From contig DASZAB010000034.1 in assembly GCA_035945675.1 (NCBI GenBank), forward strand, positions 30,255 through 94,254: a stretch of 64,000 nt of DNA. The letters run 5' to 3'. Below, one piece after another: positions 1-64,000 of this stretch. Below the pieces are notes generated by a model. It did no database searches. It had not been told where the DNA came from and saw only the letters and a program-made list of their open reading frames with translations. The number at the start of each line of letters is the position of its first letter. The first letter of the stretch is position 1. The stretch comes from Verrucomicrobiia bacterium (GTDB lineage: Bacteria > Verrucomicrobiota > Verrucomicrobiia > Limisphaerales > UBA11358). The translations under genes and the position numbers were made by a program.

Positions 1-61
1 CGCCGGTCTCCGATCCGGCGTGTCGGATGGGTCGCCGAACGCGCCGGATCGGAGACCGGCG
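1..61. repeat. Perfect 20-bp inverted repeat (1-20 / 42-61) inside the rsmA reading frame
   Basis: CGCCGGTCTCCGATCCGGCG at 1-20 is the exact reverse complement of 42-61, with a 21-nt spacer. It is translated in frame as AGLRSGVSDGSPNAPDRRPA. Confidence 0.85.
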
Positions 62-616
62 CTCCAATTATTGCACGCGGACGCCTTGGAGTTCCTCAAG
101 CGCGAGTCGCGGAACTGGTGCGACTGGAAACTGGTGGCCAATCTGCCATATTCCGTCGCCTCGCCGATTCTGGTGGAACTGGCCCGTGGCGCGCGCGCGC
201 CAAAGAGAATCGTGGCCACACTCCAACACGAAGTCGCGCAACGGCTGATGGCCAAAGCCGGGGACAAGGATTACGGCGTGCTGACGCTGCTGGTGCAACT
301 CGATTTCGAGCCGCGCGGCTCCTTCAAGATTCCGAAAGGTTGCTTCTTCCCGGAACCGGACGTGGATTCGGCTTGCGTGGTTCTGGATCGCCGGGCGGTT
401 CCGCTTTTGCCGGAAAACCAGCGTGAAGCTTTTGTGAAAATCGTGAAACGCGCCTTTTCCCAGCGGCGGAAGATGATGCTGAAATTGCTCCGCGAGGACT
501 GGCCCGGAGAAAAATTGGAACAAGCGTTTGCGGAACTGAAAATTCCGCCGCAGGAACGCGCCGAGAAATTGAGTCTGGAACAGTTTGTCTATCTGACGGA
601 AAAACTTTTGTTGTAA
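2..616 (+). CDS. rsmA: 16S rRNA dimethyladenosine transferase RsmA/KsgA (5' end outside window)
   Basis: Frame of ORF 20..616 stays open to the window edge. KsgA-like motifs LHADALEF, NLPYSVASPIL, FFPEPDVDSACV, QRRKM. Confidence 0.9.
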   Translation, partial: AGLRSGVSDGSPNAPDRRPALQLLHADALEFLKRESRNWCDWKLVANLPYSVASPILVELARGARAPKRIVATLQHEVAQRLMAKAGDKDYGVLTLLVQLDFEPRGSFKIPKGCFFPEPDVDSACVVLDRRAVPLLPENQREAFVKIVKRAFSQRRKMMLKLLREDWPGEKLEQAFAELKIPPQERAEKLSLEQFVYLTEKLLL

Positions 617-638
617 CCGCGCCTGGGAAAGCGCGGAA

Positions 639-1181
639 ATGTCCGCTGGTTCACTTCGGCGGCCACAAATCATGAGCGAAGAGATTTTTGATGTTGTCAA
701 CGAACGCGACGAGGTGGTTGGCCGCAAGCCGCGCGGCGAGGTGCACCGGCTGGGTCTGCTCCATCGGGCCATTCACGTGCTCGTTTTCAATTCACGTGGC
801 GAGACTTTTCTCCAGAAACGTTCGATGACCAAGGACCGCGAGCCCGGCAAGTGGGATTCCTCGTCGTCCGGCCACGTGGATTCCGGTGAGGATTATGATG
901 CGTGCGCGGTGCGCGAACTGCGCGAGGAAATTGGATTGATTGTCCCAAAAACGCCCGAGTGCTTATTCAGGATAGATGCCTGCGTGGAGACGGACCGGGA
1001 ATTTGTCCGGGTGTATCGTTGCGCAGCAGAGGGGCCGTTTCAGTTGCATCCCGACGAAATCGAGCGCGGCGAATGGTTTGCGCCGGAAGCGGTTACACGC
1101 TGGATTGCCGAACGTCCCCAAGACTTCGCGAGCGCCTTCCGGTTGATCTGGAGAAAGTATTCAGCCAGGGACAAGGGATGA
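639..1181 (+). CDS. Nudix hydrolase (IPP-isomerase-like subfamily)
   Basis: Nudix box GHVDSGEDYDACAVRELREEIGL. The start could also be the ATG at 672. Confidence 0.85.
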   Translation: MSAGSLRRPQIMSEEIFDVVNERDEVVGRKPRGEVHRLGLLHRAIHVLVFNSRGETFLQKRSMTKDREPGKWDSSSSGHVDSGEDYDACAVRELREEIGLIVPKTPECLFRIDACVETDREFVRVYRCAAEGPFQLHPDEIERGEWFAPEAVTRWIAERPQDFASAFRLIWRKYSARDKG

Positions 1182-1256
1182 ATTTCCGTGCGTCTTGATG
1201 GTTTGGCGCAAGGTTTGCTCCTTTACTTGCGCGAAAAATGGGGTAGTTATTCAGTC

Positions 1257-1886
1257 ATGCAAAACTTTTTGGTTCCAATTGTGGTCGAGCAGACCGGACG
1301 CGGCGAGCGGACGTGGGACATTTATTCCCGCCTGCTCGTGGACCGCATCATTTTCATCGGCACGCCGGTGGATGACACCGTCTCCAATATCATCATCGCC
1401 CAACTGTTGTTTCTCCAGATGAACGACGCGAAGAAGGACATCCATCTTTACATCAATTCGCCGGGCGGCAGCGTGACGGCCGGGCTGGCGATTTACGACA
1501 CGATGCAATTTTTGACGTGCGACGTGAACACGTACTGTATCGGCCAGGCCGCGAGCATGGCGGCGGTGCTGCTGGCGGCGGGCACGAAGGGCAAACGCTA
1601 CGCGCTGCCGAACGCGCGCATCATGATTCACCAGCCCTGGGGCGGTGTGCAGGGCCAGGCCACCGACATCAGCATCCAGGCGAAGGAAATCTTGCGGCTC
1701 AAGGACCGGTTGAATGAAATTCTCGGCAAACATTGCGGGCGCAAGGTGGAGGACATCACGCGCGATACGGACCGCGACCGGTTCATGTCCGCCGCCGAAG
1801 CCAGGGAATACGGCCTGGTGGACCAGGTCGTGCAGTCACGCAAGGATATCGCCGGTCTGGCGGAAAAAACCTCGGTGAGTGTGTAA
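1257..1886 (+). CDS. clpP: ATP-dependent Clp protease proteolytic subunit
   Basis: ClpP motifs [18 protein letters not shown] (Ser), IMIHQP (His). ATG at 1257 chosen inside ORF 1188..1886. Confidence 0.95.
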
Positions 1887-1922
1887 AATCGTAAATTATA
1901 AACCTTAAATCAAAAATCGAGA

Positions 1923-3200
1923 ATGGCCCGTCCCAGCCAGCTTACCATGTGCAGTTTCTGCGGCAAATCGCACGCGGAAGTGCGCAAGCTCATCGCCGGG
2001 CCGGGCGTTTATATCTGCGACAATTGCATCATCCTCTGTAAAAACGTCCTCGACCGCGAATTGGAACTCCAGAACCAGAAAAAACAGCCGAAATTCACCG
2101 TTCCCAAGCCTGCGGAAATCAAACGGCAGCTGGATATGCACTGTGTCGGCCAGGAGCACGCCAAGAAAACGTTGGCGGTCGCGGTTCACAATCATTACAA
2201 GCGCATTCAGCAGGAACCCGAGGGGGGGCTTGCCGCCGGCAAGGGCAAGCATGCCGGCGTGGAAATCGAAAAGAGCAATATTTTGATGATCGGCCCGACC
2301 GGTTCCGGCAAAACACTGCTGGCACGCACGCTGGCCAAAGTCCTCGATGTCCCTTTCGCCATGGCCGACGCCACCACGCTCACCGAAGCCGGCTACGTGG
2401 GTGAAGACGTGGAGAACATCATATTGCGGTTGCTGCAAAATTCGGATTACGACGTGAAACGCGCCCAGCGCGGCATCGTTTACATTGACGAGATTGATAA
2501 AATTGCGCGCAAGGCCGACGGCCCGTCCATCACCCGCGACGTTTCCGGCGAAGGCGTGCAGCAGGCGCTGCTGAAAATCCTCGAAGGCACGGTCTGCAAC
2601 GTGCCGCCCCAGGGCGGACGCAAACATCCGCAGCAGGAATATATCCGCGTGGACACGACGGACATCCTGTTCATTTGCGGCGGGGCGTTTGTCGGCCTGG
2701 AGAAAATCATTCAACGGCGGCTGGGTCGGCACACGATGGGTTTTGGCGCCATCGGCGAGGTGCAAAAGAACGGCCAGGCCGCCCGTGTTCAAATTTTACA
2801 GCGCGCCGAACCGGAGGATTTGCTGGATTACGGTTTCATTCCCGAATTCATCGGCCGGCTGCCGGTGGTGACCACGCTGGCGGAATTGTCCGAAGATCAA
2901 CTGGTTTCCATTCTCACCGAGACCAAAAACGCGTTGACGAAGCAATTCGCCAAGCTCATGGCGATGGAAGGCGTGGAATTGGAGTTCACACCCGATGCGC
3001 TGCGCGAACTGGCAATTTTGGCGCTCAAGAAGGGCACCGGCGCGCGCGCACTGCGCGGGTTGATTGAGCGGCTGATGCTGGACGTGATGTATGACGCGCC
3101 CGACAACAGCGACGTCGTTCACGTGAAAATCACGCGGTCCGCTGTGCTCGGTGAAACCCAACCCCTCGTGCGGCGCAAACCGGATATGGAGGCGGCGTAG
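1923..3200 (+). CDS. clpX: ATP-dependent Clp protease ATP-binding subunit ClpX
   Basis: N-terminal zinc finger CSFCGK..CDNC, Walker A GPTGSGKT, Walker [10 protein letters not shown]. Lies directly downstream of clpP. Confidence 0.97.
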
Positions 3201-3367
3201 GAATTTACGATTGAAGCCGGACTCCAAACCTGGCGCGTAAATTATAATCCCACTTCGAACTCTTTGTGCTCAGGTTTCAGCTTCCTGTCGAGCGCTCAAA
3301 AAGCAGGGAAACCAGCCGTTTTTACTTGCAGACCGAAGCGATTTCGGGAGTTTTAAGGAGCATTTGA

Positions 3368-4891
3368 ATGAATTTGCCGTCCGCCAAACTCGCCAATACT
3401 GGATCGCTGGTCACCGAGAGCCCGATCCGTGATTTGGAGGCCATCATCCGCTCGCGAACGCCGCTGATTGCCGTCGAGACCGGCGAAGAACCGCAGATTG
3501 TCCAGATGGTGCGGCAAATCGCACAACGTTTGCAATTGAAAGCGTATCGCTGGACGGTGACGGAAGGCTTGCAGGCGTTCGATCCCTGTGACCAACCGCT
3601 GCAATCGGTCGTCAAATCCCAGGAGGTTCTGAGCTACATCAAAAATTCCGCTTCGTATTCGCTGTTCCTCCTGTTGGATTTCAATCCCTATTTGGAAGAC
3701 GCGGTGGTGGTGCGTTATTTGAAAGACATCGCCCTGACGTATGCGCACCACTTTTCAACGGTGGTCTTGGTCGGCTCAACCATGCCGGTGCCGCCGGAGC
3801 TGCAGCCGTTCACCGCGCGATTCCGCCTGCCGCTGCCGTCCGCCGATGAGGTGCGCGGCATCGTCTATGATGTGGCCGCCGACTGGGGCGCGGAACACGG
3901 CAAACGGGATGTCCAAACCACCAACAAGGCGGTTGATTTGCTGGTGCGGAACCTGGTTGGCCTTACCACCACCGATGTGCGCCGCCTGGCGCTCAAAGCC
4001 ATTAATGACGATGGCGTGATCTCCGAATCGGAGATGCCCGAAGTCATGCGCGCAAAATATGAATTGCTCGGCCGTGACGGCGTTTTGTCATTCGAATATG
4101 AAACCGTGCAATTCTCGGAAATTGGCGGCATGCAGCGGCTGCGGAACTGGCTGGCTGTGCGCAAGGACTTTTTCCTGGGTGACGCCGACACGCAGCTCGA
4201 CCCGCCGCGCGGCGTGTTGCTGCTGGGCGTGCAGGGTTGCGGCAAAAGTCTCGTGGCCAAGGCGGCCTCCGCGATTTTCGGCGTGCCGCTGCTCCGGCTC
4301 GATTTCAGCGTGCTTTACAACAAATACTATGGGGAAACCGAGCGTAATTTACGCAAGGCCTTTGAAACCGCTGAAGTCATGTCACCGTGCGTCCTGTGGA
4401 TGGACGAAATTGAAAAAGGTGTGGCCGTACAGGAGGACGACGACGGCTTGTCGCGCCGGATTTTGGGAACCTTCCTGACGTGGATGTCGGAACGCAAAAA
4501 ACCGGTTTTCGTCGTCGCCACCGCCAATGACATCATACGGCTGCCGCCGGAATTGGTGCGCAAAGGACGTTTCGATGAGATTTTTTTTGTGGATTTGCCG
4601 TCGCCGCAGAACCGTCGGGACATATTACAGATTCATCTGCGCAAACGCTCGCTGGAACCGGCGCAATTCGACCTGGACGTGCTGGTGGAAGGTTCAAAAG
4701 GTTTTTCGGGTTCGGAAATCGAACAGGCCATTGTCTCAGCCATGTACACCGCCCACGCGCAAGGACACGCCCTGACGCAGACGGATTTGATCGCCGAAAT
4801 CCACCAGACCCGGCCCTTGTCGGTGGTGATGAGGGAAAAGATCCAGGAAACGCGCGATTGGGCATCGGACCGCACCGTGCCCTGTGATTGA
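3368..4891 (+). CDS. AAA+ ATPase, Ycf46-like (N-terminal domain plus one C-terminal AAA module)
   Basis: Walker A GVQGCGKS, Walker B VLWMDEIEK, second region of homology ATANDIIRLPPELVRKGRFD. The N-terminus TPLIAVETGEEPQI resembles Ycf46-type proteins. Confidence 0.8.
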   Translation: MNLPSAKLANTGSLVTESPIRDLEAIIRSRTPLIAVETGEEPQIVQMVRQIAQRLQLKAYRWTVTEGLQAFDPCDQPLQSVVKSQEVLSYIKNSASYSLFLLLDFNPYLEDAVVVRYLKDIALTYAHHFSTVVLVGSTMPVPPELQPFTARFRLPLPSADEVRGIVYDVAADWGAEHGKRDVQTTNKAVDLLVRNLVGLTTTDVRRLALKAINDDGVISESEMPEVMRAKYELLGRDGVLSFEYETVQFSEIGGMQRLRNWLAVRKDFFLGDADTQLDPPRGVLLLGVQGCGKSLVAKAASAIFGVPLLRLDFSVLYNKYYGETERNLRKAFETAEVMSPCVLWMDEIEKGVAVQEDDDGLSRRILGTFLTWMSERKKPVFVVATANDIIRLPPELVRKGRFDEIFFVDLPSPQNRRDILQIHLRKRSLEPAQFDLDVLVEGSKGFSGSEIEQAIVSAMYTAHAQGHALTQTDLIAEIHQTRPLSVVMREKIQETRDWASDRTVPCD

Positions 4892-4892
4892 A

Positions 4893-5870
4893 TCACCGCG
4901 CAAAAATCTGGCGGATGACGTCTTCAATCGGGACTTCCTGGATGTCAATATCGGTCACCGGCAGGTCGTCGAGCAATGATTTGCAGACGGCAATCACGCG
5001 GTCGCGCTTGACCTTGAGGGTAATGGCGCTCGGCGTTTTTTCCACGACCTCGCCGTAGCGCGCCAGGCTTTCCGCAGGCTGCGCGTCCGCGTTGGTGCAT
5101 TGTATTGTGACGAACTTGAAATCGGCGAAACGGTCCACAATTTCGTCCAGCCGGCCGTCGAAGAAAATTTTGCCGCGGTCAATAATAATGACGCGCTGGC
5201 AAAGTGCCTGGATGTCGGCCATATAGTGGCTCGTGAGGAGAATCGTGGTCTTTTGATCGGCGTTGTGGCGGCGGATGAATTCGCGGACGGTCTTTTGTGA
5301 GACGACGTCCAGTCCGATGGTTGGTTCATCGAGGAAGAGCACCCTGGGCTGGTGCAGCAGCGAGGCGATGAGCTCCATTTTCATGCGTTCGCCGAGGGAA
5401 AGCTCGCGCACGCTCACGTTGAGCTTCTCCTGGACGGCCAGCAGCTCGCTCATTTCGGCTACCGTTCGCTCGAAACGCTCCGGGGGAATGCCGTAGATTT
5501 TTGCATTTAATTCGAGGGATTCGCGCGCGGGCAAATCCCACCAGAGCTGGTTTTTCTGGCCAAGGACCAGCGCGAACTGACGGCGGTATCCGTCGGCGCG
5601 TTCCCACGGTGTGTAACCGAGGACCCGGGCCGAGCCACCCGTGGGATAAAGCAGGCCGGCGAGCATTTTGAGCGTGGTGGTCTTGCCGGCGCCGTTCGGG
5701 CCGAGAAAACCGACCAGTTCGCCGGGTTCAATCTGGAAATGCACGTCGTTAACGGCAACGGTTTGCTCGTATTGACGGTGGAAAAGCCCTTTGACCGCGC
5801 CCGCAAAGCCGGGCTGCTTTTTATAGGTGCGAAAAGCCTTGGTCAGGCCGTTGACTTCAATGACCGGCAT
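4893..5870 (-). CDS. ABC transporter ATP-binding protein (ABC-2 type, no permease nearby)
   Basis: Walker A GPNGAGKTT, signature LSLGERMK, Walker B VLFLDEPT, H-loop TSH. Confidence 0.9.
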   Translation of the reverse strand: MPVIEVNGLTKAFRTYKKQPGFAGAVKGLFHRQYEQTVAVNDVHFQIEPGELVGFLGPNGAGKTTTLKMLAGLLYPTGGSARVLGYTPWERADGYRRQFALVLGQKNQLWWDLPARESLELNAKIYGIPPERFERTVAEMSELLAVQEKLNVSVRELSLGERMKMELIASLLHQPRVLFLDEPTIGLDVVSQKTVREFIRRHNADQKTTILLTSHYMADIQALCQRVIIIDRGKIFFDGRLDEIVDRFADFKFVTIQCTNADAQPAESLARYGEVVEKTPSAITLKVKRDRVIAVCKSLLDDLPVTDIDIQEVPIEDVIRQIFAR

Positions 5871-5913
5871 GACGGAAGTGTCGAGTGAGGAGAGAAAAGT
5901 GTCGAGCGCGGAA

Positions 5914-7284
5914 TCAGCGCATCAACTGCTTTTCGAGATAATGGACGACTTGCCGGACATTGGAATCCACTTCCATGCGGTCTTTCACGAGGCGGCAGGC
6001 GTGGAGGACGGTGCCATGATCGCGGCCGCCGAAGGCTTCGCCGATGGTATTGAGCGAGCTTTCGGTCATCTGGCGCGACAAATACATGGCCACCTGGCGC
6101 GGGAAGGCAATGTTTTCCGGGCGCCGCTTACTGGTCATGTCGGCGAGGCGGATGTCAAAATGTTCGGCCACACGCTTCTGGATGACTTCGATGCTGATGG
6201 AGAGGCGGCCTTCTTCATGGAGGATTTCGCGCAACAAACCTTCCACCACTTCGATGGTCAATTTCCGGCCGGTGAGCGAGGCGTAGGAAGCCACGCGGAT
6301 GAGCGCGCCTTCGAGCCGGCGGACGTTGGTGCGAATACGACTGGCGAGGAAATTCAAGATGTCCTCGGGCAGGGTGACCCCCATGAGTTGGGCCTTTTTG
6401 TTCAGGATGGCCAGGCGCATTTCGATGTCCGGCGGCTGCAGATCGGTGACCAGCCCCCATTCAAACCGGGAAACGAGGCGGTGTTCAAGATTCTGGATTT
6501 CGCTGGCCGGGCGGTCACAGGTGAGCACGATCTGCTTGTGCGCCTCGTGCAATGCGTTGAACGTGTGAAAAAATTCCTCCTGAATCCGTTCCTTGCCCGC
6601 CAGGAATTGGATGTCATCAATCAACAACACATCGGTTTGCCGGTATTTTTTGCGGAACCGGGCCAGTTGGTTGTTTTGAATGCCATCAATGTACTCGTTC
6701 GTGAACTTCTCGGATGAGACGTAGGCGACGCGCGCGCTCTTCTTGTTGCTGGCGACATACTGGCCGATGGCATGGAGCAGATGAGTCTTGCCCAGACCGA
6801 CTCCGCCGTAGAGGAAGAGCGGATTATAGGATTTGCCGGGGGCCTGGGCGACGGCCAGCGCGGCGGCGTAGGCGAAATTGTTGTTGTTGCCGACGACAAA
6901 GGTGTCGAAGGTGTTTTTGGGGTTGAAATTGATTTCCCCATTGTATGACGCGCGCTCGTGGCTGGACTCGGCGGCTCGGGTGGGTTTGGCTGGCGCTGGG
7001 GCGACGGGTGCGGAAAGCGCGTGGGCGCCGTTCCCGGCAGCAATTTTGAATTTGATTTGCACCTGGCGGCCGGCGGCGACAGTCAAGGCATCCTGCAACA
7101 GGCTGAGATAATTGTCTTTAAGCCAGACCTCGCAGAATTCGTTGGCCACCTCCAGAGTAACGCAGTTTGGATCAACCGCATTGGCACGCAACGGGGCGAA
7201 CCACATGTTGTAAGTGTCTGTATTCAACCTGGAACGAAGATGTTCCCGCGCTGAATTCCAAATTTTTTCTGCCGAAAGCTGCAT
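5914..7284 (-). CDS. dnaA: Chromosomal replication initiator protein DnaA
   Basis: AAA module GGVGLGKTHLL and LLIDDIQFL. C-terminal DNA-binding domain with PRQVAMYL and FGGRDHGTVLHA. Confidence 0.97.
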   Translation of the reverse strand: MQLSAEKIWNSAREHLRSRLNTDTYNMWFAPLRANAVDPNCVTLEVANEFCEVWLKDNYLSLLQDALTVAAGRQVQIKFKIAAGNGAHALSAPVAPAPAKPTRAAESSHERASYNGEINFNPKNTFDTFVVGNNNNFAYAAALAVAQAPGKSYNPLFLYGGVGLGKTHLLHAIGQYVASNKKSARVAYVSSEKFTNEYIDGIQNNQLARFRKKYRQTDVLLIDDIQFLAGKERIQEEFFHTFNALHEAHKQIVLTCDRPASEIQNLEHRLVSRFEWGLVTDLQPPDIEMRLAILNKKAQLMGVTLPEDILNFLASRIRTNVRRLEGALIRVASYASLTGRKLTIEVVEGLLREILHEEGRLSISIEVIQKRVAEHFDIRLADMTSKRRPENIAFPRQVAMYLSRQMTESSLNTIGEAFGGRDHGTVLHACRLVKDRMEVDSNVRQVVHYLEKQLMR

Positions 7285-7739
7285 TTGCGTTTTGTCAAAA
7301 AGCCCGTTTTTTAAGCGTTTTATTCACCTAGCCCTAAAATTGGCGTTTGACCTCGCCCGCCATGCTCACTTGCGCCACTTTAAACTTATTGTTTCGATAA
7401 AGCGTTTGCACGCACGCCCTTATATCATCGAAACCGCCGCACCAACATCAATGCAACACTTTGATTTGTAATATGTTGCGAATTATCAGACCGAAACTCT
7501 GATTCTGCGTCTTCTAAAACCATTGAAACGTCACGACCAACTTCTTGCTTACGCGAACTTTTTACGCAAATTCGCCGGACGTTTCTAGGACAACATATTA
7601 ACTTTTGTTCACGAGTTATTCACAACCGCCTGACCCCTGCGTAAAGCTAAATGATTTCACGATTTTACCAACGGTTTTATTCAATACAAAACTGGTTCTC
7701 AAACGAAAAATCTGCAATTTTATCCTTCCAAACTACGGT
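7285..7739. other. Putative oriC / dnaA promoter region
   Basis: 455-bp non-coding, visibly AT-rich spacer upstream of dnaA. TTATTCACA at 7616-7624 fits the TTATNCACA box. TTATTCACC at 7320-7328 and TTGTTCACG around 7605 are near matches. Confidence 0.5.
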
Positions 7740-8156
<417 letters not shown>

Positions 8157-8430
8157 TTATCCCCGGTGGGATTCCAATAGGAACCAAATGAATGTCTTGG
8201 AGGGCAGAACACACTTATTGGTTTGGCGCGGAAAAAGAAATAACACTTATACTTTGTCCATTCAGGTTGACATAAATAAGCGTTTGTGATTTTATATGTG
8301 CAAGGTGCGACGGGTTCCTGGCTCTGTCGACGGTGTTCTTTGAATTTCTGTAACAGTTTTCGTTCCGGGTATCGGTACGCTCCCGGATCGGAGTTCTTCG
8401 TAATCCTACGTACGTACTCTCGAAAATTCC

Positions 8431-8478
8431 CCGGGTCTCTCGGCCACCCCCTGGCCGCTTGACCCGGTTTTTCTTTTT
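8431..8478 (+). terminator. Putative intrinsic terminator of a short non-coding transcript upstream of ileS
   Basis: Stem CCGGGTC (8431-8437) / GACCCGG (8461-8467) with nested GGCCA/TGGCC, followed by TTTTTCTTTTT. Confidence 0.45.
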
Positions 8479-8524
8479 AACGCCCGATTCAAACGGCCAT
8501 GCGGCGGCGATGCCATTTGGAAAT

Positions 8525-8603
8525 TTCGGTGGGCGGGTGTCCTCGCGAGCCGGCTCGTCAGGAGCCACGCCCCCCCAAAAATGTACTGTTACCGCCGACG
8601 CGG
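8525..8603 (+). repeat. Family A palindromic element, copy A1 (intergenic)
   Basis: GGTGGGCGGGTGTCCTCGCGAGCCGGCTCGTCAGGAGCCACGCCCCC plus shared flank AAAATGTAC..TACC. Homologous to the copies at 22144, 55646, 58070 and 61988. Confidence 0.8.
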
Positions 8604-8755
8604 CAGTAACCTGATTTGAGGTTTGGGTCCCGCGTTCACGCGGTCCCGGGCCGCCTAACGGCGGAACTCCGGGCAAATTCAGGACAGTACCGCCGCCGCG
8701 CGTTCGTTGACACTGATTTTCCCGGCTGTTAGCTTTGTTCCTTCTGAAAGTCACG

Positions 8756-11700
8756 ATGGACTACAAAAATACATTAAACCTGCCGCGCACCGATTTCCCG
8801 ATGAAAGCCGACCTCGTGGCCCGGGAGCCGGAACGGCTGAATCAGTGGGAAAAGACCGGGCTTTACCGGAAAATCCAAGCCGCCCGCGCCGGAGCCGGAG
8901 AAAAGTTCGTTTTGCACGACGGCCCGCCTTTTGCCAACGGCGACGTCCATATCGGCACCGCGCTGAACAAGATTCTCAAGGACATCGTTGTTAAATATAA
9001 GACCTTACGCGGTTTTAGCGCGCCGTATGTGCCGGGCTGGGATTGTCATGGATTGCCCATTGAATTCAAGGTTTCCCAGGAGATGCGCAAGGCGGGCGAT
9101 GCCAGCGCCGACGCCGCGACCATTCGCAAGGCCTGTGAAACGTACGCCCGGAAGTACATTGACATCCAGCGTGTGCAGTTCAAACGGCTCGGTGTGCTGG
9201 GCGACTGGGAGAATCCCTACCTTACGCTGAACAAGGAATACGAGGCCGAAGAATTGCGGTTGTTCGCCAACATCGTTGAGAAAGGCTTTGTTTATCGCGG
9301 GAAAAAGCCGGTTTATTGGAGCATTCCCTGCCGTACGGCGCTCGCCGAGGCGGAAGTGGAATACAAGGACCACGTCAGCCCGAGCATTTACGTAAAGTTT
9401 CCCGTTAGTGGCCGGGCAAACACCTTTGTGCTCATCTGGACGACGACCCCCTGGACGCTTCCGGCGAACCTGGCTGTCGCTTACAACGATAAATTCCAAT
9501 ACCTCCAGGTCGGAGTTGGTGGCGAAAAATACATTTTATTCCGTGGTTTGCTTCCGGTCGTCGCCGAAAAATGCGGCTGGGTAAATTACACGCAATCGCC
9601 TTTCCCGACCGAAGAGCTCGCCAGGTTGGAATACCAGCACCCCTTCATCCCGGCGCGTAAAGGCAAAGCCTACGCTGCCGATTTTGTTACCAGCGACACC
9701 GGCACGGGTTTCGTCCATATAGCTCCCGGCCACGGTCTCGAAGACTATGGCCTGGGCTCGTCCGTCGGTCTGCCGATTTATTCGCCGGTGGACGATGACG
9801 GCAAGTTCGCCTACACGAACGAGTTGCCCGCGGAGCAACAGATGCCAAAGGAAATGATCGGCAAATCGATTCTCGAAAAGCATGGCAAAAGTGACGCCAA
9901 TGAAGCGGTTTTGCACGAACTCCGCGCGCACCATGCCCTGCTGCACCAGGAAAATTATCATCACAGCTACCCGCACTGCTGGCGCAGCAAAACGCCCGTC
10001 ATCTTCCGCGCGATGGACCAATGGTTCATCGAGATTGACCATGTGCTGGAGGGCACTGCTTCGTCAGTGCCCGAACATTTGGGGCAGCGACGAAGCGCCG
10101 CCCTCCAGGGTGAAACCTTTCGCAGTATCGCCCTCGCCGAAATTGACCGCGTGAATTGGGTTCCCGACTGGGGCGTCAATCGCATCAAAGCCGCCGTTGC
10201 CACAAGGCCCGATTGGTGCATTTCCCGGCAACGCACCTGGGGCGTGCCGATTCCGGCGTTTTACGACGCCAGGGGTGAACCGATTCTCGATGCGCAAATC
10301 GTCCGCAACGCCGCCGATTTGATAGAGAAACACGGCTCGAACGTCTGGTTCGAGAAATCCGCCGTCGACCTCTGGTCGCTCTTGAAACCGGAAGGTTGGA
10401 AGGGCGCGGAAGCGGTTTCCAAATCCAGCGACACCCTTGACGTGTGGATTGATTCCGGCAGCTCGTCACGAAGCGTGTTGATGCGACGGGAAGAATTGCA
10501 TCATCCCGCAGGACAGGCTTCCCGCCTGTCTCCATCTGAGAACAGAAAGTCAGAGACAGCCAAGATGCCGGTCGTGCAATGGCAGGCCGACATGTATTTC
10601 GAAGGTTCCGACCAGCATCGCGGCTGGTTTCAATCATCGCTGCTGCTCTCGCTGGCGGGCAATGGCACGGCCCCGTTCAAAATGGTGCTCACGAGCGGCT
10701 TTGTCGTGGATGCGGATCGCGAGAAGATTTCCAAGAGCAAACAGGGCGGCTATGAAAAACCGCAGACCGCCGAGGCCTATGTGAAGAAATGGGGCGCGGA
10801 CATCGTGCGACTGTGGGTGGCCTCGCAGGATTATCGCAACGACATCATCGTGAGCGAGGAGCGCATCGCCAAGGTCGCCGAGACCTACCGCGTCATCCGC
10901 AACGCGCTGCGCTATCAGCTCTCGAATCTTTACGATTTCGATCCGGCCAATCATTCCGTGCCGGACGAAAAGCTGACCGGCCTGGATCGCTGGATTTTGG
11001 GCGAATTCTCGAAACTGGAGCAGGAAGTTATCCAGGCTTACGACAATTACGAATTTCATGTGGTTTACCAGAAGGTCAGCCAGTTCCTTGCCGTTGAGCT
11101 CTCGGCGATCTACCACGACGTCATCAAGGACCGGCTTTACACCGACCCGGCGAATTCGCAGCGCCGCCGCTCGACGCAGACCACGCTGCACCGGCTCGTG
11201 ACCGGCCTTTGCCAGATGCTCGCGCCGATTTTGTCGTTCACGGCGGACGAGGCCTGGGAATTTGTGCCGGGGAAGAAAGAAGATTCTGTTCACGAAGTGA
11301 CTTGGCAGCCGCAATCATTAAAATCCCGTGCAGGACAACCGGAAGCTTGGTCGCTTCTTTTTGAATGGAGAGATCGGCTTTTGCCGGAATTGGAAAAAAT
11401 GCGGAAGGACAAATTGATTGGCAAATCTTTGGAATCAAAAATCGCCATTCCCTTTGCCGGCAAATCAGAACAATTCGACTCGTTGAGTTTTGTTGGTGGC
11501 AACGTTCAATCCTTGAAAGAGCTTTTGAATGTTTCGCAACTTTCAATTTGGCAATCGGACGGTTCGCCAGCCCCCCAGGAGGCAGAAGGAATGTTTAGCG
11601 CGGAAGAATTGAATGCTGTGCATTCGAGTCGGGAAGGATTTGCGATTAAGGTTTTGCACGCCGACGGCCAGAAATGCGAGCGCTGCTGGCATTGGGAAAC

Positions 11701-11779
11701 GGATGTCGGCTCGAATCCGGAGCACCCGACCATTTGCGGGCGTTGCGTCGCGGCGGTGCTGCAAGCCAAAGCATCATAG
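8756..11779 (+). CDS. ileS: Isoleucine--tRNA ligase (type 1, C-terminal zinc finger)
   Basis: HIGH region [16 protein letters not shown]-like [16 protein letters not shown]-terminal CERCWHW..CGRC. ATG at 8756 ([16 protein letters not shown]). Confidence 0.97.
10049..10105 (+). repeat. In-frame palindromic insertion 1 in ileS
   Basis: 17-nt imperfect inverted repeat GAGGGCACTGCTTCGTC / GACGAAGCGCCGCCCTC, 57 nt in total. Encodes [19 protein letters not shown]. The segment is absent from the E. coli IleS sequence as I recall it. Confidence 0.7.
10508..10579 (+). repeat. In-frame hairpin-repeat insertion 2 in ileS
   Basis: Perfect hairpin GACAGGC-ttccc-GCCTGTC (10512-10530) plus a decayed second arm GAGACAGCCAAGATGCCGGTC. 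Encodes [24 protein letters not shown], just before the GSDQHRGWF motif. Confidence 0.65.
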
Positions 11780-11853
11780 AAAAGCCGCCTTGCTGGTGGC
11801 AGACACGCATCAAAAATCACGCCGGCTGCCGGGTGAGGCGATGCAGTGAATTG

Positions 11854-11909
11854 AACAACAAAGAAACAAAGTCACGAAGTCCGCTTCGTTCCCCGGTTGC
11901 TTTGTTGTT
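11854..11909 (+). other. Nested hairpin downstream of ileS (possible terminator or repeat)
   Basis: Outer stem AACAACAAAG / CTTTGTTGTT and inner stem ACGAAG-tccg-CTTCGT. There is no clear T-run. Confidence 0.35.
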
Positions 11910-11985
11910 AAAAAGTGGCTTCGGCTCCCGTCTCAGATTTGAGCAGGCCTGAGGCTTGCGCTACCTTAGCTTCGTTGCCAAAGCA

Positions 11986-12594
11986 ATGAACAACGAAATC
12001 AAAACCGCCGCCGCCGATTCGCAATCGCCGGCAGTGCGAAAATTCCGGCTGGTGTTGAGCTTGCTGGTTGCTGTGCTGGCCTTGCTCGCGTTCGAGGTGT
12101 TTTATGTCTTTTCCGCACCCTCCCTGGATCCCGAACAAAAGGCATTGCAGGCATGGGAAGGCGTCCGCGCGCCGGATTTCTCCGTGACCAATCTGGACGG
12201 CCGAACGGTTCATCTGGCCGATTTGAAGGGCAAACGGGTCGTGCTGAATTTTTGGGCGACGTGGTGTCCGCCGTGTCTGGAAGAAATTCCCAATTTCATT
12301 AAATTGCGCGGCGATACCTCGCTCACGAATGTGGTCATCCTCGGCATCAGCACGGACGACCCGGCGCCACAGAAGGCTTTCGCGCGGCGGCAAGGCATCA
12401 ATTATCCGCTTACCATCATGGGGAACGCGCCGTCACCATATCAAGACGTGGACACGATTCCCGTGACGATGGTCATCGATCGCAACGGCATTATCCAGCA
12501 CGTGCTGTTTGGCCCGCAGGATTTTGCGCACCTGAAAACATACGCAGCGGAATCTGATTTTGCCGGAACCGTCAAAGCCGCGCCGGTGAATTGA
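11986..12594 (+). CDS. TlpA/ResA-family thiol:disulfide oxidoreductase (membrane-anchored thioredoxin)
   Basis: N-terminal TM helix. Active site NFWATWCPPC. Redoxin-fold motifs. Confidence 0.85.
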   Translation: MNNEIKTAAADSQSPAVRKFRLVLSLLVAVLALLAFEVFYVFSAPSLDPEQKALQAWEGVRAPDFSVTNLDGRTVHLADLKGKRVVLNFWATWCPPCLEEIPNFIKLRGDTSLTNVVILGISTDDPAPQKAFARRQGINYPLTIMGNAPSPYQDVDTIPVTMVIDRNGIIQHVLFGPQDFAHLKTYAAESDFAGTVKAAPVN

Positions 12595-12667
12595 ACCATT
12601 CCGCTTGAACAACCGGGAAACGACGTTACGAAACTCAAACGGCTTTGTTTCCTCGTTTCCGGGTGGT

Positions 12668-13807
12668 TCAACCTTGCGCCGGCTGCTGCTGCGTGAGGCA
12701 GTGCAACGTACCGCGACCGAGAACCAGGTCCACCGCGTGGAGGCCCACGACCGGCCGGTCTTTGAACAGTTCGCCCAAAATCCCCAGGGCAAGGCGGTCG
12801 TTGGGATCATTAAATGTCGGGACCAGGACGGCGGCGTTGCCGATGTAGAAATTTGCATAGCTCGCGGGCAAACGTTGGCTGTCAAAATAAAGCGGCGACG
12901 GCATGGGCAGCTCGACCACCTCCGGCTTGCCGCCGTCTTCCAGCCGTAGATCCCGGATGCGCTCCCGGTTTTCGGCGAGCGGGCGGTAATTCACGTCTTT
13001 TGAATTTTTTTCGCGCACCAGCACAAGCGTCCTGGGATTAACGAAGCGGCAAATGTCGTCAATGTGCCCGTGGGTGTCATCGCCGACCGGGCCCTTGGCC
13101 AGCCAAAAGACGTTCCGGACACCAAGATAATTTTTCAACGTCTTCTCGATTTCTGTTTTGCCGAGGCCGGGATTGCGGACCTGGACTTTAGGATCGAGGT
13201 AACATTGCTCCGTTGAGAGCAGCGTGCCGCGGCCGTTCAACTCGATGCCGCCGCCTTCAATGACGAATGGCCGGCCGTGGCATTCGGCGTGAAAAAGTTT
13301 CATTCGCAAAATGCGCGCGGCGGTCTCGGGCACTTTTGCGTCCTTGCGCCAGTTGCGGTATCTGGCCCAGCCGTTGAAATGGAAATGAACGATGGCGGTC
13401 TCGGTTTTGCCCTCACCCGGCCTCCGGCCACCCTCTCCCATCGGATGGGAGAGGGACAGGGGTGAGGGTCGTTTGACAAAAATCGGGCCGCTATCGCGCA
13501 TCCAGCTCCGATTCGTCGGGTGCACGGTAAACCGGATTTTCTCCAAATTGCAGCCGGCGCACTTGAGGATTCGGCGCGCAGAATTTTCCTCGGCTTGGTG
13601 GCGGACGAGAATGCAAACAATTTCACCCGGGGAAATTTTTCGCACCATTTCACCATAGACCCAGGGAATAACGGCGAATTTGCCCGGCCAGTCGCTGGCG
13701 TTATGCGGCCAGCTGAGCCAGGTGGCTTCATGCGGTTCCCATTCTGCCGGCATCCGGTAGCCCAGGTCGGCGGGAGTTGCTGTGTTTGCGGATTGCAGGT
13801 TCACCAT
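12668..13807 (-). CDS. aguA: Agmatine deiminase (PAD_porph family)
   Basis: YRMPAEWEPHEATWLSWP, RDSGPIFV, FNGWA, DDTHGHIDD, and C-terminal GTLHCLTQQQP with the catalytic Cys. ATG at 13807 chosen. Confidence 0.85.
   Translation of the reverse strand: MVNLQSANTATPADLGYRMPAEWEPHEATWLSWPHNASDWPGKFAVIPWVYGEMVRKISPGEIVCILVRHQAEENSARRILKCAGCNLEKIRFTVHPTNRSWMRDSGPIFVKRPSPLSLSHPMGEGGRRPGEGKTETAIVHFHFNGWARYRNWRKDAKVPETAARILRMKLFHAECHGRPFVIEGGGIELNGRGTLLSTEQCYLDPKVQVRNPGLGKTEIEKTLKNYLGVRNVFWLAKGPVGDDTHGHIDDICRFVNPRTLVLVREKNSKDVNYRPLAENRERIRDLRLEDGGKPEVVELPMPSPLYFDSQRLPASYANFYIGNAAVLVPTFNDPNDRLALGILGELFKDRPVVGLHAVDLVLGRGTLHCLTQQQPAQG
13410..13468. repeat. In-frame palindromic insertion in the agmatine deiminase gene
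   Basis: Perfect 12-bp arms CCCTCTCCCATC / GATGGGAGAGGG, nested in CCCTCACC..GGTGAGGG. Encodes PSPLSLSHPMGEGGRRPGEG between the conserved RDSGPIFV and FNGWA motifs. Confidence 0.75.
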
Positions 13808-14047
13808 AAAGGTGCGCCGAGCATAATCACCTGGCCCGCTCTCGGAAATCTTGAAACGCCGTTCACTGGCTGGAGCAGCAGGGTTTACAGGGGGGATTGG
13901 TTGAGCTTCCAACCATTATAATCGCCCACATTACGAATTAGTTCAAATGAAATATTTTTAAAAAAGTGACAGTGATCGGGTGCAAATCCACCTCCCTTGA
14001 ACGACCATAAATCAGGAACAGCGATTGCTCACAACGGTCTCGCTCTT

Positions 14048-15106
14048 ATGAAGATGAGCCTAAAGAAACCCAGAAATCGGGCGGCTGTGACAAGCACGAC
14101 GTTCATTGAGCTGTTGCTCTTGTCGCTGGCCTGTCTTGCTGTATCCCGATTCCCTGTGCAAGCGGCTCAGCAGATGGTCATCCAATTGGCCGCCGGGGCG
14201 ACGAGCTTGCAAGTCCAACGCGCTCTGGATCTTCTGCCTGAAGGCGGTGGTGAAGTGGTGTTGTCGGCGGGGGTTTTTACAGTGGATCAACCCATTGTGC
14301 TGCGTCGGGATCATCAGACCTTGCGCGGTGCCGGGAAGGAAACCATCCTCCGGCTGGAGGACGGTGCCAATTGCCCGGTCATCATCATGGGAGAACCGGT
14401 CAATAATCCGAAGCACACCATCCGATATCTGCGCGTCAACAATCTTTTCATTGATGGGAACCGCTCCCACCAGCAGCGCGAACTCTGGCGATTGCGCGGT
14501 GAAGGTTCGCAAATCCGCAATAACGGGATCACGGTCCAAAACGTGAGCGATTCGGTCGTGGCCCATGTGACCTGCGCCCGCTCCCGCTCGGGCGGTCTGG
14601 TCACCACGCGAGGGGTGCGGCGGCTGACCGTGCAGGATCTGACGGCGTTTGACAACGAATTCGACGGCCTGGCTTGTTATCATACGGAGGATTCCCTGTT
14701 CACGGAGCTGAATCTCCACCACAACCCGGGTGCGGGCATATCGCTTGATCTCGCTTTTAACCACAACGTGATCAGCAACGCGGTGCTGGCTGCCAATGAC
14801 CTGGGCATCTTCATGCGGGCAAGCCGGGGCAACCGATTTTATAACATTTCCATCCAGGACAGCCGCCATTACGGGGTCTTCATGGCCCACACAGAGAGGC
14901 AGACCGGGCGGGGTTGGGGACCGGCGCCCCGGACCGAGTGCGTGCACAACGCTTTCACCAACCTCATCGCCAGCGGTTGCGGCAGCGCCGCCTTCCGGGT
15001 CAATGACACCACCTGCACCAACAATGTCATCATCGGCGCCAAATTTCATGATGATGTTCACGGCGGGCTCTCGCTCGCCCGGCCGGATTTGGTCGTGCTG
15101 CAGTAA
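14048..15106 (+). CDS. Secreted right-handed parallel beta-helix repeat protein
   Basis: Signal or anchor helix, then repeated beta-helix turns (IDGN, ITVQNVSDSVV, NHNVISNAVL, NRFYNISIQDS, TNNVIIGAKF). Confidence 0.7.
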   Translation: MKMSLKKPRNRAAVTSTTFIELLLLSLACLAVSRFPVQAAQQMVIQLAAGATSLQVQRALDLLPEGGGEVVLSAGVFTVDQPIVLRRDHQTLRGAGKETILRLEDGANCPVIIMGEPVNNPKHTIRYLRVNNLFIDGNRSHQQRELWRLRGEGSQIRNNGITVQNVSDSVVAHVTCARSRSGGLVTTRGVRRLTVQDLTAFDNEFDGLACYHTEDSLFTELNLHHNPGAGISLDLAFNHNVISNAVLAANDLGIFMRASRGNRFYNISIQDSRHYGVFMAHTERQTGRGWGPAPRTECVHNAFTNLIASGCGSAAFRVNDTTCTNNVIIGAKFHDDVHGGLSLARPDLVVLQ

Positions 15107-15243
15107 CTCCAGTGCCATTTTAGATTTCGACGCAGCTCTGCCCACCGCAGGAAATGTTGCGGTGACCAATTTTGAATTTGGGGATTGGCAATCGCGCAGA
15201 CCTTTGTATCGTGGAGCAACGCGGAATTTTTCAGAGTCCATCT

Positions 15244-16245
<1,002 letters not shown>

Positions 16246-16337
16246 GACGGAAGGGGGCCGTCCCGGCCCATTTCTGCAATAAACGCTTGTAAGGAAAAAA
16301 ATTTTCGGACAAAGTGCCGCGCCAAAAATGTTCTACG

Positions 16338-17795
16338 ATGTTGGAATTCAAAAATAGAATTTTGTTCGTGGGCTACGGTGCCGTGGCGCAATGTGCGCTG
16401 CCCATCCTGTTCAAGCACCTCAAGACGCCCGCCAAAAACCTTACGGTCATGGATTTCGAGGACCGGCGCAGCGTGTTGTCGCCGTGGCTCAAACGCGGCG
16501 TGAAGTTCGCCCGCAAACGCGTGACGCGCGAAAATATGGACGCGCTGCTGGGCCAATATCTCTCCGCGGGCGACCTGTTGATTGACCTCGCGTGGAACAT
16601 TGACTGTTGCGAAATCCTCCAGTGGTGTCACGAGCGCGGCGTGCTTTACATCAATACCTCGGTCGAGTTGTGGGACCCGTATGAAAATTCCCGGGGCGCG
16701 CCGCCCCAGCAGATGACGCTTTACTGGCGGCACATGAACATCCGCCGGATGATTGCCCAATGGCCGCAACCCGGCCCGACGGCGGTGCTGGAGCACGGCG
16801 CAAATCCGGGTCTGATTTCGCACTTCACCAAGCAGGGTTTGATTGACATCGGCAAACGCGCCGTCAAGGACCGGAAAATCACCGGCGCCGCGGCGGAAGA
16901 AATCCAGCAATTGATTGCCGACGAAAAATTCAGCCGGTTGGCGATGAAGCTCGGCGTGAAGGTGATTCATTGCAGCGAACGCGACACGCAAATCACCGAC
17001 CAGCCGAAGGCGGTGGACGAATTTGCCAACACCTGGAGCGTCGAAGGTTTCCGCGAGGAAGGCACCACGACCACGGAGATGGGGTGGGGCACGCATGAGA
17101 AGGAATTGCCGGCGCTGGCGCATGAGCACGCCGACGGCCCGCGCAACCAGATTTGCCTCGCCCGCATGGGCATCAATACCTGGGTGCGGTCATGGGTGCC
17201 GGATTATTGCATCCACGGCATGGTCGTGCGCCACGGCGAGGCGTTCACGATCTCCGACCGGCTGACGGTCCGGGAAAACGGCAGGGCGGTTTATCGCCCA
17301 ACGGTCCATTACGCCTATTGCCCGGCAGACGTGGCCATCGCGTCACTCAACGAACTGCGCGGCTACGATTATCAATTGCAGCCCAAGGCACGCATCCTGA
17401 ACGACGAAATCACCAGCGGCGCGGACATTTTGGGCGCGTTGCTGATGGGCCACGCCTACAATTCCTGGTGGGTCGGCAGCGACCTGAGCATCGGCGAATC
17501 ACGCCGGCTCGTGCCGCACCAGAACGCCACGACGATGCAAGTGGCGATCTCCGTCATCGCTGCCGCGATGTGGATGATTGAAAATCCGGCTCGTGGCGTC
17601 CTCGTGCCGGACGATTTGCCGCACGATTACGTTTTAAAAATTTCCAGGCCGTATCTCGGCAGGTGGATTTCCAAGCCGTCGGATTGGACGCCATTAAAGC
17701 ACCGCACCAACGTGTTCGGGGCTCACAGCCAGCCGGACCTGGATCTGGCCGACCCGTGGCAATTCAAGAATTTTCTCGTCACCAACGGAGAATAA
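16338..17795 (+). CDS. hss: Homospermidine synthase (bacterial HSS, saccharopine dehydrogenase-like)
   Basis: Collinear with the Blastochloris viridis HSS as I recall it: GANPGLISHF, HCSERDTQ, NTWSVEGF, VYRPTVHYAYCP, QNATTMQV, DPWQFKNFLV. Confidence 0.9.
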   Translation: MLEFKNRILFVGYGAVAQCALPILFKHLKTPAKNLTVMDFEDRRSVLSPWLKRGVKFARKRVTRENMDALLGQYLSAGDLLIDLAWNIDCCEILQWCHERGVLYINTSVELWDPYENSRGAPPQQMTLYWRHMNIRRMIAQWPQPGPTAVLEHGANPGLISHFTKQGLIDIGKRAVKDRKITGAAAEEIQQLIADEKFSRLAMKLGVKVIHCSERDTQITDQPKAVDEFANTWSVEGFREEGTTTTEMGWGTHEKELPALAHEHADGPRNQICLARMGINTWVRSWVPDYCIHGMVVRHGEAFTISDRLTVRENGRAVYRPTVHYAYCPADVAIASLNELRGYDYQLQPKARILNDEITSGADILGALLMGHAYNSWWVGSDLSIGESRRLVPHQNATTMQVAISVIAAAMWMIENPARGVLVPDDLPHDYVLKISRPYLGRWISKPSDWTPLKHRTNVFGAHSQPDLDLADPWQFKNFLVTNGE

Positions 17796-18938
17796 ATGAT
17801 TTCCAAGAACTTGCTGAAAAGACTGGCGGCGAAACACGGCACACCGCTGTTCGTGGTGGACCACGACGAACTGCGGCGCAACTACGCGATGTTCAAAAAA
17901 TATCTGCCGCGCATCCAGGTTTACTACGCCGTGAAGGCCAATTCCGATCCGGCCATCGTCCGCACGTTTTACCGGGCCGGCGCCAGTTTCGACGTGGCTT
18001 CCATGCCCGAGTTCGAGAACGTGTATGGGAATATCAAACAACTGCCGGCGCAGGCGCGGCAGGATTGGATCTGGGACAAGATCATTTACGCCAATCCCAT
18101 CAAGGCGATTGAGACTTTGAAGCAGCTTGACCAGTACAAGCCGTTGGTTACTTACGACAATTACGAAGAGATCAAGAAAATTAAAAAATATGCGCCGCAC
18201 GCCGGGCTGGCCTTGCGGTTGATGGTGCCCAATACCGGCGCGATGGTGGAACTTTCCTCCAAATTCGGCGCGTCGCCCGGCGAGGCGGTGGACATGATCC
18301 TCGAAGCCGACCGCGTGGGCCTGACCGTCGAAGGCATCAGTTTCCACGTCGGCAGCCAGACGACGAATTTTGGAAACTATGTCGCCGCCATCAACCTGGC
18401 CGCGAACATTTTCAAGGAAGCGCGCGACCGTGGTTATAGCAAAATGAACCTGCTCGATATCGGCGGCGGTTTTCCCGCGCCGTATGACGCCACGGTCAAA
18501 CCGTTCCGTGAATTGGCAACCGTTATCAACCGTGAACTGGAGCGGTTGTTTCCGAAAAACATCCAGATTCTCGCCGAGCCGGGCCGTTTCCTGTGCGCGA
18601 CCGCCGCGACCGCCGTTTCCAAAATCATCGGCAAGGCCGTGCGCGACGGCAAGCTGCGCTACTACATCAACGACGGCGTGTACCACACCTTTTCCGGCGT
18701 CATCTTTGACCACTGCCAGTATCACCTGAAGGCGTTCAAGAAAGGCCCGACGCAGATCTGTTCCGTGTTCGGGCCAACGTGCGACGCGCTGGACGTGGTT
18801 TCGATGGCGGAAAATCTGCCGGACAACCTGGAGATCGGCGACCTGCTTTACAGCGAACAAATCGGCGCTTACAGCCACGCCTCCTCGACCTATTTCAATG
18901 GTTTCCCGCCGGCGACGGTCGTGCATGTGAACCAATAA
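17796..18938 (+). CDS. PLP-dependent ornithine/lysine decarboxylase (ODC-like, alanine racemase fold)
   Basis: YAVKAN (PLP Lys), DIGGGFP, EPGRF, GPTCDALD. The start abuts the hss stop codon. Confidence 0.85.
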   Translation: MISKNLLKRLAAKHGTPLFVVDHDELRRNYAMFKKYLPRIQVYYAVKANSDPAIVRTFYRAGASFDVASMPEFENVYGNIKQLPAQARQDWIWDKIIYANPIKAIETLKQLDQYKPLVTYDNYEEIKKIKKYAPHAGLALRLMVPNTGAMVELSSKFGASPGEAVDMILEADRVGLTVEGISFHVGSQTTNFGNYVAAINLAANIFKEARDRGYSKMNLLDIGGGFPAPYDATVKPFRELATVINRELERLFPKNIQILAEPGRFLCATAATAVSKIIGKAVRDGKLRYYINDGVYHTFSGVIFDHCQYHLKAFKKGPTQICSVFGPTCDALDVVSMAENLPDNLEIGDLLYSEQIGAYSHASSTYFNGFPPATVVHVNQ

Positions 18939-19085
18939 ACAGCGGCCTTAAACCATTGGCCTGAGTTCCGGTCGATTCGCGTCACATCCGGTGCGTTGGC
19001 GTTCGCAGCTGACCGAAATCGGGGAGCATTTTTGAACGAAATCCGTCCGACCATTGTTGAATTAACCATAACCCATAAGATTTCC

Positions 19086-20120
19086 ATGTGGCGGATGCCA
19101 AATGCCCGTTTCGAACTGATGGCGCTGATCGGGGTCGCGCTCCTGAGCCACCAATCCCTTGCGGCAAGAGCAGTTTACGCTGATTTCAAATCGACTGCGG
19201 GACTGGTCTTGCAGGGCTACGCCAGGCAGGTTGCAGGGAAGCTTAGGATTGTTCCGGCAATCGGCGGACAAGGCCGCGGCGGTGTGTGGCTGGACACGAA
19301 GCAGCCGGTGGAACACGGTTTTGACACGACGTTCCAGATCCGGATGACAGACAAATATGTTTACGGCGCGGACGGTCTTGCCTTTGTGATTCAGAATCCG
19401 GCCCCGGCGCTCGGTGCTGCCGGAGGCAATATAGGTTACGGCGGCCTGACCAATTTGCTCGTGGTAAAATTCGATGACTACCATTGGCAGGACCATACAT
19501 TTGTAGCTTTTGACGAAATCGGAGTTCTGGCGGCTGCTTCACCGACAACGCCACTTTGGGATGTGTCGGCCGACTACAGCGCGTCGATTGTCAAAGGCGT
19601 GGTGTTTTCCGACGGACGGGTCCACACGGTAAGAATCGTTTATGTCCCCAACAGCTTACAGGTTTATTTGGATGATCTGGATAATCCCCGGATGACCGTT
19701 TATGTCAATCTGGCCAAGGTCATGGACCTGGATCAAGGTCGCGCCTGGGTGGGTTTCACGGCGGCCTCGGGCGCGGATTGGCAGAATCATGATTTGATCA
19801 GTTGGGCCTTTGATTCAACCGCAGACGCTACCGAACCAAATGGCGCCCCTGATTCGCCGCCAATACAAATCCCGAATCCGGCGCCACCGCCATCCCCATC
19901 AATTTTTCCGGGGCAGAATAGATCAGCCCCTGCGACGACACCGCTGGCCATTGATCCTTCGTTTGGTTATCGCTTGCCGGATGGCGTCGGTCCGGCAAAC
20001 CCAATTGAGACCTCGACCAATCTCGTTGAATGGACTCCCCTGACGAATGCCGTTTTCTATTTTCGCGACCCGGGATCCACCAACTATTCGCAACGTTTCT
20101 ACCGCTTCCCGAAAAACTGA
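19086..20120 (+). CDS. Secreted L-type (legume-like) lectin domain protein with FYR-type C-terminal tail
   Basis: Signal peptide. GADGLAFVIQN and GFTAASGADWQNHDLISWAF lectin motifs. Ends RFYRFPKN. Confidence 0.7.
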   Translation: MWRMPNARFELMALIGVALLSHQSLAARAVYADFKSTAGLVLQGYARQVAGKLRIVPAIGGQGRGGVWLDTKQPVEHGFDTTFQIRMTDKYVYGADGLAFVIQNPAPALGAAGGNIGYGGLTNLLVVKFDDYHWQDHTFVAFDEIGVLAAASPTTPLWDVSADYSASIVKGVVFSDGRVHTVRIVYVPNSLQVYLDDLDNPRMTVYVNLAKVMDLDQGRAWVGFTAASGADWQNHDLISWAFDSTADATEPNGAPDSPPIQIPNPAPPPSPSIFPGQNRSAPATTPLAIDPSFGYRLPDGVGPANPIETSTNLVEWTPLTNAVFYFRDPGSTNYSQRFYRFPKN

Positions 20121-20167
20121 CAGCGCGAGATTGAATTCCTTTTCATTTCGCGCCATGCTCAACCGAA

Positions 20168-21175
20168 ATGCGGCCAAATGACTTTTCCGACGCGCGGGTG
20201 CTGGTCACCGGCGGCGCCGGTTTCATCGGCAGCGCGCTGGTCTGGGCGCTGAACCGCTGTGGTTGCGAACACATCGTCGTTTGCGACCGCCTCGGGCTGG
20301 ATGAAAAATGGCGCAACCTCACGCCTCTGCGCTTTGCCAATTATGTGGAGGCGGACGAGTTGCTGCCACGGCTGCAAAATGGCGCGCTGGGGAAATTTGA
20401 GCTGGTTCTCCATCTGGGCGCGTGTTCATGCACCACTGAACGCGACGCCAGTTTTCTCATTCGCAACAATTTTGAATTTACCAAGGACCTTGCCGCGTGG
20501 GCCCTCGGCCAAAAGGCGCGCTTTGTGTATGCGTCTTCCGCCGCCACATACGGTGATGGTTCAGCGGGCATGGATGACGATGATGCCAAACTCGACACCT
20601 TGCGCCCCCTGAACATGTACGGCTACTCGAAGCAGTTGTTCGATCTGCACGCCAAACGCGCCGGGTTCTTGAAGAAAATTGTCGGGTTGAAATATTTCAA
20701 CGTCTTTGGCCCGAACGAAGATCACAAGGGCGACATGCGGTCGGTGGTTCACAAAAGTTTCGGACAGGTGCGCGAAACCGGTGTCATCCGTCTTTTCAAG
20801 AGTTACCGGAAAGATTATTGCGACGGCGAACAGAAGCGCGATTTCCTTTATGTCAAGGATGCGGTGGCCATGACGCTGCATCTGGCGGCCAATGAAAAGG
20901 CCGGCGGGTTGTTCAACATCGGCAGCGGCGCGGCGCGGACGTGGCTGGATTTGGCGCGCGCGGTCTTCGCCGCGCTCAGCCGCGAGCCCAAAATCGAATT
21001 CCTCGAGATGCCCGGAAGCCTCCGCGATAAATACCAGTATTTCACGGAGGCGAACTTGGGCCGGTTGCGCGCCGCCGGCTACAGCGCGCCGATCACGTCG
21101 TTGGAAGACGCCGTGAGTGATTATGTTCGCAATTATCTCGTGCCGGACAAGCGGCTGGATCCGGCCGTCACGTAA
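20168..21175 (+). CDS. hldD: ADP-L-glycero-D-manno-heptose 6-epimerase
   Basis: VLVTGGAGFIGS Rossmann motif, ASSAATYG, YGYSK, KYFNVFGP, KRDFLYVKD. Collinear with E. coli RfaD. Confidence 0.9.
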   Translation: MRPNDFSDARVLVTGGAGFIGSALVWALNRCGCEHIVVCDRLGLDEKWRNLTPLRFANYVEADELLPRLQNGALGKFELVLHLGACSCTTERDASFLIRNNFEFTKDLAAWALGQKARFVYASSAATYGDGSAGMDDDDAKLDTLRPLNMYGYSKQLFDLHAKRAGFLKKIVGLKYFNVFGPNEDHKGDMRSVVHKSFGQVRETGVIRLFKSYRKDYCDGEQKRDFLYVKDAVAMTLHLAANEKAGGLFNIGSGAARTWLDLARAVFAALSREPKIEFLEMPGSLRDKYQYFTEANLGRLRAAGYSAPITSLEDAVSDYVRNYLVPDKRLDPAVT

Positions 21176-21182
21176 TGGTGTT

Positions 21183-21247
21183 CAGGAGCCGAGGTGACGA
21201 GGCTCTGATCTTCATAATTATTAGAGCCTCCTCACGTCGGCTCCTAC
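21183..21247. repeat. Family B-like double-arm hairpin element (copy B4), 8 nt after the hldD stop
   Basis: AGGAGCCGAGGTGACGAGGCTC ... GAGCCTCCTCACGTCGGCTCCT. The arms are near-complementary. Confidence 0.7.
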
Positions 21248-21312
21248 CGGATCCGATGAACTTCACAATAACGTGACTTGCCTTGACAGCGATCCACGTC
21301 AATCCTTGTTGC

Positions 21313-24036
21313 GTGAAAGGCAAATCGTTCATCCACCTTGGAATTATTGTGCTGGCCGCGCTCGGCTTTCATTGTTTTGGCGGTGATTTCGACCAGACCA
21401 CCGAAATCGTCGGTCGTAACCCCAGCGGCTTTGAAACGCCGGTCAATCAACTCGTCACGCCCGCCGGAACGCCCGTCGAACTTCCCGGCCTGCGGCCGAA
21501 TGCACTCGCACTGAGTCCGGACGGCGAACGGCTCGTGACCGCCGGCCTGACGCAACGACTGATCGTCATCAATCCGGCAACCGGAACAATCCTGCAGCGC
21601 GTGCGGTTGCCCGCCGACGACAAAATTCCGCAGGCCGGATCCGTTTCCAGCGGCATTCTCCAACCGAACGAGAAGGCCAAGCTCAGTTTCACCGGCCTCG
21701 TCTTTTCGCCTGATGGCTCACGGATATACCTGGCCAACGTCAACGGCGACATCAAGGTTTTCAGCGTTGACGCGGACCATAAAGTCACGCCGTTGTTCTC
21801 CCTTCCGCTGCCGCCGGCCAACGCGCCGTTGCGCCAGGCCGAAATTCCGGCCGGGATCGCCGTTTCTTCAGACGGCAGGGAGCTTTACGTTGCCGGCAAC
21901 CTTTCTAATCACCTCCTTGAACTCGACGCCGTGACCGGGAAAGTTCTGCGGACTTGGGACACAGGTGTTGCGCCTTTCGATGTCGTCCTCTGCAAAAATA
22001 AAATTTATGTGAGCAACTGGGGTGGGCGGCGGCCGGGCCCGGACAGCCTGACCGGTCCGGCCGGCAACGGCATGAGGGTGCGTGTGGACGCGCGTTCCAT
22101 TGCCAGCGAAGGCTCGGTCTCGGTGATTGATTTGACAGAAGCTGGTGGGGCGAGCGTCCTCGCGAGCCATGGCAACGAGGGCTCGTCGGTAGCCTCGCCC
22201 CGCCCAATCCAGGAACTCCGGACCGGTTTGCATGCCTGCGCCCTGGCGTTAGCGCCCAATGGCCGTTGGCTGGTCGTCGCCAACGCGGGCAGCGACACGC
22301 TGAGCGTGATTGACACGCGGACGGACAAAATCTTCGAGACGATCTGTGCGCGGCAGAACCCGGCGGATTTATTTGGCGCGCAACCCAACGCGCTGGCCTT
22401 CGATAAAAAAGGCAAAACCCTGTTCGTTTGCAACGGCACCCAAAATGCCGTCGCCGTTTTCCGCTTCCAACCCGGCAAATCCAAATTGCTGGGCCTGATA
22501 CCCGTCGGCTGGTTCCCCGGTTCCATTGCGTATGATGCGAAGCGGAAGGAAATTTACGTGGCGAACATTAAAAACCTCAGTCCGGGGATTCGAAGTCACA
22601 CCGGCGAAACGGAGTTCAATTCCAAGGAATATTATGGTTCTCTGTCGCTCGTGCCAGTGCCGTCGAAAAGGGAATTGGCCAGGTTCACCCGGATTGCGCT
22701 GGCGGATTTGCGTTATCCGCTGCTCGCGCAGGCTGCGTTGCCGGCGCGACCCGATCAACCGTCGCGGCCGGTGCCGGAGCGGGCTGGCGAGCCGAGCGTT
22801 TTTCATCACGTCATCTACATCATCAAGGAAAACCGCACTTATGATCAGGTTCTGGGCGATGTCAAGGAAGGCAACGGCGACGCGAATTTGTGCACGTTCG
22901 GCGAGGCCGTCACTCCCAACCAACACAAGCTCGTACGCGATTTCGTGCTGCTGGACAACACGTACTGTTGCAGCATCCTCAGCGCGGACGGCCATCAATG
23001 GGCGGACACAGGCATCGCGATGGATTACGTGGAGCGCGGGTTTGCCGGCTGGCCGCGCAGCTATCCGGCGGGCGGTTTTGGCGAGGAAGGCCGGGACGCG
23101 CTGGCCTATTCACCGGCGGGTTTCATCTGGAACGACGCGCTCGCGCACGGCAAAACGGTTTGTGATTTCGGGGAATTCACCACCGCTCACAAACAATGGA
23201 AGGATTCCCGCCGCAAAGGTGAACCGGATTTTCTCGATTGTTACCACGATTTCCTGGCCGACTCGAATGCGATTGCCTATGCCTGCGAGCCGGACATCGA
23301 GGCGCTGCAACCTTATCTCATGACGAACACGATTGGCTGGGATTTGGACGTGCCGGACATCTGGCGCGCCGCGCAATTCGGCAAAGACCTGAAACAATTT
23401 GAAGCGGCAGACAATCTGCCAAATCTGGTCATCCTCTGGTTGCCGAACGACCACACCAGCGGCACCGCGTTCGGTTCGCCCACGCCCGCGGCGCAGGTGG
23501 CGGACAACGACCTGGCGGTCGGGCAGGTGGTCGAGGCTGTCAGCCACAGCAAGTATTGGAAGGACACGTGCATTTTTGCGGTGGAAGACGATCCGCAGAA
23601 CGGCTGGGACCACGTGAGCGGCTACCGCACCACCGCCTACGTCGCCAGCGCCTATACCCGTCGCGGCGCCGTGGTCAGCACCCAATACAATCAGACCAGT
23701 TTGCTGCGCACGATGGAACTCATGCTCGGGTTGCCGCCGATGAACCAGATGGATGCGACGGCCACGCCGATGTTCGATTGTTTCACCAACACGGCGGACT
23801 TCACACCGTTTACCGCCGTGGCCAACCAGACGCCGCTCGACCAAATGAATCCACCGCCGAAGAAAATTTCCGACGCGCGGCTGCGCAAGGACGCCTACGT
23901 ATCCGCGCGCTTGCCGCTCAAGAAGGAAGATCAATGCCCGGAAGACGTGTTCAATCGCATCTTATGGGATGCGACCAAAGGTCCGCAGACGCCGTATCCG
24001 GTCTGGGCGGTCAAAGCGCTGGATGACGATGATTGA
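21313..24036 (+). CDS. Secreted YncE-like beta-propeller fused to a phosphoesterase (phospholipase C / AcpA family) domain
   Basis: GTG 21313 gives the signal peptide KGKSFIHLGIIVLAALGF. Propeller repeats (LSPDG, FSPDGSRIYLAN, SSDGRELYVAG). Phosphoesterase motifs VIYIIKENRTYDQVLGD, LPNDHTSG, VEDDPQNGWDHV. Confidence 0.85.
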   Translation: MKGKSFIHLGIIVLAALGFHCFGGDFDQTTEIVGRNPSGFETPVNQLVTPAGTPVELPGLRPNALALSPDGERLVTAGLTQRLIVINPATGTILQRVRLPADDKIPQAGSVSSGILQPNEKAKLSFTGLVFSPDGSRIYLANVNGDIKVFSVDADHKVTPLFSLPLPPANAPLRQAEIPAGIAVSSDGRELYVAGNLSNHLLELDAVTGKVLRTWDTGVAPFDVVLCKNKIYVSNWGGRRPGPDSLTGPAGNGMRVRVDARSIASEGSVSVIDLTEAGGASVLASHGNEGSSVASPRPIQELRTGLHACALALAPNGRWLVVANAGSDTLSVIDTRTDKIFETICARQNPADLFGAQPNALAFDKKGKTLFVCNGTQNAVAVFRFQPGKSKLLGLIPVGWFPGSIAYDAKRKEIYVANIKNLSPGIRSHTGETEFNSKEYYGSLSLVPVPSKRELARFTRIALADLRYPLLAQAALPARPDQPSRPVPERAGEPSVFHHVIYIIKENRTYDQVLGDVKEGNGDANLCTFGEAVTPNQHKLVRDFVLLDNTYCCSILSADGHQWADTGIAMDYVERGFAGWPRSYPAGGFGEEGRDALAYSPAGFIWNDALAHGKTVCDFGEFTTAHKQWKDSRRKGEPDFLDCYHDFLADSNAIAYACEPDIEALQPYLMTNTIGWDLDVPDIWRAAQFGKDLKQFEAADNLPNLVILWLPNDHTSGTAFGSPTPAAQVADNDLAVGQVVEAVSHSKYWKDTCIFAVEDDPQNGWDHVSGYRTTAYVASAYTRRGAVVSTQYNQTSLLRTMELMLGLPPMNQMDATATPMFDCFTNTADFTPFTAVANQTPLDQMNPPPKKISDARLRKDAYVSARLPLKKEDQCPEDVFNRILWDATKGPQTPYPVWAVKALDDDD
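22144..22205 (+). repeat. Family A palindromic element, copy A2, in frame inside the phosphoesterase CDS
   Basis: GGTGGGGCGAGCGTCCTCGCGAGCC..GGCTCGTCGGTAGCCTCGCCCCGCCC, translated as GGASVLASHGNEGSSVASPRP. Confidence 0.85.
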
Positions 24037-24194
24037 AAGCAGATCTTTCGACACGGATTGCACGATTTAACCCAAAATGCCCAAGCCCGCCGGGCTGACA
24101 TCGTTGTAGCTCAATCAAAATCTCAACACGTCGGTTTTTCGTGCCGGCAGGAATTTCATTCCATCGGCCATAAAATTTTATTTTAACGCTCGCC

Positions 24195-24345
24195 CTCATC
24201 CTGACCTCCTCTCCCCGGGAGAAGGAACAGCCGGCGCACGCCTCTGATTTTGCGGATGTGCGTCCGGCAAATCCAGATGTGCGAATTTTCAAATCGGCGG
24301 CGGACGATTCTCCCCCGCTTGGAGGAGGGAGGTGCGGACGGTCGT
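24195..24345. repeat. Family D degenerate dispersed element
   Basis: CTCATCC..CCTCTCCCCGGGAGAAGGAAC..CCGGC shares a core with 54041-54085. Non-coding, with only repeat-type pseudo-ORFs. Confidence 0.45.
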
Positions 24346-24466
24346 TGAACCAGTTAGCAGGCGCGGGCGGGGGAGTTGGGCATCAAAAACCACGCCGAGC
24401 CGAGTGCCGGCTGGCGGGCCGTCGCCCTTCATCCTGGTGAAGGGCCGCCCGGTATTCGGGGGGCGA

Positions 24467-24937
24467 TCATCGCCAACCCGCCAGAATTGTCTCCAAATGC
24501 GTTTCCGCGGGCGTCCACTCCGAACGATTGCTGCGGTATTTGGAGCGGTACTGAATCAGGTCCGGCGCATACAAAAGGCTGACATTGGAATCACGATAGT
24601 TGGGGTTGCTATAAACCACGATCGCCGACGCAAAGCACAGGGACTCAATTTTCCGCATCCCATCGTTGGTATCTCCTGCTCGAAGTTTGTCGAGAGCACC
24701 CATCGTCATAACAAACGTGGCTTTCCATGCGGCTTTGGCATGGTCAGGACTCCCGGTGGGACGGTTGGTGATTGAGGCGTTTTGGACGTGCAGTTCTCCG
24801 TTGCCCATGGTCAGGTAAACATCTCCATCAGAACGCAGTAATTGCCCGGCGCGAGCAAAGCCCGTGCGATAAGCCACCAGCGAGCACAGGGAGCAGCAGG
24901 CGACCAGGACAATCATCGAAAGAACAGCGCGTTTCAT
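24467..24937 (-). CDS. Hypothetical exported/lipoprotein-like protein
   Basis: ATG 24937 gives MKRAVLSMIVLVACCSLCS (signal-like). No recognisable domain. Confidence 0.5.
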   Translation of the reverse strand: MKRAVLSMIVLVACCSLCSLVAYRTGFARAGQLLRSDGDVYLTMGNGELHVQNASITNRPTGSPDHAKAAWKATFVMTMGALDKLRAGDTNDGMRKIESLCFASAIVVYSNPNYRDSNVSLLYAPDLIQYRSKYRSNRSEWTPAETHLETILAGWR

Positions 24938-25112
24938 AAGAGTGTGTGCGAATTCCAGTGGACGATCCAAAGCTGCCTGCCCCGTCGCAGCTCGGCAAGC
25001 GCGAAGAGGGGAGCCATAGTACGAAGGGCGGCAAGCGCGAGACCGGGCTTGAGCCTCAACCGCCCGGGAGTTGTGGCAATCAACTTGCTGTCAACCAACC
25101 GATTGATTAGCT

Positions 25113-25946
25113 ATGATGAAGCAGTCCCACACGGTCGGAATTGAAATCAACCCGAAACTGCTGGGTGTTTTGCTCACCGAGCAGGTCGGGAACACGCTGC
25201 GGGTTTTTTGTTTCTACGTCAACGGCAGCGTCAGCCAGTTTAACGTGCCGGCCGACGAGAACCACGAGAGTCAACGCGAACTTTTCTCCGCATTGAACGT
25301 CGAGCCGACCTGCACCAGCGTCATCCAGGACGTGGCGGTTCAGGGCCGCATTTATGTTCAATCGGACAACCAGCGTCGGCTTTACACCCTGCTGAATACC
25401 CCCGGCAACCGGCTGCCGCTCAATGCCGACATCGGCAACCTTCCCTGGGAGCCGATTTGGCAATCCAAAGAGATGGAAGTGCTGCAATGCCGGCTGACGG
25501 ACGGCACCGAACCGGGCTTTGCTCTCCGTTACCGGATTAATGAAAGCGAAGACATTCGGCAGATGAAGAAAACCAACCTCTTCACCAACGCCATCTCCCC
25601 GCCCAAAAAAGTGCCGCATCGCTGGCTCCACTTGAACATCGGCATCATGCTGCTCGCGGTGGCCCTGTTGGTGGCCGGAACGTGCTATTACACTTTCAAG
25701 GGGAAACGCCTGGCCGCCCGATCGGTCCCAGCCATTCACACCAACGAGACGAAGCCCGCCGCACAAGCCTCCGACAGCTATTTCCTGCTCTACAACCATC
25801 AAATCAGCGGCCCCTTTCCGGCAAAAACCATCGCCGACATGGACGCCGCCGGGCTTTTCAGCCCTGATACGATGTGCCGCGCGTACCGGTCCACGGTTTG
25901 GGTCAAGCTCGCCACCGCCTTTCCGGCCCGGTCTCAAACGCATTAA
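25113..25946 (+). CDS. PilM/GspL-like N-terminal domain - TM - GYF_2 (DUF4339) domain protein
   Basis: N-terminus HTVGIEINPKLLGVLLTE resembles PilM/GspL starts. TM helix WLHLNIGIMLLAVALLVAG. C-terminus YFLLYNHQISGPFPAKTIADMDAAGLFSPDTMCRAYRSTVWVKL fits the GYF_2 pattern. Confidence 0.6.
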   Translation: MMKQSHTVGIEINPKLLGVLLTEQVGNTLRVFCFYVNGSVSQFNVPADENHESQRELFSALNVEPTCTSVIQDVAVQGRIYVQSDNQRRLYTLLNTPGNRLPLNADIGNLPWEPIWQSKEMEVLQCRLTDGTEPGFALRYRINESEDIRQMKKTNLFTNAISPPKKVPHRWLHLNIGIMLLAVALLVAGTCYYTFKGKRLAARSVPAIHTNETKPAAQASDSYFLLYNHQISGPFPAKTIADMDAAGLFSPDTMCRAYRSTVWVKLATAFPARSQTH

Positions 25947-25947
25947 A

Positions 25948-26754
25948 ATGAAATGGCTCCCCGTCAACCGGCTGATCGCCGCCGTCTTGCTGGTTTCGCT
26001 CGCGCCGGCTGTGGGCGGGCCGCCGGCCGAAAAAAACAAACCCGGGAACCATGCGGCAAGCGAACTGGCGCAGGAAGGCGATGCCTTTCGCAGCCGCGGC
26101 CAATTGTCGTCCGCGTTGTGGGCCTATCGCCAGGCTGCCCGGGCCGGCGACAGGAAAAGTGCCTTCATGGCTGGCGACATTTTGTTCAAGCAGGGCCAGG
26201 CCAGTTCCGGGCGCGAACGGATTTTGCAGCTCTCCGAGGGTCTTGGTGATTTGTACCTTGCCGCCACGCATGGGGACGCCCGGGCCTGCGCCGATTTGTC
26301 CAGCGCGCTGGAAAATGGAATCGGTGTCCAAACCAATCTGGTTTTTGCGTATGCCTGGCTGGAGCTGGCGGCCAAACGAGACCCATCCTTCAAGCCGGCT
26401 CTGGACCGGCTGGTGGTGCAACTGGCTCCTGGTGACGTCCGGCGAGCGCAGGTGTTGGCTCAGAAATACGCTGACGGTCAATGGCCGACCGACCTGGTGC
26501 AACCAGTGGATCAAGGGGATGCCCGCCTTAGAATTCAAGGCATTTCCGGTAATGGCCGCCAGGCGCTGGTCATTATTAACAACGTCTCCTTCGCACCAGG
26601 CGATTCGGCCATTGTCCAGATCGCCAGCCGTCCGCACTCGTCCGCCAATGACCAGTTGAGCATCACCTGCCTGCAGATCGGCGACGACTACGTGCTGGTC
26701 TCCATTGCCGGCGAATCCCGGTTGAAGCTCTTGTCCAATGCCCCCCTGCGCTAG
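25948..26754 (+). CDS. Sel1-repeat protein with C-terminal beta-rich domain
   Basis: Signal peptide. Sel1-like repeats (AYRQAARAGDRKSAFMAGDIL, AATHGDARACADLSSALENGIGV, AYAWLELAA). Starts 2 nt after the preceding stop. Confidence 0.7.
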   Translation: MKWLPVNRLIAAVLLVSLAPAVGGPPAEKNKPGNHAASELAQEGDAFRSRGQLSSALWAYRQAARAGDRKSAFMAGDILFKQGQASSGRERILQLSEGLGDLYLAATHGDARACADLSSALENGIGVQTNLVFAYAWLELAAKRDPSFKPALDRLVVQLAPGDVRRAQVLAQKYADGQWPTDLVQPVDQGDARLRIQGISGNGRQALVIINNVSFAPGDSAIVQIASRPHSSANDQLSITCLQIGDDYVLVSIAGESRLKLLSNAPLR

Positions 26755-27098
26755 GCAGCGGTTCCTGCTGAACGCGGCCTGGCGATCGGGACAGAATGGC
26801 AACTTTATTTCGTGACGGATTGCGGTCGTCAAACGGGGTGAAGCCTGCCGGCGGGGGATGCGTCCCGGAGCTACTCCAACGAGAACAGGCCCATCAGGAC
26901 AAATTGTCAAATTAGGGGACAGACGCCGCGGATCAAAGTCGAACCTCACTAAGCTGCACCGGGGAAAGACCATAAGATGCAGCGGCAAAGCCAACAAATA
27001 TTTAGCTGGCTTAAAACGGCACATAGCCTGCTTTAAAATGGAACTCGACGCGGTAGATACCAACGCGTCCCATCCAACAAGCGAAATGACGGATTTAG

Positions 27099-27632
27099 AT
27101 GAAACTTCGGTTTACAATTGAAGCAACGGCGGGCCCAAGCAACGGGCTTGGGGTTGCAAAACGCGCCTTCACGCTGGTGGAAGTTCTGTGTTCTGCCGCC
27201 ATTCTCGCGATTTTATGTTTGGCCCTGTTTTACGGGCTGTCGCAGGGATTTGGCATGACCCAGACGGCGCGGGAGGCTCTGCGTGCCACGCAGATTGCCC
27301 TGACCCGGATGGAAGGTCTGCGTTTGGAAGCATGGAGCACCAACCAGTTGTTCAACCCGGTATTTGTTCCGCCCAATTTCACAGAGTCATTTTACCCTCT
27401 CGGTCTCAATGGCTCCTCGTCCACCGGCACGGTTTATTCGGGCACCATGACCGTTAAGACCGGTCCCTTTACCGGTGACAGCCTGGTGCCGAGTTATAAC
27501 AGCAACATGGCCCTGGTCACCGTGGTGGTCAGTTGGCAGGACAATTTCTACGGTCGCACCAACACTTTCGCGCGAACCAATTACACCTTTGTGGCGAAGT
27601 ACGGCATTCAAAATTACGTTTACGCCCAATGA
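27099..27632 (+). CDS. Prepilin-type N-terminal cleavage/methylation domain protein (minor pseudopilin)
   Basis: KRAFTLVEVLCSAAILAILCLALFYG matches the prepilin cleavage motif with Glu at +5. Confidence 0.8.
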   Translation: MKLRFTIEATAGPSNGLGVAKRAFTLVEVLCSAAILAILCLALFYGLSQGFGMTQTAREALRATQIALTRMEGLRLEAWSTNQLFNPVFVPPNFTESFYPLGLNGSSSTGTVYSGTMTVKTGPFTGDSLVPSYNSNMALVTVVVSWQDNFYGRTNTFARTNYTFVAKYGIQNYVYAQ

Positions 27633-27641
27633 CCCGGAATT

Positions 27642-28193
27642 ATGCCCAAGCGATTTCAACTTTCCCGACGCCGCCAGCGGCTTCAATCCTGTTCCGGCTG
27701 GACCTTGATCGAAATGACCGTGGCCTTGTTCGCGGGCAGCATGATTCTGACGGCGATTGTTACGACCACGGTGTTTGTTTCGAAAAGCTTCATTGCCATC
27801 GGCAATTACACTGACTTGGGCAAGGCAAGCCGCCTCACCCTCGACACCATGAGCCGCGACATCCGGAACGCAACGGCATTGGTTTCCTATGCCACCAACG
27901 CTATTACGCTTTCCAATCAAGACGGCACGCAGGTCACCTATGACTGGTATCCCGCCACCTCCCACTTCGTGCGCTCGGACAGCAGCGGGAGCAGGATCAT
28001 GCTGGCCGGCTGCGATTTTCTCAACTTTCATGTTTACCAGCGCAACCCAACCAACAATTTCCAGTTTGCCCCGGCCACGACCCCGAGTCAGACCAAACTC
28101 GTTGATGTCAGTTGGCGGTGTTCCCGCAAGATCCTGGGCGCCAAAATCAACACCGAGAGTGTCCAGACGGCCGAAATCGTCATCCGAAATTAA
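27642..28193 (+). CDS. Prepilin-type N-terminal domain protein (GspJ/PulJ-like minor pseudopilin)
   Basis: SGWTLIEMTVALFAGSMILTAIV motif. Size and position are typical of GspJ-like proteins. Confidence 0.75.
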   Translation: MPKRFQLSRRRQRLQSCSGWTLIEMTVALFAGSMILTAIVTTTVFVSKSFIAIGNYTDLGKASRLTLDTMSRDIRNATALVSYATNAITLSNQDGTQVTYDWYPATSHFVRSDSSGSRIMLAGCDFLNFHVYQRNPTNNFQFAPATTPSQTKLVDVSWRCSRKILGAKINTESVQTAEIVIRN

Positions 28194-28214
28194 CCCCTGC
28201 CACTGAAGATCCTT

Positions 28215-29708
28215 ATGAAAATGAAAATCCGCTTCCCACAATTCAAGTCGGCCAAAGCCAGCACCCTGCTGGCCACCACCCTGCTGGCAGTTATCGTTGC
28301 CGGGACGCTGGCTTCCTATCTGGTGGTCGTGAAGAACGAATACACTCAGGTTGCCCGGTCTCAATCCTGGAACAAGACGCTGATGTTGTCGGATGCGGGG
28401 GTGGAGGAAGCACTGGCGTTCATCAACAAATATGAAGGAACGACCACTGAGTTGTACAATTGGACCAACAGCGCCTCCGCCGCCCAGGATGGCTGGGCTG
28501 TGCAAGGCAATGTTTATTTCAAAACGAATACCGTGGATGCCAGCCTCGGTTACTATGTTGTTTATATCACCAACCAGAATAATGCGCCGACCATCTCGAC
28601 CGTCAGCGCGGTTTACTGGAACTTGTACGCTTCAGCCGTGCAGCCGTTCGTGGCGGCGGCGGGTGTTTCCGCAACGCCAGCGCCAATCGTGCGCCAGCTT
28701 CTGGTGCAAACCAAGCTGGATTCACTCCTGCCCGGCTCGCTCGTCGCCCTTTCGACCATAAACTTGAAGGGCAACAACATCATGGTTGACAGTTTTAATT
28801 CCCGCGATCCGCTCCACAGTGACTGGCAGACCAATTTCACCTACCAAGGGTCCAACTATGGCTACTATCCCTACCTGGATCCCATCGGCAAGCGGGAAGC
28901 CAACGCGGTGGTGGCCACCGATACCAACATCATCAATGTGGGCAACGCGGAAGTTTATGGTTATGTGGATACGGCTCCGAATGGCTTGGCCTCCATAAAA
29001 TCCAATGGTTCGGTGGGGGACACCAATTGGATTGGACCTGCCCCGTCCTCCCCAAATAATTACGGCATCCAATCAGGGCATGCCCGGGATGACATGAATG
29101 TCATATTCCCGGACGTCACCCTGCCGTCAGTCAGTTGGACCACCCTGCTGCCATCGGCCAGCGTCAATATCGGGGGAATTGCTTATCAATACGTGATTAC
29201 GAACAGCGGAACCTATGAGGTTCTCAGCACGCTGACGGCCAGCCTCTACGTGGCCGCAACCAACGTGACGCTTTACCTGCCGGGCGGCATCGGGCTGAAC
29301 AGCGGCGACGCGTTAACCGTCGGCACCAACGCCAATTTGACCGTTTATACCGGTGACTCGATCAGCACTTCGGGCAGCGGTCAAATTAATAATGTGAACC
29401 AGATTTCACTGGCCCTGTCCATTTATGGATTGCCTCCCGGTGTTGACAGCGCCGGGGATACGGTTAATGGCTGCACCAGCATCAGCGTCAGTGGCAACGG
29501 TGTGGGCACCGGCTATGTTTATGCGCCGGAAGCCAGCCTCCAGTTTAACGGCAGCGGTAATGGTGTCTATGATGTGGTCGGCGCATTTATCGTCCATGAC
29601 ATCCAGCTCAACGGCCATTTCAATTTTCATTACGATGAAGCTCTCTTAAACCGGGGTCCCCACAGAGGGTTCATTCCGGTTTCCTGGAAGGAAATCGTGC
29701 ACCAATAA
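28215..29708 (+). CDS. Large pseudopilin-like protein (PilX/GspK-like N-terminus)
   Basis: Hydrophobic N-terminal helix STLLATTLLAVIVAGTLASYLVVV followed by QSWNKTLMLSDAGVEEAL. Third gene of the pseudopilin row. Confidence 0.6.
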   Translation: MKMKIRFPQFKSAKASTLLATTLLAVIVAGTLASYLVVVKNEYTQVARSQSWNKTLMLSDAGVEEALAFINKYEGTTTELYNWTNSASAAQDGWAVQGNVYFKTNTVDASLGYYVVYITNQNNAPTISTVSAVYWNLYASAVQPFVAAAGVSATPAPIVRQLLVQTKLDSLLPGSLVALSTINLKGNNIMVDSFNSRDPLHSDWQTNFTYQGSNYGYYPYLDPIGKREANAVVATDTNIINVGNAEVYGYVDTAPNGLASIKSNGSVGDTNWIGPAPSSPNNYGIQSGHARDDMNVIFPDVTLPSVSWTTLLPSASVNIGGIAYQYVITNSGTYEVLSTLTASLYVAATNVTLYLPGGIGLNSGDALTVGTNANLTVYTGDSISTSGSGQINNVNQISLALSIYGLPPGVDSAGDTVNGCTSISVSGNGVGTGYVYAPEASLQFNGSGNGVYDVVGAFIVHDIQLNGHFNFHYDEALLNRGPHRGFIPVSWKEIVHQ

Positions 29709-30046
29709 AAGGCCAGCTATCACGAAATGGGAATAACCCCTTTTCCACGGGCCTCAGACGTGGAACTGCCAAAGTATTCGTTCACCCTGCGTCTGCGAGC
29801 ATCCGTCAATCGCTTCGAGCGCGTTCCCTTCAAACCGATTGTCGACACAGTCGATCGACGCTAAACCGAAGGTGCTTTTGTCCGACCTCGTCCTCCGGGT
29901 CATGGCACCATTCCCGGACGGCCGGAGATTACACGGGTTGCAGGATGAAGGTAACTTTCCCCAGTGATGGGAGCGAAGGATTTTTCTACTTGTGGGAGTG
30001 AGACCTCGGCCCGGCATCCTCGAAAGGGGTCGCAAACCCGCAGCTT

Positions 30047-30448
30047 ATGGATTATGCTGCCCTGGTGGCCTTTGATTCTCAAATTGCGCAAGGCATCGTT
30101 TACCTGACGTTTCGCGGACACGTTACGGCTGAAGACATTCGGGACATGACAGATTTGCTCACGAAAATCGAAACCAAGGCGAAGGTATCTCCCGACCGGA
30201 TAGCTGACCTTTCGGCGATTGAGGGGGTGAGCTTGAACTTCTCGGCGATAGTCAATTATGCGGCCGCCAGGCGAATCGCACCGCTGAAGAACCGGGTGAA
30301 AGCGGCGATCGTGGCCCCGGACCCGCTTCAATACGGATTTGCGCGCATGTTTCAAACGCTGAATGTTAATCCGGACATCAGCATGGAGATCTTTACTGAC
30401 AAGGACAGCAGTTTGGTATGGATTTCCGCAGGGCAACGGCGACGTTAG
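30047..30448 (+). CDS. Hypothetical protein, possibly STAS/SpoIIAA-like
   Basis: 133 aa, protein-like composition. The fold assignment is only a guess from the sequence pattern. Confidence 0.45.
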   Translation: MDYAALVAFDSQIAQGIVYLTFRGHVTAEDIRDMTDLLTKIETKAKVSPDRIADLSAIEGVSLNFSAIVNYAAARRIAPLKNRVKAAIVAPDPLQYGFARMFQTLNVNPDISMEIFTDKDSSLVWISAGQRRR

Positions 30449-30583
30449 TGTAGTGATATGGCCTTCCAGGGCTGAGCAGCCTTGAACGTTGGCCGGAGAA
30501 TTGCTGCTGCAATGCGCATCAGGGCTTGCGGCTGCCGTTTAGAATCAGGCTGCCCAGCCTTGTAGTCGCAAGTCCCTGATATT

Positions 30584-31090
30584 TTACCCGGCCTCGGCCG
30601 CCGGCCGAAGTGCCTCTGGAAGCTGACTCCCATCGGCCGTCGCCTCTTGCAGCCAGGCCATGTTGGACAGCGACTGTTTATGAGCGAGGAATTTCTTCAC
30701 GTTGTCAGCCAGCCAGGTGATGTCGTTGAGGGCTTCCTGTCCCATCCAGTGCCAGATGAAATCCCGGCCCATCTTCTGCGCGCACCCGATGAATTGTTTT
30801 ACGGTCCAACCCAGTTCGCCGGCCTCATGAGCTTCATCTCCCAACAGGCCGATGATTAATCGGAAATCCGGCGGTTCCGTTTTCTCACCCGCCAGCGCCT
30901 CCAACCATTCAATCAGTTTGGGTTCACGCTGGTCGAGAGAGCTGAGGGCGATGACCAGCACATCCGCCTCCGCCGCCTCCTGGAGCATTATTTTCCTGAT
31001 CGGTTGGCTGGCCTTGAAGGAATCGAGATTCCACATTTCACAGCAGGTTTTCCATATTTCATGCTGCTTCTCCTGTCGTCTCAAAAGCAT
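30584..31090 (-). CDS. Hypothetical protein
   Basis: 168-aa ORF with non-repetitive, protein-like composition. No motif recognised. Confidence 0.45.
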   Translation of the reverse strand: MLLRRQEKQHEIWKTCCEMWNLDSFKASQPIRKIMLQEAAEADVLVIALSSLDQREPKLIEWLEALAGEKTEPPDFRLIIGLLGDEAHEAGELGWTVKQFIGCAQKMGRDFIWHWMGQEALNDITWLADNVKKFLAHKQSLSNMAWLQEATADGSQLPEALRPAAEAG

Positions 31091-31305
31091 GAGACAGCGC
31101 GCCCGGAAATAAATTCAATCGGGCCGGCTTTGAAACGCAATTCAGGCACAAACACAGTGGAAAGCGCTGCGAAGTCAGGCCTGCTCCCTCCATTACCGTT
31201 CGCTGCCGGCAATCGTGTGGAGATTTCTCCATGAAAAAATCGCCGACATTTCTTGTAACTTCGGCTGATTTTTGCCTAAGTAATGTTTAAACCCTGTGAC
31301 TGATT

Positions 31306-32091
31306 ATGGAAACCACGGCCCCCATCCCTGAACCACAAGCCGCCGTGCCGCAACCGCCGGCGACGTCGCTGGCCGGAAAATTGTTTAACGTCATCGCCGC
31401 GCCCGGTGAAGTATTCAGCGAGATAACCGCTGCGCCGGCGCGCTCGGCCAACTGGCTTGTGCCAGCGTTGATTTACGCCGTGATCGGCGTGGTTTCCGTG
31501 TGCATCATGTTTGCCCAGCCGGCGATTCAACAAACCATTCACGACCAGCAGGTCAAGGCGCTCGACCAGCGGGTGCAACAGGGCAAGATGACCCAGGCGC
31601 AAGAAGACCAGGCGTTACAGGCGATGGACAAATTCATGGGGCCGACGATGCTGGCGGCTTTTGGCAGTGTGGCCGTGGTCATCTACAGTTTCGCCTCAAT
31701 TTTCTGGTGGGCTTTGGTGCTGTGGCTGCTGGGACGCTGGTTCCTCAAGGCACGGTTGGGTTATCTGAAAGTCGTGGAAGTTGCCGGATTGGCATCGGTG
31801 ATTCTTGTCCTGGGCATCATCGTTGCGACGCTGCTGTCGGTGATTCTCGGGCGGCTTTATGGCGGGCCAAGCCTGGGCTTGTTGGTGAGCGATTTTGATC
31901 CAACCAGGCGCGTTCACCTCCTGCTGGGCGCGGCCAACGCCGTTTATTTCTGGCACACGGCGGTGCTGGGTGTCGGTCTGGCCAAACTCTCCGGTGGGTC
32001 AACGGCCAAAACCGTGATGGTCGTCTTCACCTGCTGGGTGGTGGCGGAGTTGTTGTTGATCGCTGTCGGGCTGGGTCAGTGGACCCTGTAA
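31306..32091 (+). CDS. Yip1-domain membrane protein
   Basis: Pro-rich N-terminus, then five predicted TM helices. The pattern LFNVIAAPGEVFSEI..ANWLVPALI is typical of Yip1/DUF1282 proteins. Confidence 0.65.
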   Translation: METTAPIPEPQAAVPQPPATSLAGKLFNVIAAPGEVFSEITAAPARSANWLVPALIYAVIGVVSVCIMFAQPAIQQTIHDQQVKALDQRVQQGKMTQAQEDQALQAMDKFMGPTMLAAFGSVAVVIYSFASIFWWALVLWLLGRWFLKARLGYLKVVEVAGLASVILVLGIIVATLLSVILGRLYGGPSLGLLVSDFDPTRRVHLLLGAANAVYFWHTAVLGVGLAKLSGGSTAKTVMVVFTCWVVAELLLIAVGLGQWTL

Positions 32092-32156
32092 AAACACTTA
32101 GAAATTATAATTTCCAGAAACTAATTTCCGTTCATCCTGTCTTTATATCTGACACT

Positions 32157-33524
32157 ATGGCAAAACCTGGTAAACGCCGGAAAATCATCATCTTTTCAGC
32201 CATTGGCCTGGTACTCGTCGCGCTGGCGCTGGTAGCTGTTTTCAAGAAGCGCGCACCGGTCATCACGGTGCAAACGGAAAAGGTTTCACGCCACAGCCTC
32301 ACCAACATCGTGGTGGCCAACGGTCAAATTCAACCGGTCGTGCAGGTCACCATCAGCCCGGAGGTCAACGGCGAGATCATTGATCTGCCGGTCAAGGAAG
32401 GCCAACAGGTTAAAAAGGGCGATTTGCTCGTGAAAATCAACCCGGACGTCTATATCGCGGCGGTCAATCAGGCCAAGGCCAACTACGAAGCGGCGGTGGC
32501 GGCCAAAACTTCGGCGGCGGCGAATCTGGAAAAGGCCGAGGCGGACTACAAACGCAATCTGGCCTTATTCAATATCAAACTGCTTTCAGAATCGGATTTT
32601 ATCGGATTCAAAGCCGCGCGCGATGTGGCCAAGGCGCAGTTGGATAGTGCCGAAGATCAGGTTAATGTCCAGAAGGCGGCGGTGGACAGCGCCGAGGAGC
32701 AATTGGCGAAAACCACCATCCTTTCGCCGCTGACCGGCACCATCACCGACTTGAATTCCGAGGTGGGCGAGCGCGTGTTGGGCACGACCTACAACATGGG
32801 AACTTCCATTATGACTGTCTCGGATTTGAACCGGATCGAGGCGCGGGTGAACGTGGGGGAAATTGATGTGGTGGGCATCGCGCCCGGCCAGAAGGCCCGG
32901 CTGCAAGTGGATGCCTTCAAGGACCGCAAATTCACCGGTGTGGTCACCGCGGTCGCCAATTCCGCCCTGGGTTCGGGTCTAAGCAGTTCGCTCGGCGGCG
33001 GGAGCAGCAGTGGCGGCCAATCCCAGCAGGCCACCCAGTTTGAGGTCCGCATCCGTGTCAATGATAAGGAACCGGCGTTCCGTCCCGGCATGTCCGTGAC
33101 GGCGGAAATCGAAACCGAGTATCGCACCAACGCCTTGACGGTTCCCCTGGCCAGCGTCACCACCCGTCCGATGAAACCGGAGTTGAAGGTCGATCCGGTC
33201 AAAAACGGTGAAACGAATGCCGTCGTTTCCGCCGCTTCGGGCACGAACGCGGTCGCCGGCACCAACACCCTGGCATCCGCCTCGAAGGCCAAGGAATCCT
33301 CCAAACCGACGGACGTGGTCTTCGTGGTGGAAGGCGACCATGTAAAAACCTTGCCGGTGAAAATCGGCATTTGCGATGACAACTACTGGGAAATCACCGA
33401 CGGCCTTACCAATGGCGAGGAAATTGTTTCGGGCGGCTACCGGGCGGTCGGCCGTGATTTGCAGGATGGCTCAAAAATCCGGGTTGGCCCGGCCGGGATG
33501 GACACCGAGGCGCAAAAGAAATGA
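32157..33524 (+). CDS. Efflux periplasmic adaptor (MacA/HlyD family)
   Basis: N-terminal anchor, coiled-coil hairpin (AKANYEAAVAAK..AKAQLDSAEDQ), LAKTTILSPLTGTITD lipoyl-like motif, beta-barrel segments. Confidence 0.85.
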   Translation: MAKPGKRRKIIIFSAIGLVLVALALVAVFKKRAPVITVQTEKVSRHSLTNIVVANGQIQPVVQVTISPEVNGEIIDLPVKEGQQVKKGDLLVKINPDVYIAAVNQAKANYEAAVAAKTSAAANLEKAEADYKRNLALFNIKLLSESDFIGFKAARDVAKAQLDSAEDQVNVQKAAVDSAEEQLAKTTILSPLTGTITDLNSEVGERVLGTTYNMGTSIMTVSDLNRIEARVNVGEIDVVGIAPGQKARLQVDAFKDRKFTGVVTAVANSALGSGLSSSLGGGSSSGGQSQQATQFEVRIRVNDKEPAFRPGMSVTAEIETEYRTNALTVPLASVTTRPMKPELKVDPVKNGETNAVVSAASGTNAVAGTNTLASASKAKESSKPTDVVFVVEGDHVKTLPVKIGICDDNYWEITDGLTNGEEIVSGGYRAVGRDLQDGSKIRVGPAGMDTEAQKK

Positions 33525-33607
33525 TCAAGCTTTCGTGAAAAGTGAAACGGGATGCGTGAACGCGGCGCCAACCGGCCTCACCTTTCACGTTTCACGCATC
33601 AATCAAC

Positions 33608-34303
33608 ATGAGACTGATCCTGCTCCAGAACATTTCGCGCCGTTACCAAATGGGCGCGGAAACCGTCCACGCCCTGCGCGACGTGTCCTTGGAAATCCAG
33701 CGCGGCGAATACGTCGCCATCATGGGGCCGTCCGGCTCCGGCAAATCCACGTTGATGAATTTGATCGGTTGTCTCGATACGCCCAGCGCCGGGCATTATG
33801 GGCTGAATGGCGTCAGCATCAGCGAAATGGATGACAACCAGCTCGCGGAGATTCGCAACCGCGAGATCGGCTTCGTCTTCCAGACCTTCAACCTGCTGGC
33901 CCGTTCGAACGCGCTGCACAATGTCGAGTTGCCGTTGATTTACGCCGGGATATCCGCCGAGGAACGCCGCCACCTGGCCCTGGCAGCGCTGGCGCAGGTC
34001 GGCCTGACCGACCGCATTCATCACAAACCCAACGAGCTTTCCGGCGGCCAGCGCCAGCGGGTGGCGGTCGCCCGCGCCCTGGTCAACAAACCCTCGTTGC
34101 TGCTGGCCGACGAACCAACGGGCAATCTGGACTCCAAGACCGGCGCGGAAATCATGGCGTTGTTTGACGACCTCTCCCGGAAGGGCAATACCATCATCGT
34201 CGTCACACACGAAGAGGACATCGCCAAACACGCCCGCCGTATCATCCGGCTCCGTGACGGTTTGATTGCCAGCGACGAGAAGAAGGTCCCGGGGCCGGGA
34301 TGA
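33608..34303 (+). CDS. ABC transporter ATP-binding protein (MacB/LolD type)
   Basis: Walker [11 protein letters not shown]-loop, signature LSGGQRQR, Walker [13 protein letters not shown]. Confidence 0.95.
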
Positions 34304-34403
34304 ATGGATGGCTGGATAAATAGATTTATGGAAAACAACCAGCATAGCCGAACCACCAGAGGATATGACTCCCTGATCCATTTATCCATCAATCCACCCA
34401 TCC
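34298..34403. repeat. GGAT/ATCC-rich inverted-repeat element G1 in an operon spacer
   Basis: Left arm GGATGAATGGATGGCTGGATAAAT and right arm GATCCATTTATCCATCAATCCACCCATCC are imperfectly complementary. Confidence 0.7.
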
Positions 34404-34404
34404 A

Positions 34405-35634
34405 GTGAAGTTTCTTGCCGAAATCAACGAAAGTCTGGGCATTTCCTGGAATGCGCTGCGCGCAAACAAGATGCGCTCGGTGCTGGCCACGCTGGGGATT
34501 GTCATCGGCATCCTCACCGTCACGCTCATGGGCGCAGCCATTAATGGCTTGAATCAGGCGTTCATCAGAAACGTTTCCGCCCTCGGTGCGGACGTGTTCT
34601 ACGTCTCGCGTTTTAAGTGGTTCAATAACACCTATGAAGACTGGGTGAGCATGCGCAAGCGTCCCAAAATCACTCTTGCGGAATCGGACGCTCTGGCCCG
34701 ACAACTGACGTTGGCCGACGCCGTCGCGCCGACTGCGGACAATGAAGATTCGGTTAAATATAAAAATCGCAGTGCCAGCAGCGTGGACGTCGTGGGCACC
34801 ACCGAGGCCTATCTGCAAACCAGCGGAGTGGACGTGGCCCAGGGCCGGTTCCTGACCGCGGCGGATGCCCGGGGCGGCCAGCCAACCTGTGTCATTGGCA
34901 ATGACGTCGCCACCAATCTCTTTCGCGCGGATCCGCCGCTGGGTGAACGCATCAAAATTGAAGACCAATCTTTTCTCGTGGTCGGTGTGCTGGAGAAACA
35001 GGGGACCATGTTCGGCTACAGCCTCGACAACCGGGTGATCATTCCTTTGAGACAGTATATCGGTTTGATCGAAAGAAATCCCGGCATTGATATTCAGGTG
35101 AAAGTCGGGGATTTGGCCCATCTGGATGAAGCCCGGGAGGAGTTGCGCCAGACGATGCGCCGCATCCGCCATCTCCGGCCAAACCAGCCCGATAATTTTT
35201 CCATCAACCAGCAGGATGAGATCGTCAAATGGTTCCATGACCAGACTGCCACCATCGCCGTCATCGGTTTGTTCGTCACGAGCCTGGCGCTGTTCGTCGG
35301 CGGCATCGGCATCATGAACATCATGTTTGTTTCCGTGGTCGAGCGGACGCGGGAGATCGGTGTGCGCAAGGCGATTGGCGCCAAACGCCGCAATATTTTG
35401 CTGCAATTTCTGATCGAGTCCGCCAGCGTTTGCCTGATGGGCGGCCTGATCGGGCTGGGCATCGCCTGGGTGATATCGCTCGCCGTTTCGAAGTGGCTGT
35501 TTCCGGCGACCCTGTCTGTGACCATTGTTACCCTGTCCCTGCTCGTGTCACTGTTGACGGGGGTGATTTCCGGTTTCCTGCCGGCCTGGCGCGCCGCGCG
35601 CATGGATCCGGTGGAGGCATTAAGAAGCGAATAA
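34405..35634 (+). CDS. ABC transporter permease (MacB/FtsX family) 1
   Basis: GTG start. MacB_PCD-like periplasmic domain between TM1 and TM2. C-terminal FtsX motif GIMNIMFVSVVERTREIGVRKAIGA. Confidence 0.9.
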   Translation: MKFLAEINESLGISWNALRANKMRSVLATLGIVIGILTVTLMGAAINGLNQAFIRNVSALGADVFYVSRFKWFNNTYEDWVSMRKRPKITLAESDALARQLTLADAVAPTADNEDSVKYKNRSASSVDVVGTTEAYLQTSGVDVAQGRFLTAADARGGQPTCVIGNDVATNLFRADPPLGERIKIEDQSFLVVGVLEKQGTMFGYSLDNRVIIPLRQYIGLIERNPGIDIQVKVGDLAHLDEAREELRQTMRRIRHLRPNQPDNFSINQQDEIVKWFHDQTATIAVIGLFVTSLALFVGGIGIMNIMFVSVVERTREIGVRKAIGAKRRNILLQFLIESASVCLMGGLIGLGIAWVISLAVSKWLFPATLSVTIVTLSLLVSLLTGVISGFLPAWRAARMDPVEALRSE

Positions 35635-35640
35635 TGAAAA

Positions 35641-35740
35641 ACTGGATGAATGGATTTTTGGATCAATGGATTATTGAGGCCGTGAACGGCCGCGTATTGA
35701 ATTCATTGATCCATCAATCCAATAATCCAATAATCCAATC
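35641..35740. repeat. GGAT/ATCC-rich inverted-repeat element G2 in an operon spacer
   Basis: CTGGATGAATGGATTTTTGGATCAATGGATTATTGAG ... ATTGATCCATCCAATCCAATAATCC-type arms around a GGCCG-tgaa-CGGCC loop. Related to G1. Confidence 0.7.
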
Positions 35741-35746
35741 TTTGTC

Positions 35747-37006
35747 ATGACCCGACACCCAACCCGGTTGCTTGGTGAAATTCGCGAGAGCTTCGGGATG
35801 GCCCTGAACGCGCTGGCGGCGCACAAGCTGCGCTCGGCGCTCACGCTGCTCGGCGTGTTGATCGGCGTGTTTTCCATCATCGTCGTCATGACCGCTATGC
35901 GCGTGCTGGAGCGGGACGTCGAATCGAACCTGAGTCAGTTGGGTGGCCAGACGTTCGCCGTCCAGAAATGGCCGGCCGTCCAGTTCGGCGACCGGTCCGA
36001 CTGGGAAAAATACTGGCGCCGCAAGGACATCACCATCGAGCAGGGCCAAACGGTTGAGGAAAAGGCCACGCTCGCCGCGGCCGTCGGCATCGAAGGCCAG
36101 TTTTGGAGCGGCGGCATCCAGACCCGCTACACCAAGACCGCGCCCACCGTGCAGATGTTCGGCGAAACGCCCGGCAGTTTCCTCGCGCACAACTGGATTC
36201 CTGAGGAGGGCCGCGTTCTGGTGGATAGCGACATTGACGACGCCCGTGACGTCTGCGTGCTGGGCAGCGCCCTGGCTAAAACCGTTTTCCCCTTCGGTTC
36301 AGCCATTGGCGAAGAACTCAAAATCAACGGCATTCCCTACGCCGTCGTCGGCGTCCTGGCGTCCAAAGGCGCTTCGCTGGGCGGCAATCAGGACAACTTT
36401 GCCATCGTGCCCCTCACCACGGCGCTCGACCGCTACGGCCTGCGCTGGACCGGCCTGAGCATCCTGGTCCAGGCGCGCAGCGCGGCCAGTTACGGTGATT
36501 GCGAAGAACAGGTCCGCAGCATCCTGCGGGCGGCCCGCAAAGTGCGGCCCGGCCAGCCGGACGATTTCGAGTTGTTCTCCAACGACTCGTTAATCGCGCA
36601 ATTCGACACGTTCACCCGCGCGGTGCGCATAGGCGTGACTGTCGTCAGCTCCATTGCGCTCATCGCCGCCGGCGTCGGCATCATGAACATCATGCTGGTT
36701 TCGGTGACGGAACGGACGCGCGAAATTGGCGTCCGCCGGGCCGTCGGCGCCAAGCGCCGGAACATCATGGGACAATTCATCATGGAAGCGGTGGTGCTCT
36801 GTGAAATCGGCGGTGTGATCGGCGTGGTCTTTGGCATTCTCGGCGGCAACGTCCTCGCCTGGTTCATGAAAGTGCCGCCGGCCATCCCGGTGGACTGGAT
36901 TGTGCTGGGCCTGCTGATTTGTTCCATTGTCGGGGTCGTTTTCGGAACCTATCCGGCTTACAAGGCGGCGAACCTCGACCCCATCGAATCGTTAAGGTAC
37001 GAGTAA
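35747..37006 (+). CDS. ABC transporter permease (MacB/FtsX family) 2
   Basis: Paralog of the preceding permease. GIMNIMLVSVTERTREIGVRRAVGA. Confidence 0.9.
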   Translation: MTRHPTRLLGEIRESFGMALNALAAHKLRSALTLLGVLIGVFSIIVVMTAMRVLERDVESNLSQLGGQTFAVQKWPAVQFGDRSDWEKYWRRKDITIEQGQTVEEKATLAAAVGIEGQFWSGGIQTRYTKTAPTVQMFGETPGSFLAHNWIPEEGRVLVDSDIDDARDVCVLGSALAKTVFPFGSAIGEELKINGIPYAVVGVLASKGASLGGNQDNFAIVPLTTALDRYGLRWTGLSILVQARSAASYGDCEEQVRSILRAARKVRPGQPDDFELFSNDSLIAQFDTFTRAVRIGVTVVSSIALIAAGVGIMNIMLVSVTERTREIGVRRAVGAKRRNIMGQFIMEAVVLCEIGGVIGVVFGILGGNVLAWFMKVPPAIPVDWIVLGLLICSIVGVVFGTYPAYKAANLDPIESLRYE

Positions 37007-37115
37007 AAACCCCGCAGGATGCCGGGGATTGGCAGCTTTTTTGCTTTGAACGGCTTTTGTCGGCACCCGGTCTAATGCACAACAACAAGGATTTTTTTCA
37101 GGAGAAGTCATAAAA

Positions 37116-38831
37116 ATGCGATGGCTGTTTTTCTTATTTTGCGCCGCCCTTGGGCTGGCGCTGCTGGCCTGCGGTCTGCTGGTGCCCATGCACCTGCGGG
37201 CCGTGGATGCCGGCGTTCTGGCAAGGGCCGGCCGGAACGGTCCCGCCCTGCTGGATGAGGGGAAGACGCTGGCGGGCGAACAAAAGCTGGGCACGGCCCA
37301 GATGCTCATGCAGGCGGCGCGGCTGGAGACATTTCCGGGCTGGGACCGGCTCGACCAGCGGATCGCCAGCCAGGCGCGGCAAAATCCGGCGGCATTGATG
37401 TGGGGCGCTGACACGCGCGTGAAAAGTCTTTTTCCGGGTAACACCCCGCTGTCGAGAGCCGGCGCGGAACCTTTTACCGATTTCATCGTCCGGCAGAAGA
37501 ATCGTGATGCGGCGCTCGCCGCTTTAAACCGTTCGTCCACGTTGGCGGTGCAGGGCTTGATGCGCAGCCGTTCTCTGACCAAAACCGTTCTGCTGCCGCC
37601 GTCATCGTCGGCTTCAGGCCAGGCCTTCGATGCGGCGGTGTCGGTTTGCGGACTGTTGTCCGATGACGGGCATTTGACCACCCGCTTAAACCGCGGCATT
37701 GCCACACTGGCCGAGCGGGCCAACCAGGGTGGCAATACCAGGCCGCTCGAGGAAGTGCTGATGGATTTCCTGTCGTTGGGCGAACGGTTCAATTGGGACC
37801 AGCTCGTGGCGTTCGTGGCGCAAATCCCGGACCCGGAGACGCTCCACCAACTGGCTGGCGAAGCCCGCGCCGCCGGAACGAATCTGCCCGTGCTCTTTGC
37901 CGCCGTCGAATTATCGGGCAAGCCTGCGGCGGTGGCCGGATATTTGGCCAAATTCAGCCAGACCGGCTTGAAAGACCTCGGCGCCAGCCTGGCGTATGGC
38001 GGGGCCGGGGTGGGGGAACTGGCGCAGCGCGGCCAGCGCTTTTACCGCCCGGATTGGGAACGGCGCGTCACCGCATTGCAGTCGGTGGACAATTTCTTTT
38101 CCCGTGCGGCCGATTTAGGTTTGCAGCAGCCGCAATTGGCCCTGGCGGGCAAGTGGCTCGCCTATCTGCTCGCCGGATTTTTCCTGGCGGCAGCCTTGCA
38201 TTTTGCGCGCCCCGCCGTTTCAACGCTGGAGCGTCCGTTGCAAGTCCGCGGCTTCCATCTGGTCCGGGAGTTTCTATTTTCGCTGGGGTTCCTGTTCGTG
38301 GTCCTGCTCCTGAGCGAGCCGTTTCTCGCCCAGGAGAGCCAGAAAGGGGGATTCTCCTTTCGACTATTGCCGCTCACGACGGGCGGCATGGTCCCCGCGG
38401 GGATTGCCGGCATCCAACAAACCATCATGAACCCAATCATCCTGTTAACCCTGCTGCTGTTTTTCGTGCTACAGTCGCTGCTTTACATTTCGTGCCTCGT
38501 CAAGCTGGCCGAAATCCGCCGGCAACGAGTGCCGCCGCGCATGAAGCTCAGACTGCTGGAAAATGAAGATCACCTGTTCGACGCCGGCCTTTACCTCGGC
38601 TTCGTCGGCACCATCATCTCGCTGATTATCGCCTCGCTGGGACTGGTGAAATTCAGCCTCATGGCGGCGTATTCCTCCACGTCGTTCGGCATCATCTTCG
38701 TGGTCATCTTCAAAATTTTCCACCTGCGCCCGGCCCGCCGGAAATTATTGCTGGAAGCTGAAGCGGGAACTCCTCCTGGACCCGACGCGGGCTACGTTCC
38801 GTCGGCGACCGCGACCACCCCTGCCTACTAG
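37116..38831 (+). CDS. Polytopic membrane protein: about 320-aa extracytoplasmic N-domain plus a C-terminal MotA/TolQ/ExbB-like two-helix signature
   Basis: AGGAG about 10 nt upstream of the ATG. N-terminal TM helix, then five more TM helices. LGFVGT (aa 494-499) and TSFG (aa 522-525) align to the PF01618 LGLLGT / TaxG helices. Confidence 0.75.
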   Translation: MRWLFFLFCAALGLALLACGLLVPMHLRAVDAGVLARAGRNGPALLDEGKTLAGEQKLGTAQMLMQAARLETFPGWDRLDQRIASQARQNPAALMWGADTRVKSLFPGNTPLSRAGAEPFTDFIVRQKNRDAALAALNRSSTLAVQGLMRSRSLTKTVLLPPSSSASGQAFDAAVSVCGLLSDDGHLTTRLNRGIATLAERANQGGNTRPLEEVLMDFLSLGERFNWDQLVAFVAQIPDPETLHQLAGEARAAGTNLPVLFAAVELSGKPAAVAGYLAKFSQTGLKDLGASLAYGGAGVGELAQRGQRFYRPDWERRVTALQSVDNFFSRAADLGLQQPQLALAGKWLAYLLAGFFLAAALHFARPAVSTLERPLQVRGFHLVREFLFSLGFLFVVLLLSEPFLAQESQKGGFSFRLLPLTTGGMVPAGIAGIQQTIMNPIILLTLLLFFVLQSLLYISCLVKLAEIRRQRVPPRMKLRLLENEDHLFDAGLYLGFVGTIISLIIASLGLVKFSLMAAYSSTSFGIIFVVIFKIFHLRPARRKLLLEAEAGTPPGPDAGYVPSATATTPAY

Positions 38832-38833
38832 TC

Positions 38834-46759: not shown

Positions 46760-47764
46760 ATGAATCCAAATCCGCATGTGGCCGTGGTGGGCGCAACCGG
46801 CGCCGTCGGCATCGAAATGATCAAGACGCTGGAAAAGAGAAACTTCCCGGCGGGCCAACTGACGTTGCTCGCCTCGGCGCGCTCCGTCGGCAAAAAGCTC
46901 AAATTTTGCGGCCAGGACGTTACGGTCAAGGAATTAACGAAGGACTCCTTCGCCGGCATTGATATTGCGCTGTTCAGCGCGGGCGGCAGCATTTCGAAGG
47001 AATACGCGCCCATTGCGGCGAAGGCCGGCTGCGTGGTCGTGGACAATTCCAGCGCCTTTCGTCAGGACGACAGCGTGCCGCTGGTGATTCCCGAAATCAA
47101 CGCCGCGGACGTGAATTGGCACAAAGGCATCATCGCCAATCCGAACTGCACCACCGCCATTACCCTGATGGCGCTGTACCCGTTGCATGCCGCGTTTGGC
47201 TGCAAGCGCATTTTTGCGTCCAGTTACCAGGCGGTTTCCGGCGCCGGTGCCAAGGCAATGGAAGAATTGAAACGGCAGGTTGGCGAAATCGTTTCCGGCA
47301 AGCCGGCAACGAAAGAGGCTTTTCCACATCAAATCGCTTTCAACGTGTTGCCGCAAGTGGATGTCTTTCTGCCGACCGGCTACACCAGGGAAGAAATGAA
47401 GATGGAAAACGAAGGCCGCAAAATCATGCATCATCCGAATTTCCGGGCGAGCGTCACCTGCGTGCGCGTGCCGGTGTATCGCTCGCATTCCATCGCCGTG
47501 AGCGCAGAATTTGAGAAGCCGGTCAGCGTGGACGCTGCACGTGCCGTTTTGAAAAAGGCGCCTGGCCTCGACCTGGTGGACGAGCCGGAGAACAAAAAAT
47601 ATCCGATGCCATTGTTCACCTCGGAGAAGTACAACTGTGAAGTCGGCCGCGTCCGAAAAGATTGCGCGTTGGAAAATGGCTTGTGTTTCTGGGTAAGCGG
47701 CGACCAGTTGCTCAAGGGCGCGGCGCTCAACGCGGTTCAGATTGCGGAAGAGTTGCTCAAATAA
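46760..47764 (+). CDS. asd: Aspartate-semialdehyde dehydrogenase
   Basis: VAVVGATGAVG, IIANPNCTT (active-site Cys), SYQAVSGAG, VRVPVYRSHS. ATG 46760 chosen within ORF 46619..47764. Confidence 0.95.
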   Translation: MNPNPHVAVVGATGAVGIEMIKTLEKRNFPAGQLTLLASARSVGKKLKFCGQDVTVKELTKDSFAGIDIALFSAGGSISKEYAPIAAKAGCVVVDNSSAFRQDDSVPLVIPEINAADVNWHKGIIANPNCTTAITLMALYPLHAAFGCKRIFASSYQAVSGAGAKAMEELKRQVGEIVSGKPATKEAFPHQIAFNVLPQVDVFLPTGYTREEMKMENEGRKIMHHPNFRASVTCVRVPVYRSHSIAVSAEFEKPVSVDAARAVLKKAPGLDLVDEPENKKYPMPLFTSEKYNCEVGRVRKDCALENGLCFWVSGDQLLKGAALNAVQIAEELLK

Positions 47765-47769
47765 TTTCC

Positions 47770-47841
47770 GTAGCAGCCGACATGAGTCGGCTCAAACTTT
47801 GGGGATGGGGGAGTAAGGAGCGGACTCACGTCCGCTGCTAC
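47770..47841. repeat. Family B composite double-hairpin element, copy B1 (6 nt after the asd stop)
   Basis: GTAGCAGCCGACATGAGTCGGCTC..GAGCGGACTCACGTCCGCTGCTAC. Each arm is a hairpin, and the outer GTAGCAGC/GCTGCTAC closes the element. Confidence 0.85.
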
Positions 47842-48216
47842 AAAGAGTTACTGCGTGGCGAGCCGATAGAAACCACTGCGATTAAACCAGGGACTAAAGA
47901 TTTACAACAGCGTGTCCTGCCGCCGGGGGGAACATTGGCGCTGATGGCGCCGTAATTCCAAGCTTCATATAACAAATTTGCACCTTTCATTGAAAGCCGC
48001 TCGGGTTTTTGCCGGACTTGCCTGCTTTCACTGATGTCCCAAAGCTGACTAAAGCTGTCCCAAGATGGCGTAGATGTAATTCTTTTATTCAGCGAAAATC
48101 ACCGGCGTGCAAACTCAATTTGCACAGAACCAGACCACCCCTGTGAAAGAATGAGTTGTGGCTCGGCCGTCGAGCCGGAAGTCGCTTTCCACAGTGGTCA
48201 AAATAAGAAAGAAAAC

Positions 48217-48879
48217 ATGAAAAAACTACAAATAGCAGTACTCACAATCAGTTTGACCGTCGCCATGAGTGCCAGCGCGGCTATCTATACGTATTCGGGC
48301 AGTGATTTTAATAACGGTGCCCTGATAGGTTCATATAATGGCACTTATGTATCCGCACCTTCCGGCCACATGAACCTGGCCTACATCGTCCCAACCGATG
48401 ACGCGGTGGTTGGCGCCAAAGGCCCGTTTGGGACGTTGAATGATCTCAGCATGAGCTTTGACTATTCCAATCTGGTTGGCGGGAATGGCAATCAGCCGTA
48501 TGCGGCCTTCGGCCTGTCCGTGGATGGCACGTGGGGTGGGTCGGCGCAAGAATACCTGGTCATCGCCATGAGCGGTAACCAGCTCGATGGAACGACTCCG
48601 ATTCACGTCTTTGACGCTACTCACAATACCGACACTGGCGTGACCTGGGGTTCAACGATGGCCAGCATTCTCGGCGCGACTGATACCTACAGCGGCGGCC
48701 TCACTTTCGGAAACATGCAGGTTATGAGGGCCTATGCGTATATTGGAGATTGGCCCGGCGTGGGAAATGTCAGCGTGGACATCAACTCCATCACCGTCAC
48801 CTCAGTGCCTGAACCCACGACAATGGCGTTATTCGCGGGCGGAGCGCTGCTGTTGATTTCCCTGCGACGCAAAGGTTGA
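48217..48879 (+). CDS. PEP-CTERM sorting domain protein
   Basis: Signal peptide MKKLQIAVLTISLTVAMSASA. C-terminal VPEPTTMALFAGGALLLISLRRKG. Confidence 0.8.
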   Translation: MKKLQIAVLTISLTVAMSASAAIYTYSGSDFNNGALIGSYNGTYVSAPSGHMNLAYIVPTDDAVVGAKGPFGTLNDLSMSFDYSNLVGGNGNQPYAAFGLSVDGTWGGSAQEYLVIAMSGNQLDGTTPIHVFDATHNTDTGVTWGSTMASILGATDTYSGGLTFGNMQVMRAYAYIGDWPGVGNVSVDINSITVTSVPEPTTMALFAGGALLLISLRRKG

Positions 48880-49034
48880 GCCACTTTCGGATTCTCCGTT
48901 ACGAAACAAGCCGGTCTCATTGGCCGGCTTGATTTTTGTCGAGCGTTGATGGGTTCCTTTATGGTCCTGCGGAAACGCTGCGGAATGGGTTCGGGAAAAC
49001 CGAAATATTTCACACCAACACGGGGCGACCGTAT

Positions 49035-50075
49035 TCAAGCCAATTTCATGACAGGCCGGGCGCTTACTTTCGGGTGATTCAACGTGGTCACCCCGCATGG
49101 CAAGGGAGTGGGAGAACCGCTGGGAATACACTCATTGAGGGTCCGCAAGCTCTTTGCACCACCGACTCTCGGGTTTGGGGCCTCTCCTCGTGACAGCGGG
49201 CACAAGCCGTTGCTTCGCAGTGAACAATTCACGCTGTCAAGGTTCACATCCGCCTGCCGGGTTTGAACTTCTATCACCAGCTTTCGCCACTGACCCGGAC
49301 TGGCGCCGAACCGTTTCTTAAAGTGTATGTTAAAAAAGCTCAGATGACTGAATCCGCATTCCTCGGCCACGCGGATAATTTTGGTGTCCGGGTTTTTTAA
49401 TAAAGACACGGCTTTGAGCAGGCGCATTTCCATTTTCAAGGCCGCCGCGGAAACGCCAAAGCGTTGATGAAACAAACGATTCAGGTGGCGCCGACTGCAA
49501 CCGAATTTGTTCGCCAGTCCGCCGACCGGCAAGCTCAGGAGTTCGGCGGTTGATAACTTTTCGATGATCCCGGCCAGGGGTTTCTCATCCCGGACAGACC
49601 TGTTTGGTTGCGGCGGTACCGTTTCAAATTCCACCGCGAGCGGGACGGCCGCGACCCGTAACAGTTGACTGCGATGATCGAGGTCGAACCGGGAAGGGAC
49701 GTCTCTTAAAAGCCGGCGGCATTTCTGGGCCGGCGCACTGGACGCCGGATACAGTCGCGCGCTTCGGAAAACGTCGCTGACGTTTTGCAATCGATAGATC
49801 TCATTGTTGGCAAGCAGCGGGAGAAAATGTTCCAAACGCAGTGAGAAGTGCTCAAACACGATCTTGCCTTGGTCAGGGACATGAAGTCTGCCTCCGGACA
49901 CGGCGCTTGCGACCAGAACATCGCCAGAGGAAACCGGGTACCTGACCAGGCCGGAGATGTAGTCTGCAGCTCCGGCCCGGACAAAGATAAAAACCAGTCC
50001 CGCTCCCTTGCAATCCCAAACTTCAGGCGGTTCAAGACTAACCGATCGCAGTTTCAAGTGGCCCTGGGTAATCAT
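49035..50075 (-). CDS. AraC family transcriptional regulator
   Basis: C-terminal double HTH: RHLNRLFHQRFGVSAAALKMEMRLLKA..ECGFSHLSFFNIHFKKRFGASPGQWR. Confidence 0.85.
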   Translation of the reverse strand: MITQGHLKLRSVSLEPPEVWDCKGAGLVFIFVRAGAADYISGLVRYPVSSGDVLVASAVSGGRLHVPDQGKIVFEHFSLRLEHFLPLLANNEIYRLQNVSDVFRSARLYPASSAPAQKCRRLLRDVPSRFDLDHRSQLLRVAAVPLAVEFETVPPQPNRSVRDEKPLAGIIEKLSTAELLSLPVGGLANKFGCSRRHLNRLFHQRFGVSAAALKMEMRLLKAVSLLKNPDTKIIRVAEECGFSHLSFFNIHFKKRFGASPGQWRKLVIEVQTRQADVNLDSVNCSLRSNGLCPLSRGEAPNPRVGGAKSLRTLNECIPSGSPTPLPCGVTTLNHPKVSARPVMKLA

Positions 50076-50279
50076 CTGACGCCTCCCTCACATCCCATCC
50101 GGGTGCGAAACAGCCGCGACGGGCGGTGGAGTTCTGAGATGTTCCATAGATTGCCAGTTGAAGTCTTTGCATTTGACCATCTTTTAAAAATATTGTCAAG
50201 AGAACATGTTACTTATGATAAGCATAATGCGACGTGTTCACGCAGTGCCAATCGCGGAAGAATTGATTAAATAACCCTC

Positions 50280-50350
50280 GTAGCAGCCGATGTGAATCGG
50301 CTCAATCTTTGGGGAAGGGGCATAATGAGCGGACTCACGTCCGCTGCTAC
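50280..50350. repeat. Family B composite double-hairpin element, copy B2
   Basis: GTAGCAGCCGATGTGAATCGGCTC..GAGCGGACTCACGTCCGCTGCTAC. Compensatory C:G to T:A change in arm 1 relative to B1. Confidence 0.85.
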
Positions 50351-50384
50351 TGGGTGGCGAGCCGGTAGAAACTGCAGCCGTTGG

Positions 50385-51506
50385 TCAGCGCAACGTCACT
50401 TCCTCCTGCAGGTTCGTGAGATTGAGAGCCGGCGTGTTCGTCACGTCCGTCCAGTTCGTGGTGGTCAAATCCGGGTTCTGCTGCAAGACAAAATTGGTCG
50501 AAGGAATAATCCAGGAGAGAAGGAGGTTGCCGTTGGTTGGCACGATATTCACTTGCGGTGACGGGGTAGTTTGTGAGGTGTAAATTCCTCCGAGCGTACC
50601 CGCTACTAATTTATGGCCGTCCGCTGAAGACGCCATATTTGACAACGATACATTAGTTGTGCTGGCCGCCCACGTTAACCCCGAATTAGTCGAAACAAAA
50701 GTGCCGCCTGCCAAAGCAAACAATTTGCTTCCATTCGCCGAAATGGCAACGGAAACCCAGTTCGTTATCGGGGCATTGGCGGGGACCCAATTTGCCCCCG
50801 AATTGGTTGACACATAAATTGGACCGCGTGGACCATTGAAAGCCCCCGCCACTGCCGCCCACAAACTTCCGTCAGCCGATGAAGCAATCGATGACCAATA
50901 CGCGATTGGCACATTATTTGTAGTCCATGTATTTCCGGAATCGTTCGAAGTGTAAATGGCACCATTTTGGACCGCTGCCGCCAATTTGCTGCCATCGGCT
51001 GACGACGCGACGCATGTCCAATACCCGGCAGGCGCAGAAGTGGACACCACCCAGGAGCTTCCTGAATTCGTGGAAATAATAATGCTGCCGGGATGCATCG
51101 CCGCGACCAACTTTTTCCCATCCGCTGATAAGGCAACATAGGTTCCCAACTCCCTGTATTCCCAGGAGACGCCCGAATTTGTGGAAATCCACACTTGATC
51201 AGCTGCCGTACCACCGCCGCCCGCCGCCAGTATGCTTCCATCTGCCGAAGAGGCGACGGAACGCCAGCCGTAGCCGGTATTTGTAGAGAGAGTTGTATCC
51301 CACGTTAGACCGAAATTTGTCGAGGTATAAACTCCCGTGGACGATGACGCAGCGACCAACTTGCCTCCATCCGCCGAGCAAGCAACGGAAGCCCAGCTTT
51401 CGTAGGGTGCCATGGTCTGGGTCCACGTTTGTGAAAAGCCTGAATACTGAATAAACGGTGATAAACAAACCGCAAAAGTCATTCCACTTCGCGCAAGGAA
51501 TTTCAT
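50385..51506 (-). CDS. Secreted BNR/Asp-box repeat beta-propeller protein (C-terminus apparently truncated by a frameshift)
   Basis: Signal-like N-terminus from ATG 51506. Six or more Asp-boxes (STNFGLTW, STNSGVSW, STNSGSSW, SNDSGNTW, STNSGANW, STNSGLTW). Confidence 0.8.
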   Translation of the reverse strand: MKFLARSGMTFAVCLSPFIQYSGFSQTWTQTMAPYESWASVACSADGGKLVAASSSTGVYTSTNFGLTWDTTLSTNTGYGWRSVASSADGSILAAGGGGTAADQVWISTNSGVSWEYRELGTYVALSADGKKLVAAMHPGSIIISTNSGSSWVVSTSAPAGYWTCVASSADGSKLAAAVQNGAIYTSNDSGNTWTTNNVPIAYWSSIASSADGSLWAAVAGAFNGPRGPIYVSTNSGANWVPANAPITNWVSVAISANGSKLFALAGGTFVSTNSGLTWAASTTNVSLSNMASSADGHKLVAGTLGGIYTSQTTPSPQVNIVPTNGNLLLSWIIPSTNFVLQQNPDLTTTNWTDVTNTPALNLTNLQEEVTLR

Positions 51507-51555
51507 CAGCCTTCCTTTATTTATCCAATTAGCACTGCTTTTGTCAAACCTAGAC

Positions 51556-51975
51556 TCACGGCTTGGCCGTTTCCTTGGTGTAAGCGACGAGGTTTTTGAT
51601 TTTGGCCTTGGCGGCGGCGTCCCGCACTTGCACCACTTTTCCCCAGGGCGCCTTTTCATCGGCGTTGATGGCGAGGATGAGCTTGGGATTTTTTTCTGCG
51701 CGCGAAATCAGATCACTCTGCAATTGCTCGAACGTCACCGGCAATTTTTCGAGGTAATAAACGCCGTTGGAATCAATGCTCACCACGAATGGCGGGTTCT
51801 CGTTCGCACCCTCCTTTTTAGCTTGAGACGATTCGGGCAACTGCAGTTTCAAGGCCGCCTGCTGCTTGAACGTCGTCGTCACCAACAGGAAAATCAGCAG
51901 CACGATGAGCACGTCAATCAGCGCCACGATGATGACGGCGGGCGTGGTGCGGCGTTTGCGAACGAGGAAGCGCAT
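51556..51975 (-). CDS. exbD: Biopolymer transport protein ExbD/TolR
   Basis: TM helix PAVIIVALIDVLIVLLIFLL with the conserved Asp. Periplasmic domain with ILAINADEKAPWGKVVQVRDA. Confidence 0.9.
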   Translation of the reverse strand: MRFLVRKRRTTPAVIIVALIDVLIVLLIFLLVTTTFKQQAALKLQLPESSQAKKEGANENPPFVVSIDSNGVYYLEKLPVTFEQLQSDLISRAEKNPKLILAINADEKAPWGKVVQVRDAAAKAKIKNLVAYTKETAKP

Positions 51976-51976
51976 G

Positions 51977-52675
51977 TCAACCGGGATCGGACACCTGGGA
52001 TTTCACTCCCGGCTTCCGGGATTTGGCGTTGGCGACATACTGCGTTTCAGAAACCAGAGCGCTGGCTTCCGGTGGCGGGGCGTCCGGGGACATCTCCGAG
52101 TACTGTCGGCGGACGAAATCGTCGCAGAGCGCCTCCATTTCGACGGCGAACACCTCGACTTTTTTGCTGAAATAACTCCAGAAAATCAGCGACGGAATGG
52201 CGATGAGCAGGCCGATCAGGGTCGCGCGCAAAATCAAGGCAATGCCGGCCGCCAATTTCGCGGCGTCGTTCAGGCCGGTTTGTCCAACGTCGCCGAACAC
52301 CGTCATCATCCCCGCAATGGTGCCGACCAGCCCCAGCAGCGGCGCGATGCCGACGATGATTTCGAGCACGACCAGGCCGCGTTCGAGCCGGACGATTTCA
52401 TGACGCGCGGCGGTTTGCAGCGCGTCCACATTGTCCGTTTTCGGCCAATCCAGATGGTCGGAGGCGAGCAGCAACAAACGCCCGAGCGGCGACGGTTTCC
52501 GGTGGCAGATGTGGCAAAGCACTTTCGTATCCTCGCGGGTTCTACAGGCCATGAGCGCCTGGGTGATTTCCGGCGGCACGACCTTGTTCCAGCGCAGCGC
52601 CAGGGCGCGCTCGACGATGAACGTCAGTCCCACGACCGAAGTGGCGCCCAGCAAGATGTAAATGAGTATATCCAT
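51977..52675 (-). CDS. exbB: MotA/TolQ/ExbB proton channel family protein
   Basis: ATG 52675. GIAPLLGLVGTIAGM and AAGIALILRATLIGLLIAIP signature helices. Confidence 0.9.
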   Translation of the reverse strand: MDILIYILLGATSVVGLTFIVERALALRWNKVVPPEITQALMACRTREDTKVLCHICHRKPSPLGRLLLLASDHLDWPKTDNVDALQTAARHEIVRLERGLVVLEIIVGIAPLLGLVGTIAGMMTVFGDVGQTGLNDAAKLAAGIALILRATLIGLLIAIPSLIFWSYFSKKVEVFAVEMEALCDDFVRRQYSEMSPDAPPPEASALVSETQYVANAKSRKPGVKSQVSDPG

Positions 52676-52701
52676 AAATTCTTCCTGCCATTGTGAACGG
52701 C

Positions 52702-53643
52702 TCAGTAATAGTAAAATGTGAATGTGATTTCGCGATAATCCAAACCGACCATGGCCCGCATATCCGACGGCCACTGCGCGTAGGGCGCGGGATCCATCAC
52801 CGCTTTCTGGCAAACATAGCCCAACAAATCCCCCACGGTATTTTGCATGACCACCATATCGGAGATGCGTCCGTCGTAATTCAAGTGAAATCGCAGGACC
52901 ACTTTGCCGCTGCGGTCCCGGGCGAATTGCCGGCTGTCCAGCAAATCGTACCAGCGTTGCGTCACGGCCTGGATGAAGGCAGCATCATACGCGCCAAACG
53001 GCGTGGCCTTCACATCCAGCGACGGCACCAGCGCTTCGTGCCGGACACCACCCTCCTGCTTCATTTTCACGCCGGGCAACTGCCGTTGCTGGGCGCGCGC
53101 CTGCCGGAGCGTGCGGGGTCGCGGTTGTTCCGCCGGCCGGGTCTCGGACGGCTTGCCCAGCGTCAAATCACCTGCATTTTGCTGCCGCGACGCCAATTCC
53201 TCCCGGGACGGCTGCATGGTCGGTTGGAGTTTGGAAAAATCCGGTCGCGGGGCGTCTTCGGTTTTCGCAACGTCGGTCTGCGTGCCTTTTATTTGCGGAA
53301 TTTGCGTGTCGCGGTTTGCCTCCGGATTCGCGGCGCGTGAATTCTGGCTGGAATAATACTTGGCGTTCTTGGGCGCCTCGGCGGTCGCTTGGGTTGGGGG
53401 CACGTCCACAAATGTCAATTCGGGCGATTGCGGCGGCGCCGGCGCCGGTTTGATTTTTGTGAAGAGCATCAGGGGCGGCAGGCGAAGTCTTTGCCACAAA
53501 TTGAATTCCTTGCCGGCTTCGTAACCGCCCCACGCCAGCAGATGCGCGAGGAGCGACAGGGCAAAGACCCATGCCAGCCGTCTTGATTCAAGACGGCTGA
53601 ACCGCAAGGAATCCAATGGTGTGCCGACTCCAGTCATGACCAC
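52702..53643 (-). CDS. TonB-family energy transducer-like protein
   Basis: N-terminal TM helix LAWVFALSLLAHLLAW, Pro-rich linker, C-terminal TonB-like beta-alpha domain (VVLRFHLNYDGRISDMVV). Lies upstream of exbB-exbD. Confidence 0.7.
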   Translation of the reverse strand: MVMTGVGTPLDSLRFSRLESRRLAWVFALSLLAHLLAWGGYEAGKEFNLWQRLRLPPLMLFTKIKPAPAPPQSPELTFVDVPPTQATAEAPKNAKYYSSQNSRAANPEANRDTQIPQIKGTQTDVAKTEDAPRPDFSKLQPTMQPSREELASRQQNAGDLTLGKPSETRPAEQPRPRTLRQARAQQRQLPGVKMKQEGGVRHEALVPSLDVKATPFGAYDAAFIQAVTQRWYDLLDSRQFARDRSGKVVLRFHLNYDGRISDMVVMQNTVGDLLGYVCQKAVMDPAPYAQWPSDMRAMVGLDYREITFTFYYY

Positions 53644-53768
53644 CTAGCTTGCCCCAGGAAAACAGGTTGAGCAACTCCTTTGCCGGGTTAGAGCGGCATG
53701 GCCTCCGTTGGGTTCGAAAATTACGCGTTGCATTTTTAGCCGATGCTGGCAGGCTAATCCGTCTGTGT

Positions 53769-53845
53769 CGGGGCGTAGCGTAGCCTGGTAGCGCGCTTGT
53801 TTCGGGTACAAGAGGTCGTGAGTTCGAATCTCACCGCCCCGACCA
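53769..53845 (+). tRNA. tRNA-Pro (anticodon CGG), CCA encoded
   Basis: Acceptor CGGGGCG/CGCCCCG. D arm GCGT-AGCCTGGTA-GCGC. Anticodon stem CTTGT/ACAAG with loop TTCGGGT. T arm GTGAG-TTCGAAT-CTCAC. Discriminator A followed by CCA. Confidence 0.93.
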
Positions 53846-54040
53846 CTTCAAATTTTCAGACAGCCGACAAGAGTTTGAGAAACACAGACTTCGATTTGAC
53901 CTCTCCCGCAACGGCGGTTCCGGGTTCGCTTGTGTCACGCTTGTGTCATTGATACGAGTTTGAATCTGGAAGCCGGCAGCATTCTTGGGTCGCAACGCAA
54001 GCTGGCCAACCCATCCACCGTTACCATAGTCATTGGTTTC

Positions 54041-54085
54041 TCATCCCCTCCCCGGGGAGAAAGTGAACCGGCTCGCGTCGCAGGT
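54041..54085. repeat. Family D partial copy, just downstream of the GH43 stop
   Basis: TCATCCCCTCCCCGGGGAGAAAGTGAACCGGCTCGCG resembles 24195-24240. Confidence 0.4.
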
Positions 54086-54100
54086 TTTCCTGAGCCAGAA

Positions 54101-55756
54101 TTATTTTTCCAGGTTGTATCTGACGAAATCCAGGTCGGCGGTCCCCCCATTGGGCCCGTAGCAAAACAATGCCAGCCGCGCACCCTTCCATTTGCCGAAC
54201 TTCAATTCCACCGCCAGTCCGGTGTCGGTGTAGTGTTCGCCATCGGTACTGTAGAACAGTCGCGCCTCCTTCCCATGGTACTTGCCCCGGAACCATACGT
54301 CAGCGCCCTTTAACACCGGGCCCGCGCCATTTTCCAAGGCGATTCGCCGCACTCCGTCGCTCTGCGTTACCCCAACCCAGTCAAACCTGTCGCCGCTCAT
54401 AAAGGCAAATCCGGTGCATTGGTTTTCCGCCATGGCGCTGACATCGAACTTTGTGTCAATGAGGCCGTCCTGTCCCAACAATTTTTCGGTCAGGGTGTTG
54501 TGGGCGGTGGACAGGCCGGAGGCGGGCAAGGCGTTGAGTCGCAGCCAGCCGGGCCGGGCCGTCAGTGACCAGGAGTCATTCATTGGGTTGTGGTTCCATT
54601 GCCAGATCGGAGACAGCACCGGATCGTCGAAATCGTCGCTTCTTTGTGGATGATGAATGGGAGAAGGCCGTCCGACATAAGGTTTTTTCCATCGGTCCAC
54701 CGACTGGCCGTGATCGCCGAACACCGGCCAGTCATCTGTGCCCCAGGTGACCGGCATCAGGTAGGTGATACGTCCAAGGAAACCGCTGGATTTGAAGCAC
54801 AGAAACCACCATTGACCATCAGCCAGTTCCACGAGCGCGCCTTGATGCGGACTGCCATCAGGCAACACCACCCGCCGTTCGTACGGGCCATAAATATTGG
54901 TGGAACGGAGCATCGTCTGGCCGCCCGTGCCGACGCCGCCTTCCGGAAGGGATATGTAATACCAGCCGTTCCGTTTGAAGAGTTTTGGGCCTTCCGCCGT
55001 CGGGCCGTGATAAATTTCAACACCGTCATCCAGCAATCGCACCCCGTCCGGGCTCATGCGGTGCAGAATCAATGGGCCGGCACCCTTGAGACTATGAATG
55101 AGGTACGCCTGCCCGTCGTCATCCCAGAACGGGCAGGGATCTTCCCAGCGTTCCACGGCCCGAACGGTGAACGTTCGCGACCACGGCCCGGCTGGATTTT
55201 GGGCGTGCCACATGAATAAACCTTCGGACGGAGTACAGACGAAGACGTAATAGGTACCGTTGTGATAACGCAAGGTCGGCGCCCACGTCCCCTCACCATA
55301 GCCGGTCAGGTCATCGTACTTTGGCGACATGCTCAACCGGTGGAATACCTGGCCGATGACTTCCCAATTGACGAGATCGCGCGAATGCAACACCTGCATG
55401 CCGACGAAGTGAAAATCCGACGCGACCAGATAAAAATCGTTCCGGACGCGAATGACGTCAGGATCGGAATAATCCGCGGGCAGGACCGGATTTCGATAGG
55501 TGCCGTCGCCCTGGTCACCCCAGCTCAGTGGCGATTCGGCGGGAATGGCCGGCGGGGCCGGTTGACTGGCGGCGGTAAAGCTCATCATCATGATGCCGGT
55601 AAAAAGCGAAATGGCGCCTTTTCGGGTGAAAGTATATTCCGCAACTTTCGGTGGGGCGAGCGTCCTCGCAAGCCGGCTCGTCAGTAGCCTCGCCCCATCA
55701 AAATGTACCACTACCCGTTTCCATAGGGCGCGGATGGTTTGGGACCGGTTTACCAT
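54101..55756 (-). CDS. Glycoside hydrolase family 43 protein with C-terminal beta-sandwich domain
   Basis: YRNPVLPADYSDPDVIRVRNDFYLVAS, WAPTLRYHNGTYY, EGPKLFKRNGWYY (GH43 blades). The start is uncertain (55756 or the MMM at 55591) because a family A repeat lies in the 5' part. Confidence 0.85.
   Translation of the reverse strand: MVNRSQTIRALWKRVVVHFDGARLLTSRLARTLAPPKVAEYTFTRKGAISLFTGIMMMSFTAASQPAPPAIPAESPLSWGDQGDGTYRNPVLPADYSDPDVIRVRNDFYLVASDFHFVGMQVLHSRDLVNWEVIGQVFHRLSMSPKYDDLTGYGEGTWAPTLRYHNGTYYVFVCTPSEGLFMWHAQNPAGPWSRTFTVRAVERWEDPCPFWDDDGQAYLIHSLKGAGPLILHRMSPDGVRLLDDGVEIYHGPTAEGPKLFKRNGWYYISLPEGGVGTGGQTMLRSTNIYGPYERRVVLPDGSPHQGALVELADGQWWFLCFKSSGFLGRITYLMPVTWGTDDWPVFGDHGQSVDRWKKPYVGRPSPIHHPQRSDDFDDPVLSPIWQWNHNPMNDSWSLTARPGWLRLNALPASGLSTAHNTLTEKLLGQDGLIDTKFDVSAMAENQCTGFAFMSGDRFDWVGVTQSDGVRRIALENGAGPVLKGADVWFRGKYHGKEARLFYSTDGEHYTDTGLAVELKFGKWKGARLALFCYGPNGGTADLDFVRYNLEK
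55646..55722 (+). repeat. Family A palindromic element, copy A3 (inside the 5' part of the GH43 ORF, inverted relative to the gene)
   Basis: TTTCGGTGGGGCGAGCGTCCTCGCAAGCCGGCTCGTCAGTAGCCTCGCCCCATCAAAATGTACCACTACC. Near-identical to A1, including the flanks. Confidence 0.85.
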
Positions 55757-55877
55757 TTCTATTTGGCGATTCTCAAACAGGTTTGAAAACCGGAGTTGGC
55801 AACAACGGCACGCTGTTTGTCATGCGTTGATGATACGGACTTGTCAAGACCGTCAAACCTGTAATTTAATTCGAGTG

Positions 55878-56483
55878 ATGCTGTCGAGCGAAAATGGTCC
55901 TGCCGGTTTGATTTATGATTTGCCGTCGATCCTCAGCCGGGTGGATCCGGCTGCCCTGTTTCAGCGGGCGCAGCCGCTGGAGGTCGAATTGGGTTGCGGC
56001 GATGCTTCGTTTCTGGTCGAACTGGCGCGGCGGCAACCGGAAAAGAACTTCATCGGCGTCGAACGACTCCTGGGCCGGCTGCGCAAGCTGGAGCGCAAAG
56101 GCCGCCGCGCCGGACTGATGAATCTGCGCGGCGTGCGCATCGAATCGTCCTATTTCCTGGAATTTCTGCTCCCGCCGCATTCGGTGTCGGTCTTGCACAT
56201 CTATTTTCCCGATCCCTGGCCCAAGAAAAAACACCGCAAATACCGGCTCATCAACGAACGTTTTCCGGAACTTGCCCGGGCCGCCCTCGCCTCGGGCGGC
56301 GCGGTCTTTTTGCGCACGGACGATCCGGATTATTTCCAGCAAATGACTGAAGTGTTTGGCGCCAACGGGGAGTTTCAGCGGATGGAAACGCCGCCCGAGC
56401 TGGCAAACTTGCTGACGGATTTTGAACAGGAATTCAATGCCAGGGGGATTCACACTTTGCGCGCGGCGTACGGGGTTTGTTAA
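55878..56483 (+). CDS. trmB: tRNA (guanine46-N7)-methyltransferase
   Basis: LEVELGCGDASFL, IGVER, LHIYFPDPWPKKKHRKYRLI. ATG 55878 chosen inside ORF 55590..56483. Confidence 0.9.
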   Translation: MLSSENGPAGLIYDLPSILSRVDPAALFQRAQPLEVELGCGDASFLVELARRQPEKNFIGVERLLGRLRKLERKGRRAGLMNLRGVRIESSYFLEFLLPPHSVSVLHIYFPDPWPKKKHRKYRLINERFPELARAALASGGAVFLRTDDPDYFQQMTEVFGANGEFQRMETPPELANLLTDFEQEFNARGIHTLRAAYGVC

Positions 56484-56559
56484 AAGAGTGAATGGTTAAA
56501 TCAGTTAAATGAGTTGGCGCGGCCAGCCTGCTCACTCATTTAACCGGTTACTCTTTTAA
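56480..56559. terminator. Long imperfect hairpin between convergent trmB and the holin-family gene (possible bidirectional terminator)
   Basis: TTAAAAGAGTGAATGGTTAAAT..GAGT (56480-56514) pairs with ACTCATTTAACCGGTTACTCTTTTAA (56534-56559). Confidence 0.5.
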
Positions 56560-56570
56560 CCAATTGCCCG

Positions 56571-57023
56571 CTACACATCAATCACCGGGCCGTTGCCGTC
56601 GTCGTGGGGATCCTGGGGAGGACGCGGCCGGCGGTGGATGGTGACACGTGTGCCGCCCGCGCCGGTGAGGATGTTGAGCGCAATGGACACGATGCTGATG
56701 ATGAGCGCGCCGAGAAACGCAAAACCGAAACTGTCCACCTGGAAATACGGTCCCATCAACACGCCGACGAAGTAAAGCAGCAGGGCGTTGATGACCAGCG
56801 TAAACAGGCCGAGCGTGAAAATCAGCAGCGGCAACGCGAGGAGCAGCAAAATCGGCCGGACGAACGCATTGAGAACGCCCAACAAGAGAGAGGCGATAAT
56901 CAGGTCCCCCGAGTTCCCATAACGAATGTGACCACGCAGAATGATGGCTGCAATCAACACCGCAAATGTGTTGATGACCCAGCTTTGCAGAAAGCGCAGA
57001 AGTTTTACAGTTCCCGGTTGCAT
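56571..57023 (-). CDS. Phage holin 4_2-family / YvlD-like membrane protein
   Basis: Four TM helices. WVINTFAVLIAA..LLLGVLNAFVRPILLLLALPLLIFTLGLFTLVINALLL pattern. Confidence 0.7.
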   Translation of the reverse strand: MQPGTVKLLRFLQSWVINTFAVLIAAIILRGHIRYGNSGDLIIASLLLGVLNAFVRPILLLLALPLLIFTLGLFTLVINALLLYFVGVLMGPYFQVDSFGFAFLGALIISIVSIALNILTGAGGTRVTIHRRPRPPQDPHDDGNGPVIDV

Positions 57024-57136
57024 GTGCTCGTGCCCGATAAAATCAGCGTCCTCCAAAATGCGTCACCGGACACGGAAAAACAAGGAACGTTTTGATTGGA
57101 TTCTTCAGGGTCAGCCCCGCAGACTCTGCCTCCATT

Positions 57137-58036
57137 ATGAAAATCATCTTGTTTCTGTGCCTGCTCTTGCCCGGGTTGGCCGCCGCGCCATTGACGTTTG
57201 CTGAAAGCGTCATCGCCCCGGGTGCAAAACTTGAAAAGCTGGCCGGCGGTTTTGCCTTTACCGAGGGCCCTACCTGCGACAAGGCGGGCGATGTGTTTTT
57301 CGTGGACCAACCGAATAACCGCATCATGGAATGGAACGTGGCGGGAGAATTGTCCACGTTTATGCAGCCGTCCAGTTACGCCAATGGAATGATGTTTGAT
57401 GCGGACGGCAACCTGATTGCCTGCGCCGATGAGCACAACGAGCTTTGGTCCATCACCCCCGACAAAAAAGTGACGGTGCTGGTCAAAAACTATCAGGGCA
57501 AATATCTCAACGGTCCGAACGATGTCTGGGTTGCGCCAAACGGCGCCATGTACCTCACTGACCCGTTTTACCTGCGCAAATGGTGGGACCACGACACCAT
57601 GGCGCTGCCGAACCAGGAGGTGTTTTATCTTTCAGCGGACGGGAAAAATCTGGTGCGGGTGACGGACGATTTGAAAAAGCCGAACGGCATCACCGGCACG
57701 CCGGATGGCAAAACGCTCTTCGTCGCCGATATTCAGGCGGACCGGACGTGGCGTTATGACATTTTGCCGGATGGCTCGCTGACGAACAAAACGCTGTTTT
57801 GTGCAAAAGGTTCGGATGGCATGACGATTGACGAAGACGGCGATCTTTATCTTTGCGGTCATGGCGTGACTGTCTTCGACAAAACCGGCCGGCAGATAGA
57901 GCACATCGACGTGACGGAACCGTGGACGGCCAACGTCAGCTTTGGCGGCAAAGACCACAGGAGCTTGTTCATCACCGCGAGCAAGTCGCTCTATTCAATT
58001 CAACTGCGTGTCAAAGGGGCGAACCCGGCAAAATGA
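57137..58036 (+). CDS. SMP-30/gluconolactonase/LRE family protein (secreted)
   Basis: Signal peptide. FTEGPTCD, ANGMMFDADGNL, NGPNDVWVAPNGAMYLTDP, PNGITGTPDGKTLFVAD, GSDGMTIDEDGDLY. Confidence 0.85.
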   Translation: MKIILFLCLLLPGLAAAPLTFAESVIAPGAKLEKLAGGFAFTEGPTCDKAGDVFFVDQPNNRIMEWNVAGELSTFMQPSSYANGMMFDADGNLIACADEHNELWSITPDKKVTVLVKNYQGKYLNGPNDVWVAPNGAMYLTDPFYLRKWWDHDTMALPNQEVFYLSADGKNLVRVTDDLKKPNGITGTPDGKTLFVADIQADRTWRYDILPDGSLTNKTLFCAKGSDGMTIDEDGDLYLCGHGVTVFDKTGRQIEHIDVTEPWTANVSFGGKDHRSLFITASKSLYSIQLRVKGANPAK

Positions 58037-58069
58037 CCAGGCCAGGCTGCGGTGCGTTTTCCGTTTTCA

Positions 58070-58137
58070 GGTGGGGCGAGCGTCCCCGCGAGCCGGACGT
58101 GGCGCGCCGAAGCTTTGCGAAGGCGGCTCCTCAGTAG
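58070..58137 (+). repeat. Family A element, copy A4 (intergenic, variant centre)
   Basis: GGTGGGGCGAGCGTCCCCGCGAGCCGG..GGCTCCTCAGTAG. Confidence 0.75.
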
Positions 58138-58184
58138 TTTCCTGTTCCTTTTTGAACTGCCCACGGACCATGGACCGCATGGTT

Positions 58185-58288
58185 GTAGCGCGGGCGTCCT
58201 CGCCTGCGGGTTCACCCCGGCGTCCCGCCGGGTGTTCCTTTCGACAGCGAGACACCGTCAGAACCCGCAGTCGAGACGACTGCGCTAC
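58185..58288. repeat. Family E long hairpin element
   Basis: GTAGCGC..CTGCGGGTTC (58185-) pairs with GAACCCGCAG..GCGCTAC (-58288). There is a perfect 10-bp inner stem and a 7-bp outer stem. Confidence 0.75.
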
Positions 58289-58440
58289 GAGCCGGTTGCT
58301 GGAAAGAACGTTAAAGTGGCTTTAGTTTGGGGAATCGGCTCTGAAATGCTGCCGGTCATTGGGAATTCGTGGTGAATTGAATGTGAATAACTTTTCCAGT
58401 TATTCACATTTTAGGCACGCCAATTGCGGATTTCCGGGGT

Positions 58441-59115
58441 ATGTGTAACAAGTCGTTCGAGGCATCGGGCGCCGGTGAAAAAATTGCAATAACACTGGAT
58501 GGCCTGCCCGTGTCGCCGCCTTTGGAATTTCGCTCGCTCCCGGCCATTCGTTGTTATCTGGAAGCCCTGGCTTTGGCCAAACAACGGGTTTTATGCGCTT
58601 TGAGTATTGACGGTGAACCGGTCAATCTTGCCTTGCCCCTGGTGATGGGAAAAGGTTTCTGCCGCGTCACCGCCGAGACCATACCGTTGGAGGAGAGATC
58701 GCTTCTGTTGCTCAAGACCGCGCTGCAACAGGCCGATCAGGCACGCGCGTGCGTGGAGACCGCTGTCACGCTCGTCTTGATCAACGACGTTCACGTGGCG
58801 CGCGAACTCTGGTGGAACCTGGCCCGGCAGCTCAAGGAACCGGTGCTCACGCTCAGTTTGCTGCCGGACAACGCCTGCGGACCGGCCAATGGCCGCGCGT
58901 CCCTTACCCAGCTTCGCAAGTGGCAGCTCGAACAGGTCGCCGCCATAATCAAAGACGTGGACGCAACCTGCCATGCCGAAGAAACGATTGCGCTTTCCAA
59001 CGCCTTGGAAACCCGTGTGCTGCCGTGGCTGCAAAATCTGATCGAGCTGATCACCCTGTGGCATGAAACAGCCCAGGTCGGTTCACGACTGGGCATGAGT
59101 TGTGCCGTTGCTTGA
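58441..59115 (+). CDS. Hypothetical protein
   Basis: 224-aa ORF with an ATG start and protein-like helical composition. No motif recognised. Confidence 0.5.
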   Translation: MCNKSFEASGAGEKIAITLDGLPVSPPLEFRSLPAIRCYLEALALAKQRVLCALSIDGEPVNLALPLVMGKGFCRVTAETIPLEERSLLLLKTALQQADQARACVETAVTLVLINDVHVARELWWNLARQLKEPVLTLSLLPDNACGPANGRASLTQLRKWQLEQVAAIIKDVDATCHAEETIALSNALETRVLPWLQNLIELITLWHETAQVGSRLGMSCAVA

Positions 59116-59276
59116 TTCGAAACCAGGCACCAATCGCCAGGCGGGAACTTTTAAAAGCAATCTCTGCAAAAGCCATTGCCCGGCCTTCGGAGCGCCGAGC
59201 ATCGCCTCGGCTCCTCGGGATAGTCAATCGTTTCATGCCGAGATAGTGCTCGGCGTTCCTGTTTTGCAGATATTTC

Positions 59277-59807
59277 TTAAGACGATTGAGGATCATGCAT
59301 CTCTTCGGACACCGGTCGGTTAGCAGGACGTTTCAAATTCCGCAAAACCGAACCCAGGTAAGCCAGGCCAAAGAATGCAAAAATACCGACGGTGAGCAGC
59401 GGGTAATCGAGCACCAGCTGAAGAAAGAAGCCCAGGGTGATCAAACAATAACCCAGCGCAATAAACCGCCGGTTGCGGAAAGGGGCGCTGACGCCGTTTC
59501 TTAAAACTTCGCCTTCGGAGAAAACATTCAGGAACGGCATCAGGTTGTTATAGGGACCGACCGCAGCGCCGCAATGTTTGCAGAACCAAATCTCCGGTTC
59601 CTGTGGCGTCAGGCAACGGTGACAAACCTGCCGTACATCGGGGTCCTGTAATTTTTGTTCCACCTCCGCGTCCCAGGGATCGGGCGTCTGCGGTGCCTCG
59701 CGGATCCAGGCAATCAGCCGCCAGAGGAAGGCGAGCGCCAGAAGCCCAAGGCCAAAGCCGCCGACCATCAGATTCGGATCGCTGGTCGCCATCATAAGTG
59801 CCGACAC
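59277..59807 (-). CDS. Membrane protein with zinc-ribbon (CxxC..CxxC) loop
   Basis: TM helix GGFGLGLLALAFLW, CHRCLTPQEPEIWFCKHCG, then two C-terminal TM helices. GTG 59807 or ATG 59795. Confidence 0.6.
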   Translation of the reverse strand: MSALMMATSDPNLMVGGFGLGLLALAFLWRLIAWIREAPQTPDPWDAEVEQKLQDPDVRQVCHRCLTPQEPEIWFCKHCGAAVGPYNNLMPFLNVFSEGEVLRNGVSAPFRNRRFIALGYCLITLGFFLQLVLDYPLLTVGIFAFFGLAYLGSVLRNLKRPANRPVSEEMHDPQSS

Positions 59808-60133
59808 AACTTCTCATGCTTTTCAGATTTTTCAAAGGAATAGCTGCCGCCATTGGTCTGATTGAATAAAACGATACCGCCCACCGGTTCGGTCTTGTGT
59901 TCCGGGTTCGGGGATTGGCAGATTTGTGCCCGAACCAATCTGCTGAGACGGTAACAATTTCGGTTGGATAGGTGGCCAGCCCATCGTGGTGGATGCGCAA
60001 ACGAAGTTGTCCGTCGGATTCAGCGGTTTTCGCGGAACCAGCGATTTTGAAATTGTCCAAAAAGCGGTCGCCGAGGTAACGGGAGGCAAGGCGTAACGCG
60101 GCCTGCCGGGCTTTGTGCCGCTTACCCGCGGCA

Positions 60134-60625
60134 TCAATTGGCCGAGCGCAGGATGACGTTCGTGGTGAACAACAGGATCATGATGACGTTGATCGAGAAC
60201 TTGCCCACGATGCCCACGAACAAACCGAGCGTTGCGCCCAGGCCGGCCTTGGCGGCCGGTTTCCATTCCCGGCCGCCAGTCAATTCCAGCAAGGTTGCGC
60301 CAATAAAAGGGCCGATAATGATTCCCGGCAAGCCGAAGAAAAGGCCGATGATGCCGCCGAGCACCGCACCCGCCGCCCCGCGCCAGGTCGCACCGAATTT
60401 GTTGGCTCCCAACCAACCCGCCACAAAGTCAAACACCAGCGCGATGACTGTGAGCAAGACCAGGATGATCAACACGGATTGATTGACGCTGGCCGGGCCA
60501 AAACAAAGCCTGTGACCAACTGCTGCTGCCAGCACGAGCAGGGTGCCGGGGAATCCCGGCACGAGTCCGCCAATCAGCCCCGCCAGCATCACCAGCAGGG
60601 TCAGGCTCAGACCAATGGTTTCCAT
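60134..60625 (-). CDS. DUF456 family membrane protein
   Basis: ATG 60625. LAGLIGGLVPGFPGTLLV, DFVAGWLGANKFGAT, GLPGIIIGPFIGA are typical DUF456 segments. Confidence 0.8.
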   Translation of the reverse strand: METIGLSLTLLVMLAGLIGGLVPGFPGTLLVLAAAVGHRLCFGPASVNQSVLIILVLLTVIALVFDFVAGWLGANKFGATWRGAAGAVLGGIIGLFFGLPGIIIGPFIGATLLELTGGREWKPAAKAGLGATLGLFVGIVGKFSINVIMILLFTTNVILRSAN

Positions 60626-60645
60626 CGACGTCACGGGATGAAATT

Positions 60646-60703
60646 GTAGCAGCGAACGTAAGTTCGCTCCAATTGAAATGAGCCGACTCACGTCGGCTGC
60701 TAC
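60646..60703. repeat. Family B element, copy B3 (short spacer)
   Basis: GTAGCAGCGAACGTAAGTTCGCTC..GAGCCGACTCACGTCGGCTGCTAC. Lies between the divergent DUF456 and lipoprotein genes. Confidence 0.8.
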
Positions 60704-60763
60704 GAAATACTGCAATGACCTTGATTCGGTTTGGATTTGGTTCTACAAGGAGGTCGCGCCTTT

Positions 60764-61135
60764 ATGAAGAAGTTCACTCGAATAAGAAAAGTGAGCCCGG
60801 CTCTGCTCTCGTTAGTTATTTCACTTGTTTTTATTTCCGCTGGATGCAGAAGTGTGTCAACAAACGAAACAAAGGCCAGTCGAACAGTTGGTAAATGGCT
60901 TCCTGTTGGCACATCACAAGAGGATGCTACTAAGATTTTGAAAAAACACGGTTTTACTTATAATCCCGAAGCCACAGGTTCGGTTTCTCCATTAGGACTT
61001 GTGGCTTTTGATAAGAATGGTCCGATTCATACTTGGTGTGTTCTACTGCATTTTGAAAATGGCGAAATCACAACGACAAATCCAACGGTTCAAGTATTTT
61101 ATAGGCAGTATTTGTATTTGAATTTTGGTAAATAA
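60764..61135 (+). CDS. Small putative lipoprotein
   Basis: AAGGAGG upstream of ATG 60764. Lipobox-like LVFISAGC. Confidence 0.6.
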   Translation: MKKFTRIRKVSPALLSLVISLVFISAGCRSVSTNETKASRTVGKWLPVGTSQEDATKILKKHGFTYNPEATGSVSPLGLVAFDKNGPIHTWCVLLHFENGEITTTNPTVQVFYRQYLYLNFGK

Positions 61136-61157
61136 TTGCGTTGATAATTTAAACAGA

Positions 61158-63296
61158 TTACTTCCTCGTCCGCTTCAATTTTTTATAACTCACCGGCTTC
61201 GCTTCCGGTTTTTCGCCGTTGACCATGCGTTTCAATTCCTTGATCTGGTCGCGGAGCAGGGCGGCTTTTTCAAATTCCAGCTTTTCCGCCGCTGCCAGCA
61301 TTTCGGTTTCGAGTTCGCTGATGGTTTCCGTCAGGTCCACGTCCATTGCGGCATCTTTCAGGACGGACGCGCCGGCTTCGCGTTTCGATTCGTAAACGGC
61401 CAGGCTTTCTTCAACCGCGCGGCTGACGCTGCGGGGTGTGATGTTGTGTTCCGCGTTGTAAGCGATTTGTTTTTGGCGGCGATATTCGGTCACGGCCAGA
61501 AATCTGTTGATGCTGTTCGTCATCACGTCGGCATAGAGAATCACCTCACCGTGCAAATGCCGCGCGGCGCGGCCCGCGGTCTGGATCAAACTCGTTTCAC
61601 TGCGCAGAAAACCTTCCTTGTCCGCGTCGAGGATCGCCACCAATGAAACTTCCGGCAAATCCAGACCTTCCCGCAACAGGTTGATGCCGACGAGCACATC
61701 GAATTCGCCTTTGCGGAGCGAACGCAAAATCTCCACGCGCTCAATGGCGTCAATCTCACTGTGGAGATACTGGACGTTGACGCCGATGCCGCGCAGGTAA
61801 TCGGTCAGTTCCTCGGCAGTGCGTTTGGTGAGTGTCGTTACAAGGATGCGCTCCTTCGCCTCGGCACGTTTGCGGCATTCCTCGATCAGATCGTCGATCT
61901 GGCCTTTGAGCGGTTTGAGCGTGACCTTGGGGTCGATCAGACCGGTGGGGCGCACCACGAGTTCGACGACGCCCGGCATTTGTTGGTGGGGCGAGGCTAC
62001 TGACGAGCCGGCTGTTTCGATTCGGCTCGCGGGGACGCTCGCCCCACCGTTCGATTCGGCTCGCGGGGACGCTCGCCCCGCGGTGGCACTTTCCCGCGAC
62101 CATTCCAGTTCGCGTTTGGCCGGAGTGGCGCTGACGTAAATCGTCTGGCCTTGCATTCCTTGAAATTCCTCGAATTTCAGCGGGCGATTATCCAGCGCAC
62201 TCGGCAGGCGGAAACCGTACTCAACCAAAACGGTCTTCCGCGAGCGGTCCCCTTCGAACATCGCGCCGATTTGCGGGACGGTCGCGTGAGATTCATCAAT
62301 CACCAGCAGGTAATCGTTCGGAAAAAAGTCAATGACGGTTGCCGGGCGCGAGCCGGGCGGGCGTCCGGCGATGTGGCGCGAATAATTTTCGATGCCGGAA
62401 CAGACGCCCATCTCCTCCATCATCTCCAGGTCGAATTCCGTGCGCTGCTTGATGCGCTGGGCTTCGAGCAGTTTGCCATTCTTTTCAAACCAGACGATGC
62501 GCTCGCGCAATTCCTCGCGGATGGCGAGAGCGGCGCGCTTCATCTTGTCGGCGGTGGTGACAAACTGCTTTCCCGGGAAAATGGTCACGGCGTCGAGCGT
62601 TTCGGTTTTGTTTCCCGTCAACGGATCGAAACGGGTGAGCCGCTCGATTTGCTCGCCGAAAAATTCGACGCGCAGGCCGTCTTCGCGCCCCGCTGGCCGG
62701 ACTTCCACGGTGTCACCGCGCACGCGGAAATGGCCGCGTTCGAACGCGATGTCATTCCGGTCGTACTGCAAATCCACCAGGCGCGCGAGGAGTTGCTCGC
62801 GCGAGATTTCCAGGCCGACGCGGATGGGAATGACCATCGCTTCGTAATCTTCCTTGCTGCCGATGCCGTAAATGCACGACACGCTGGCAACGACGACGAC
62901 ATCCCGGCGCGAGAACAGCGAACTCATGGTTGAGAGCCGCAGTCGCTCGATTTCTTCGTTCCGGCTGGAATCCTTCTCGATGAATGTGTCCGTGCGCGGG
63001 ATGTAGGCTTCCGGCTGGTAATAATCGAAGTAACTGACGAAGTATTCGACGGCGTTGCGGGGAAAAAATCCCTTGAACTCGGCGTAAAGCTGCGCGGCCA
63101 GTGTTTTGTTGTGGGAAATGACCAGCGTGGGTTTGTCCACGTTTTTGATGACGTTGGCGATGGCGAAGGTTTTCCCGGAGCCGGTGACGCCGAGGAGCGT
63201 CTGGTGTTTTGCGCCCGACAAAATGCCATCGGTCAGCTTCGCAATCGCTTGCGGCTGGTCACCGGCGGGCTGGAAGGGCGCGACGAGTTCGAACAT
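61158..63296 (-). CDS. uvrB: Excinuclease ABC subunit B
   Basis: GVTGSGKTF, DESH, YVSATP, VRPTGL, LREGLDLPEV, GRAARH, C-terminal UVR domain EKAALLRDQIKELK. ATG 63296. Confidence 0.97.
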   Translation of the reverse strand: MFELVAPFQPAGDQPQAIAKLTDGILSGAKHQTLLGVTGSGKTFAIANVIKNVDKPTLVISHNKTLAAQLYAEFKGFFPRNAVEYFVSYFDYYQPEAYIPRTDTFIEKDSSRNEEIERLRLSTMSSLFSRRDVVVVASVSCIYGIGSKEDYEAMVIPIRVGLEISREQLLARLVDLQYDRNDIAFERGHFRVRGDTVEVRPAGREDGLRVEFFGEQIERLTRFDPLTGNKTETLDAVTIFPGKQFVTTADKMKRAALAIREELRERIVWFEKNGKLLEAQRIKQRTEFDLEMMEEMGVCSGIENYSRHIAGRPPGSRPATVIDFFPNDYLLVIDESHATVPQIGAMFEGDRSRKTVLVEYGFRLPSALDNRPLKFEEFQGMQGQTIYVSATPAKRELEWSRESATAGRASPRAESNGGASVPASRIETAGSSVASPHQQMPGVVELVVRPTGLIDPKVTLKPLKGQIDDLIEECRKRAEAKERILVTTLTKRTAEELTDYLRGIGVNVQYLHSEIDAIERVEILRSLRKGEFDVLVGINLLREGLDLPEVSLVAILDADKEGFLRSETSLIQTAGRAARHLHGEVILYADVMTNSINRFLAVTEYRRQKQIAYNAEHNITPRSVSRAVEESLAVYESKREAGASVLKDAAMDVDLTETISELETEMLAAAEKLEFEKAALLRDQIKELKRMVNGEKPEAKPVSYKKLKRTRK
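61988..62083 (-). repeat. Family A element, copy A5, with a 34-nt tandem re-duplication of one arm, in frame inside uvrB
   Basis: GGGGCGAGGCTACTGACGAGCCGGC..TCGATTCGGCTCGCGGGGACGCTCGCCCC occurs twice. Translated as ATAGRASPRAESNGGASVPASRIETAGSSVASPH. Confidence 0.85.
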
Positions 63297-63503
63297 GCGA
63301 AATGAAGGTAGAAGCGGAACCAACGAGAGTCAATGAAGCGCCAGCCCGGCTCTAAAGTCTGGCAGGGCGCGTCACTCCGTGCGCGCCGTGGGCCCCGTAC
63401 GCCGGCAGGCAGGGGACCGCCCGTCCTGCCCAATTTGAAATCAGGCCTCCGATCCACCTCGGAGCTTCTCTTTATTGGAAAATCTGATTAGACTCCTTGT
63501 CCA

Positions 63504-64000
63504 GTGAAAGCCGATTCCTGGCGTCGCGAGGTTACGCCCTACCAATGGCTGGTGCTTTTCGTCGCGTGGCTCGGTTGGGTGTTCGACTCGATGGACTCCA
63601 CGATCTACGCGCTGGTTCTCCAGCCGGCGCTGCACGATCTCCTGCACTCTACCGGAGACAGTCCCGTTACTTCCGATGTCATCGGCTGGTACGGTGGAAT
63701 CATTTTCTCGATTTTTCTGATTGGCTGGGCCATCGGCGGAGTCCTGTTCGGCGTGCTGGCGGATTATTTTGGGCGGACCAAAACGCTGGTTTTCACCATC
63801 CTGATTTACGCGCTGTTTACCGGCCTGGCGGCGCTGTCGCAAACCTGGTGGCAACTGGCGCTGTTCCGGTTCATCACGGCGCTCGGCATCGGCGGCGAAT
63901 GGGCGGCGGGTGCGGCACTGGTCGCGGAAGTCTGGCCGGAGCGCAAACGGGCGCAGGCGGCGGGCATCCTGCAATCGGCATGGGCGGGAGGATTTCTTCT
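63504..64000 (+). CDS. MFS transporter (3' end outside window)
   Basis: GTG 63504 follows an in-frame stop at 63489. The frame is open to the window end. WLGWVFDSMDSTIYALV, LADYFGRTKTL, ALGIGGEWAAGAALVAEVWPERKR are MFS motifs. Confidence 0.85.
   Translation, partial: MKADSWRREVTPYQWLVLFVAWLGWVFDSMDSTIYALVLQPALHDLLHSTGDSPVTSDVIGWYGGIIFSIFLIGWAIGGVLFGVLADYFGRTKTLVFTILIYALFTGLAALSQTWWQLALFRFITALGIGGEWAAGAALVAEVWPERKRAQAAGILQSAWAGGFL

What the first reader, a model, noticed from the sequence alone, without database searches (positions are those of the whole stretch)
10049..10105. ileS insertion 1: 57-nt (19-codon) palindromic element in the region preceding the DWCISRQR motif
GAGGGCACTGCTTCGTC (10049-10065) and GACGAAGCGCCGCCCTC (10089-10105) are 17-nt inverted repeats with 14 of 17 positions complementary. 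An internal perfect hairpin is GGCACTG-cttcgt-CAGTGCC. The segment encodes [19 protein letters not shown]. It accounts for most of about 23 residues that are extra relative to the E. coli IleS sequence as I recall it ([24 protein letters not shown]). Its length is an exact multiple of three.
Basis: partly seen in the sequence, partly recalled or inferred. Interest (0 to 1): 0.55.

Follow-up and report, generated by a model that had tools for sequence, protein, structure and literature searches.

The report
Mobile palindromic repeat inside ileS
The hairpin-forming stretch inside this bacterium's isoleucyl-tRNA synthetase gene is a copy of a small mobile palindromic repeat (a REP doublet) that landed in frame in an essential gene. 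This kind of event is already documented, but here the same spot holds about fifteen different repeat families in related bacteria.

Summary
The arms are 10046-10075 and 10079-10108 (30 nt, 80% complementary); the fold is -46 kcal/mol, z = -5.8.

By family consensus the element is T-GGAGG...CCTCC-A, window 10047-10107. It consists of two inverted 25-nt units, each a small hairpin with an 8-bp stem and a CTTCGT loop.

A degenerate one-arm pattern found more than 112 stretches of DNA, against about 4 expected by chance. Nearly all are in Verrucomicrobiota genomes, with many copies per genome. In five loci the same units lie next to a gene for a REP-associated tyrosine transposase (RAYT), and in four of them the units flank it on both sides.

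About ten housekeeping genes carry in-frame copies, among them uvrC, dnaE, recJ, panC and fmt.

Eight of 80 ileS relatives have an empty site (IDH-QK-FR). The others carry about 15 unrelated palindromic families at the same codon, most of them with GTAG...CTAC ends. Two ileS genes 98.8% identical over 3 kb carry different elements.

Verdict: an in-frame REP doublet (REPIN/BIME-like), comparable to Rickettsia RPEs. Intragenic REPs were already reported in a verrucomicrobium (Di Nocera et al. 2013), so this is a new member of a known kind. The turnover at one site is the part worth following up.

The parts
8756..11779 (+). ileS, encoding isoleucyl-tRNA synthetase (1007 aa from the ATG at 8756). 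It is the host gene; it is intact and reads through both palindromic inserts.
   Evidence: ORF. There are 120 homologs at 73-100% identity, carrying Pfam tRNA-synt_1, Anticodon_1 and zf-FPG_IleRS and named isoleucine--tRNA ligase. It matches solved IleRS structures.
10043..10117 (+). All the extra coding material at site 1: 25 codons ([25 protein letters not shown]) where empty-site orthologs have 2 codons (QK, EK, DQ or RK).
   Evidence: Protein alignment. DNA of 80 related loci. The orthologous insert has the same junctions in L001/L091, L166, L193, L194 and L195.
10047..10107 (+). The REP doublet itself (family consensus T-GGAGG...CCTCC-A), 61 nt.
   Evidence: Boundaries come from 63 doublets in genome loci: T in 53 of 63 at the left end and A in 57 of 63 at the right end, with heterogeneous flanks.
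10048..10072 (+). Left REP unit, GGAGGGCACTGCTTCGTCAGTGCCC. The stem is GGGCACTG/CAGTGCCC and the loop is CTTCGT.
   Evidence: I5. It matches the scan pattern. Of 116 units, 97 keep both freely variable stem pairs complementary, in five or more different variants.
10073..10081 (+). Spacer between the two units (GAACATTTG). It varies in sequence and length among family members.
10082..10106 (+). Right REP unit in inverted orientation, GGGCAGCGACGAAGCGCCGCCCTCC. The window copy has a synonymous T-to-C change (GCT to GCC) that weakens pairing, compared with orthologous copies.
   Evidence: Comparison with L193, L194, L166 and L001.
10508..10579 (+). Second palindromic in-frame insert in ileS ([24 protein letters not shown]), of an unrelated family. 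In other genomes that family sits at site 1.
   Evidence: 79% identical to the site-1 insert of L058; site 2 also holds many families or is empty.

Best explanation
The segment is a REP doublet (REPIN/BIME-like): two inverted copies of a 25-nt repetitive palindromic unit. It belongs to a repeat family dispersed through Verrucomicrobiota genomes and associated with its own REP-associated tyrosine transposase (RAYT, an HUH/Y1 enzyme related to IS200/IS605 TnpA).

An ancestor of this clade acquired the doublet in frame in ileS, at a variable junction just after the QWFIEIDH strand. A solved IleRS has no residues at that junction. The unit has no stop codon in any of the six frames, so the gene stayed open and now encodes about 21 extra residues, plus a few junction codons. 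The insert has since been inherited vertically.

Shown:
- the palindrome;
- family membership and copy number;
- RAYT genes flanked by the same units in related genomes;
- empty sites in orthologs;
- in-frame copies in other housekeeping genes;
- many unrelated families at the same ileS codon.

Inferred:
- mobilisation was by the RAYT, through single-stranded hairpin DNA;
- the encoded peptide is a tolerated surface loop with no function of its own;
- the variety at this site comes from repeated insertions into a permissive and/or REP-attracting spot, followed by short-patch homologous exchange between ileS alleles.
For: Palindrome: 30-nt arms, z = -5.84.

My calculation gives about 4 expected by chance (19 specified bases, 596 Gb, both strands). 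Nearly all hits are in Verrucomicrobiota MAGs, with up to about 13 stretches in one assembly. Of the elements, 63 are doublets and 53 singlets.

Covariation in the small hairpin: 97 of 116 units keep both free pairs complementary, as CT/AG 42, TT/AA 30, GC/GC 12 and AC/GT 7.

RAYT: L106 2608-3096 encodes a 163-aa protein that matches NCBIfam NF047646, REP-associated tyrosine transposase, at 98.8 bits against a cut-off of 80. It is flanked by inverted units at 2568(+) and 3140(-). Orthologs lie next to units in L151, L167, L163 and L183, and four of the five loci have units on both sides.

Empty sites in orthologs. A solved IleRS aligns across the gap.

Other in-frame copies: uvrC-, dnaE-, recJ-, panC-, fmt-, P-type ATPase- and helicase-like genes.

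Vertical inheritance: same junctions, and insert identity tracks flank identity (74/75 against 293/300; 63/75 against 244/300).

Precedent: intragenic REPs, most numerous in Opitutus terrae, and mostly dimers encoding 20-30 aa (PMC3733652).
Against: - No second copy and no RAYT lie in the 64-kb window. Copy number and transposase in this particular genome are therefore unknown.
- The unit carries GGAG, not the canonical GTAG tag of RAYT-associated REPs.
- No transposition event or target motif was demonstrated. Flanks of the 63 doublets show no consensus.
- The surface-loop claim is not backed by a usable model: the AlphaFold run gave pLDDT 45.
- Gene identities for the other in-frame copies were read from characteristic motifs, not tested with profile searches.
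Confidence: 0.85

Rival explanations
1. A selected mRNA or DNA hairpin. On this view the structure is kept at this position because it does something for ileS, such as pausing translation for co-translational folding, providing an RNase site, or acting as a gyrase or supercoiling site. The repeat families are then only interchangeable suppliers of a hairpin.
For: Nearly every insert at this codon in about 70 relatives folds as a strong hairpin (z -4 to -12), whatever its sequence. A second site about 460 nt downstream behaves the same way.
Against: - The hairpin is an intrinsic property of REP doublets everywhere, including intergenic copies.
- Eight of 80 relatives do without any insert.
- Some inserts are decayed or not palindromic: L030 z -1.0, L027 z 0.1, L053 and L075.
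- The window copy carries a substitution that weakens pairing.
Confidence: 0.07
2. A MITE-like element moved by a DDE transposase, or a hairpin generated locally by replication template switching, with the RAYT association coincidental.
For: The doublet looks like a short element with terminal inverted repeats. Quasi-palindrome correction can create and perfect hairpins in place.
Against: - There is no target-site duplication at the junctions.
- The same 25-nt unit occurs as singlets and doublets at more than 100 places.
- It flanks RAYT genes in inverted orientation in four independent loci.
- Local generation cannot explain identical units in unrelated genes.
Confidence: 0.05
3. An ordinary lineage-specific loop of IleS whose palindromic look is chance or a codon-usage effect.
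For: This junction varies in length among bacteria. Another solved IleRS (8wnf) has an 11-residue linker there.
Against: z = -5.84 with none of 200 shuffles folding as well. More than 112 genomic copies of the unit against about 4 expected. The identical element occurs in unrelated genes.
Confidence: 0.01

Closest known systems
REP / REPIN / BIME elements with RAYT transposases (Nunvar 2010; Bertels & Rainey 2011; Ton-Hoang 2012; survey by Di Nocera, De Gregorio & Rocco 2013, PMC3733652)
   Same: - The unit is a short imperfect palindrome, 25 nt with an 8-bp stem.
- It is dispersed in many copies, as singlets and as inverted doublets that can fold into a long hairpin.
- A single-copy-type Y1/HUH transposase gene is flanked by the same units.
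- The two halves of the doublet are systematically different stem variants (GGGCACTG... against GGGAAGCG...), like the Y and Z REPs of E. coli BIMEs.
- Di Nocera et al. already report intragenic REPs, mostly dimers encoding 20-30 aa. They are most numerous in the verrucomicrobium Opitutus terrae, often sit in repair genes, and include a REP dimer in Erythrobacter litoralis IleRS.
   Different: - This copy is inside an essential gene and is translated.
- The tag next to the stem is GGAG, not GTAG or CGTC.
- The family is nearly identical in sequence across several orders of Verrucomicrobiota, whereas classic REPs are largely species-specific.
- I found no earlier description of the same codon holding about 15 families in related genomes. 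The paper notes only that different REPs lie at about the same recB site in two Xanthomonas species.
Rickettsia palindromic elements (RPE; Ogata et al. 2000, 2002, as cited in PMC3733652)
   Same: Palindromic repeats inserted in frame in housekeeping genes that stay functional. The encoded peptides are thought to be tolerated surface additions.
   Different: - RPE-1 is longer (about 100-150 bp), confined to Rickettsia, and has no identified transposase.
- Di Nocera et al. place RPE-4 and RPE-6 among the CGTC-tagged REPs.
- No sequence similarity to the family here was seen or expected. Here a cognate RAYT is identifiable.
IS200/IS605 (IS608, ISDra2) single-strand transposition
   Same: The RAYT belongs to the same HUH/Y1 superfamily (weak Pfam PF01797 match). 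The elements are defined by subterminal hairpins and leave no target duplication.
   Different: The REP doublets carry no gene. No conserved 4-5-nt target next to insertions was found. Mobility is inferred, not observed.

Membership tests
REP/REPIN (RAYT-associated repetitive palindromes) | Short (20-40 nt) imperfect palindromic unit | tested here: met
   The units are 25 nt, with an 8-bp stem and a 6-nt loop. Stem covariation holds in 97 of 116 units.
REP/REPIN (RAYT-associated repetitive palindromes) | Many dispersed copies per genome | tested here: inconclusive
Not testable for the window's own genome: there is only one copy in 64 kb.
REP/REPIN (RAYT-associated repetitive palindromes) | Inverted doublet able to form a long hairpin (REPIN) or a mosaic of two unit types (BIME) | tested here: met
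   Of 116 elements, 63 are doublets. The window copy has 30-nt arms at 80% complementarity. The two halves are different stem variants.
REP/REPIN (RAYT-associated repetitive palindromes) | Conserved GTAG (or CGTC) tetranucleotide at one end of the unit | tested here: not met
   The unit starts (T)GGAG-GGCACTG, so the tag is GGAG, differing at the second base. Most other families at the same ileS site do end GTAG...CTAC or GTGG...CCAC. Degenerate tags are reported in PMC3733652.
REP/REPIN (RAYT-associated repetitive palindromes) | A RAYT gene flanked by the same units in inverted orientation (REPtron) | tested here: met
   L106, L167, L163 and L183 have units on both sides; L151 has one side only. 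The protein matches NF047646 above its cut-off. No RAYT lies in the window itself.
REP/REPIN (RAYT-associated repetitive palindromes) | Extragenic location | tested here: not met
   This copy lies inside ileS, in frame. Exceptions of this kind are documented.
Rickettsia palindromic elements (RPE) | In-frame insertion in conserved protein genes that remain open | tested here: met
Rickettsia palindromic elements (RPE) | Sequence membership in RPE-1 to RPE-8 and restriction to Rickettsia | not tested
   No RPE sequences were compared. The host here is a verrucomicrobium, so this is an analogy, not membership.
MITE (DDE-transposase derived) | Terminal inverted repeats with a target-site duplication | tested here: not met
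   No duplication appears at the junctions of the ileS copies or of the 63 doublets.
Rfam structured RNA families | Match to a curated covariance model | tested here: not met
   Nothing was found in 8000-12000 except a chance miRNA hit upstream of ileS (E = 0.059).

The most novel reading that the evidence does not exclude
Two loops of ileS in these Verrucomicrobiota may act as landing pads where REP doublets of many families repeatedly replace one another. On this reading a resident REP attracts the next one (REP-targets-REP). An essential gene is a safe harbour, because only precise in-frame loss is tolerated. The resulting cassettes are then shuffled between lineages by very short homologous-exchange tracts. 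That would give a natural, datable record of REPIN insertion, excision and replacement, something that has been hard to observe.
Probability: 0.3. Interest if true: 0.65.

Novelty: new member of a known kind. Interest (0 to 1): 0.45.

Why it matters
On its own, this is one more example of selfish palindromic DNA tolerated inside an essential gene. That phenomenon has been known since the Rickettsia RPEs, and since 2013 for REPs in a verrucomicrobium.

Three things go a little further:

1. The element's family can be tied to a specific RAYT. That gives a candidate enzyme for in-frame invasion of genes, which the RPE work never had.
2. The family is nearly invariant across orders of a phylum.
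3. One codon of ileS carries about 15 different families in close relatives, including a pair of genes 98.8% identical around it. This offers a tractable system for measuring REPIN turnover and short-patch recombination in uncultured bacteria.

In practice, these inserts inflate protein lengths. They also create spurious shared peptides ([22 protein letters not shown] and others) that can mislead homology searches and annotation.

Tried and rejected
- Exact and 3-mismatch searches and short-word BLAST of the element against the window found no other copy.
- An Rfam scan of 8000-12000 found nothing relevant.
- The AlphaFold2 model of the 1007-aa IleRS, built with 26 close homologs, had mean pLDDT 44.9 and pTM 0.29. 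It is unusable for showing that the insert is a surface loop, so no fold search was run.
- I tried to fetch the Erythrobacter litoralis IleRS, which has a REP dimer at residues 467-488 according to PMC3733652, to see whether it is the same loop. A padded query returned only short fragments without the REP peptide. This remains unresolved.
- I looked for a conserved target motif next to 63 doublets and found none.
- tblastn with the RAYT against the window gave no hit.
- I considered that the different families at site 1 might be one hairpin drifting through compensatory changes. I rejected this as a general explanation because the families match dispersed copies elsewhere at 75-98% identity. 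It may still apply among the related GTAGC[AC]GC.GACGT variants.

Full report
**1. The observation**

The window encodes an intact isoleucyl-tRNA synthetase gene at 8756-11779 on the + strand. Its closest relatives, at 73-100% identity, are named isoleucine--tRNA ligase of Verrucomicrobiota, Verrucomicrobiia or Limisphaerales.

The two 17-nt arms are complementary at 14 of 17 positions. The inner hairpin is perfect. The in-frame peptide is [19 protein letters not shown].

The palindrome is in fact longer. Its arms are 10046-10075 and 10079-10108 (30 nt, 80% complementary). The 76 nt spanning it (10040-10115) fold at -46 kcal/mol, with z = -5.84 against dinucleotide shuffles, none of which folds as well. 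No second copy lies in the window.

**2. It is an insertion**

I aligned 120 IleS relatives and the DNA of 80 related metagenomic ileS loci.

- Seven proteins and eight loci have only two codons here: ...[12 protein letters not shown]..., DNA CAC-CAGAAA-TTCCGC.
- The window has 25 codons at 10043-10117.
- A solved IleRS (8c9f) aligns from residue 416 directly to residue 417 across the gap. Another solved IleRS (8wnf) has an 11-residue linker there. The junction is therefore naturally variable in length.

**3. It is a copy of a dispersed repeat**

Both arms of the window element, and both arms of its ortholog in L001, fit the pattern GGAGGNCNNNGCTTCGTCNNTGCCC. My estimate for chance is about 4 (19 specified bases, 596 Gb, two strands).

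Almost all hits are in Verrucomicrobiota MAGs: Limisphaerales, Chthoniobacterales, Terrimicrobiaceae and others. Several fall in each genome, with about 13 stretches in assembly DATMLG01. About ten hits in unrelated phyla lack a second arm and look like chance matches.

The family consensus is T-GGAGGGCACTGCTTCGTCAGTGCCC-(spacer)-GGGAAGCGACGAAGCGCTTCCCTCC-A. This is two inverted 25-nt units, each of which is itself a small hairpin. I counted 63 doublets and 53 singlets.

The pattern left two stem pairs free. In 97 of 116 units both pairs are complementary, in at least five variants: CT/AG 42, TT/AA 30, GC/GC 12, AC/GT 7 and AT/AT 2. About 14% would be expected by chance. The small hairpin is therefore the conserved unit.

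In window coordinates:

| Part | Coordinates |
|---|---|
| Left unit | 10048-10072 |
| Spacer | 10073-10081 |
| Right unit | 10082-10106 |
| Whole doublet | 10047-10107 |

**4. It has a transposase**

In L106 two inverted units, at 2568(+) and 3140(-), bracket a 163-aa ORF with an HUH motif (PDHIHFF) and a YVWRNPV motif. The protein matches NCBIfam NF047646, REP-associated tyrosine transposase, at 98.8 bits against a cut-off of 80. It matches Pfam Y1_Tnp only weakly.

Orthologs at 48-89% identity lie next to the same units in L151, L167, L163 and L183. Four of the five loci have units on both sides. This is the REPtron arrangement that defines RAYT-associated REPs. No RAYT lies in the 64-kb window.

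**5. In-frame copies are common**

Among the genome loci, 48 elements lie in frames that stay open for at least 50 codons on both sides. Many of those frames are probably spurious. About ten are in recognisable housekeeping genes, identified from characteristic motifs in the flanking translation and not by profile search:

| Gene (by motif) | Loci |
|---|---|
| ileS | L091, L166 |
| uvrC-like (NLPDLILIDGGKGQ) | L099, L113 |
| dnaE-like | L157, L182 |
| recJ-like | L148 |
| panC-like | L081, L100 |
| fmt-like | L133 |
| P-type ATPase (DKTGT) | L143 |
| helicase-like | L086, L112, L088, L165 |
| YyaL-like | L186 |
| miaA-like | L184 |

The units contain no stop codon in any of the six frames; stops arise only in some spacers.

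**6. History of this copy**

The same insert with the same junctions is present in L193, L194, L166, L195 and L001/L091. Insert identity to the window tracks flank identity: 74/75 against 293/300, 74/75 against 275/300, 69/75 against 286/300, 63/75 against 244/300 and 62/75 against 239/300. It is therefore an old, vertically inherited insertion. The window copy has one synonymous T-to-C change that weakens the pairing.

**7. The hot spot**

The unexpected result concerns this codon across relatives. Seventy-three of the 80 related loci (plus the window) carry an insert of 39-138 nt here. The inserts fall into 18 sequence clusters, and about 15 of those clusters are palindromic.

Nearly all fold as strong hairpins, with z from -4 to -12. 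Most end GTAG...CTAC, and one family ends GTGG...CCAC. Those are the canonical REP tags.

The same families occur elsewhere:
- at a second ileS site about 460 nt downstream, occupied in the window by 10508-10579;
- at other places, mostly outside ileS, including window 21184-21247, 47770-47841 and 50280-50350.

Site-1 and site-2 families occur in almost every combination across an NJ tree of the proteins.

L037 and L061 differ at only 37 of 3000 flanking positions, yet they carry unrelated elements. Eleven of those 37 differences lie within -22 to +12 of the insert, and the upstream ones are at third codon positions. This looks like a short patch copied from a diverged ileS allele rather than a fresh transposition.

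Two further observations point to replacement in place:
- The el1 clade and the GTAGCGGCG family share the downstream flank GG(A/T)GAAAC(C/T), encoding GET.
- A helicase-like gene has either an el1 doublet, or an el1 half followed by an unrelated palindrome, at the same position.

No primary-sequence target was detectable next to 63 doublets.

**8. Mechanism**

Best supported: a RAYT-mobilised REP doublet was inserted, presumably as single-stranded hairpin DNA, into a length-tolerant junction of IleRS. It survived because the length of the added material keeps the frame and the unit has no stops. The peptide is then a passenger.

The transposition chemistry, the surface location and the neutrality are inferences. 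The diversity at the site is best explained by three things together: several independent insertions into a permissive and possibly REP-attracting spot, occasional loss, and short-tract exchange between alleles.

A selected hairpin function cannot be excluded. It is disfavoured by the empty alleles, by decayed inserts and by the weakening substitution in the window copy.

**9. What is already known**

Di Nocera, De Gregorio and Rocco (2013, PMC3733652) surveyed GTAG- and CGTC-tagged REPs. They reported:
- intragenic copies in several species, most numerous for GTAG repeats in the verrucomicrobium Opitutus terrae;
- that more than half are dimers or grouped repeats encoding 20-30 residues;
- that many lie in replication and repair genes;
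- that tRNA synthetase genes carry them, including a CGTC dimer in Erythrobacter litoralis IleRS at residues 467-488;
- that different REPs lie at about the same recB site in two Xanthomonas species.

Rickettsia RPEs are the classic analogue. My literature searches found no description of this GGAG-tagged family, or of many families sharing one codon.

**10. Verdict**

The thing itself is a new member of a known kind. The cross-genome turnover at fixed codons of ileS is the part that might repay further work.

Noticed in passing
window 61158-63323 (-), palindrome 61985-62048: The uvrB ORF (GVTGSGKTF ... VVRPTGLIDPKV) carries an in-frame extra segment of about 35-40 aa (RESATAGRASPRAESNGGASVPASRIETAGSSVASPHQQMPG). 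It is encoded by a 64-nt palindrome of another family (GGTGGGGCGAGG...). This fits the reported bias of intragenic REPs towards repair genes.
   Followed up: partly
window 10508-10579: A second in-frame palindromic insert in ileS ([24 protein letters not shown]). This site also holds ten or more different families in relatives. It is empty in relatives whose local sequence is IAARPEIRGKDKPFQC.
   Followed up: partly
window 8524-8579 and 55646-55703: Two more copies of the GGTGGGGCG...CGCCCCACC palindrome family. One lies in the ileS upstream region. The other lies near the start of a long open frame and may be upstream of the true start codon.
   Followed up: no
window 12668-13912 (-), around 13420-13480: The agmatine-deiminase-like ORF (PAD_porph in the syntenic locus L193) contains PSPLSLSHPMGEGGRRPGEGK. 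This looks like another repeat-derived in-frame insert. The same peptide type (PLTRPSATLSPPGGERDGVRG) follows an el1 half-element in L088 and L165.
   Followed up: no
window 21184-21247, 47770-47841, 50280-50350, 60673-60703, 1-61, 59189-59259: Further strong hairpins (-35 to -56 kcal/mol). Several are GTAG...CTAC doublets of the family that occupies ileS site 1 in other genomes (AADVS...LTSAAT). They appear to be intergenic.
   Followed up: partly
L037 vs L061 (ileS loci): These loci are 98.8% identical over 3 kb around site 1 but carry unrelated elements there. Eleven of the 37 mismatches fall within -22 to +12 of the insert. This suggests a very short homologous-exchange tract that carries the element plus a few flanking codons.
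   Followed up: partly
L086, L112 vs L088, L165 (helicase-like gene): At the same position, two genomes have an el1 doublet (in L086 with a duplicated spacer). The other two have only the left el1 unit, followed by an unrelated GC-rich palindrome. This is a composite that suggests one repeat inserting into or replacing another.
   Followed up: no
record titles (e.g. DATNHM01 'Limnocylindrales', DATJYM01 'Acidiferrales', DATJNM01 'Sulfopaludibacter', CAWJRT01 'Spirochaetota'): Several MAGs labelled as other phyla carry multiple full el1 doublets. One of them (DATJYM01, locus L091) carries a verrucomicrobial-type ileS with the insert. Their taxonomic labels or binning may be wrong.
   Followed up: no
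window 5914-7284 (-), 7740-8078 (-): dnaA and a P-II (glnB-like) gene lie just upstream of ileS. The P-II-ileS-thioredoxin-like-agmatine deiminase order is conserved in L193.
   Followed up: no

Follow-up and report, generated by a model that had tools for sequence, protein, structure and literature searches.

In E. coli, the presence, absence and cluster type of BIME/REP elements vary between strains at the same chromosomal site. GTAG-tagged REPs, which Nunvar reportedly described in 2010, are said to come with RAYT transposases. REPINs and their association with RAYTs were defined by Bertels and Rainey (2011; PMC3116915), while the definition of the GTAG and CGTC REP superfamilies is due to Di Nocera et al. 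(2013; PMC3733652), whose Table 1 gives stems of 5–13 bp and loops of 2–20 nt for GTAG-tagged REPs. The same study described intragenic REPs, mainly dimers coding for 20–30 aa, which were most numerous in the verrucomicrobium Opitutus terrae and in R. conorii. Some genes are hit twice and tRNA synthetases are among the targets, including the IleRS of Erythrobacter litoralis, which contains a CGTC-1 dimer (ELI_13550, residues 467–488). The classic in-frame case is that of the Rickettsia palindromic elements (RPE; Ogata et al. 2000, 2002, as cited in PMC10969869).

Here, we have examined a 64-kb stretch of DNA from a Verrucomicrobiia bacterium (hereafter the window, from whose first letter all positions are counted), in which an insertion derived from a hairpin repeat had been proposed to lie in ileS, upstream of the GSDQHRGWF motif. 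We consider it very probable that the segment at 10508–10577 is a decayed REPIN relic lodged in a permissive IleRS loop, a piece of selfish DNA that is translated and tolerated.

The palindromic insert of ileS and its REP family

The ileS gene of the window, encoding a type 1 isoleucyl-tRNA synthetase, occupies positions 8756–11779 of the plus strand. The mechanical ORF (8735–11779, plus strand) opens with a TTG at 8735; the ATG at 8756 is the likelier start, in agreement with a 1007-aa database protein (P0001) that is 100% identical to the product. This protein carries the Pfam domains tRNA-synt_1, Anticodon_1 and zf-FPG_IleRS and matches PDB entry 8c9e with E = 2e-230. Phmmer alignments to solved IleRS structures (8c9e, 1ffy) are interrupted at ORF residues 435/461 and 592/615, which correspond exactly to two insertions, designated 1 and 2. 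The segment from WxDSG to GSDQHRGWF, where insertion 2 is located, measures 62 aa in the window and 28–45 aa (mode 36) in 108 diverse IleRS, these being the sequences with recognisable motifs among 150 diverse representatives. The initial annotation had placed the insertion in a short linker and, indeed, the site is short in most IleRS, both in the solved structures and in the 108 representatives.

End-to-end alignment with intact REPINs delimits insertion 2 as a decayed 70-nt head-to-head REP doublet (REPIN) at 10508–10577 of the plus strand. It is located ∼12 codons upstream of GSDQHRGWF and codes, in the ileS frame, for 23 aa (ORF residues 592–614); the Q closing the 24-aa peptide initially assigned to it comes from a codon that spills into the flank bases 10578–10579. 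The 5′ REP unit (10508–10530, plus strand) consists of a GCAG tag, which is GTAG in intact copies, and a hairpin, GACAGGC-TTCCC-GCCTGTC at 10512–10530, whose 7-bp stem is perfect and whose loop has 5 nt. The doublet spacer, TCCATCTGAGAACAGAAAGTCAGA (10531–10554, plus strand), was defined from alignment A2 and from the consensus inside the element, and the frame TCTCCATC...TCAGAGA around it is common to other family members in that alignment. The inverted 3′ REP unit (10555–10577, plus strand) is decayed, since its stem-loop GACAGCC-AAGAT-GCCGGTC (10555–10573) has two stem mismatches and its tag reads GTGC instead of the CTAC of intact copies. The two units are 76% complementary to each other when taken as 10508–10532 and 10553–10577. 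Both parts of the initial description, a perfect 7-bp hairpin and a decayed second arm, were found at these positions; together they make up a single REPIN of 70 nt, in which decay has also affected the outer tags.

The 7-bp hairpin by itself is weak evidence. A search for the GACAGGC..GCCTGTC pattern in the 64-kb window gave 2 matches against 0.27 expected, a number equalled in 2 of 100 shuffles. When the whole 70-nt element was folded as ssDNA, a value of −14.4 kcal/mol was obtained (z = −3.2) and 1 of 200 shuffles was as good. A 7-bp hairpin is expected a few times per 64 kb and the 111-nt local RNA fold around this one has a z of only −1.5, as would suit a chance hairpin in a variable linker, or an assembly artefact. 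The case for a REP doublet is nevertheless conclusive, because homology to intact REPINs, which belong to a dispersed family, extends over the entire element. Also, in an independent Logan assembly (L203), which matches the window with 99.8% identity across 4.8 kb, the element shows no mismatch, so that the sequence is real and not produced by assembly, and a homologous copy is present in another genome (L201). The family alignment and the agreement of both assemblies refuted the reading of chance or artefact, whose probability we regard as negligible. An intein, an intron and a DGR variable region were rejected as well, considering that the element has 70 nt, is always in frame, is palindromic and belongs to a dispersed family. 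A terminator and promoter scan at the element site returned nothing, including no terminator-like T-run; Rfam gave no match for the element at a permissive threshold, and a search for 7-nt tandem arrays in the window found none.

Intact copies of the family read GTAGGACAGGC-N5-GCCTGTC ... GACAGGC-N5-GCCTGTCCTAC. Three ileS genes of other Verrucomicrobiota (L004, L017 and L020) carry a near-perfect palindrome of 67–70 nt at the same ileS codon position as the window insert, with the layout CAC-AAC-GTAGGACAGGCTTCCAGCCTGTC-TCCATCT...TCAGA-GACAGGCAAGATGCCTGTCCTAC-AA-TGG. As ssDNA, intact copies fold with ∼−22 kcal/mol and z ∼ −9 (−22.2 in L020), compared to −14.4 in the window copy. In alignment A2, the window element could be aligned end to end with copies at the same site of ileS, designated site C (L020, L004, L017), at a second ileS site, B (L051), in other ORFs (L083, L134) and in intergenic DNA (L098, L198). 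Since similarity in A2 ends exactly at GTAG and CTAC, the bounds of the element are 10508 and 10577. The intact homologues have the GTAG tag at the foot of the stem-loop GACAGGC-N5-GCCTGTC; in the window, the 5′ tag GCAG fits the GYAG variants of PMC3733652 and the 3′ tag has decayed to GTGC. Two inverted REPs separated by a short spacer and forming a long joint hairpin correspond to a REPIN. Judged by its sequence, the segment at 10508–10577 is a member of the GTAG-tagged REP superfamily, and the proposed origin from a hairpin repeat is borne out by full-length homology to a dispersed family of GTAG-tagged REP doublets.

Metagenome contigs were scanned for exact matches to GTAGGACAGGC-N5-GCCTGTC, which occurred on at least 120 contigs. 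Among the matches listed from these, 132 elements were counted, namely 34 head-to-head doublets and 98 singles; 73% of them lie outside long ORFs and 27% inside long stop-free ORFs. The family as a whole is hence multi-copy, dispersed and mainly extragenic. Near-identical copies occur at non-homologous sites, an observation that bears indirectly on mobility. In the 64-kb window, no copy was found beyond the two units of the element itself. The window's family occupies ileS site B in L051, and L016 carries one sister family in three places, namely at both ileS sites, B and C, and in a third gene. Other families at site C share the architecture, for instance GTAGCGCAGGC..., GTAGGGCGCGC... and GTAGGGATGCG.... 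Regarding the transposase, L194 contains a Y1_Tnp (PF01797) gene (E = 8.6e-9) flanked by GTAGGAyAGGC REPs of the same family at 216–238, 701–723 and 812–834, and in a 6.5-Mb Verrucomicrobia chromosome (L066) a RAYT/Y1_Tnp gene is flanked by the sister family GTAGCGCAGGC. RAYT association was in this way found for the family, with the same REP in the first case and a sister family in the second. A RAYT-like regex match in L173 was dropped for having no Pfam support, and a regex screen of the 64-kb window found no RAYT-like ORF.

Occupancy of the ileS hot spots in orthologs

We retrieved 120 Verrucomicrobiota IleS proteins (72–100% identity) and 80 GTDB genome loci. The orthologs showed five length-variable hot spots, one of which, hot spot C, contains insertion 2; here the segment between WxDSG and GSDQHRGWF varies from 41 to 72 aa. 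The state of site C was counted in 199 sequences, that is, 119 database proteins, 79 GTDB loci (two sources that may overlap) and the window. No insert was present in 36 of the 199 (RPELRGQDKPFQCD type) and a short loop in 22. In another 40, a 7-nt sequence such as TCCGCAA or CTCAACC was repeated in tandem 3–4 times. A further ∼93 had palindromic inserts, which fall into at least 11 unrelated families; 24 of these inserts belong to the window's family (VGQAS[RS]LSPS...ETGxxPVL). The remaining 8 sequences were long and unclassified. The alignment revealed no conserved domain at the site, which holds unrelated palindrome families, 7-nt repeats or nothing; because the orthologs show such unrelated states, a lineage-wide conserved domain lacking palindromic DNA does not account for the segment.

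The other interruption of the window's IleRS, insertion 1 (hot spot B), is located at 10046–10108 of the plus strand and encodes 21 aa. It is a palindrome in its own right, from a different family than insertion 2; its 30-nt arms are 80% complementary, and it folds with −25.8 kcal/mol (z = −5.7) and is missing from solved IleRS. The two inserts of ileS are hence independent and repeat-derived, as the initial annotation had it, although calling the coincidence unusual was an overstatement. Among 121 sequences, 63 distinct combinations of site B and site C states were counted, and double occupancy of ileS is the rule within the clade. Furthermore, in-frame REP dimers, present twice per gene in some cases and once in an IleRS, had already been published (PMC3733652).

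Pairs of orthologs with at least 95% identity (hot spots masked) always had the same family at site C, whereas in pairs with 90–95% identity the family differed in 86%, a value equal to that of random pairs. Two comparisons indicate that alleles are exchanged in short recombination patches. In L202 (∼88% nucleotide identity), an empty allele lies within a patch of ∼150 nt (10445–10595) whose divergence greatly exceeds that of the remaining ileS; in turn, the site B elements of the window, L201 and L202 are identical except for 1 of 75 nt, despite a dS of 0.53 between the ileS cores of the window and L202. The state of site C turns over at ∼5–10% divergence, partly via such patches.

These patterns raise the question of whether the hot spot reflects targeted in-situ turnover instead of passive tolerance. 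If so, a resident GTAG...CTAC would provide cleavage sites for any RAYT, families would be swapped at the same codon and the IleRS loops would be exchangeable cassettes. Such turnover could explain that all GTAG-tagged families of site C begin at one nucleotide (CAY-NNN-GTAG), that families of site C are seen again at hot spots A and B, that family identity is lost at 5–10% protein divergence and that the elements have no remnant of an ancestral longer loop beside them. Nonetheless, no target-site duplication was found beside GTAG and no target consensus 5′ of it in 177 units, and families without GTAG join ileS one codon earlier or later. The ancestral loop may have had 3–5 codons only (L059, L072, L080), in which case tolerated in-frame insertions must fall within ∼1 codon of the same place. 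In addition, the TAG contained in GTAG rules out one of the three reading frames, and recombination patches already explain the mosaic distribution. On balance, we regard targeted turnover as unlikely. Quite unlikely, too, is a proposal in which a few IleRS loops of Limisphaerales/Pedosphaera-like Verrucomicrobiota would be landing pads. There, a RAYT would use the GTAG cleavage sites common to different REPIN families to replace the resident GTAG...CTAC REPIN in situ, and recombination would then spread the cassettes so formed. If true, landing pads would represent a way of REPIN turnover not described before, in which the surface loops of essential proteins are rewritten again and again.

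Decay, translation and predicted structure of the insert

Intact elements from distant hosts are 93–97% identical, compared to 54–69% at the flanking third codon positions; L016 pairs were left out of this comparison because the motif matched from site B through site C. The window copy is 81–88% identical to intact copies, and its decay comprises the changes GTAG to GCAG and CTAC to GTGC together with the two mismatches of the 3′ stem. Its closest relative, L201, is syntenic (dnaA - P-II - ileS - Trx - PAD) and holds the homologous copy mentioned above. Between the window and L201, the ileS core has a dN of 0.014 and a dS of 0.149, while the element has p = 0.217 and a dN of 0.199, in addition to one codon indel, and different stems and tags are broken in each lineage. 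The segment appears to be under no constraint, whether as DNA or as protein. A divergence of 0.217 is somewhat higher than the synonymous level, and hairpin-driven mutation, selection against the hairpin or allele exchange may add to neutral drift.

That intact copies from distant hosts are so similar at the DNA level could alternatively result from selection on structure and not from recent insertion. One may ask whether the palindrome is retained for a nucleic-acid role in ileS, for example translational pausing between domains by an mRNA hairpin, stabilisation of the transcript or a signal at the DNA level. Intact copies are far more conserved between hosts than synonymous sites and intergenic REPs are thought to act as RNA elements (PMC3733652), but the same sequence is present in unrelated genes and in intergenic DNA. 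Besides, 36 of 199 orthologs have no insert and others carry non-palindromic 7-nt repeats, in the window and L201 lineages hairpins are being lost at or above the neutral rate, and neither an Rfam match nor a terminator-like T-run accompanies the element. These data make a nucleic-acid role very improbable, and the present function of the insert is most likely none.

With regard to the protein, the frame used is GTA-GGA-CAG..., which is free of stops and gives VGQASxLS...ETGxxPVL. Any GTAG element has one frame that holds a TAG stop, and the second frame of the family's ileS copies meets a TGA or TAA in the spacer. As found for coding palindromes, the insert is in frame, stop-free and absent from orthologs. 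Because the element frame is kept in every insert-bearing ortholog, we infer that the insert is translated rather than removed.

An AlphaFold (AF2) model of the IleRS was built with a diverse alignment (A4), its numbering being the ORF residue minus 7. It reached a pLDDT of 91.6 and a pTM of 0.90, whereas a model built with close orthologs only (alignment A1, shallow) gave a pLDDT of 47.9 and was discarded. The rest of the model superimposes on the solved IleRS1 structures 8c9e/8c9f with TM values of 0.91–0.92. Insert C (insertion 2) corresponds to model residues 585–608 and is placed between helix 570–576 and strand 611–617 (ADMYFEG); the overlapping ten-residue blocks 591–600 and 601–610 have mean pLDDT values of 56 and 72, respectively, and the flanks of 94–95. 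Insert B (insertion 1), model residues 430–454, has block means of 59 and 47 and contains the sole run of at least 3 residues with a pLDDT below 50. In the model, both inserts are predicted to be the two lowest-confidence excursions from a normal IleRS fold. The initial annotation had raised the question of whether the insert is a surface loop; in the model, insert C is a low-pLDDT excursion between a confident helix and a confident strand and, judged by pLDDT and secondary structure, may lie at the surface. Considering Rossmann-fold topology, a loop leading into the N-terminal end of the strand after insert C should face away from the active site.

Could the segment be a lineage-specific functional loop of IleRS, for instance one that contacts the tRNA or a partner, in which the palindromic DNA is incidental? 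It is always in frame and belongs to the catalytic domain, close in sequence to GSDQHRGWF. However, at this site orthologs hold unrelated sequences or none, the dN of the insert is ∼14 times that of the gene core, the pLDDT is low, and the segment is missing from all solved IleRS and from the 108 diverse representatives. A functional loop is, as a result, extremely improbable, and the insert is presumably neutral for enzyme activity.

Taking the preferred reading, that of a translated and tolerated REPIN relic, the following history may be proposed. REPINs are mobile but not autonomous; each consists of a pair of GTAG-tagged REP hairpins in inverted orientation and is moved as ssDNA by a RAYT (IS200-like Y1/HUH) transposase. 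In this lineage, RAYT-mediated insertion probably placed one such element in a very short IleRS loop, between helix 570–576 and the strand leading into GSDQHRGWF. As the frame was stop-free, the essential enzyme would have gained a flexible loop of ∼23 residues, and loop alleles would have passed between related strains via short patches of homologous recombination. Mutation of the tags and of one stem would have left a window copy that is no longer a competent element.

For annotation, essential Verrucomicrobiota proteins contain odd peptides of low complexity (GQASRLS...TGxxPVL, for example) that would represent translated REPIN relics, not domains, and should be masked for phylogenetic and structural work. 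The ileS gene of this clade would also constitute a dense natural experiment, with three to five loops, each sampling more than ten families of selfish elements, in which elements are clearly seen to be intact, decaying or absent and recombination patches occur. It could be used to measure rates of REPIN insertion, decay and replacement, and the tolerance of an essential enzyme to loop insertions.

Comparison with described palindromic elements

The polymorphic BIME/REP sites of E. coli are intergenic, whereas the polymorphic site analysed here is a protein loop, so that only in-frame, stop-free states survive. With GTAG REPs and REPINs, the family shares the GTAG tag of 4 nt, which adjoins a short hairpin with 7 bp in the stem and 5 nt in the loop, the arrangement in head-to-head doublets whose tags point outward and which form one long hairpin, the presence of many dispersed and mainly extragenic copies, and RAYT genes flanked by the same REP. 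It is the window copy that departs from this pattern, being a decayed relic with GCAG and GTGC tags and a broken 3′ stem. Its stem, GACAGGC, was not found by term searches of the supplementary tables of PMC3733652.

Similarly to the RPE, the element is palindromic selfish DNA of a kind inserted in frame in unrelated and often essential genes; in the account given by PMC10969869, the extra peptide is translated, judged compatible with the fold and absent in orthologs. Unlike RPE-1, the first described, whose length is ∼150 bp according to the same source, the element reported here is a 70-nt GTAG REP doublet. The hosts also differ, since the RPE are found in an obligate intracellular alphaproteobacterium and the present element in a free-living Verrucomicrobiota lineage, and RPE-1 is not known to be associated with RAYTs.

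In-frame REP dimers have already been described in Verrucomicrobia, and an IleRS case is known in Erythrobacter; the locus presented here is not a new kind of system. No report was found in PMC3733652 of three IleRS loops at which, throughout a clade, at least 11 families and 7-nt repeats recur and recombination patches are seen. Turnover at the hot spots and cassette-like recombination, the sole parts for which no earlier description was found, are what makes the ileS locus of these bacteria moderately new with respect to the known REP, REPIN and RPE systems.

Gene order and possible recombination in ileS

Annotation of window positions 5914-8078 and of the flanks of ileS, the isoleucyl-tRNA synthetase gene (8756-11779, + strand), gave the order dnaA, P-II (glnB-like), ileS, thioredoxin-like, PAD_porph and NosD-like. 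The same order, from dnaA to the NosD-like gene, was found in L201, the closest relative and syntenic with the window, and in L202, a relative with ~88% nucleotide identity. By this gene order, the window adjoins dnaA and is possibly close to the replication origin.

Within ileS, the region 9995-10145, which surrounds the palindromic element of site B at 10046-10108 (insertion 1), was near-identical in the window, L201 and L202, despite a core dS of 0.53 between the window and L202. This near-identity suggests a recent recombination patch through which lineages living side by side would have exchanged insertion 1; both L201 and L202 come from a single sample, 3300082197. Towards the 3′ end of the gene, positions 11279-11660 (length-variable sites D and E) differed between the window and L201 at ~60% of positions, compared with ~97% identity elsewhere in ileS. 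Such a contrast would fit the exchange of a cassette, or a segment imported by recombination, in the C-terminal tRNA-binding part.

Tandem 7-nt repeats at site C

In 40 of the 199 orthologs (119 database proteins, 79 GTDB loci, with possible overlap, and the window), the site C loop of ileS was occupied by 3-4 tandem 7-nt units, including TCCGCAA, TCCGCAC, CTCAACC, AATCGGA and ACTCAAG. Loci L005, L008, L011, L015, L025 and L030, among others, carried such arrays. Three copies of a unit add up to 21 nt and thus keep the reading frame. A scan of 1.4 Mb of ileS-bearing sequence (GTDB loci, L201, L202 and the window) returned 80 7-nt arrays, none of them in the 64-kb window.

Palindromic elements outside ileS

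The PAD_porph (agmatine deiminase-like) gene (12671-13915, - strand) carries an in-frame palindromic insert at 13406-13468 (CCCTCACCC...CTCTCCCATCCGATGGGAGAG...GGGTGAGGG), read as the peptide PSPLSLSHPMGEGGRRPGEGK. The L201 ortholog has the insert too, and the shorter PNSELRTP stands in its place in L202.

A further palindrome family, GGTGGGGCGAGCGTCCTCGCGAGCC...GGCTCGTC.GTAGCCTCGCCCC, has four copies within the 64-kb window. Two are intergenic (8524-8579 and 55646-55703) and two are putative insertions into long ORFs, at 22144-22204 (ORF 21277-24033, + strand) and 61985-62048 (ORF 61161-63329, - strand), both of them read as GGASVLAS...GSSVASP.

At another locus, L200, a RAYT (Y1/HUH transposase)-like ORF (10509-13448, - strand) meets no stop codon before it enters a REPIN (...VVGQVSCLSQTKKEISQKSETGATPVLR...) lying downstream, so that an apparent 980-aa stop-free stretch results. 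This REPIN is of the GQAS family, to which the window's site C relic belongs.

Follow-up and report, generated by a model that had tools for sequence, protein, structure and literature searches.

Bacterial MITEs (such as Correia, ERIC and Nezha) are non-autonomous elements with terminal inverted repeats, and some of them make in-frame fusions. The REPs that reside within genes are tagged with GTAG or CGTC, lie in frame, and encode 20–30 residues (Di Nocera, De Gregorio and Rocco 2013; PMC3733652). Those of the GTAG type reach their highest count in the verrucomicrobium Opitutus terrae, often in genes for repair or translation, and intragenic REPs are most numerous in O. terrae and in R. conorii (PMC3733652). 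The recB genes of two Xanthomonas species contain different REPs at nearly the same site (PMC3733652). The Rickettsia palindromic elements (RPEs; Ogata et al. 2000, as summarized in PMC10969869 and PMC3733652) are the classic example of palindromes that reside in frame.

The 64-kb stretch of DNA analyzed here (the window) comes from a metagenome-assembled genome (MAG) and carries a palindromic segment in frame within the gene of agmatine deiminase. The repeat to which this segment belongs is called the GEG element, after its translation.

The insert in agmatine deiminase

The features of the gene and of the insert are listed below.

12668–13912, minus strand: open reading frame of agmatine deiminase (AguA, PAD_porph), PF04371
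13409–13468, minus strand: in-frame 60-nt insertion of 20 codons with the peptide PSPLSLSHPMGEGGRRPGEG, equal to a 59-nt repeat element plus one base
13410–13418, plus-strand reading: outer stem arm CCCTCACCC
13419–13429: hairpin 2, GGCCtccGGCC on the plus strand and GGCC-gga-GGCC on the coding strand, assigned from the fold; a variable module that is always paired
between 13429 and 13431, plus strand: single A between hairpin 2 and hairpin 1
13431–13455: hairpin 1, CCCTCTCCCATC-g-GATGGGAGAGGG, with perfect 12-bp arms and one central base; the conserved core
after 13455 and before 13460, plus strand: ACAG between hairpin 1 and the outer arm
13460–13468, plus strand: outer stem arm GGGTGAGGG, which closes the three-way junction

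The match of the protein to PF04371 was full-length (profile positions 1–321 of 321; E = 2.1e-108; 362.8 bits against a cut-off of 25). The true start is probably the Met at 13807; this start gives a protein of 379 amino acids, the same as P0001, an NCBI MAG protein from a 'Verrucomicrobiae bacterium' that is annotated as agmatine deiminase and is 100% identical to the AguA of the window (accession HEV2435034.1). The catalytic-type motifs RDSGP, THGHIDD, and HCLTQQ, which form invariant columns in an alignment of 34 homologs, are all present, and the order of genes common to the orthologs is redoxin, aguA, NosD-like, and deoxyhypusine-synthase-like. Since the family motifs are intact and the synteny of the orthologs is retained, the aguA of the window looks functional as judged from its sequence, and the ribosome would read through the insert, adding 20 residues that are probably harmless to the enzyme. 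An AlphaFold2 model based on the 34-sequence alignment had a mean pLDDT of 44.9 and was discarded; it supports no structural claim, and the surface exposure of the loop is therefore based on alignment gaps.

In the translation, PSPLSLSHPMGEGGRRPGEG sits between RDSGPIFVKR and KTETAIVHFHFNGWA, which agrees with the original prediction that the palindrome is translated between the RDSGPIFV and FNGWA blocks. The same prediction regarded the segment as an insertion, and this was borne out by the comparison with many orthologs and by the closest solved homolog, 1XKN (E = 2.5e-90), which has a gap at the position of the insert. When 34 close homologs were aligned, RDSGPIF before the site and AIVHFHFNGW after it were conserved and the stretch between them was not. 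The loop is not bordered by a fixed sequence in all orthologs. The minimal loop among 80 metagenome loci comprised 11 residues (VKR-KSETAIVH), as compared with 31 in the window. Relative to the minimal-loop orthologs, the window holds exactly 60 nt of extra DNA between CGA (Arg) and AAA (Lys), that is, AAA CGG/AAA AGC GAA ACC in an ortholog against AAA CGA/60 nt/AAA ACC GAG ACC in the window.

The RNA of the coding strand was predicted to fold into a three-way junction composed of the outer stem, the 12-bp hairpin 1, and the 4-bp hairpin 2, with an energy of −43.9 kcal/mol as compared with −29.5 ± 3.6 kcal/mol for shuffled sequences (z = −4.0; none of 200 shuffles was as good). The perfect 12-bp arms nested in outer arms, as described originally, were confirmed, the outer arms being 9 bp long. 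The small second hairpin (hairpin 2) is absent from that earlier description. The core 25-mer occurs a single time within the window and was absent from all 100 dinucleotide shuffles, even when three mismatches were allowed. Four of the six frames of the element are open, i.e. free of stop codons. The only match in a search of the region with the covariance models of Rfam 15 was SAM-SAH, which lay outside the element and was a chance match (E = 0.84). No intrinsic terminator was found on either strand between 13300 and 13600, the hairpin on the sense strand being followed by CAAAACC, and the promoter scan of the region returned nothing.

GEG elements in other genomes and genes

A scan for CCCTCTCCCATCNGATGGGAGAGGG over one genome per species returned at least 143 exact copies of the core in at least 118 stretches, mostly from Verrucomicrobiota MAGs, and single MAGs contributed at least 12 contigs bearing the core. 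Among the matches listed, approximately 68 of 80 records were labelled Verrucomicrobia or Verrucomicrobiota; other labels among them were Acidobacteriota (including 'Candidatus Angelobacter'), 'Bifidobacteriaceae', Hydrogenedentota, and Nostoc, and these records may reflect either binning or real spread. Because the core is multi-copy and dispersed, the designation 'REP-like element' given to the palindrome in the original prediction is supported. The combination that would speak against it, namely a lack of further copies together with conserved homologous residues in the orthologs, was not observed; the further copies were found in related genomes, the window itself containing a single one.

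The window belongs to a metagenome-assembled genome, and several of the matches in the scan are located less than 100 nt from a contig end, as might be expected if a repeat had been misjoined into the gene by assembly or binning. However, at least six assemblies independent of each other (from NCBI, ENA, and JGI) show the same in-frame junction with a continuous coding sequence on both sides, and we regard the probability of such an artefact as practically negligible.

The core occurs in several architectures. The form found in the window consists of CCCTCACCCC-nn-hairpin 1-T-hairpin 2-GGGTGAGGG; it was represented by 46 distinct sequences of 58–60 nt, 58 nt being the commonest length. A second, MITE-like form has two 37-bp inverted ends that are 90–110 bp apart (L010, L029, L032, L066, L077, L088, and L097). 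Hairpin 2 varies in both sequence and length and yet is 100% paired in 28 distinct copies. One of its pairs was GC in 11 copies, CG in 8, GU in 4, UA in 3, and AU in 2. The covariation score was 0.089 as compared with 0.040 in shuffles (none of 500 reached 0.089), and 96.9% of the cells were paired as compared with 44–61% when the partners were slid. This evidence comes from a single pair and from the length variants of hairpin 2, since the search was built on a fixed hairpin 1, which for that reason contributes no evidence of covariation.

GEG elements were found in intergenic DNA and also in frame in eight host genes besides AguA, where the spanning open reading frames have Pfam domains on both sides. 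The host genes were the following.

pyruvate dehydrogenase E1, in two genomes at the same inter-domain position
PurL
HsdR-type helicase
Ser/Thr kinases, two
UvrB
NRPS adenylation domain

The hosts use different frames and orientations of the element, resulting in the recurring peptides LSHxMGEG, HPLPSDGRG, and SPIGWER. There was no support for the insert being bypassed in translation or excised from the RNA, as all copies and all host genes keep an open frame. In the window, three more genes with Pfam domains on both sides contain in-frame palindromes.

8717–11776: IleRS, hairpin at 10046–10108 (−45.8 kcal/mol)
21277–24033: beta-propeller/phosphoesterase protein, hairpin at 22144–22204
61161–63329: UvrB, hairpin at 61985–62048

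At the IleRS site (IDH^DKFRE, the caret marking the site), four genomes are without an insert and others carry four different palindromic inserts of approximately 22–28 residues. The repeat that the window carries at the UvrB site (RELEW...^GVVELVVRPTGL) is of the GTGG type, and a UvrB that is 80% identical has a GEG element there.

We found no target-site duplication or direct repeat at the junctions (CGA/element/AAA) and no conserved flanking motif. No insertion sequence whose ends match was seen in an unsystematic look through approximately 1.4 Mb of loci. When the Y1_Tnp of L203 was used as a tblastn query, four genes were obtained, one of which (L077, 4630–5109) has a GEG inverted pair next to it, but on one side alone; the others (L203, L135, and L116) are not beside GEG copies. 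Y1_Tnp (IS200/RAYT-like) genes were no commoner in the loci selected for GEG than in the AguA loci. Thus, a link to RAYT genes or REPtrons was not established, as only one of the four Y1_Tnp genes lies beside GEG, and on one side. Heptamer arrays (see below) were also considered as landing pads, but the association (4 of 143 copies, or 2.8%, as compared with 1.1% at random positions) was too weak.

Turnover and conservation at the AguA site

The loop that follows RDSGPIF is the most variable spot of AguA, and its length in the orthologs ranges from 11 to 45 amino acids. The loop types among the 120 best homologs (69–100% identity) were distributed as follows.

GEG peptide: 18 of 120
apparent reverse orientation of the GEG element (P0100), judged from the peptide: 1 of 120
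heptamer-repeat peptides, e.g. TPNSELRTPNSE and SPKSKVQSPKSE: 15 of 120
21-residue form: 29 of 120
GRDAALRRPRTSQRDVPT: 9 of 120
...AVTDRRYN: 8 of 120
GRAGSPLPA...SDAPY: 5 of 120
GFSRxGxRLKAELQ: 5 of 120
NAELRSA: 3 of 120
AGILPA: 1 of 120
short, 11–13 residues: 8 of 120

In total, at least eight repeat types were found at the AguA site; besides GEG, the genes carry one of at least seven others or no insert. All large insert types enter the same interval of about two codons, and each of them is a strong palindrome of its own with an energy between −32 and −44 kcal/mol (the DNA-level folds of four had energies of −41.5, −41.6, −34.4, and −32.6 kcal/mol). Two of the other insert types start with GGTAGGG and one ends with GCTACA, which corresponds to the GTAG tag of classical REPs (PMC3733652). 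The heptamer forms are simple arrays, e.g. (CGAACTC)x5, and can be derived from the native CGAAnnnCGAAACC. There were no frame-breaking insertions among the 80 metagenome AguA loci, whose protein-based retrieval is biased against them.

In a neighbor-joining tree calculated with the loop masked and without bootstrapping, the loop types were interleaved and polyphyletic, and sister genes differed in type. The closest relative of the window gene, L199 (92% amino-acid and 85.6% third-position identity), is without the element and has a heptamer array. Likewise, the loop contents of L119 and L200 are wholly different at 87.0% third-position identity. Since the loops of L199 and L200 are unlike those of their close relatives, loss or replacement is fast relative to the divergence of the genes.

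The DNA of six AguA copies (window, L206, L119, L060/L120, L207, and L208) was compared. The junction CGA/CCCTCACCCC...GGGTGAGGGC/AAA is common to all six, with GGGTGAGGAC in the decayed L207. All six also share a spacer of 3 nt (TGT or GGT), which gives the 59-nt form of the element; this variant was not seen among approximately 40 distinct copies that have the same architecture but lie outside AguA. In the five copies with the 60-nt insert (that of L208 is 69 nt), the identity of third codon positions outside the insert was 57–68% gene-wide and 48–80% in the 40 codons on each side. Within the insert, 18–20 of the 20 third positions were identical (binomial P of 0.07 to 4e-6 per pair, the pairs being non-independent). 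Recombination was rejected as the reason for the conservation of the insert, as the 40 codons flanking it on each side have diverged to the same degree as the rest of the gene and there is no tract around the insert.

The original prediction held it to be unlikely that selection at the protein level alone maintains the palindrome, and the third-position identities (90–100% in the insert, 57–68% in the flanks) are in line with that. The 20 residues might be a functional peptide module, e.g. a loop for interaction or localization, under protein selection, given that the reading frame is open and that 18 of the 120 homologs have almost identical peptides. We consider this extremely unlikely: the synonymous positions (18–20 of 20) are as conserved as the non-synonymous ones, the residue at the center of the palindrome differs, sister proteins have unrelated peptides or none, and other host proteins translate the same DNA in other frames and orientations. 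As the synonymous positions are kept and the codon at the center of hairpin 1 specifies P, R, Q, or L depending on the ortholog, the conservation of the insert is not at the protein level, and we infer that it is due to a process acting on the nucleic acid and not on the peptide.

The differences between the copies are confined mainly to the spacer, the central base of hairpin 1, and hairpin 2. In hairpin 2, a G-C pair (window, L206, and L207) is replaced by G.T in L119 and by A-T in its sister L060, i.e. by compensatory steps. L207 has a double change from T-A to G-C and one mismatch in hairpin 1, and its outer stem has C-to-T changes that are still G.U-compatible on the sense strand. L208 has kept the junction, the spacer, and hairpin 1, and its longer hairpin 2 resembles that of another subfamily. 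This hints at an exchange with other genomic copies and is more compatible with re-insertion or gene conversion than with simple vertical descent.

Alternatively, the hairpin might be a selected cis-acting RNA structure that regulates the aguA mRNA, e.g. as a ribosome pause between folding units, an RNase barrier, or a binding site. The insert is far better conserved than the adjacent synonymous sites, the changes preserve pairs, some of them are of the G.U type and workable on the sense strand alone, and the hairpins that the orthologs have at this place differ from each other but are of equal strength. However, close relatives in the same synteny have unstructured heptamer arrays or minimal loops (dG of 0 to −9), the same element is present in unrelated genes and in intergenic DNA, and neither an Rfam family nor a terminator-like feature was found. 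A regulatory role of this kind in aguA is therefore very unlikely.

The palindrome had originally been taken for a recent insertion. This is doubtful, as six diverged AguA genes share the junction and the rare 59-nt variant. It is conceivable that each AguA lineage gained its copy independently, recently, and site-specifically from the genomic pool, in which case the inserts are conserved because they are young. The scattering of GEG-bearing genes on the tree and the different loop contents of sisters would be consistent with this possibility, as would the entry of at least seven other repeat families into the same two-codon interval, which shows that the site receives insertions. The hairpin 2 of L208 is typical of another subfamily, and five of the six AguA copies have perfect palindrome arms. 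On the other hand, the 3-nt spacer is present in all six AguA copies and absent from the approximately 40 non-AguA copies, and the variants of the spacer and hairpin 2 are distributed as the AguA tree predicts, including the sister series G-C, G.T, A-T. Decay with compensatory change, as in L207, is expected of an old copy, and a conserved target motif or duplication was not found. We regard repeated independent insertion as unlikely. Since the synonymous sites are near saturation, the junction and the variant are shared, and the differences track the gene tree, an old orthologous insertion is favored. On the basis of these sequences, one old insertion that would have been passed on vertically, its integrity being kept at the level of the nucleic acid, is favored over a series of fresh insertions.

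Taken together, it is likely that the palindrome in AguA is a copy of a dispersed structured repeat which is orthologous in several AguA lineages, is maintained at the nucleic-acid level, and resides in a permissive turn from which it is often lost or replaced. The family would be selfish DNA of the REP or MITE type, abundant in the genomes of Verrucomicrobiota, in which an outer stem of 9–10 bp encloses two hairpins, one of 12 bp with a fixed sequence and a short one whose sequence varies. One copy would have been inserted after the Arg codon and ahead of the Lys codon in the turn behind the substrate-binding RDSGP motif, in one of the four stop-free frames of the element, and would be read through by the ribosome, adding 20 residues. 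The turn is proposed to tolerate from 0 to approximately 34 extra residues, and AguA would stay intact because of this tolerance. The sequence may be kept by a trans-acting protein, e.g. a Y1/HUH transposase, that recognizes the folded single strand, and/or by homogenization against the many other GEG copies of the genome. In other lineages, including the nearest relative, the copy would have been lost, or replaced by heptamer arrays or unrelated palindromic repeats.

Because of this repeated loss and replacement, the point in AguA would be a recurrent spot of landing or survival, as would one site each in IleRS and UvrB. The recurrence at one codon may reflect a strong filter of tolerance acting on a high flux of insertions, or resident hairpins that attract elements. 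A more far-reaching idea, which we regard as distinctly unlikely, is that the AguA turn, IDH^DKF of IleRS, and ELEW^VVEL of UvrB are true integration hot spots of Verrucomicrobiota, where an active, hairpin-directed cut-and-replace process swaps structured repeats from unrelated families and selection on the folded single strand keeps the resident intact. If true, this would amount to a system of 'docking sites' for repeats within coding DNA, as opposed to passive survival in tolerant loops.

For annotation, the findings mean that certain low-complexity stretches of 20 residues, e.g. ...LSHPMGEGGRRPGEG..., in the proteins of Verrucomicrobiota MAGs from soil and fresh water represent repeat DNA that is probably translated, and that they should be taken neither for protein motifs nor for errors of assembly. 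Depending on frame and orientation, the same DNA gives several recurring peptides. The AguA loop also represents a natural experiment in which at least eight interchangeable repeat families occupy one loop of an enzyme across genes that are 70–90% identical. At this one locus, the maintenance of REP-like elements (by selection on structure, gene conversion, or re-insertion) and their recurrence at the same codon become testable. For protein engineering, the inserts mark insertion-tolerant sites in AguA, IleRS, and UvrB.

Comparison with REPs, RPEs, and MITEs

Like REPs, GEG elements are short, hairpin-forming, high-copy, and dispersed; REPs are mostly intergenic, with a minority in conserved genes. 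The hosts in common include uvrB and tRNA synthetases, and both have sub-families with complementary changes in the stem and G.T pairs. However, the ends of GEG (CCCTCACCC and GGGTGAGGG) are without GTAG or CGTC, and so are the flanks. GEG is a composite three-way junction of 58–60 nt, whereas a REP is a single stem-loop of 20–40 bp, and instead of a RAYT gene flanked by the repeats (a REPtron), the GEG loci analyzed showed one Y1_Tnp gene with a GEG pair on one of its sides.

With RPEs, GEG shares the nature of palindromic selfish DNA that resides in frame in unrelated genes; RPEs occupy many housekeeping genes, are translated, and are compatible with the fold of the host protein. RPEs measure approximately 100–150 bp, are AT-rich, and belong to Rickettsia only (RPE-1 to RPE-10). 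GEG is GC-rich, 58–60 nt long, and found in free-living Verrucomicrobiota of soil and water; it is set apart from RPEs by its length and lineage and is not known to be related to them in sequence.

The resemblance to MITEs lies in the terminal inverted repeats of GEG, which are outer arms of 9–10 bp in the window form and ends of 37 bp in the paired form. Unlike MITEs, GEG had neither a target-site duplication nor a matching parent insertion sequence in the loci analyzed, and the copy in the window is far shorter.

The residence of at least eight families serially at one codon, with the same pattern in three genes, exceeds the remark on recB and the published descriptions that a limited literature search brought up. 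The structural constraint that seems to act inside a coding region, as far as sequence comparison indicates, likewise goes beyond the descriptions covered by that search. GEG would best be placed in the REP/RPE-like class, as a new member without a tag.

Occurrence of the GEG core and Y1_Tnp genes in other loci

Exact copies of the GEG core, the 25-mer of the dispersed repeat carried by the AguA gene of the window, were found in 11 MAG loci labelled outside Verrucomicrobiota (L001, L011, L020, L023, L032, L036, L037, L038, L048, L066, and L073). The labels were Acidobacteriota ('Candidatus Angelobacter', Granulicella), 'Bifidobacteriaceae', Hydrogenedentota, and Nostoc, and these copies could reflect mis-binning, mislabelling, or real cross-phylum spread. 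The core also sits within longer segments duplicated in tandem, of 284 bp in L105 (core positions 5086, 5370, and 5654) and of 1378 bp in L102 (5266 and 6644), so certain copies increase in number together with a larger repeat that contains them.

IS200/RAYT-like Y1_Tnp genes were observed in L203 (11252–11644, minus strand) and L077 (4630–5109, plus strand). The L203 gene lies directly downstream of aguA and is surrounded by other palindromic repeats. In L077, the gene immediately follows an inverted pair of GEG elements (4487–4623), and the sequence of its 5' end recurs at approximately 5375–5412.

A second variable site in AguA orthologs

The AguA orthologs also vary at FHAEC^HGRPF (columns ~277–288 of alignment A1), where the homologs P0005, P0010, P0012, P0016, P0023, and P0038 have 8–11 additional residues of a heptamer-repeat type (VATQNLKFKTQN, SIRNPQSAIRN). 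The AguA of the window has no extra residues at this site.

Further palindromes and repeats in the window

1–61: inverted repeat
8524–8579: palindrome of the GGTGGGGCG...CGCCCCACC type
8717–11776, plus strand: IleRS ORF
10046–10108: in-frame palindrome in IleRS
21277–24033, plus strand: ORF of a beta-propeller/phosphoesterase protein
22144–22204: in-frame GTGG-type palindrome in this ORF
35630–35742: inverted array
55646–55703: palindrome of the GGTGGGGCG...CGCCCCACC type
56476–56563: inverted array
61161–63329, minus strand: UvrB ORF
61985–62048: in-frame palindrome GGTGGGGCGAG...CTCGCCCCACC in UvrB
~63363–63430: palindrome

The palindrome in IleRS (dG -45.8 kcal/mol) is the second in-frame palindrome of the window; it would be translated as part of the protein, and its insertion point is IDH^DKFRE. 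The orthologs in L060, L122, L203, and L204 have no insert at this site, and those in L119/L200, L202, and L207 carry a palindromic insert of another type, approximately 22–28 aa in length.

The inverted repeat at the window edge, the context of which is cut off, has 23 bp and is very strong (dG -56.9 kcal/mol). The palindrome at ~63363–63430, not spanned by a long ORF, is much like the 'GRAGSPLPA...SDAPY' element of the L202 AguA loop. Both inverted arrays are AT-rich with short tandem units (GGATnnAT / AATCCAAT-like), and possibly consist of repeated heptamers or octamers, as do arrays near repeats in related loci.

The UvrB palindrome falls between the domains UvrB_inter and Helicase_C, and in the UvrB of L094, which is 80% identical to that of the window, a GEG element occupies the same site. 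The palindrome at 22144–22204 belongs to the same GTGG-type family as the one in UvrB; its translation includes ...GGASVLASHGNEGSSVASPRP..., with Pfam matches on both sides of it. The two further GGTGGGGCG...CGCCCCACC-type copies are apparently not covered by a long ORF; the GTGG end of this type resembles the degenerate GTAG tag reported for the GTAG-20 REPs of O. terrae.

Follow-up and report, generated by a model that had tools for sequence, protein, structure and literature searches.

A probable RAYT-associated REP/REPIN family of Verrucomicrobiota, found in frame within uvrB and a phosphoesterase gene at sites shared with other repeat families

Here we report that a palindromic repeat, family A, found in a 64,000-nucleotide stretch of Verrucomicrobiia contig DASZAB010000034.1 (the window), is most probably (about 80% by our estimate) a non-autonomous REP/REPIN-type element of Verrucomicrobiota, associated with a RAYT transposase and bound to no special reading frame. 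The initial annotation had likened it to the Rickettsia palindromic elements (RPEs); its in-frame insertion behaviour bears the likeness out, but the family is best placed with the RAYT-associated REP/REPINs and not among RPE-like orphans. What looked like an RPE-like oddity can then be described as a REPIN family and its transposase, a defined system widespread in Verrucomicrobiota. Elements of this kind are already known from another verrucomicrobium, and what was unexpected here is the re-use of the same gene sites by many different repeat families.

The family A unit is 25 nt long and reads GGTGG-GGCGAG-N8-CGAGCC, its variants L, R1, R2 and R3 being set by the top 8 nt. All variants share the stem GGCGAG-N8-CGAGCC, which, as read from the sequences, pairs GGC with GCC and adds a tandem G.A pair and a G-C pair; the head is G-GTGG-G, with GTGG and not GTAG. 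The L half (GGGGCGAGCGTCCYCGCGAGCC) occurs six times in the window at up to three mismatches, against about 0.01 expected by chance, and the R half (GGCTCGTCRGTAGCCTCGCCCC) four times against none expected; relaxing the search to as many as 6 mismatches over 25 nt added no copies in the window. The predicted fold of a single L shows the GGC/GCC stem, and the energy of a single L or R is close to that of shuffled sequences (z = -0.2 to -0.8), unlike the canonical GTAG repeat of the window (z = -3.55). Doublets with their heads outward (L ... R or L ... L') form a single long hairpin, with RNA folds of whole elements at z = -4.3 (22144 copy), -4.1 (55650) and -3.75 (uvrB) against shuffles, and the consensus whole element, folded as DNA, at z = -3.8. 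The terminal inverted repeats are 11 nt long (GGTGGGGCGAG / CTCGCCCCACC). The 25-mer has a G+C content of 76%, L carries no stop codon in any of the six frames, and the element as a whole is GC-rich and almost stop-free.

Table 1. Family A elements, their flank and their host genes in the window
Feature	Position	Strand	Details
Degenerate compact element upstream of ileS	8527..8576	+	L-like half 8527-8551 (5 mismatches), R2-like half 8552-8576 (3 mismatches)
Host gene 1, YncE-like beta-propeller fused to phosphoesterase domain	21283..24036	+	Pfam Lactonase, YNCE, Phosphoesterase; maximal ORF, annotated orthologues being ~11 codons shorter at the N-terminus
Complete family A element in host gene 1	22144..22204	+	L 22144-22168, centre 22169-22179 (11 nt), R 22180-22204
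Compact family A element, no centre	55650..55699	+	L 55650-55674, R 55675-55699; between divergent GH43 (-) and trmB-like (+) genes
3' flank AAAATGTACCACTACCC	55700..55716	+	Common to the 8527 copy and copies in L042 and L049
L half, 30-nt centre and decayed R half	58070..58142	+	L 58070-58094, centre of GGACGTGGCGCGCCGAAGCTTTGCGAAGGC type, R 58125-58142; non-coding
Host gene 2, uvrB	61158..63296	-	Database protein P0001, 712 aa, 100% identical, start MFELV
Whole uvrB insertion	61983..62099	-	117 nt (39 codons), between codons AGT GCC and GGC GTC; defined against solved UvrB structures and empty-site orthologues
Family A element in uvrB	61985..62082	-	L copy with degenerate head 62058-62082, 9 nt, L 62024-62048, centre 62010-62023 (14 nt), R 61985-62009

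All five loci first reported are present (Table 1). The 8527 copy is degenerate, and the 58070 copy has a degenerate R half and no significant fold (z = +0.9). The 22144 element spans about 20 codons in frame and reads GGASVLAS-HGNE-GSSVASPR, its host gene having orthologues at 72-93% identity. In uvrB the peptide is GGASVPAS..GSSVASPH, also as first claimed, and the two centres (11 and 14 nt) do differ by a multiple of three. The two uvrB L copies derive from a 34-nt tandem duplication (62016-62049 / 62050-62083), the second (62058-82) being read in another frame, as GRASPRA.

The remaining copies appear to be non-coding. The initial annotation placed the 55650 copy in the 5' part of the GH43 ORF, but the gene most likely begins downstream of it, which would probably leave the element in the 5' untranslated region: the likely start is ATG ATG ATG at about 55591, no start codon falls between there and the element, and the 5' stretch of the ORF that carries it shows no coding signal. 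Around the 8527 copy, coding scores are negative in all six frames. These two copies share the flanks TTTCGG.. and ..AAAATGTAC..TACC, which recur in loci L042 and L049 of other genomes; the 3' flank follows the 8527 copy directly (8577-8593), and L049 holds an orthologue of the 55650 copy with an extra 30-nt centre. The centre type of the 58070 copy (GGACGTGGCGCGCCGAAGCTTTGCGAAGGC) recurs in L027 and L042.

Family A is a repeat of soil and freshwater Verrucomicrobia, of Limisphaerales and their relatives. Among the matches listed, more than 117 stretches of genome carry the L half; almost all of them belong to Verrucomicrobiota MAGs, with several copies per MAG. An inverted partner (L', R1, R2 or R3) lies within 110 nt of 79 of the 141 listed L copies, the other 62 being solo, and element lengths cluster at 50, 69-70 and 80-81 nt. 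A scan of viral contigs gave 13 hits.

The association with a transposase comes from loci in which L units surround a small open reading frame: ORF 2752-3258 of L004, with L at 2668-2692 (+), 3315 (+) and 3436 (-), and ORF 925-1539 of L080, with L at 896 (+) and 1460 (-). Both match the REP-associated tyrosine transposase profile NCBIfam NF047646 (E = 6.5e-20 and 1.1e-18), with scores of 71.5 and 67.6 bits that fall just below the equivalog cut-off of 80. The L004 ORF also matches the E. coli TnpA-REP structure 4er8_A (E = 2.7e-8) with the HUH and Y..NPV motifs aligned; Pfam returned no match for either ORF. A third intact RAYT lies in L057 and fragments lie in L054 and L021, all of them L-anchored loci, and the L057 and L054 matches adjoin an L unit. 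With L057, the related Verrucomicrobiota loci where a RAYT gene is flanked by single L units number three. The ORFs encode 168-204 aa, cover the 146-position profile nearly end to end and have no C-terminal extension, and the units seen around them are only L, never R. No RAYT gene was found in the window, so that for the source genome this link rests on relatives. We know of no family in which RAYT-driven REPIN movement has been shown experimentally.

Comparison with solved structures and orthologues indicates that the uvrB and phosphoesterase segments are insertions and not ancestral peptide, as the initial annotation had held. UvrB aligns to solved UvrB structures over residues 10-408 and 448-698 with nothing opposite 409-447, and the break at 408/448 corresponds to residue 403 of 2fdc_A, a position placed by sequence alignment to that structure only; an AlphaFold2 model of the insert-bearing protein was unusable (mean pLDDT 40, from a shallow alignment of near-identical orthologues). 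Orthologues with an empty site exist for both genes, namely P0038 and P0111 for uvrB (with L118 and L119 for the DNA comparison), and P0164 and others for the phosphoesterase, whose empty site in L129 reads 'IDL NSTNQS EIVTG'. The preserved reading frames suggest that the inserts are translated. Two candidate features of the uvrB site were rejected: a TGCC repeat at the junction, considered as a target duplication, is absent from other families, and CGCCCCACC in the codons for RPTG, considered as a target, is unconserved in other insert-bearing orthologues.

The same sites hold many other repeats. An insert is present at the uvrB site in 116 of 118 scorable orthologues and comes from at least ten peptide/REP families (inserts were sorted by motif classes after single-linkage clustering, which merged unrelated low-complexity families, was dropped), and the phosphoesterase and mutS sites likewise carry different, unrelated REP families in close orthologues. 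Nested or hybrid states were found in L125, P0003, P0017 and P0109/P0113, and six MutS proteins contain a family B doublet beside a leftover right arm of family A. A Fitch count on the uvrB tree gave 60 changes of insert type, an upper-leaning estimate, since each family retains a single junction and recombination or a poorly resolved tree could inflate the count. The uvrB, phosphoesterase and mutS sites behave as re-used landing pads. We tentatively propose, while holding it less likely than not, that intragenic REP sites in these bacteria are persistent landing pads where REPINs of unrelated families insert by preference at the resident hairpin, within it or alongside it, after which the older copy decays, occupancy remaining near 100% and family turnover outpacing divergence of the host protein. 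If true, these sites would supply evidence from nature that REPIN integration is targeted to hairpins, and would describe a ratchet by which an essential repair protein is made to keep a parasite-derived linker.

The presence of some hairpin-forming insert at the uvrB linker in nearly every orthologue could also mean that copies are kept as DNA or RNA signals (3'-end stabilisers, terminators, binding sites or interdomain pause sites) and that mobility is secondary. Orthologous family A copies are indeed more conserved than the third positions of their hosts (84% against 58.5% in the phosphoesterase, 87% against 63% in uvrB), the 58070 copy begins 34 nt past the stop codon of an SMP-30/gluconolactonase gene, and REPs as a class are found mainly downstream of genes (PMC3733652). 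The excess conservation, however, may equally come from gene conversion, re-insertion or recognition by the RAYT; orthologues with empty sites exist; a census of flanking gene orientation left 62 of 112 calls unclear; and an Rfam scan of the window returned one tRNA and no family matching the element. We regard such a signal role as unlikely to be the primary explanation, though it has more in its favour than the other alternatives and is compatible with a REP/REPIN family rather than exclusive of it.

The reading frame bears on whether family A is instead an orphan, RPE-like family adapted to coding and selected for one orientation and frame, so as to add the module GGASVxAS...GSSVASPH. Both complete intragenic copies of the window share orientation and frame, and among copies in other genomes sense frame 0 is the commonest class (9 of 26, followed by sense 1 and antisense 1 with 5 each, antisense 0 with 4 and antisense 2 with 3). 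These 26 are the intragenic, in-frame fraction of 120 testable L copies, about 22%, the other ~78% being non-coding; all ten hosts examined with Pfam proved to be real genes in which the copy is embedded (HsdR, MutS, PheT, LeuRS, Acs, a chorismate-binding enzyme, GlmS, a UvrD-like helicase, HflX and MiaB). Copies thus occur in either orientation and in five of six frames, the sample points towards even use of the stop-free frames, and stop-free frames are expected of a 25-mer with 76% G+C. The extra uvrB L copy lies in another frame than its neighbour, the family A copy of MutS takes the L...L' form and reads GRASPRA...AREDARPT, and the family has an associated RAYT. The initial annotation, which had proposed a dedicated frame, itself named an absence of frame bias genome-wide as evidence against its reading, and essentially no bias was found in this sample. 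A special reading frame across the family is not supported, and an orphan family adapted to coding is accordingly very improbable.

Its 11-nt terminal inverted repeats, size of 50-80 nt and variable centres would also suit a classical MITE derived by deletion from a DDE insertion sequence, whose transposase would act on those repeats. Across 79 complete copies, however, there is no target-site duplication, the flanks being complementary (YY...RR, extending the palindrome) with no direct repeat; the only transposase seen to be enclosed by the repeats is of the Y1/HUH RAYT type; and solo half-units are common (62/141), so that we give this origin very little credence. That the inserts are ancestral low-complexity linkers, as an extra segment in nearly all close UvrB orthologues might suggest, or artefacts of metagenome-bin assembly, is refuted by the segment's absence from solved UvrB structures and two close orthologues, by the dispersal of identical DNA copies over hundreds of unrelated loci, and by recovery of the same inserts in independent assemblies from NCBI, ENA, JGI and Logan.

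Family A resembles the REP/REPIN-RAYT systems of E. coli, Pseudomonas, Stenotrophomonas and others in its short units, rich in GC and conserved at the 5' head, its frequent inverted doublets forming one hairpin, its dispersed and mostly extragenic copies, its repeat-flanked small HUH/Y1 transposase gene and its lack of target duplication. It differs in its head (GTGG against GTAG), in the weak unit hairpin closed via a tandem G.A pair, and in the frequency of hetero-dimeric (L + R) doublets. As far as is known, classical REP families seldom extend beyond one genus, whereas the 25-nt unit of family A is conserved in many MAGs whose labels place them in different Verrucomicrobiota lineages.

The closest precedent lies in the same phylum. 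Opitutus terrae carries intragenic GTAG-type REPs, singles and dimers, that are in frame and encode about 7-30 residues, mostly in DNA-repair genes, with hosts enriched for DNA repair and RNA handling (uvrA, ligase, helicases, tRNA synthetases) (Di Nocera, De Gregorio and Rocco 2013, PMC3733652). The suggestion that nothing of the sort had been described for this lineage is thus only narrowly true. In-frame singles and dimers are common to both, and that paper gives GTGG as the main head variant of one O. terrae family; the sequence families differ, GASV and ASPH being absent from the study's peptide table, and the study did not report that many families had taken one another's place at a single site (PMC3733652).

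RPEs are likewise palindromic, occur both intergenically and in frame in conserved genes (uvrB of R. conorii included), lack counterparts in orthologues and are presumed to occupy protein regions that tolerate them, but are restricted to Rickettsia. RPE-4 and RPE-6 have been placed among the CGTC-tagged REPs, for which no transposase of their own was found (PMC3733652), whereas family A has a GTGG head and a RAYT. The TIR repeats that flank TIRYT transposases, with the motif GGGGWSAS (Di Nocera 2013; subclass 2.1 in Quentin et al. 2018, PMC6006769), are also inverted repeats around a Y1 transposase gene and likewise make up dispersed families of moderate abundance, and the family A motif GGGGCGAG agrees with GGGGWSAS at 7 of 8 positions; the family A transposase, however, is short (168-204 aa) and ends without the long HTH-bearing C-terminal extension that is usual in TIRYTs.

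Based on these observations, we suggest that a cognate RAYT, a single-strand HUH/Y1 enzyme whose own gene is flanked by L units, would spread family A in trans by a movement that leaves no target duplication. The element being stop-poor and GC-rich, chance frame-keeping insertions in tolerant surface loops or linkers could survive selection and be translated as 20-40 extra residues, and the uvrB and phosphoesterase copies may be viewed as such survivors. Later REP families would be gained by nesting into the resident hairpin, with the older copy then lost, so that the site persists and its occupant changes. Such tolerated positions would be the domain 1a/3 junction of uvrB, a loop in a propeller blade and domain III of MutS.

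For in-frame survival, stop-poor GC-rich sequence and tolerant loops would then suffice. Re-use of sites by many families at codon level offers a natural data set on how REPINs choose their targets. The inserts also call for care in annotation, as they add to protein lengths and give rise in MAGs to split domains and spurious "hypothetical" ORFs. An example of the predicted peptide across the insert junctions is ...ETAGSSVASPHQQMPGVVELVVR.

We consider family A most probably (about 0.8) a REP/REPIN family associated with a RAYT (REP-associated tyrosine transposase), whose in-frame copies would be survivors of selection within tolerant loops. All five loci named in the initial annotation are present (see the table), and on reading the sequence each is a two-part element with a left half L (GGTGGGGCGAGCGTCCYCGCGAGCC) and a right half R (GGCTCGTCRGTAGCCTCGCCCCACC), of which the outer 11 nt do pair, as proposed. 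Allowing 3 mismatches at most, the window contains six matches to the 22-nt core of L, where 0.01 would be expected, and four to the core of R (0 expected); a looser mismatch search of the window found no copies beyond the five loci. Complete elements have much more stable folds than shuffled sequence, with z = -4.3, -4.1 and -3.75; at 58070 the R half is decayed and the fold is not better than shuffles. No Rfam family matches the element, the sole Rfam match in the window being a tRNA gene.

Repeat elements and RNA gene located in the window
Feature	Position	Description
Window-edge palindrome	1-65	CGCCGGTCTCCGATCCGGCG...CGCCGGATCGGAGACCGGCGCTCC
Family A	8527	
Family B	21224-21247	single unit, GTAGCAGCCGACrTGAGTCGGCTC
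Family A	22144	in beta-propeller/phosphoesterase gene (plus strand)
Family B	47766-47841	head-out doublet
Family B	50278-50350	head-out doublet
tRNA gene	53769-53842	Rfam match
Family A	55650	adjoins GH43 ORF
Family A	58070	decayed R half
30-nt centre	58095-58124	GGMC..GCGCGCCGAAGC..GCGAAGGC
Family B	60644-60707	head-out doublet
Family A	61985-62082	in uvrB (minus strand)

DNA surrounding the 8527 and 58070 copies scores negative for coding in all six frames. The 55650 copy, previously placed in the 5' part of the GH43 ORF, is probably non-coding, since no start codon separates it from ATG ATG ATG (~55591) and there is no coding signal 5' of the copy. This intergenic copy recurs with the same flanks in a related 2.2-Mb contig (L049 ~840-930, orthologous to window 55641-55720), where its centre is 30 nt long; the window has none, and the centre is gained or lost inside a single locus. 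The 30-nt centre of the table is found again in unrelated loci of other genomes (L027, L042), and thus at least some “variable centres” are conserved modules themselves.

A genome scan with one genome per species placed the L core in more than 117 stretches, and nearly all of the matches listed belong to Verrucomicrobiota MAGs (Limisphaerales, “subdivision 3”, Verrucomicrobiia). Among these matches are 141 L copies, of which 79 are paired with an inverted partner no more than 110 nt away and the other 62 stand alone; total lengths group around 50, 69-70 and 80-81 nt. The partner is L itself, giving a perfect palindrome, or an R variant (..GTCAGTAGCC.., ..GTCAGGAGCC.. or ..GCCGGGAGTC..). All halves read as GGTGG-GGCGAG-N8-CGAGCC: a head, a lower GGC/GCC stem with a tandem G.A pair, and a variable 8-nt top; the predicted fold of L displays the GGC/GCC stem. 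The two bases beyond the ends are YY on one side and RR on the other, so the palindrome continues outward, and flank comparison of the listed matches found no target duplication. Thirteen IMG/VR viral-collection contigs (L130-L142) also carry the L core; these copies could be prophage-adjacent host DNA or genuine phage copies.

In two other genomes (stretches L004 and L080), ORFs of 168 and 204 aa lie between inverted L units and match the NCBIfam “REP-associated tyrosine transposase” (E = 6.5e-20 and 1.1e-18) with 71.5 and 67.6 bits, just below the equivalog cut-off of 80. The L004 ORF aligns with the solved E. coli TnpA-REP (4er8_A; E = 2.7e-8), “PDHLHA” falling on the HUH motif and “YVQENPVRKGLV” on the tyrosine motif. 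By tblastn, a third intact RAYT adjoins L units in L057 and fragments occur in L054 and L021; the same search found no RAYT gene in the window. This is the arrangement of a REPtron, that is, REPs with RAYTs (PMC3733652, PMC6006769). By the nomenclature of Di Nocera et al., family A elements count as HH (head-to-head) dimers built from a REP with a GTGG head, and GTGG prevails as the head in one Opitutus terrae REP family (PMC3733652). RAYT genes also contain their own L repeat in frame (L080:1254-1278, L057:6847-6868), encoding “LAGTPAPPG” in L080; the L004 RAYT is without that peptide.

The two genic copies are, by comparison with orthologues, evidently insertions, as first claimed. The window belongs to a Verrucomicrobiae MAG, and its UvrB is 100% identical to a database protein bearing that label. 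Window UvrB residues 10-408 align with 4-403 of Bacillus caldotenax UvrB (2fdc_A) and 448-698 with 403-655; residues 409-447 (nt 61983-62099), which hold the whole element, have nothing opposite. Presumably the insert falls where helicase domains 1a and 3 join. Built on a shallow alignment of near-identical orthologues, an AlphaFold model of UvrB with the insert gave pLDDT 40. The site is empty in two close orthologues (P0038, “WSRQSA|GVVEL”; P0111). At 22144, in a gene identified by Pfam, the window reads “SVSVIDL-TEAGGASVLASHGNEGSSVASPRPIQ-ELRTGLHA” and many orthologues “SVSVIDL-NSTNQS-EIVTGLHA”.

Copies were called coding from a stop-free-span test combined with a log-likelihood model of codon use, for which long ORFs from the window and the loci served as training set. 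Among the matches listed, 26 of 120 testable L copies (22%) are in frame within coding sequence, with 9, 5 and 0 in sense frames 0, 1 and 2 and 4, 5 and 3 in the antisense frames. Pfam confirmed ten of ten hosts as genuine conserved genes, the copy lying inside or between domains (HsdR, MutS, PheT, LeuRS, acetyl-CoA synthetase, chorismate-binding enzyme, GlmS, UvrD-like helicase, HflX, MiaB). Stop codons are absent from L in six frames and R1, an R-half variant, has one in one frame per strand, which is unremarkable at 76% G+C. The initial annotation's single shared frame does not hold: because copies elsewhere use five of six frames on both strands, and the uvrB L copies themselves differ (the duplicated L reads GRASPRA, the following one GGASVPAS), the common frame of the two window copies is a small-number coincidence, not a family property.

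Orthologous copies are conserved above their hosts' silent sites in the two genes compared: 83/95 (87%) against 63% at silent (third) positions in uvrB (window and L120), and 49/58 (84%) against 58.5% at third codon positions in the phosphoesterase (window and L128). This excess indicates that the DNA or RNA is constrained, or else that other copies homogenise the sequence.

The landing-pad behaviour of these sites, re-used by different families, is the part deserving follow-up. Of the 120 UvrB proteins most similar to that of the window (82-100% identity), 118 were scorable at this position and 116 of these carry an insert, in at least ten unrelated peptide classes; each of the six classes compared as DNA is a different inverted repeat. 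Occupants include GTAG-type family B (..SRLTSAAT), the window-edge palindrome (GAP..GSETGAPP), a GEGRGEG/SPQPSPP family and a second GGTGGGGCG-headed family. Family B takes the site in L121, and the edge palindrome in L122 and ~27 other orthologues. With inserts masked, two proteins that differ by less than 3% have matching insert types in 72% of cases; at a distance of 3-6% the figure is 15%, equal to background. On an NJ tree, 60 changes are required under parsimony (minimum 12; shuffled labels 79.8 +/- 3.2). Each family keeps a single junction at this site, so one origin with later recombination among lineages is possible, and 60 is probably too high; at least ~10 separate arrivals at one ~10-nt site still need explanation. 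The phosphoesterase site is either empty or occupied by family A or one of five or more further families; here the tree needs 28 changes (minimum 8; shuffled labels 39.9 +/- 1.7). At a third site, in MutS of L046, 89 of 117 proteins carry family A, and the remainder have at least five other families. Six MutS hybrids place a family B doublet beside a leftover family A right arm. In uvrB, a GTAG-headed hairpin sequence lies within the family A centre (L125), another family's left half precedes family A (P0003, P0017), and one family sits inside another (P0109, P0113).

Di Nocera, De Gregorio and Rocco (2013, PMC3733652) divided REPs into two superfamilies, tagged GTAG and CGTC. Intragenic REPs occur in several species, the GTAG type being most numerous in O. 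terrae (Verrucomicrobia), and concentrate in replication/repair genes (uvrA, ligase, helicases); R. conorii uvrB also holds one, and R. conorii RPE-4 and RPE-6 are classed as CGTC REPs (PMC3733652). Family A peptides are absent from that study's table of intragenic REPs. The element is therefore of a known kind and the family new, so the earlier remark that nothing had been described for this lineage stands for the family only. Its analogy with Rickettsia palindromic elements (RPEs) likewise survives for behaviour, that is, in-frame insertion, and fails for membership, family A being RAYT-associated.

Family B resembles a canonical GTAG REP, its monomer folding with z = -3.55. Two of its doublets each begin 2-8 nt past the stop codon of an ORF whose final ~35 nt are repeated as well. 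Short peptide repeats of the SELRTPNSE / SEIRNPKSEI type occur at the phosphoesterase and UvrB sites (P0128, P0133, P0004 and similar proteins), alone or nested inside family B doublets, and apparently form one more family of short repeats, this one non-palindromic.

Follow-up and report, generated by a model that had tools for sequence, protein, structure and literature searches.

The window, by which we mean the whole 64-kb stretch of DNA analysed, carries four short intergenic elements that we refer to as family B: B1 (47770-47841), B2 (50280-50350), B3 (60646-60703) and B4 (21183-21247). All four had been reported in a preliminary description, and each was found at those positions. B1, B2 and B3 are each an inverted pair of one 23-nt unit with the GTAG heads facing outward, whereas B4 belongs to a sister class, so that the earlier treatment of the four elements as one family holds for the first three, which share a unit, and not for B4. 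The features of the window are as follows; the units are named REP units in anticipation of the reading argued below.

20168-21175: NAD-dependent epimerase (hldD-like) gene (Pfam), stop 7 nt before B4
21183..21247: B4, a class-1 REP pair, stem with tandem G·A mismatches
21225-21247 (-): B4 right unit, GTAGGAGCCGACGTGAGGAGGCT; the head of the left unit is degenerate (GTtcAGGAGCCGAGGTGACGAGGCT)
46619-47764: asd, stop 5 nt before B1
47770..47792 (+): B1 left REP unit, GTAGCAGCCGACATGAGTCGGCT, class 2, stem AGCCGAC/GTCGGCT
47793..47818: B1 linker, 26 nt, G-rich, common to B2 and absent from the orthologous element of the related genome L002
47819..47841 (-): B1 right REP unit, GTAGCAGCGGACGTGAGTCCGCT, inverted
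47849..47902 (-): fossil gene tail ending in IFSPWFNRSGFYRLATQ, 17 codons after an in-frame stop, with its own TAA stop
48151-48879: PEP-CTERM protein gene (Pfam), between B1 and B2
49035-50075 (-): AraC-family regulator gene (Pfam), between B1 and B2
50228..50274 (+): fossil asd 3' end, ending in MRRVHAVPIAEELIK and a stop, the left part of a ~150-bp duplicate of 47718-47880
50280..50302 (+): B2 left REP unit, GTAGCAGCCGATGTGAATCGGCT, doubly changed from the C:G of B1 and L002 to T:A
50328..50350 (-): B2 right REP unit, GTAGCAGCGGACGTGAGTCCGCT; its head TAG (50349-50347) is the stop codon of a frame ending in SFYRLATQ
50347..51659 (-): sortilin/BNR-like beta-propeller gene, whose corrected frame ends in ALTNGCSFYRLATQ and a stop
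60625 (-): ATG of a DUF456 gene, on one side of B3
60646..60668 (+): B3 left REP unit, GTAGCAGCGAACGTAAGTTCGCT
60681..60703 (-): B3 right REP unit, GTAGCAGCCGACGTGAGTCGGCT, after a 12-nt linker, between divergent gene starts
60764 (+): ATG of a small lipoprotein-like ORF, on the other side of B3

The units are 23-24 nt long and consist of GTAG, a C, a perfect 7-bp stem around a GT(G/A/C)A loop, and a final C; the class-2 layout can be written GTAG-C-AGCNNNN-loop4-NNNNGCT. The window holds six class-2 units, namely GTAGCAGCCGACATGAGTCGGCT, GTAGCAGCGGACGTGAGTCCGCT (twice), GTAGCAGCCGATGTGAATCGGCT, GTAGCAGCGAACGTAAGTTCGCT and GTAGCAGCCGACGTGAGTCGGCT. GTAG, the 7-bp stem and the 4-nt loop were present in all six and in 211 units from genome loci. 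The linkers measure 26 nt in B1, 25 nt in B2 and 12 nt in B3, and B1 is a heterodimer because the stem of its right unit differs from that of its left unit. A search of the window for GTAGCAGC-N12-GCT, allowing at most one mismatch, returned 8 matches against 0.51 expected, a number reached by none of 100 shuffles. One of the 8, at 60507-60529, is a chance match without a hairpin.

With respect to the neighbouring genes, B1, B2 and B4 had been placed close behind stop codons and B3 in a divergent promoter region, and both placements stand: B1 follows the asd stop by 5 nt and B4 the epimerase stop by 7 nt, the head of B2 itself supplies a TAG, and B3 lies between the starts of the DUF456 gene and the lipoprotein-like ORF.

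A duplicated segment beside asd

The similarity between B1 and B2 spans about 47718-47880 and 50228-50378, both flanks included, at 79% identity. The shared flank of about 35 nt described earlier is real but incomplete, being part of a ~150-bp duplication that includes a fossil asd tail left of B2, which reads AVPIAEELIK before its stop where the real gene reads AVQIAEELLK. This fossil was missing from the preliminary description. B1 and B2 are the two copies of one ~150-bp segmental duplication comprising asd tail, REP pair and FYRL tail, not separate insertions, and the duplicates flank a 2.4-kb insert with the PEP-CTERM protein gene and the AraC regulator gene. The idea that a gene end had been duplicated together with a terminator module thus survives in its first part, a gene end plus element, but the element, having no T-run, is not terminator-like. 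The pair marks a local rearrangement, not a transposition, and is useful for synteny at the asd locus.

The fossil beside B1, ending in NRSGFYRLATQ with a stop 17 codons in, was recovered as first described, and comparison of the B1 locus with related genomes, the check proposed at that time, identified its counterpart. It is orthologous to a tail ending in GSGFYRLETP beside an asd-linked REP pair in the related MAG L002, which is 82% identical over 4.6 kb. L002 has the order asd, REP pair, GSGFYRLETP tail, with junctions of the B1 type (TTTCC before the head, CAAA after), indicating that B1 is the orthologous copy; it differs from B1 in a 15-nt linker of other sequence and in a 789-aa membrane-protein gene beyond. 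L002 lacks the linker that B1 and B2 share, which suggests that the duplication postdates the split from L002. The double change of B2, from CGAC/GTCG to CGAT/ATCG, arose once the duplication had taken place, or else through conversion by a different copy. In L024, a distant relative with 74% identity, the element after asd is absent; this identity and the different downstream sequence rule L024 out as a clean empty site.

On the minus strand to the right of B2, a 424-aa BNR-like ORF (50385-51659) stops at 50385 as NLQEEVTLR. A frame open for 88 codons runs on to VALTNGCSFYRLATQ and a stop whose TAG is that of the B2 REP head, and this SFYRLATQ frame joins the 424-aa ORF only through an apparent 1-nt frameshift near 50390, 13 codons before the end. 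After a one-nucleotide correction, the BNR-like C-terminus aligns unbroken with that of an intact homologue in locus L087, which ends in KSVIISPQAGNLFFRLAHP and a stop, so that the FYRL end is the true end of the BNR-like gene; the apparent frameshift may be genuine or may come from the assembly. In related loci, 12 long ORFs end in a (R)FYR(L/V)xxx tail, which is thus a genuine C-terminal motif in the lineage. We also considered whether the flank GGCGAGCCGGTAGAAAC is part of the element. Its sole occurrences next to a REP are those at B1, at B2 and at the orthologous site in L002, and so it represents locus-specific coding sequence for the FYRL tail.

Distribution, pairing and folding of the units

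A census pattern, GTAGCAGCSGACRTGAGTCSGCT, was scanned over a species-representative genome collection. It matched more than 118 stretches, nearly all from Verrucomicrobiota MAGs (Limisphaerales, Pedosphaera and subdivision 3), and among the 80 matches listed about 60 different genomes carry the exact 23-mer. The repeat family inhabits soil and freshwater Verrucomicrobia. The window holds 4 pairs per 64 kb, all intergenic, and several loci per MAG occur among the genome-scan matches listed.

In the census, 170 of 222 units form 85 head-out (+/-) pairs with linkers of 12-42 nt, and the remaining 52 are single. Neighbouring units were otherwise arranged as -/+ twice and +/+ once; the arrangement of inverted REPs across a short variable linker, as in BIME and REPIN doublets, therefore accounts for 85 pairs against 3 others. 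Sixty of the 85 are CGAC+GGAC heterodimers and 6 are homodimers. The stems of two partners nearly always differ from each other, while each is complementary within itself. The linker is conserved neither in length nor in sequence. Immediately before GTAG, positions -2 and -1 are about 80% pyrimidine, compared with a background of 50%. Some unit copies are read through inside ORFs. In a rough test, the TAG of a REP head ended a long ORF in 12 of the 211 units from genome loci, a count not distinguishable from that of any in-frame TAG, and we rejected REP heads as systematic suppliers of stop codons.

As isolated strands, the whole elements have an MFE fold that is one long imperfect hairpin (z = -4.9 to -8.9), and the form with two hairpins is about 1 to 10 kcal/mol less stable; for B1 the values are -38 and -28 kcal/mol. 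The double-hairpin layout proposed at the outset is correct in so far as GTAGCAGC...GCTGCTAC contains two local hairpins, but it is not the MFE fold of the whole element.

Covariation distinguishes between these forms. Where the genome-scan pattern permitted all four S..S combinations, which leaves the test unbiased, the units showed 80 C..G and 64 G..C, that is, 144 pairing combinations, against 3 non-pairing ones. We then assembled 48 distinct units, three from the window and the others from loci ascertained by protein (below). Of their stem cells 97.6% are paired, a percentage inflated by pre-filtering for at least 5 of 7 pairs, which does not inflate the excess of double changes over shuffles. 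Double changes occur in five of the seven stem pairs (G:C/U:A, C:G/G:C, G:C/A:U, A:U/G:C and C:G/U:A), with 75 doubly changed cells compared with 28.4 ± 3.3 in shuffles. The covariation score was 0.574, against 0.225 ± 0.02 in shuffles and at most 0.10 with slid partners, and none of 500 shuffles reached it. These values partly reflect the descent of mobile-repeat copies from few master copies, and double changes in palindromes can also come from template switching instead of selection. The compensatory change from CCGAC/GTCGG in B1 to CCGAT/ATCGG in B2, on which the preliminary description had based a structural constraint, is thus real, the constraint extends to the family, and the covariation it had proposed to seek across many copies is strong.

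In the long hairpin of an inverted pair, position i of one unit pairs with position i of the other. Because the partner stems differ, this hairpin has mismatches exactly at the covarying positions, and the covariation therefore speaks for the pair of small hairpins and not for the long one. A three-way structure with an outer stem is without covariation support.

RAYT genes and the origin of the repeats

A tblastn search with a generic RAYT-like sequence, which served as a lead only, identified two genes in the fetched loci, at 5437-6132 of L100 and 5787-6452 of L106. Both are bracketed by GTAG-headed inverted units; those of L100 are of the B4 type, and a unit adjoining the gene is identical to the 23-mer of B4. 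Both proteins carry HUH and Tyr motifs and match NCBIfam NF047646 (REP-associated tyrosine transposase) at E values of 1e-11 to 1e-13, with scores of 44-50 bits for the verrucomicrobial proteins against a curated cut-off of 80. A Pfam search returned no family, including Y1_Tnp, at E <= 0.01. The best PDB match was 4ER8, the E. coli TnpAREP (E 8.6e-6, positions 30-162). The protein family comprises 1480 homologues at E <= 1e-5, several of them named 'REP element-mobilizing transposase RayT' by NCBI or JGI. H91, H93, Y150, N154 and P155 are invariant in the alignment, giving an HUH motif (LMPDHxH) and a Y-x3-NP motif, as in a RAYT/TnpAREP with a Y1 HUH domain and a single catalytic Tyr in a Y-x3-(N/Q)P context. 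The verrucomicrobial proteins share a conserved C-terminal extension of about 45 aa (GAxVPGYPxLHPL..FW..WK...PDAG.I.RPP) and constitute a divergent RAYT subfamily.

We then turned to 80 metagenome loci fetched by protein alone, 71 of them distinct. Nearly all 80 have GTAG-headed head-out pairs at both ends of the gene, with units between +3 and +30 nt and between about -30 and -200 nt of nearly every RAYT gene. At least two units lie within 400 nt of the gene in 66 of the 71 distinct loci, and unit density is 5.46/kb up to 400 nt from the gene versus 0.17/kb beyond, a 32-fold enrichment. The exact GGAC+CGAC pair of B1 and B2 stands beside RAYT genes in four loci (L171, L189, L194 and L196). 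The REPtron arrangement, a RAYT gene bracketed by cognate REPs, is therefore present in related genomes. Within the 64-kb window, tblastn with the L100 and L106 proteins found no RAYT gene, nor did tblastn with approximate E. coli YafM and generic RAYT-like queries.

The units fall into two classes. Class 1, the B4 type, has GTAGCAGCCGACGT(A/G)AGGAGGCTC with GTAGCAGCCGAGGTAACGAGGCTC; tandem G·A mismatches break its stem, and positions 12:17 are C:G in some units and G:C in others. Class 2, the type of B1 to B3, has GTAGCAGCGGACGTGAGTCCGCTC with GTAGCAGCCGACGTGAGTCGGCTC or GTAGCATCGAACGTCAGTTCGATC. Average-linkage clustering of the proteins brought 21 of the 22 class-2 loci together, and a separate cluster took in 42 of the 44 class-1 loci; the transposase clade tracks the REP class. 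In the protein-ascertained loci, the class-2 pairs near RAYT genes combine different stems in 41 of 44 cases and the same stem in 3, whereas among 58 class-1 pairs near RAYT genes the 12:17 pair is shared by both partners in 37 and differs in 21. Tentatively, and with somewhat less than even confidence, we propose that two sister Limisphaerales RAYT clades co-diverged with the two REP classes, the perfect-stem class being a near-obligatory heterodimer and its 23-mer being kept across about 60 species. If class-2 heterodimers do mark distinct 'left' and 'right' ends or avoid perfect long palindromes, they would offer a natural system for the evolution of TnpAREP specificity and of REP-pair architecture.

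Collectively, these findings point, with a probability that we put at about 0.9, to family B being GTAG-tagged REPs in head-out pairs (BIME/REPIN-like) and the cognate sites of a verrucomicrobial RAYT/TnpAREP (REPtron), an identity that the preliminary description had not recognised. By homology with the TnpAREP of E. coli, Stenotrophomonas and Marinomonas, we infer how they would arise. Each unit would fold into a small hairpin on single-stranded DNA, and the HUH/Tyr enzyme would bind this hairpin together with the GTAG guide, then cleave and rejoin at a nearby pyrimidine dinucleotide; the predicted substrate, bound and cleaved by the RAYT, is single-stranded GTAGCAGCSGACGTGAGTCSGCT. Such cleavage and rejoining could generate and disperse units without target-site duplications, with copies likely to persist mainly just downstream of genes.

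A terminator role had been suggested for B1, B2 and B4, but it seems improbable that the elements are Rho-independent terminators, or bidirectional ones, which selection keeps as RNA hairpins where genes end. These three begin 0-7 nt after stop codons, the hairpins are very stable on both strands, and for 35 of the 211 units from genome loci a long ORF running towards the unit stops within 15 nt of it. However, there is no T-run after any of the eight arms (the tails read AAAGAGTT, TGGGTGGC, GAAATACT and CGGATCCG), and a terminator scan of the window left the elements out of its output while reporting a canonical hairpin with a T-run at 48907-48931, after the PEP-CTERM gene. B3 occupies the gap between two divergent gene starts, transposase genes have the same units on either side, upstream included, and termination leaves the conserved GTAG head and GTNA loop unexplained. 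REPs stabilise upstream mRNA, and transcribed copies of family B probably serve as 3' stem-loops, shielding mRNA or tuning the expression of the preceding gene, a role that is plausible as a secondary effect.

Still less probable is a structured non-coding RNA family, cis-regulatory or a small RNA, in which the covariation would record selection for RNA function independent of a transposase. Strong covariation of the 7-bp stem, the conserved loop and the exact 23-mer in about 60 species-level genomes among the matches listed would suit such a family. Against it, the units can point either way with respect to neighbouring genes and always form symmetric inverted pairs, the linker varies in length and sequence over 12-42 nt, some copies are read through inside ORFs, and neither the 32-fold enrichment around RAYT genes nor the co-variation of REP class with RAYT clade is expected. 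An Rfam scan of the whole window at gathering thresholds returned tRNA-Pro only, so that no known RNA family matches the elements. Finally, the 12-nt terminal inverted repeats, small size and intergenic dispersal would suit a MITE that descends from a classical (DDE) insertion sequence and is bounded by GTAGCAGCCGAC as inverted repeats. This reading can be rejected with near certainty because no target-site duplications flank B1, B2 or B3 and the gene associated with the units encodes an HUH/Y1 enzyme, not a DDE transposase; single units and heterodimers also exist.

We therefore retain the REP/RAYT reading, which explains a conspicuous repeat in a poorly studied phylum and argues against annotating these repeats as terminators or as a novel RNA family. 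For general biology the finding is ordinary. The clean, protein-ascertained data set, with two REP classes and two RAYT clades, could serve specialists in site recognition by domesticated HUH enzymes.

Comparison with known systems

Family B is a well-known repeat type, already surveyed in Verrucomicrobia (Opitutus terrae), and not a new kind of element. A 2013 survey (Di Nocera et al. 2013, PMC3733652) records GTAG repeats within the PVC superphylum, with the verrucomicrobium O. terrae 'highly enriched'; it describes GTAG REPs, O. terrae included, as having GTAG heads, HH dimers, heterodimers, linkers of 20-100 nt, REPtrons and positions downstream of genes. Family B resembles the families described there in its GTAG 5' of a short GC-rich palindrome, its heads-out inverted pairs, its variable linker, the presence of multiple families per genome, and, among the copies covered here, a mostly intergenic location downstream of genes with occasional intragenic copies. 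Likewise, the GTAG REP/RAYT literature reports several families per genome, each with its own REPtron, and occasional in-frame intragenic copies (PMC3733652, PMC2817692, PMC8266576, PMC3479197). Its pairing of partners with different stems recalls P. aeruginosa GTAG-24 and the E. coli Y and Z types, and GTAG HH dimers and heterodimers are equivalent to the BIMEs of Enterobacteria and the REPINs of Pseudomonas.

The association with an enzyme gene also has close parallels. As in the REPtron/TnpAREP systems of E. coli (4ER8) and of S. maltophilia and Marinomonas (group 3) (PMC8266576, PMC2817692), a gene with HUH and Tyr motifs is bracketed by cognate REPs, and perfect-palindrome REPs are likewise found in the group 3 systems of S. 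maltophilia and Marinomonas. GTAG serves for both recognition and guidance, and cleavage falls at CT (PMC8266576); in the systems studied the CT or CA cleavage dinucleotides lie just 5' of GTAG (PMC8266576). Family B shares with REPtron systems a pyrimidine-rich stretch just 5' of GTAG and a REP class that co-varies with the enzyme clade. Its predicted single-strand hairpin recognition by a Y1 HUH enzyme, the guide tetranucleotide 5' of the hairpin and the lack of target duplication are features of IS200/IS605; unlike those elements, its hairpins are scattered through the genome with no transposase gene enclosed, and the gene for the enzyme is single-copy-like, not repeated.

Relative to the TnpAREP systems studied so far, the verrucomicrobial proteins are divergent, have no Pfam match, fall below the NF047646 threshold, carry a C-terminal extension and are known from sequence alone. 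Compared with described GTAG REPs other than GTAG-17 and GTAG-19 of O. terrae, the repeats stand apart by a sequence specific to Limisphaerales/Pedosphaera-type Verrucomicrobia, and family B is characterised by a perfect 7-bp stem, a GTNA tetraloop and one spacer base after GTAG. With its 23-mer in about 60 species-level MAGs among the matches listed, the family is broader than most described REP families. What is specific to family B is therefore its Limisphaerales-type sequence, its breadth across species, and its divergent RAYT subfamily with a C-terminal extension.

The 2.4-kb insert and the adjoining gene with an apparent frameshift

The insert enclosed by the B1 and B2 repeats, and the sortilin/BNR-like gene beyond it, are laid out in the window as follows:

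47842-50279, 2.4-kb insert, flanked by the duplicated junctions
48151-48879, PEP-CTERM secreted protein gene, within the insert
48907-48931, canonical intrinsic terminator, after the PEP-CTERM gene
49035-50075, minus strand, AraC-family regulator gene, within the insert
50385-50395, site of an apparent 1-nt frameshift, 13 codons ahead of the FYRLATQ* end of the sortilin/BNR-like gene

In a related metagenome-assembled genome (MAG; locus L002), a gene encoding a 789-aa membrane protein takes the place of this insert. Following correction of the frame, the tail of the sortilin/BNR-like product aligned contiguously with an intact homologue at locus L087; the frameshift could represent either a genuine pseudogene lesion or an assembly error.

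Coexisting REP systems and unexpected contig labels

Locus L106 harbors two kinds of REP beside a gene for a REP-associated tyrosine transposase (RAYT):

5716-5791 and 6379-6452, third REP type (GTAGCGGCGTCTCGGCAGAGCGCCGC), bracketing the RAYT gene
6983-7052, REP pair of the B-type (the perfect-stem class of B1-B3), inside a 402-aa open frame

The presence of this third type around the RAYT gene, together with a B-type pair ~530 nt from that gene, indicates that several REP/RAYT systems coexist in these genomes. The 402-aa frame resembled, by eye, a GcvT/YgfZ-type folate-binding protein, and the B-type pair within it is read through as ...SQSRLTSAAT..., possibly reflecting an in-frame intragenic REP insertion.

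Among the matches listed, the verrucomicrobial REP was also observed on a few contigs from MAGs that carry names such as Akkermansia muciniphila, Bifidobacterium, Klebsiella and Methylomirabilota (loci L003, L018, L023, L033, L034 and L057). These non-matching MAG labels are probably binning or labelling errors, and the REP could help to flag such contigs.

Family A and other repeats in the window

The second repeat family in the window, family A, consists of units such as GGTGGGGCGAGCGTCCTCGCGAGCC and GGCTCGCGGGGACGCTCGCCCC, and is probably another REP-like family having its own enzyme. Its copies, and AT-rich direct and inverted repeats of the GGATGAATGGAT / ATCCATCAATCC type (families D7, D13 and I2; both sites intergenic, 1.3 kb apart), are located as follows:

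8518-8580, family A
22135-22201, family A, by coordinates within long ORF 21283-24036 (plus strand)
34298-34404 and 35628-35742, AT-rich repeats
55641-55703, family A, by coordinates within long ORF 54101-55756 (minus strand)
58061-58099, family A
58185-58213, family A, the unit at 58185 beginning with GTAG
61976-62083, family A copies in uvrB (ORF 61158-63323, minus strand)

The copies within uvrB, whose product comprises 721 aa, remain in frame and encode a ~38-aa insert (...ELEWSRE[SATAGRASPRAESNGGASVPASRIETAGSSVASPHQQMP]GVVELVVRPTGL...). This insert resembles the intragenic REPs described in the repair genes uvrA of O. terrae and uvrB of R. conorii (PMC3733652).
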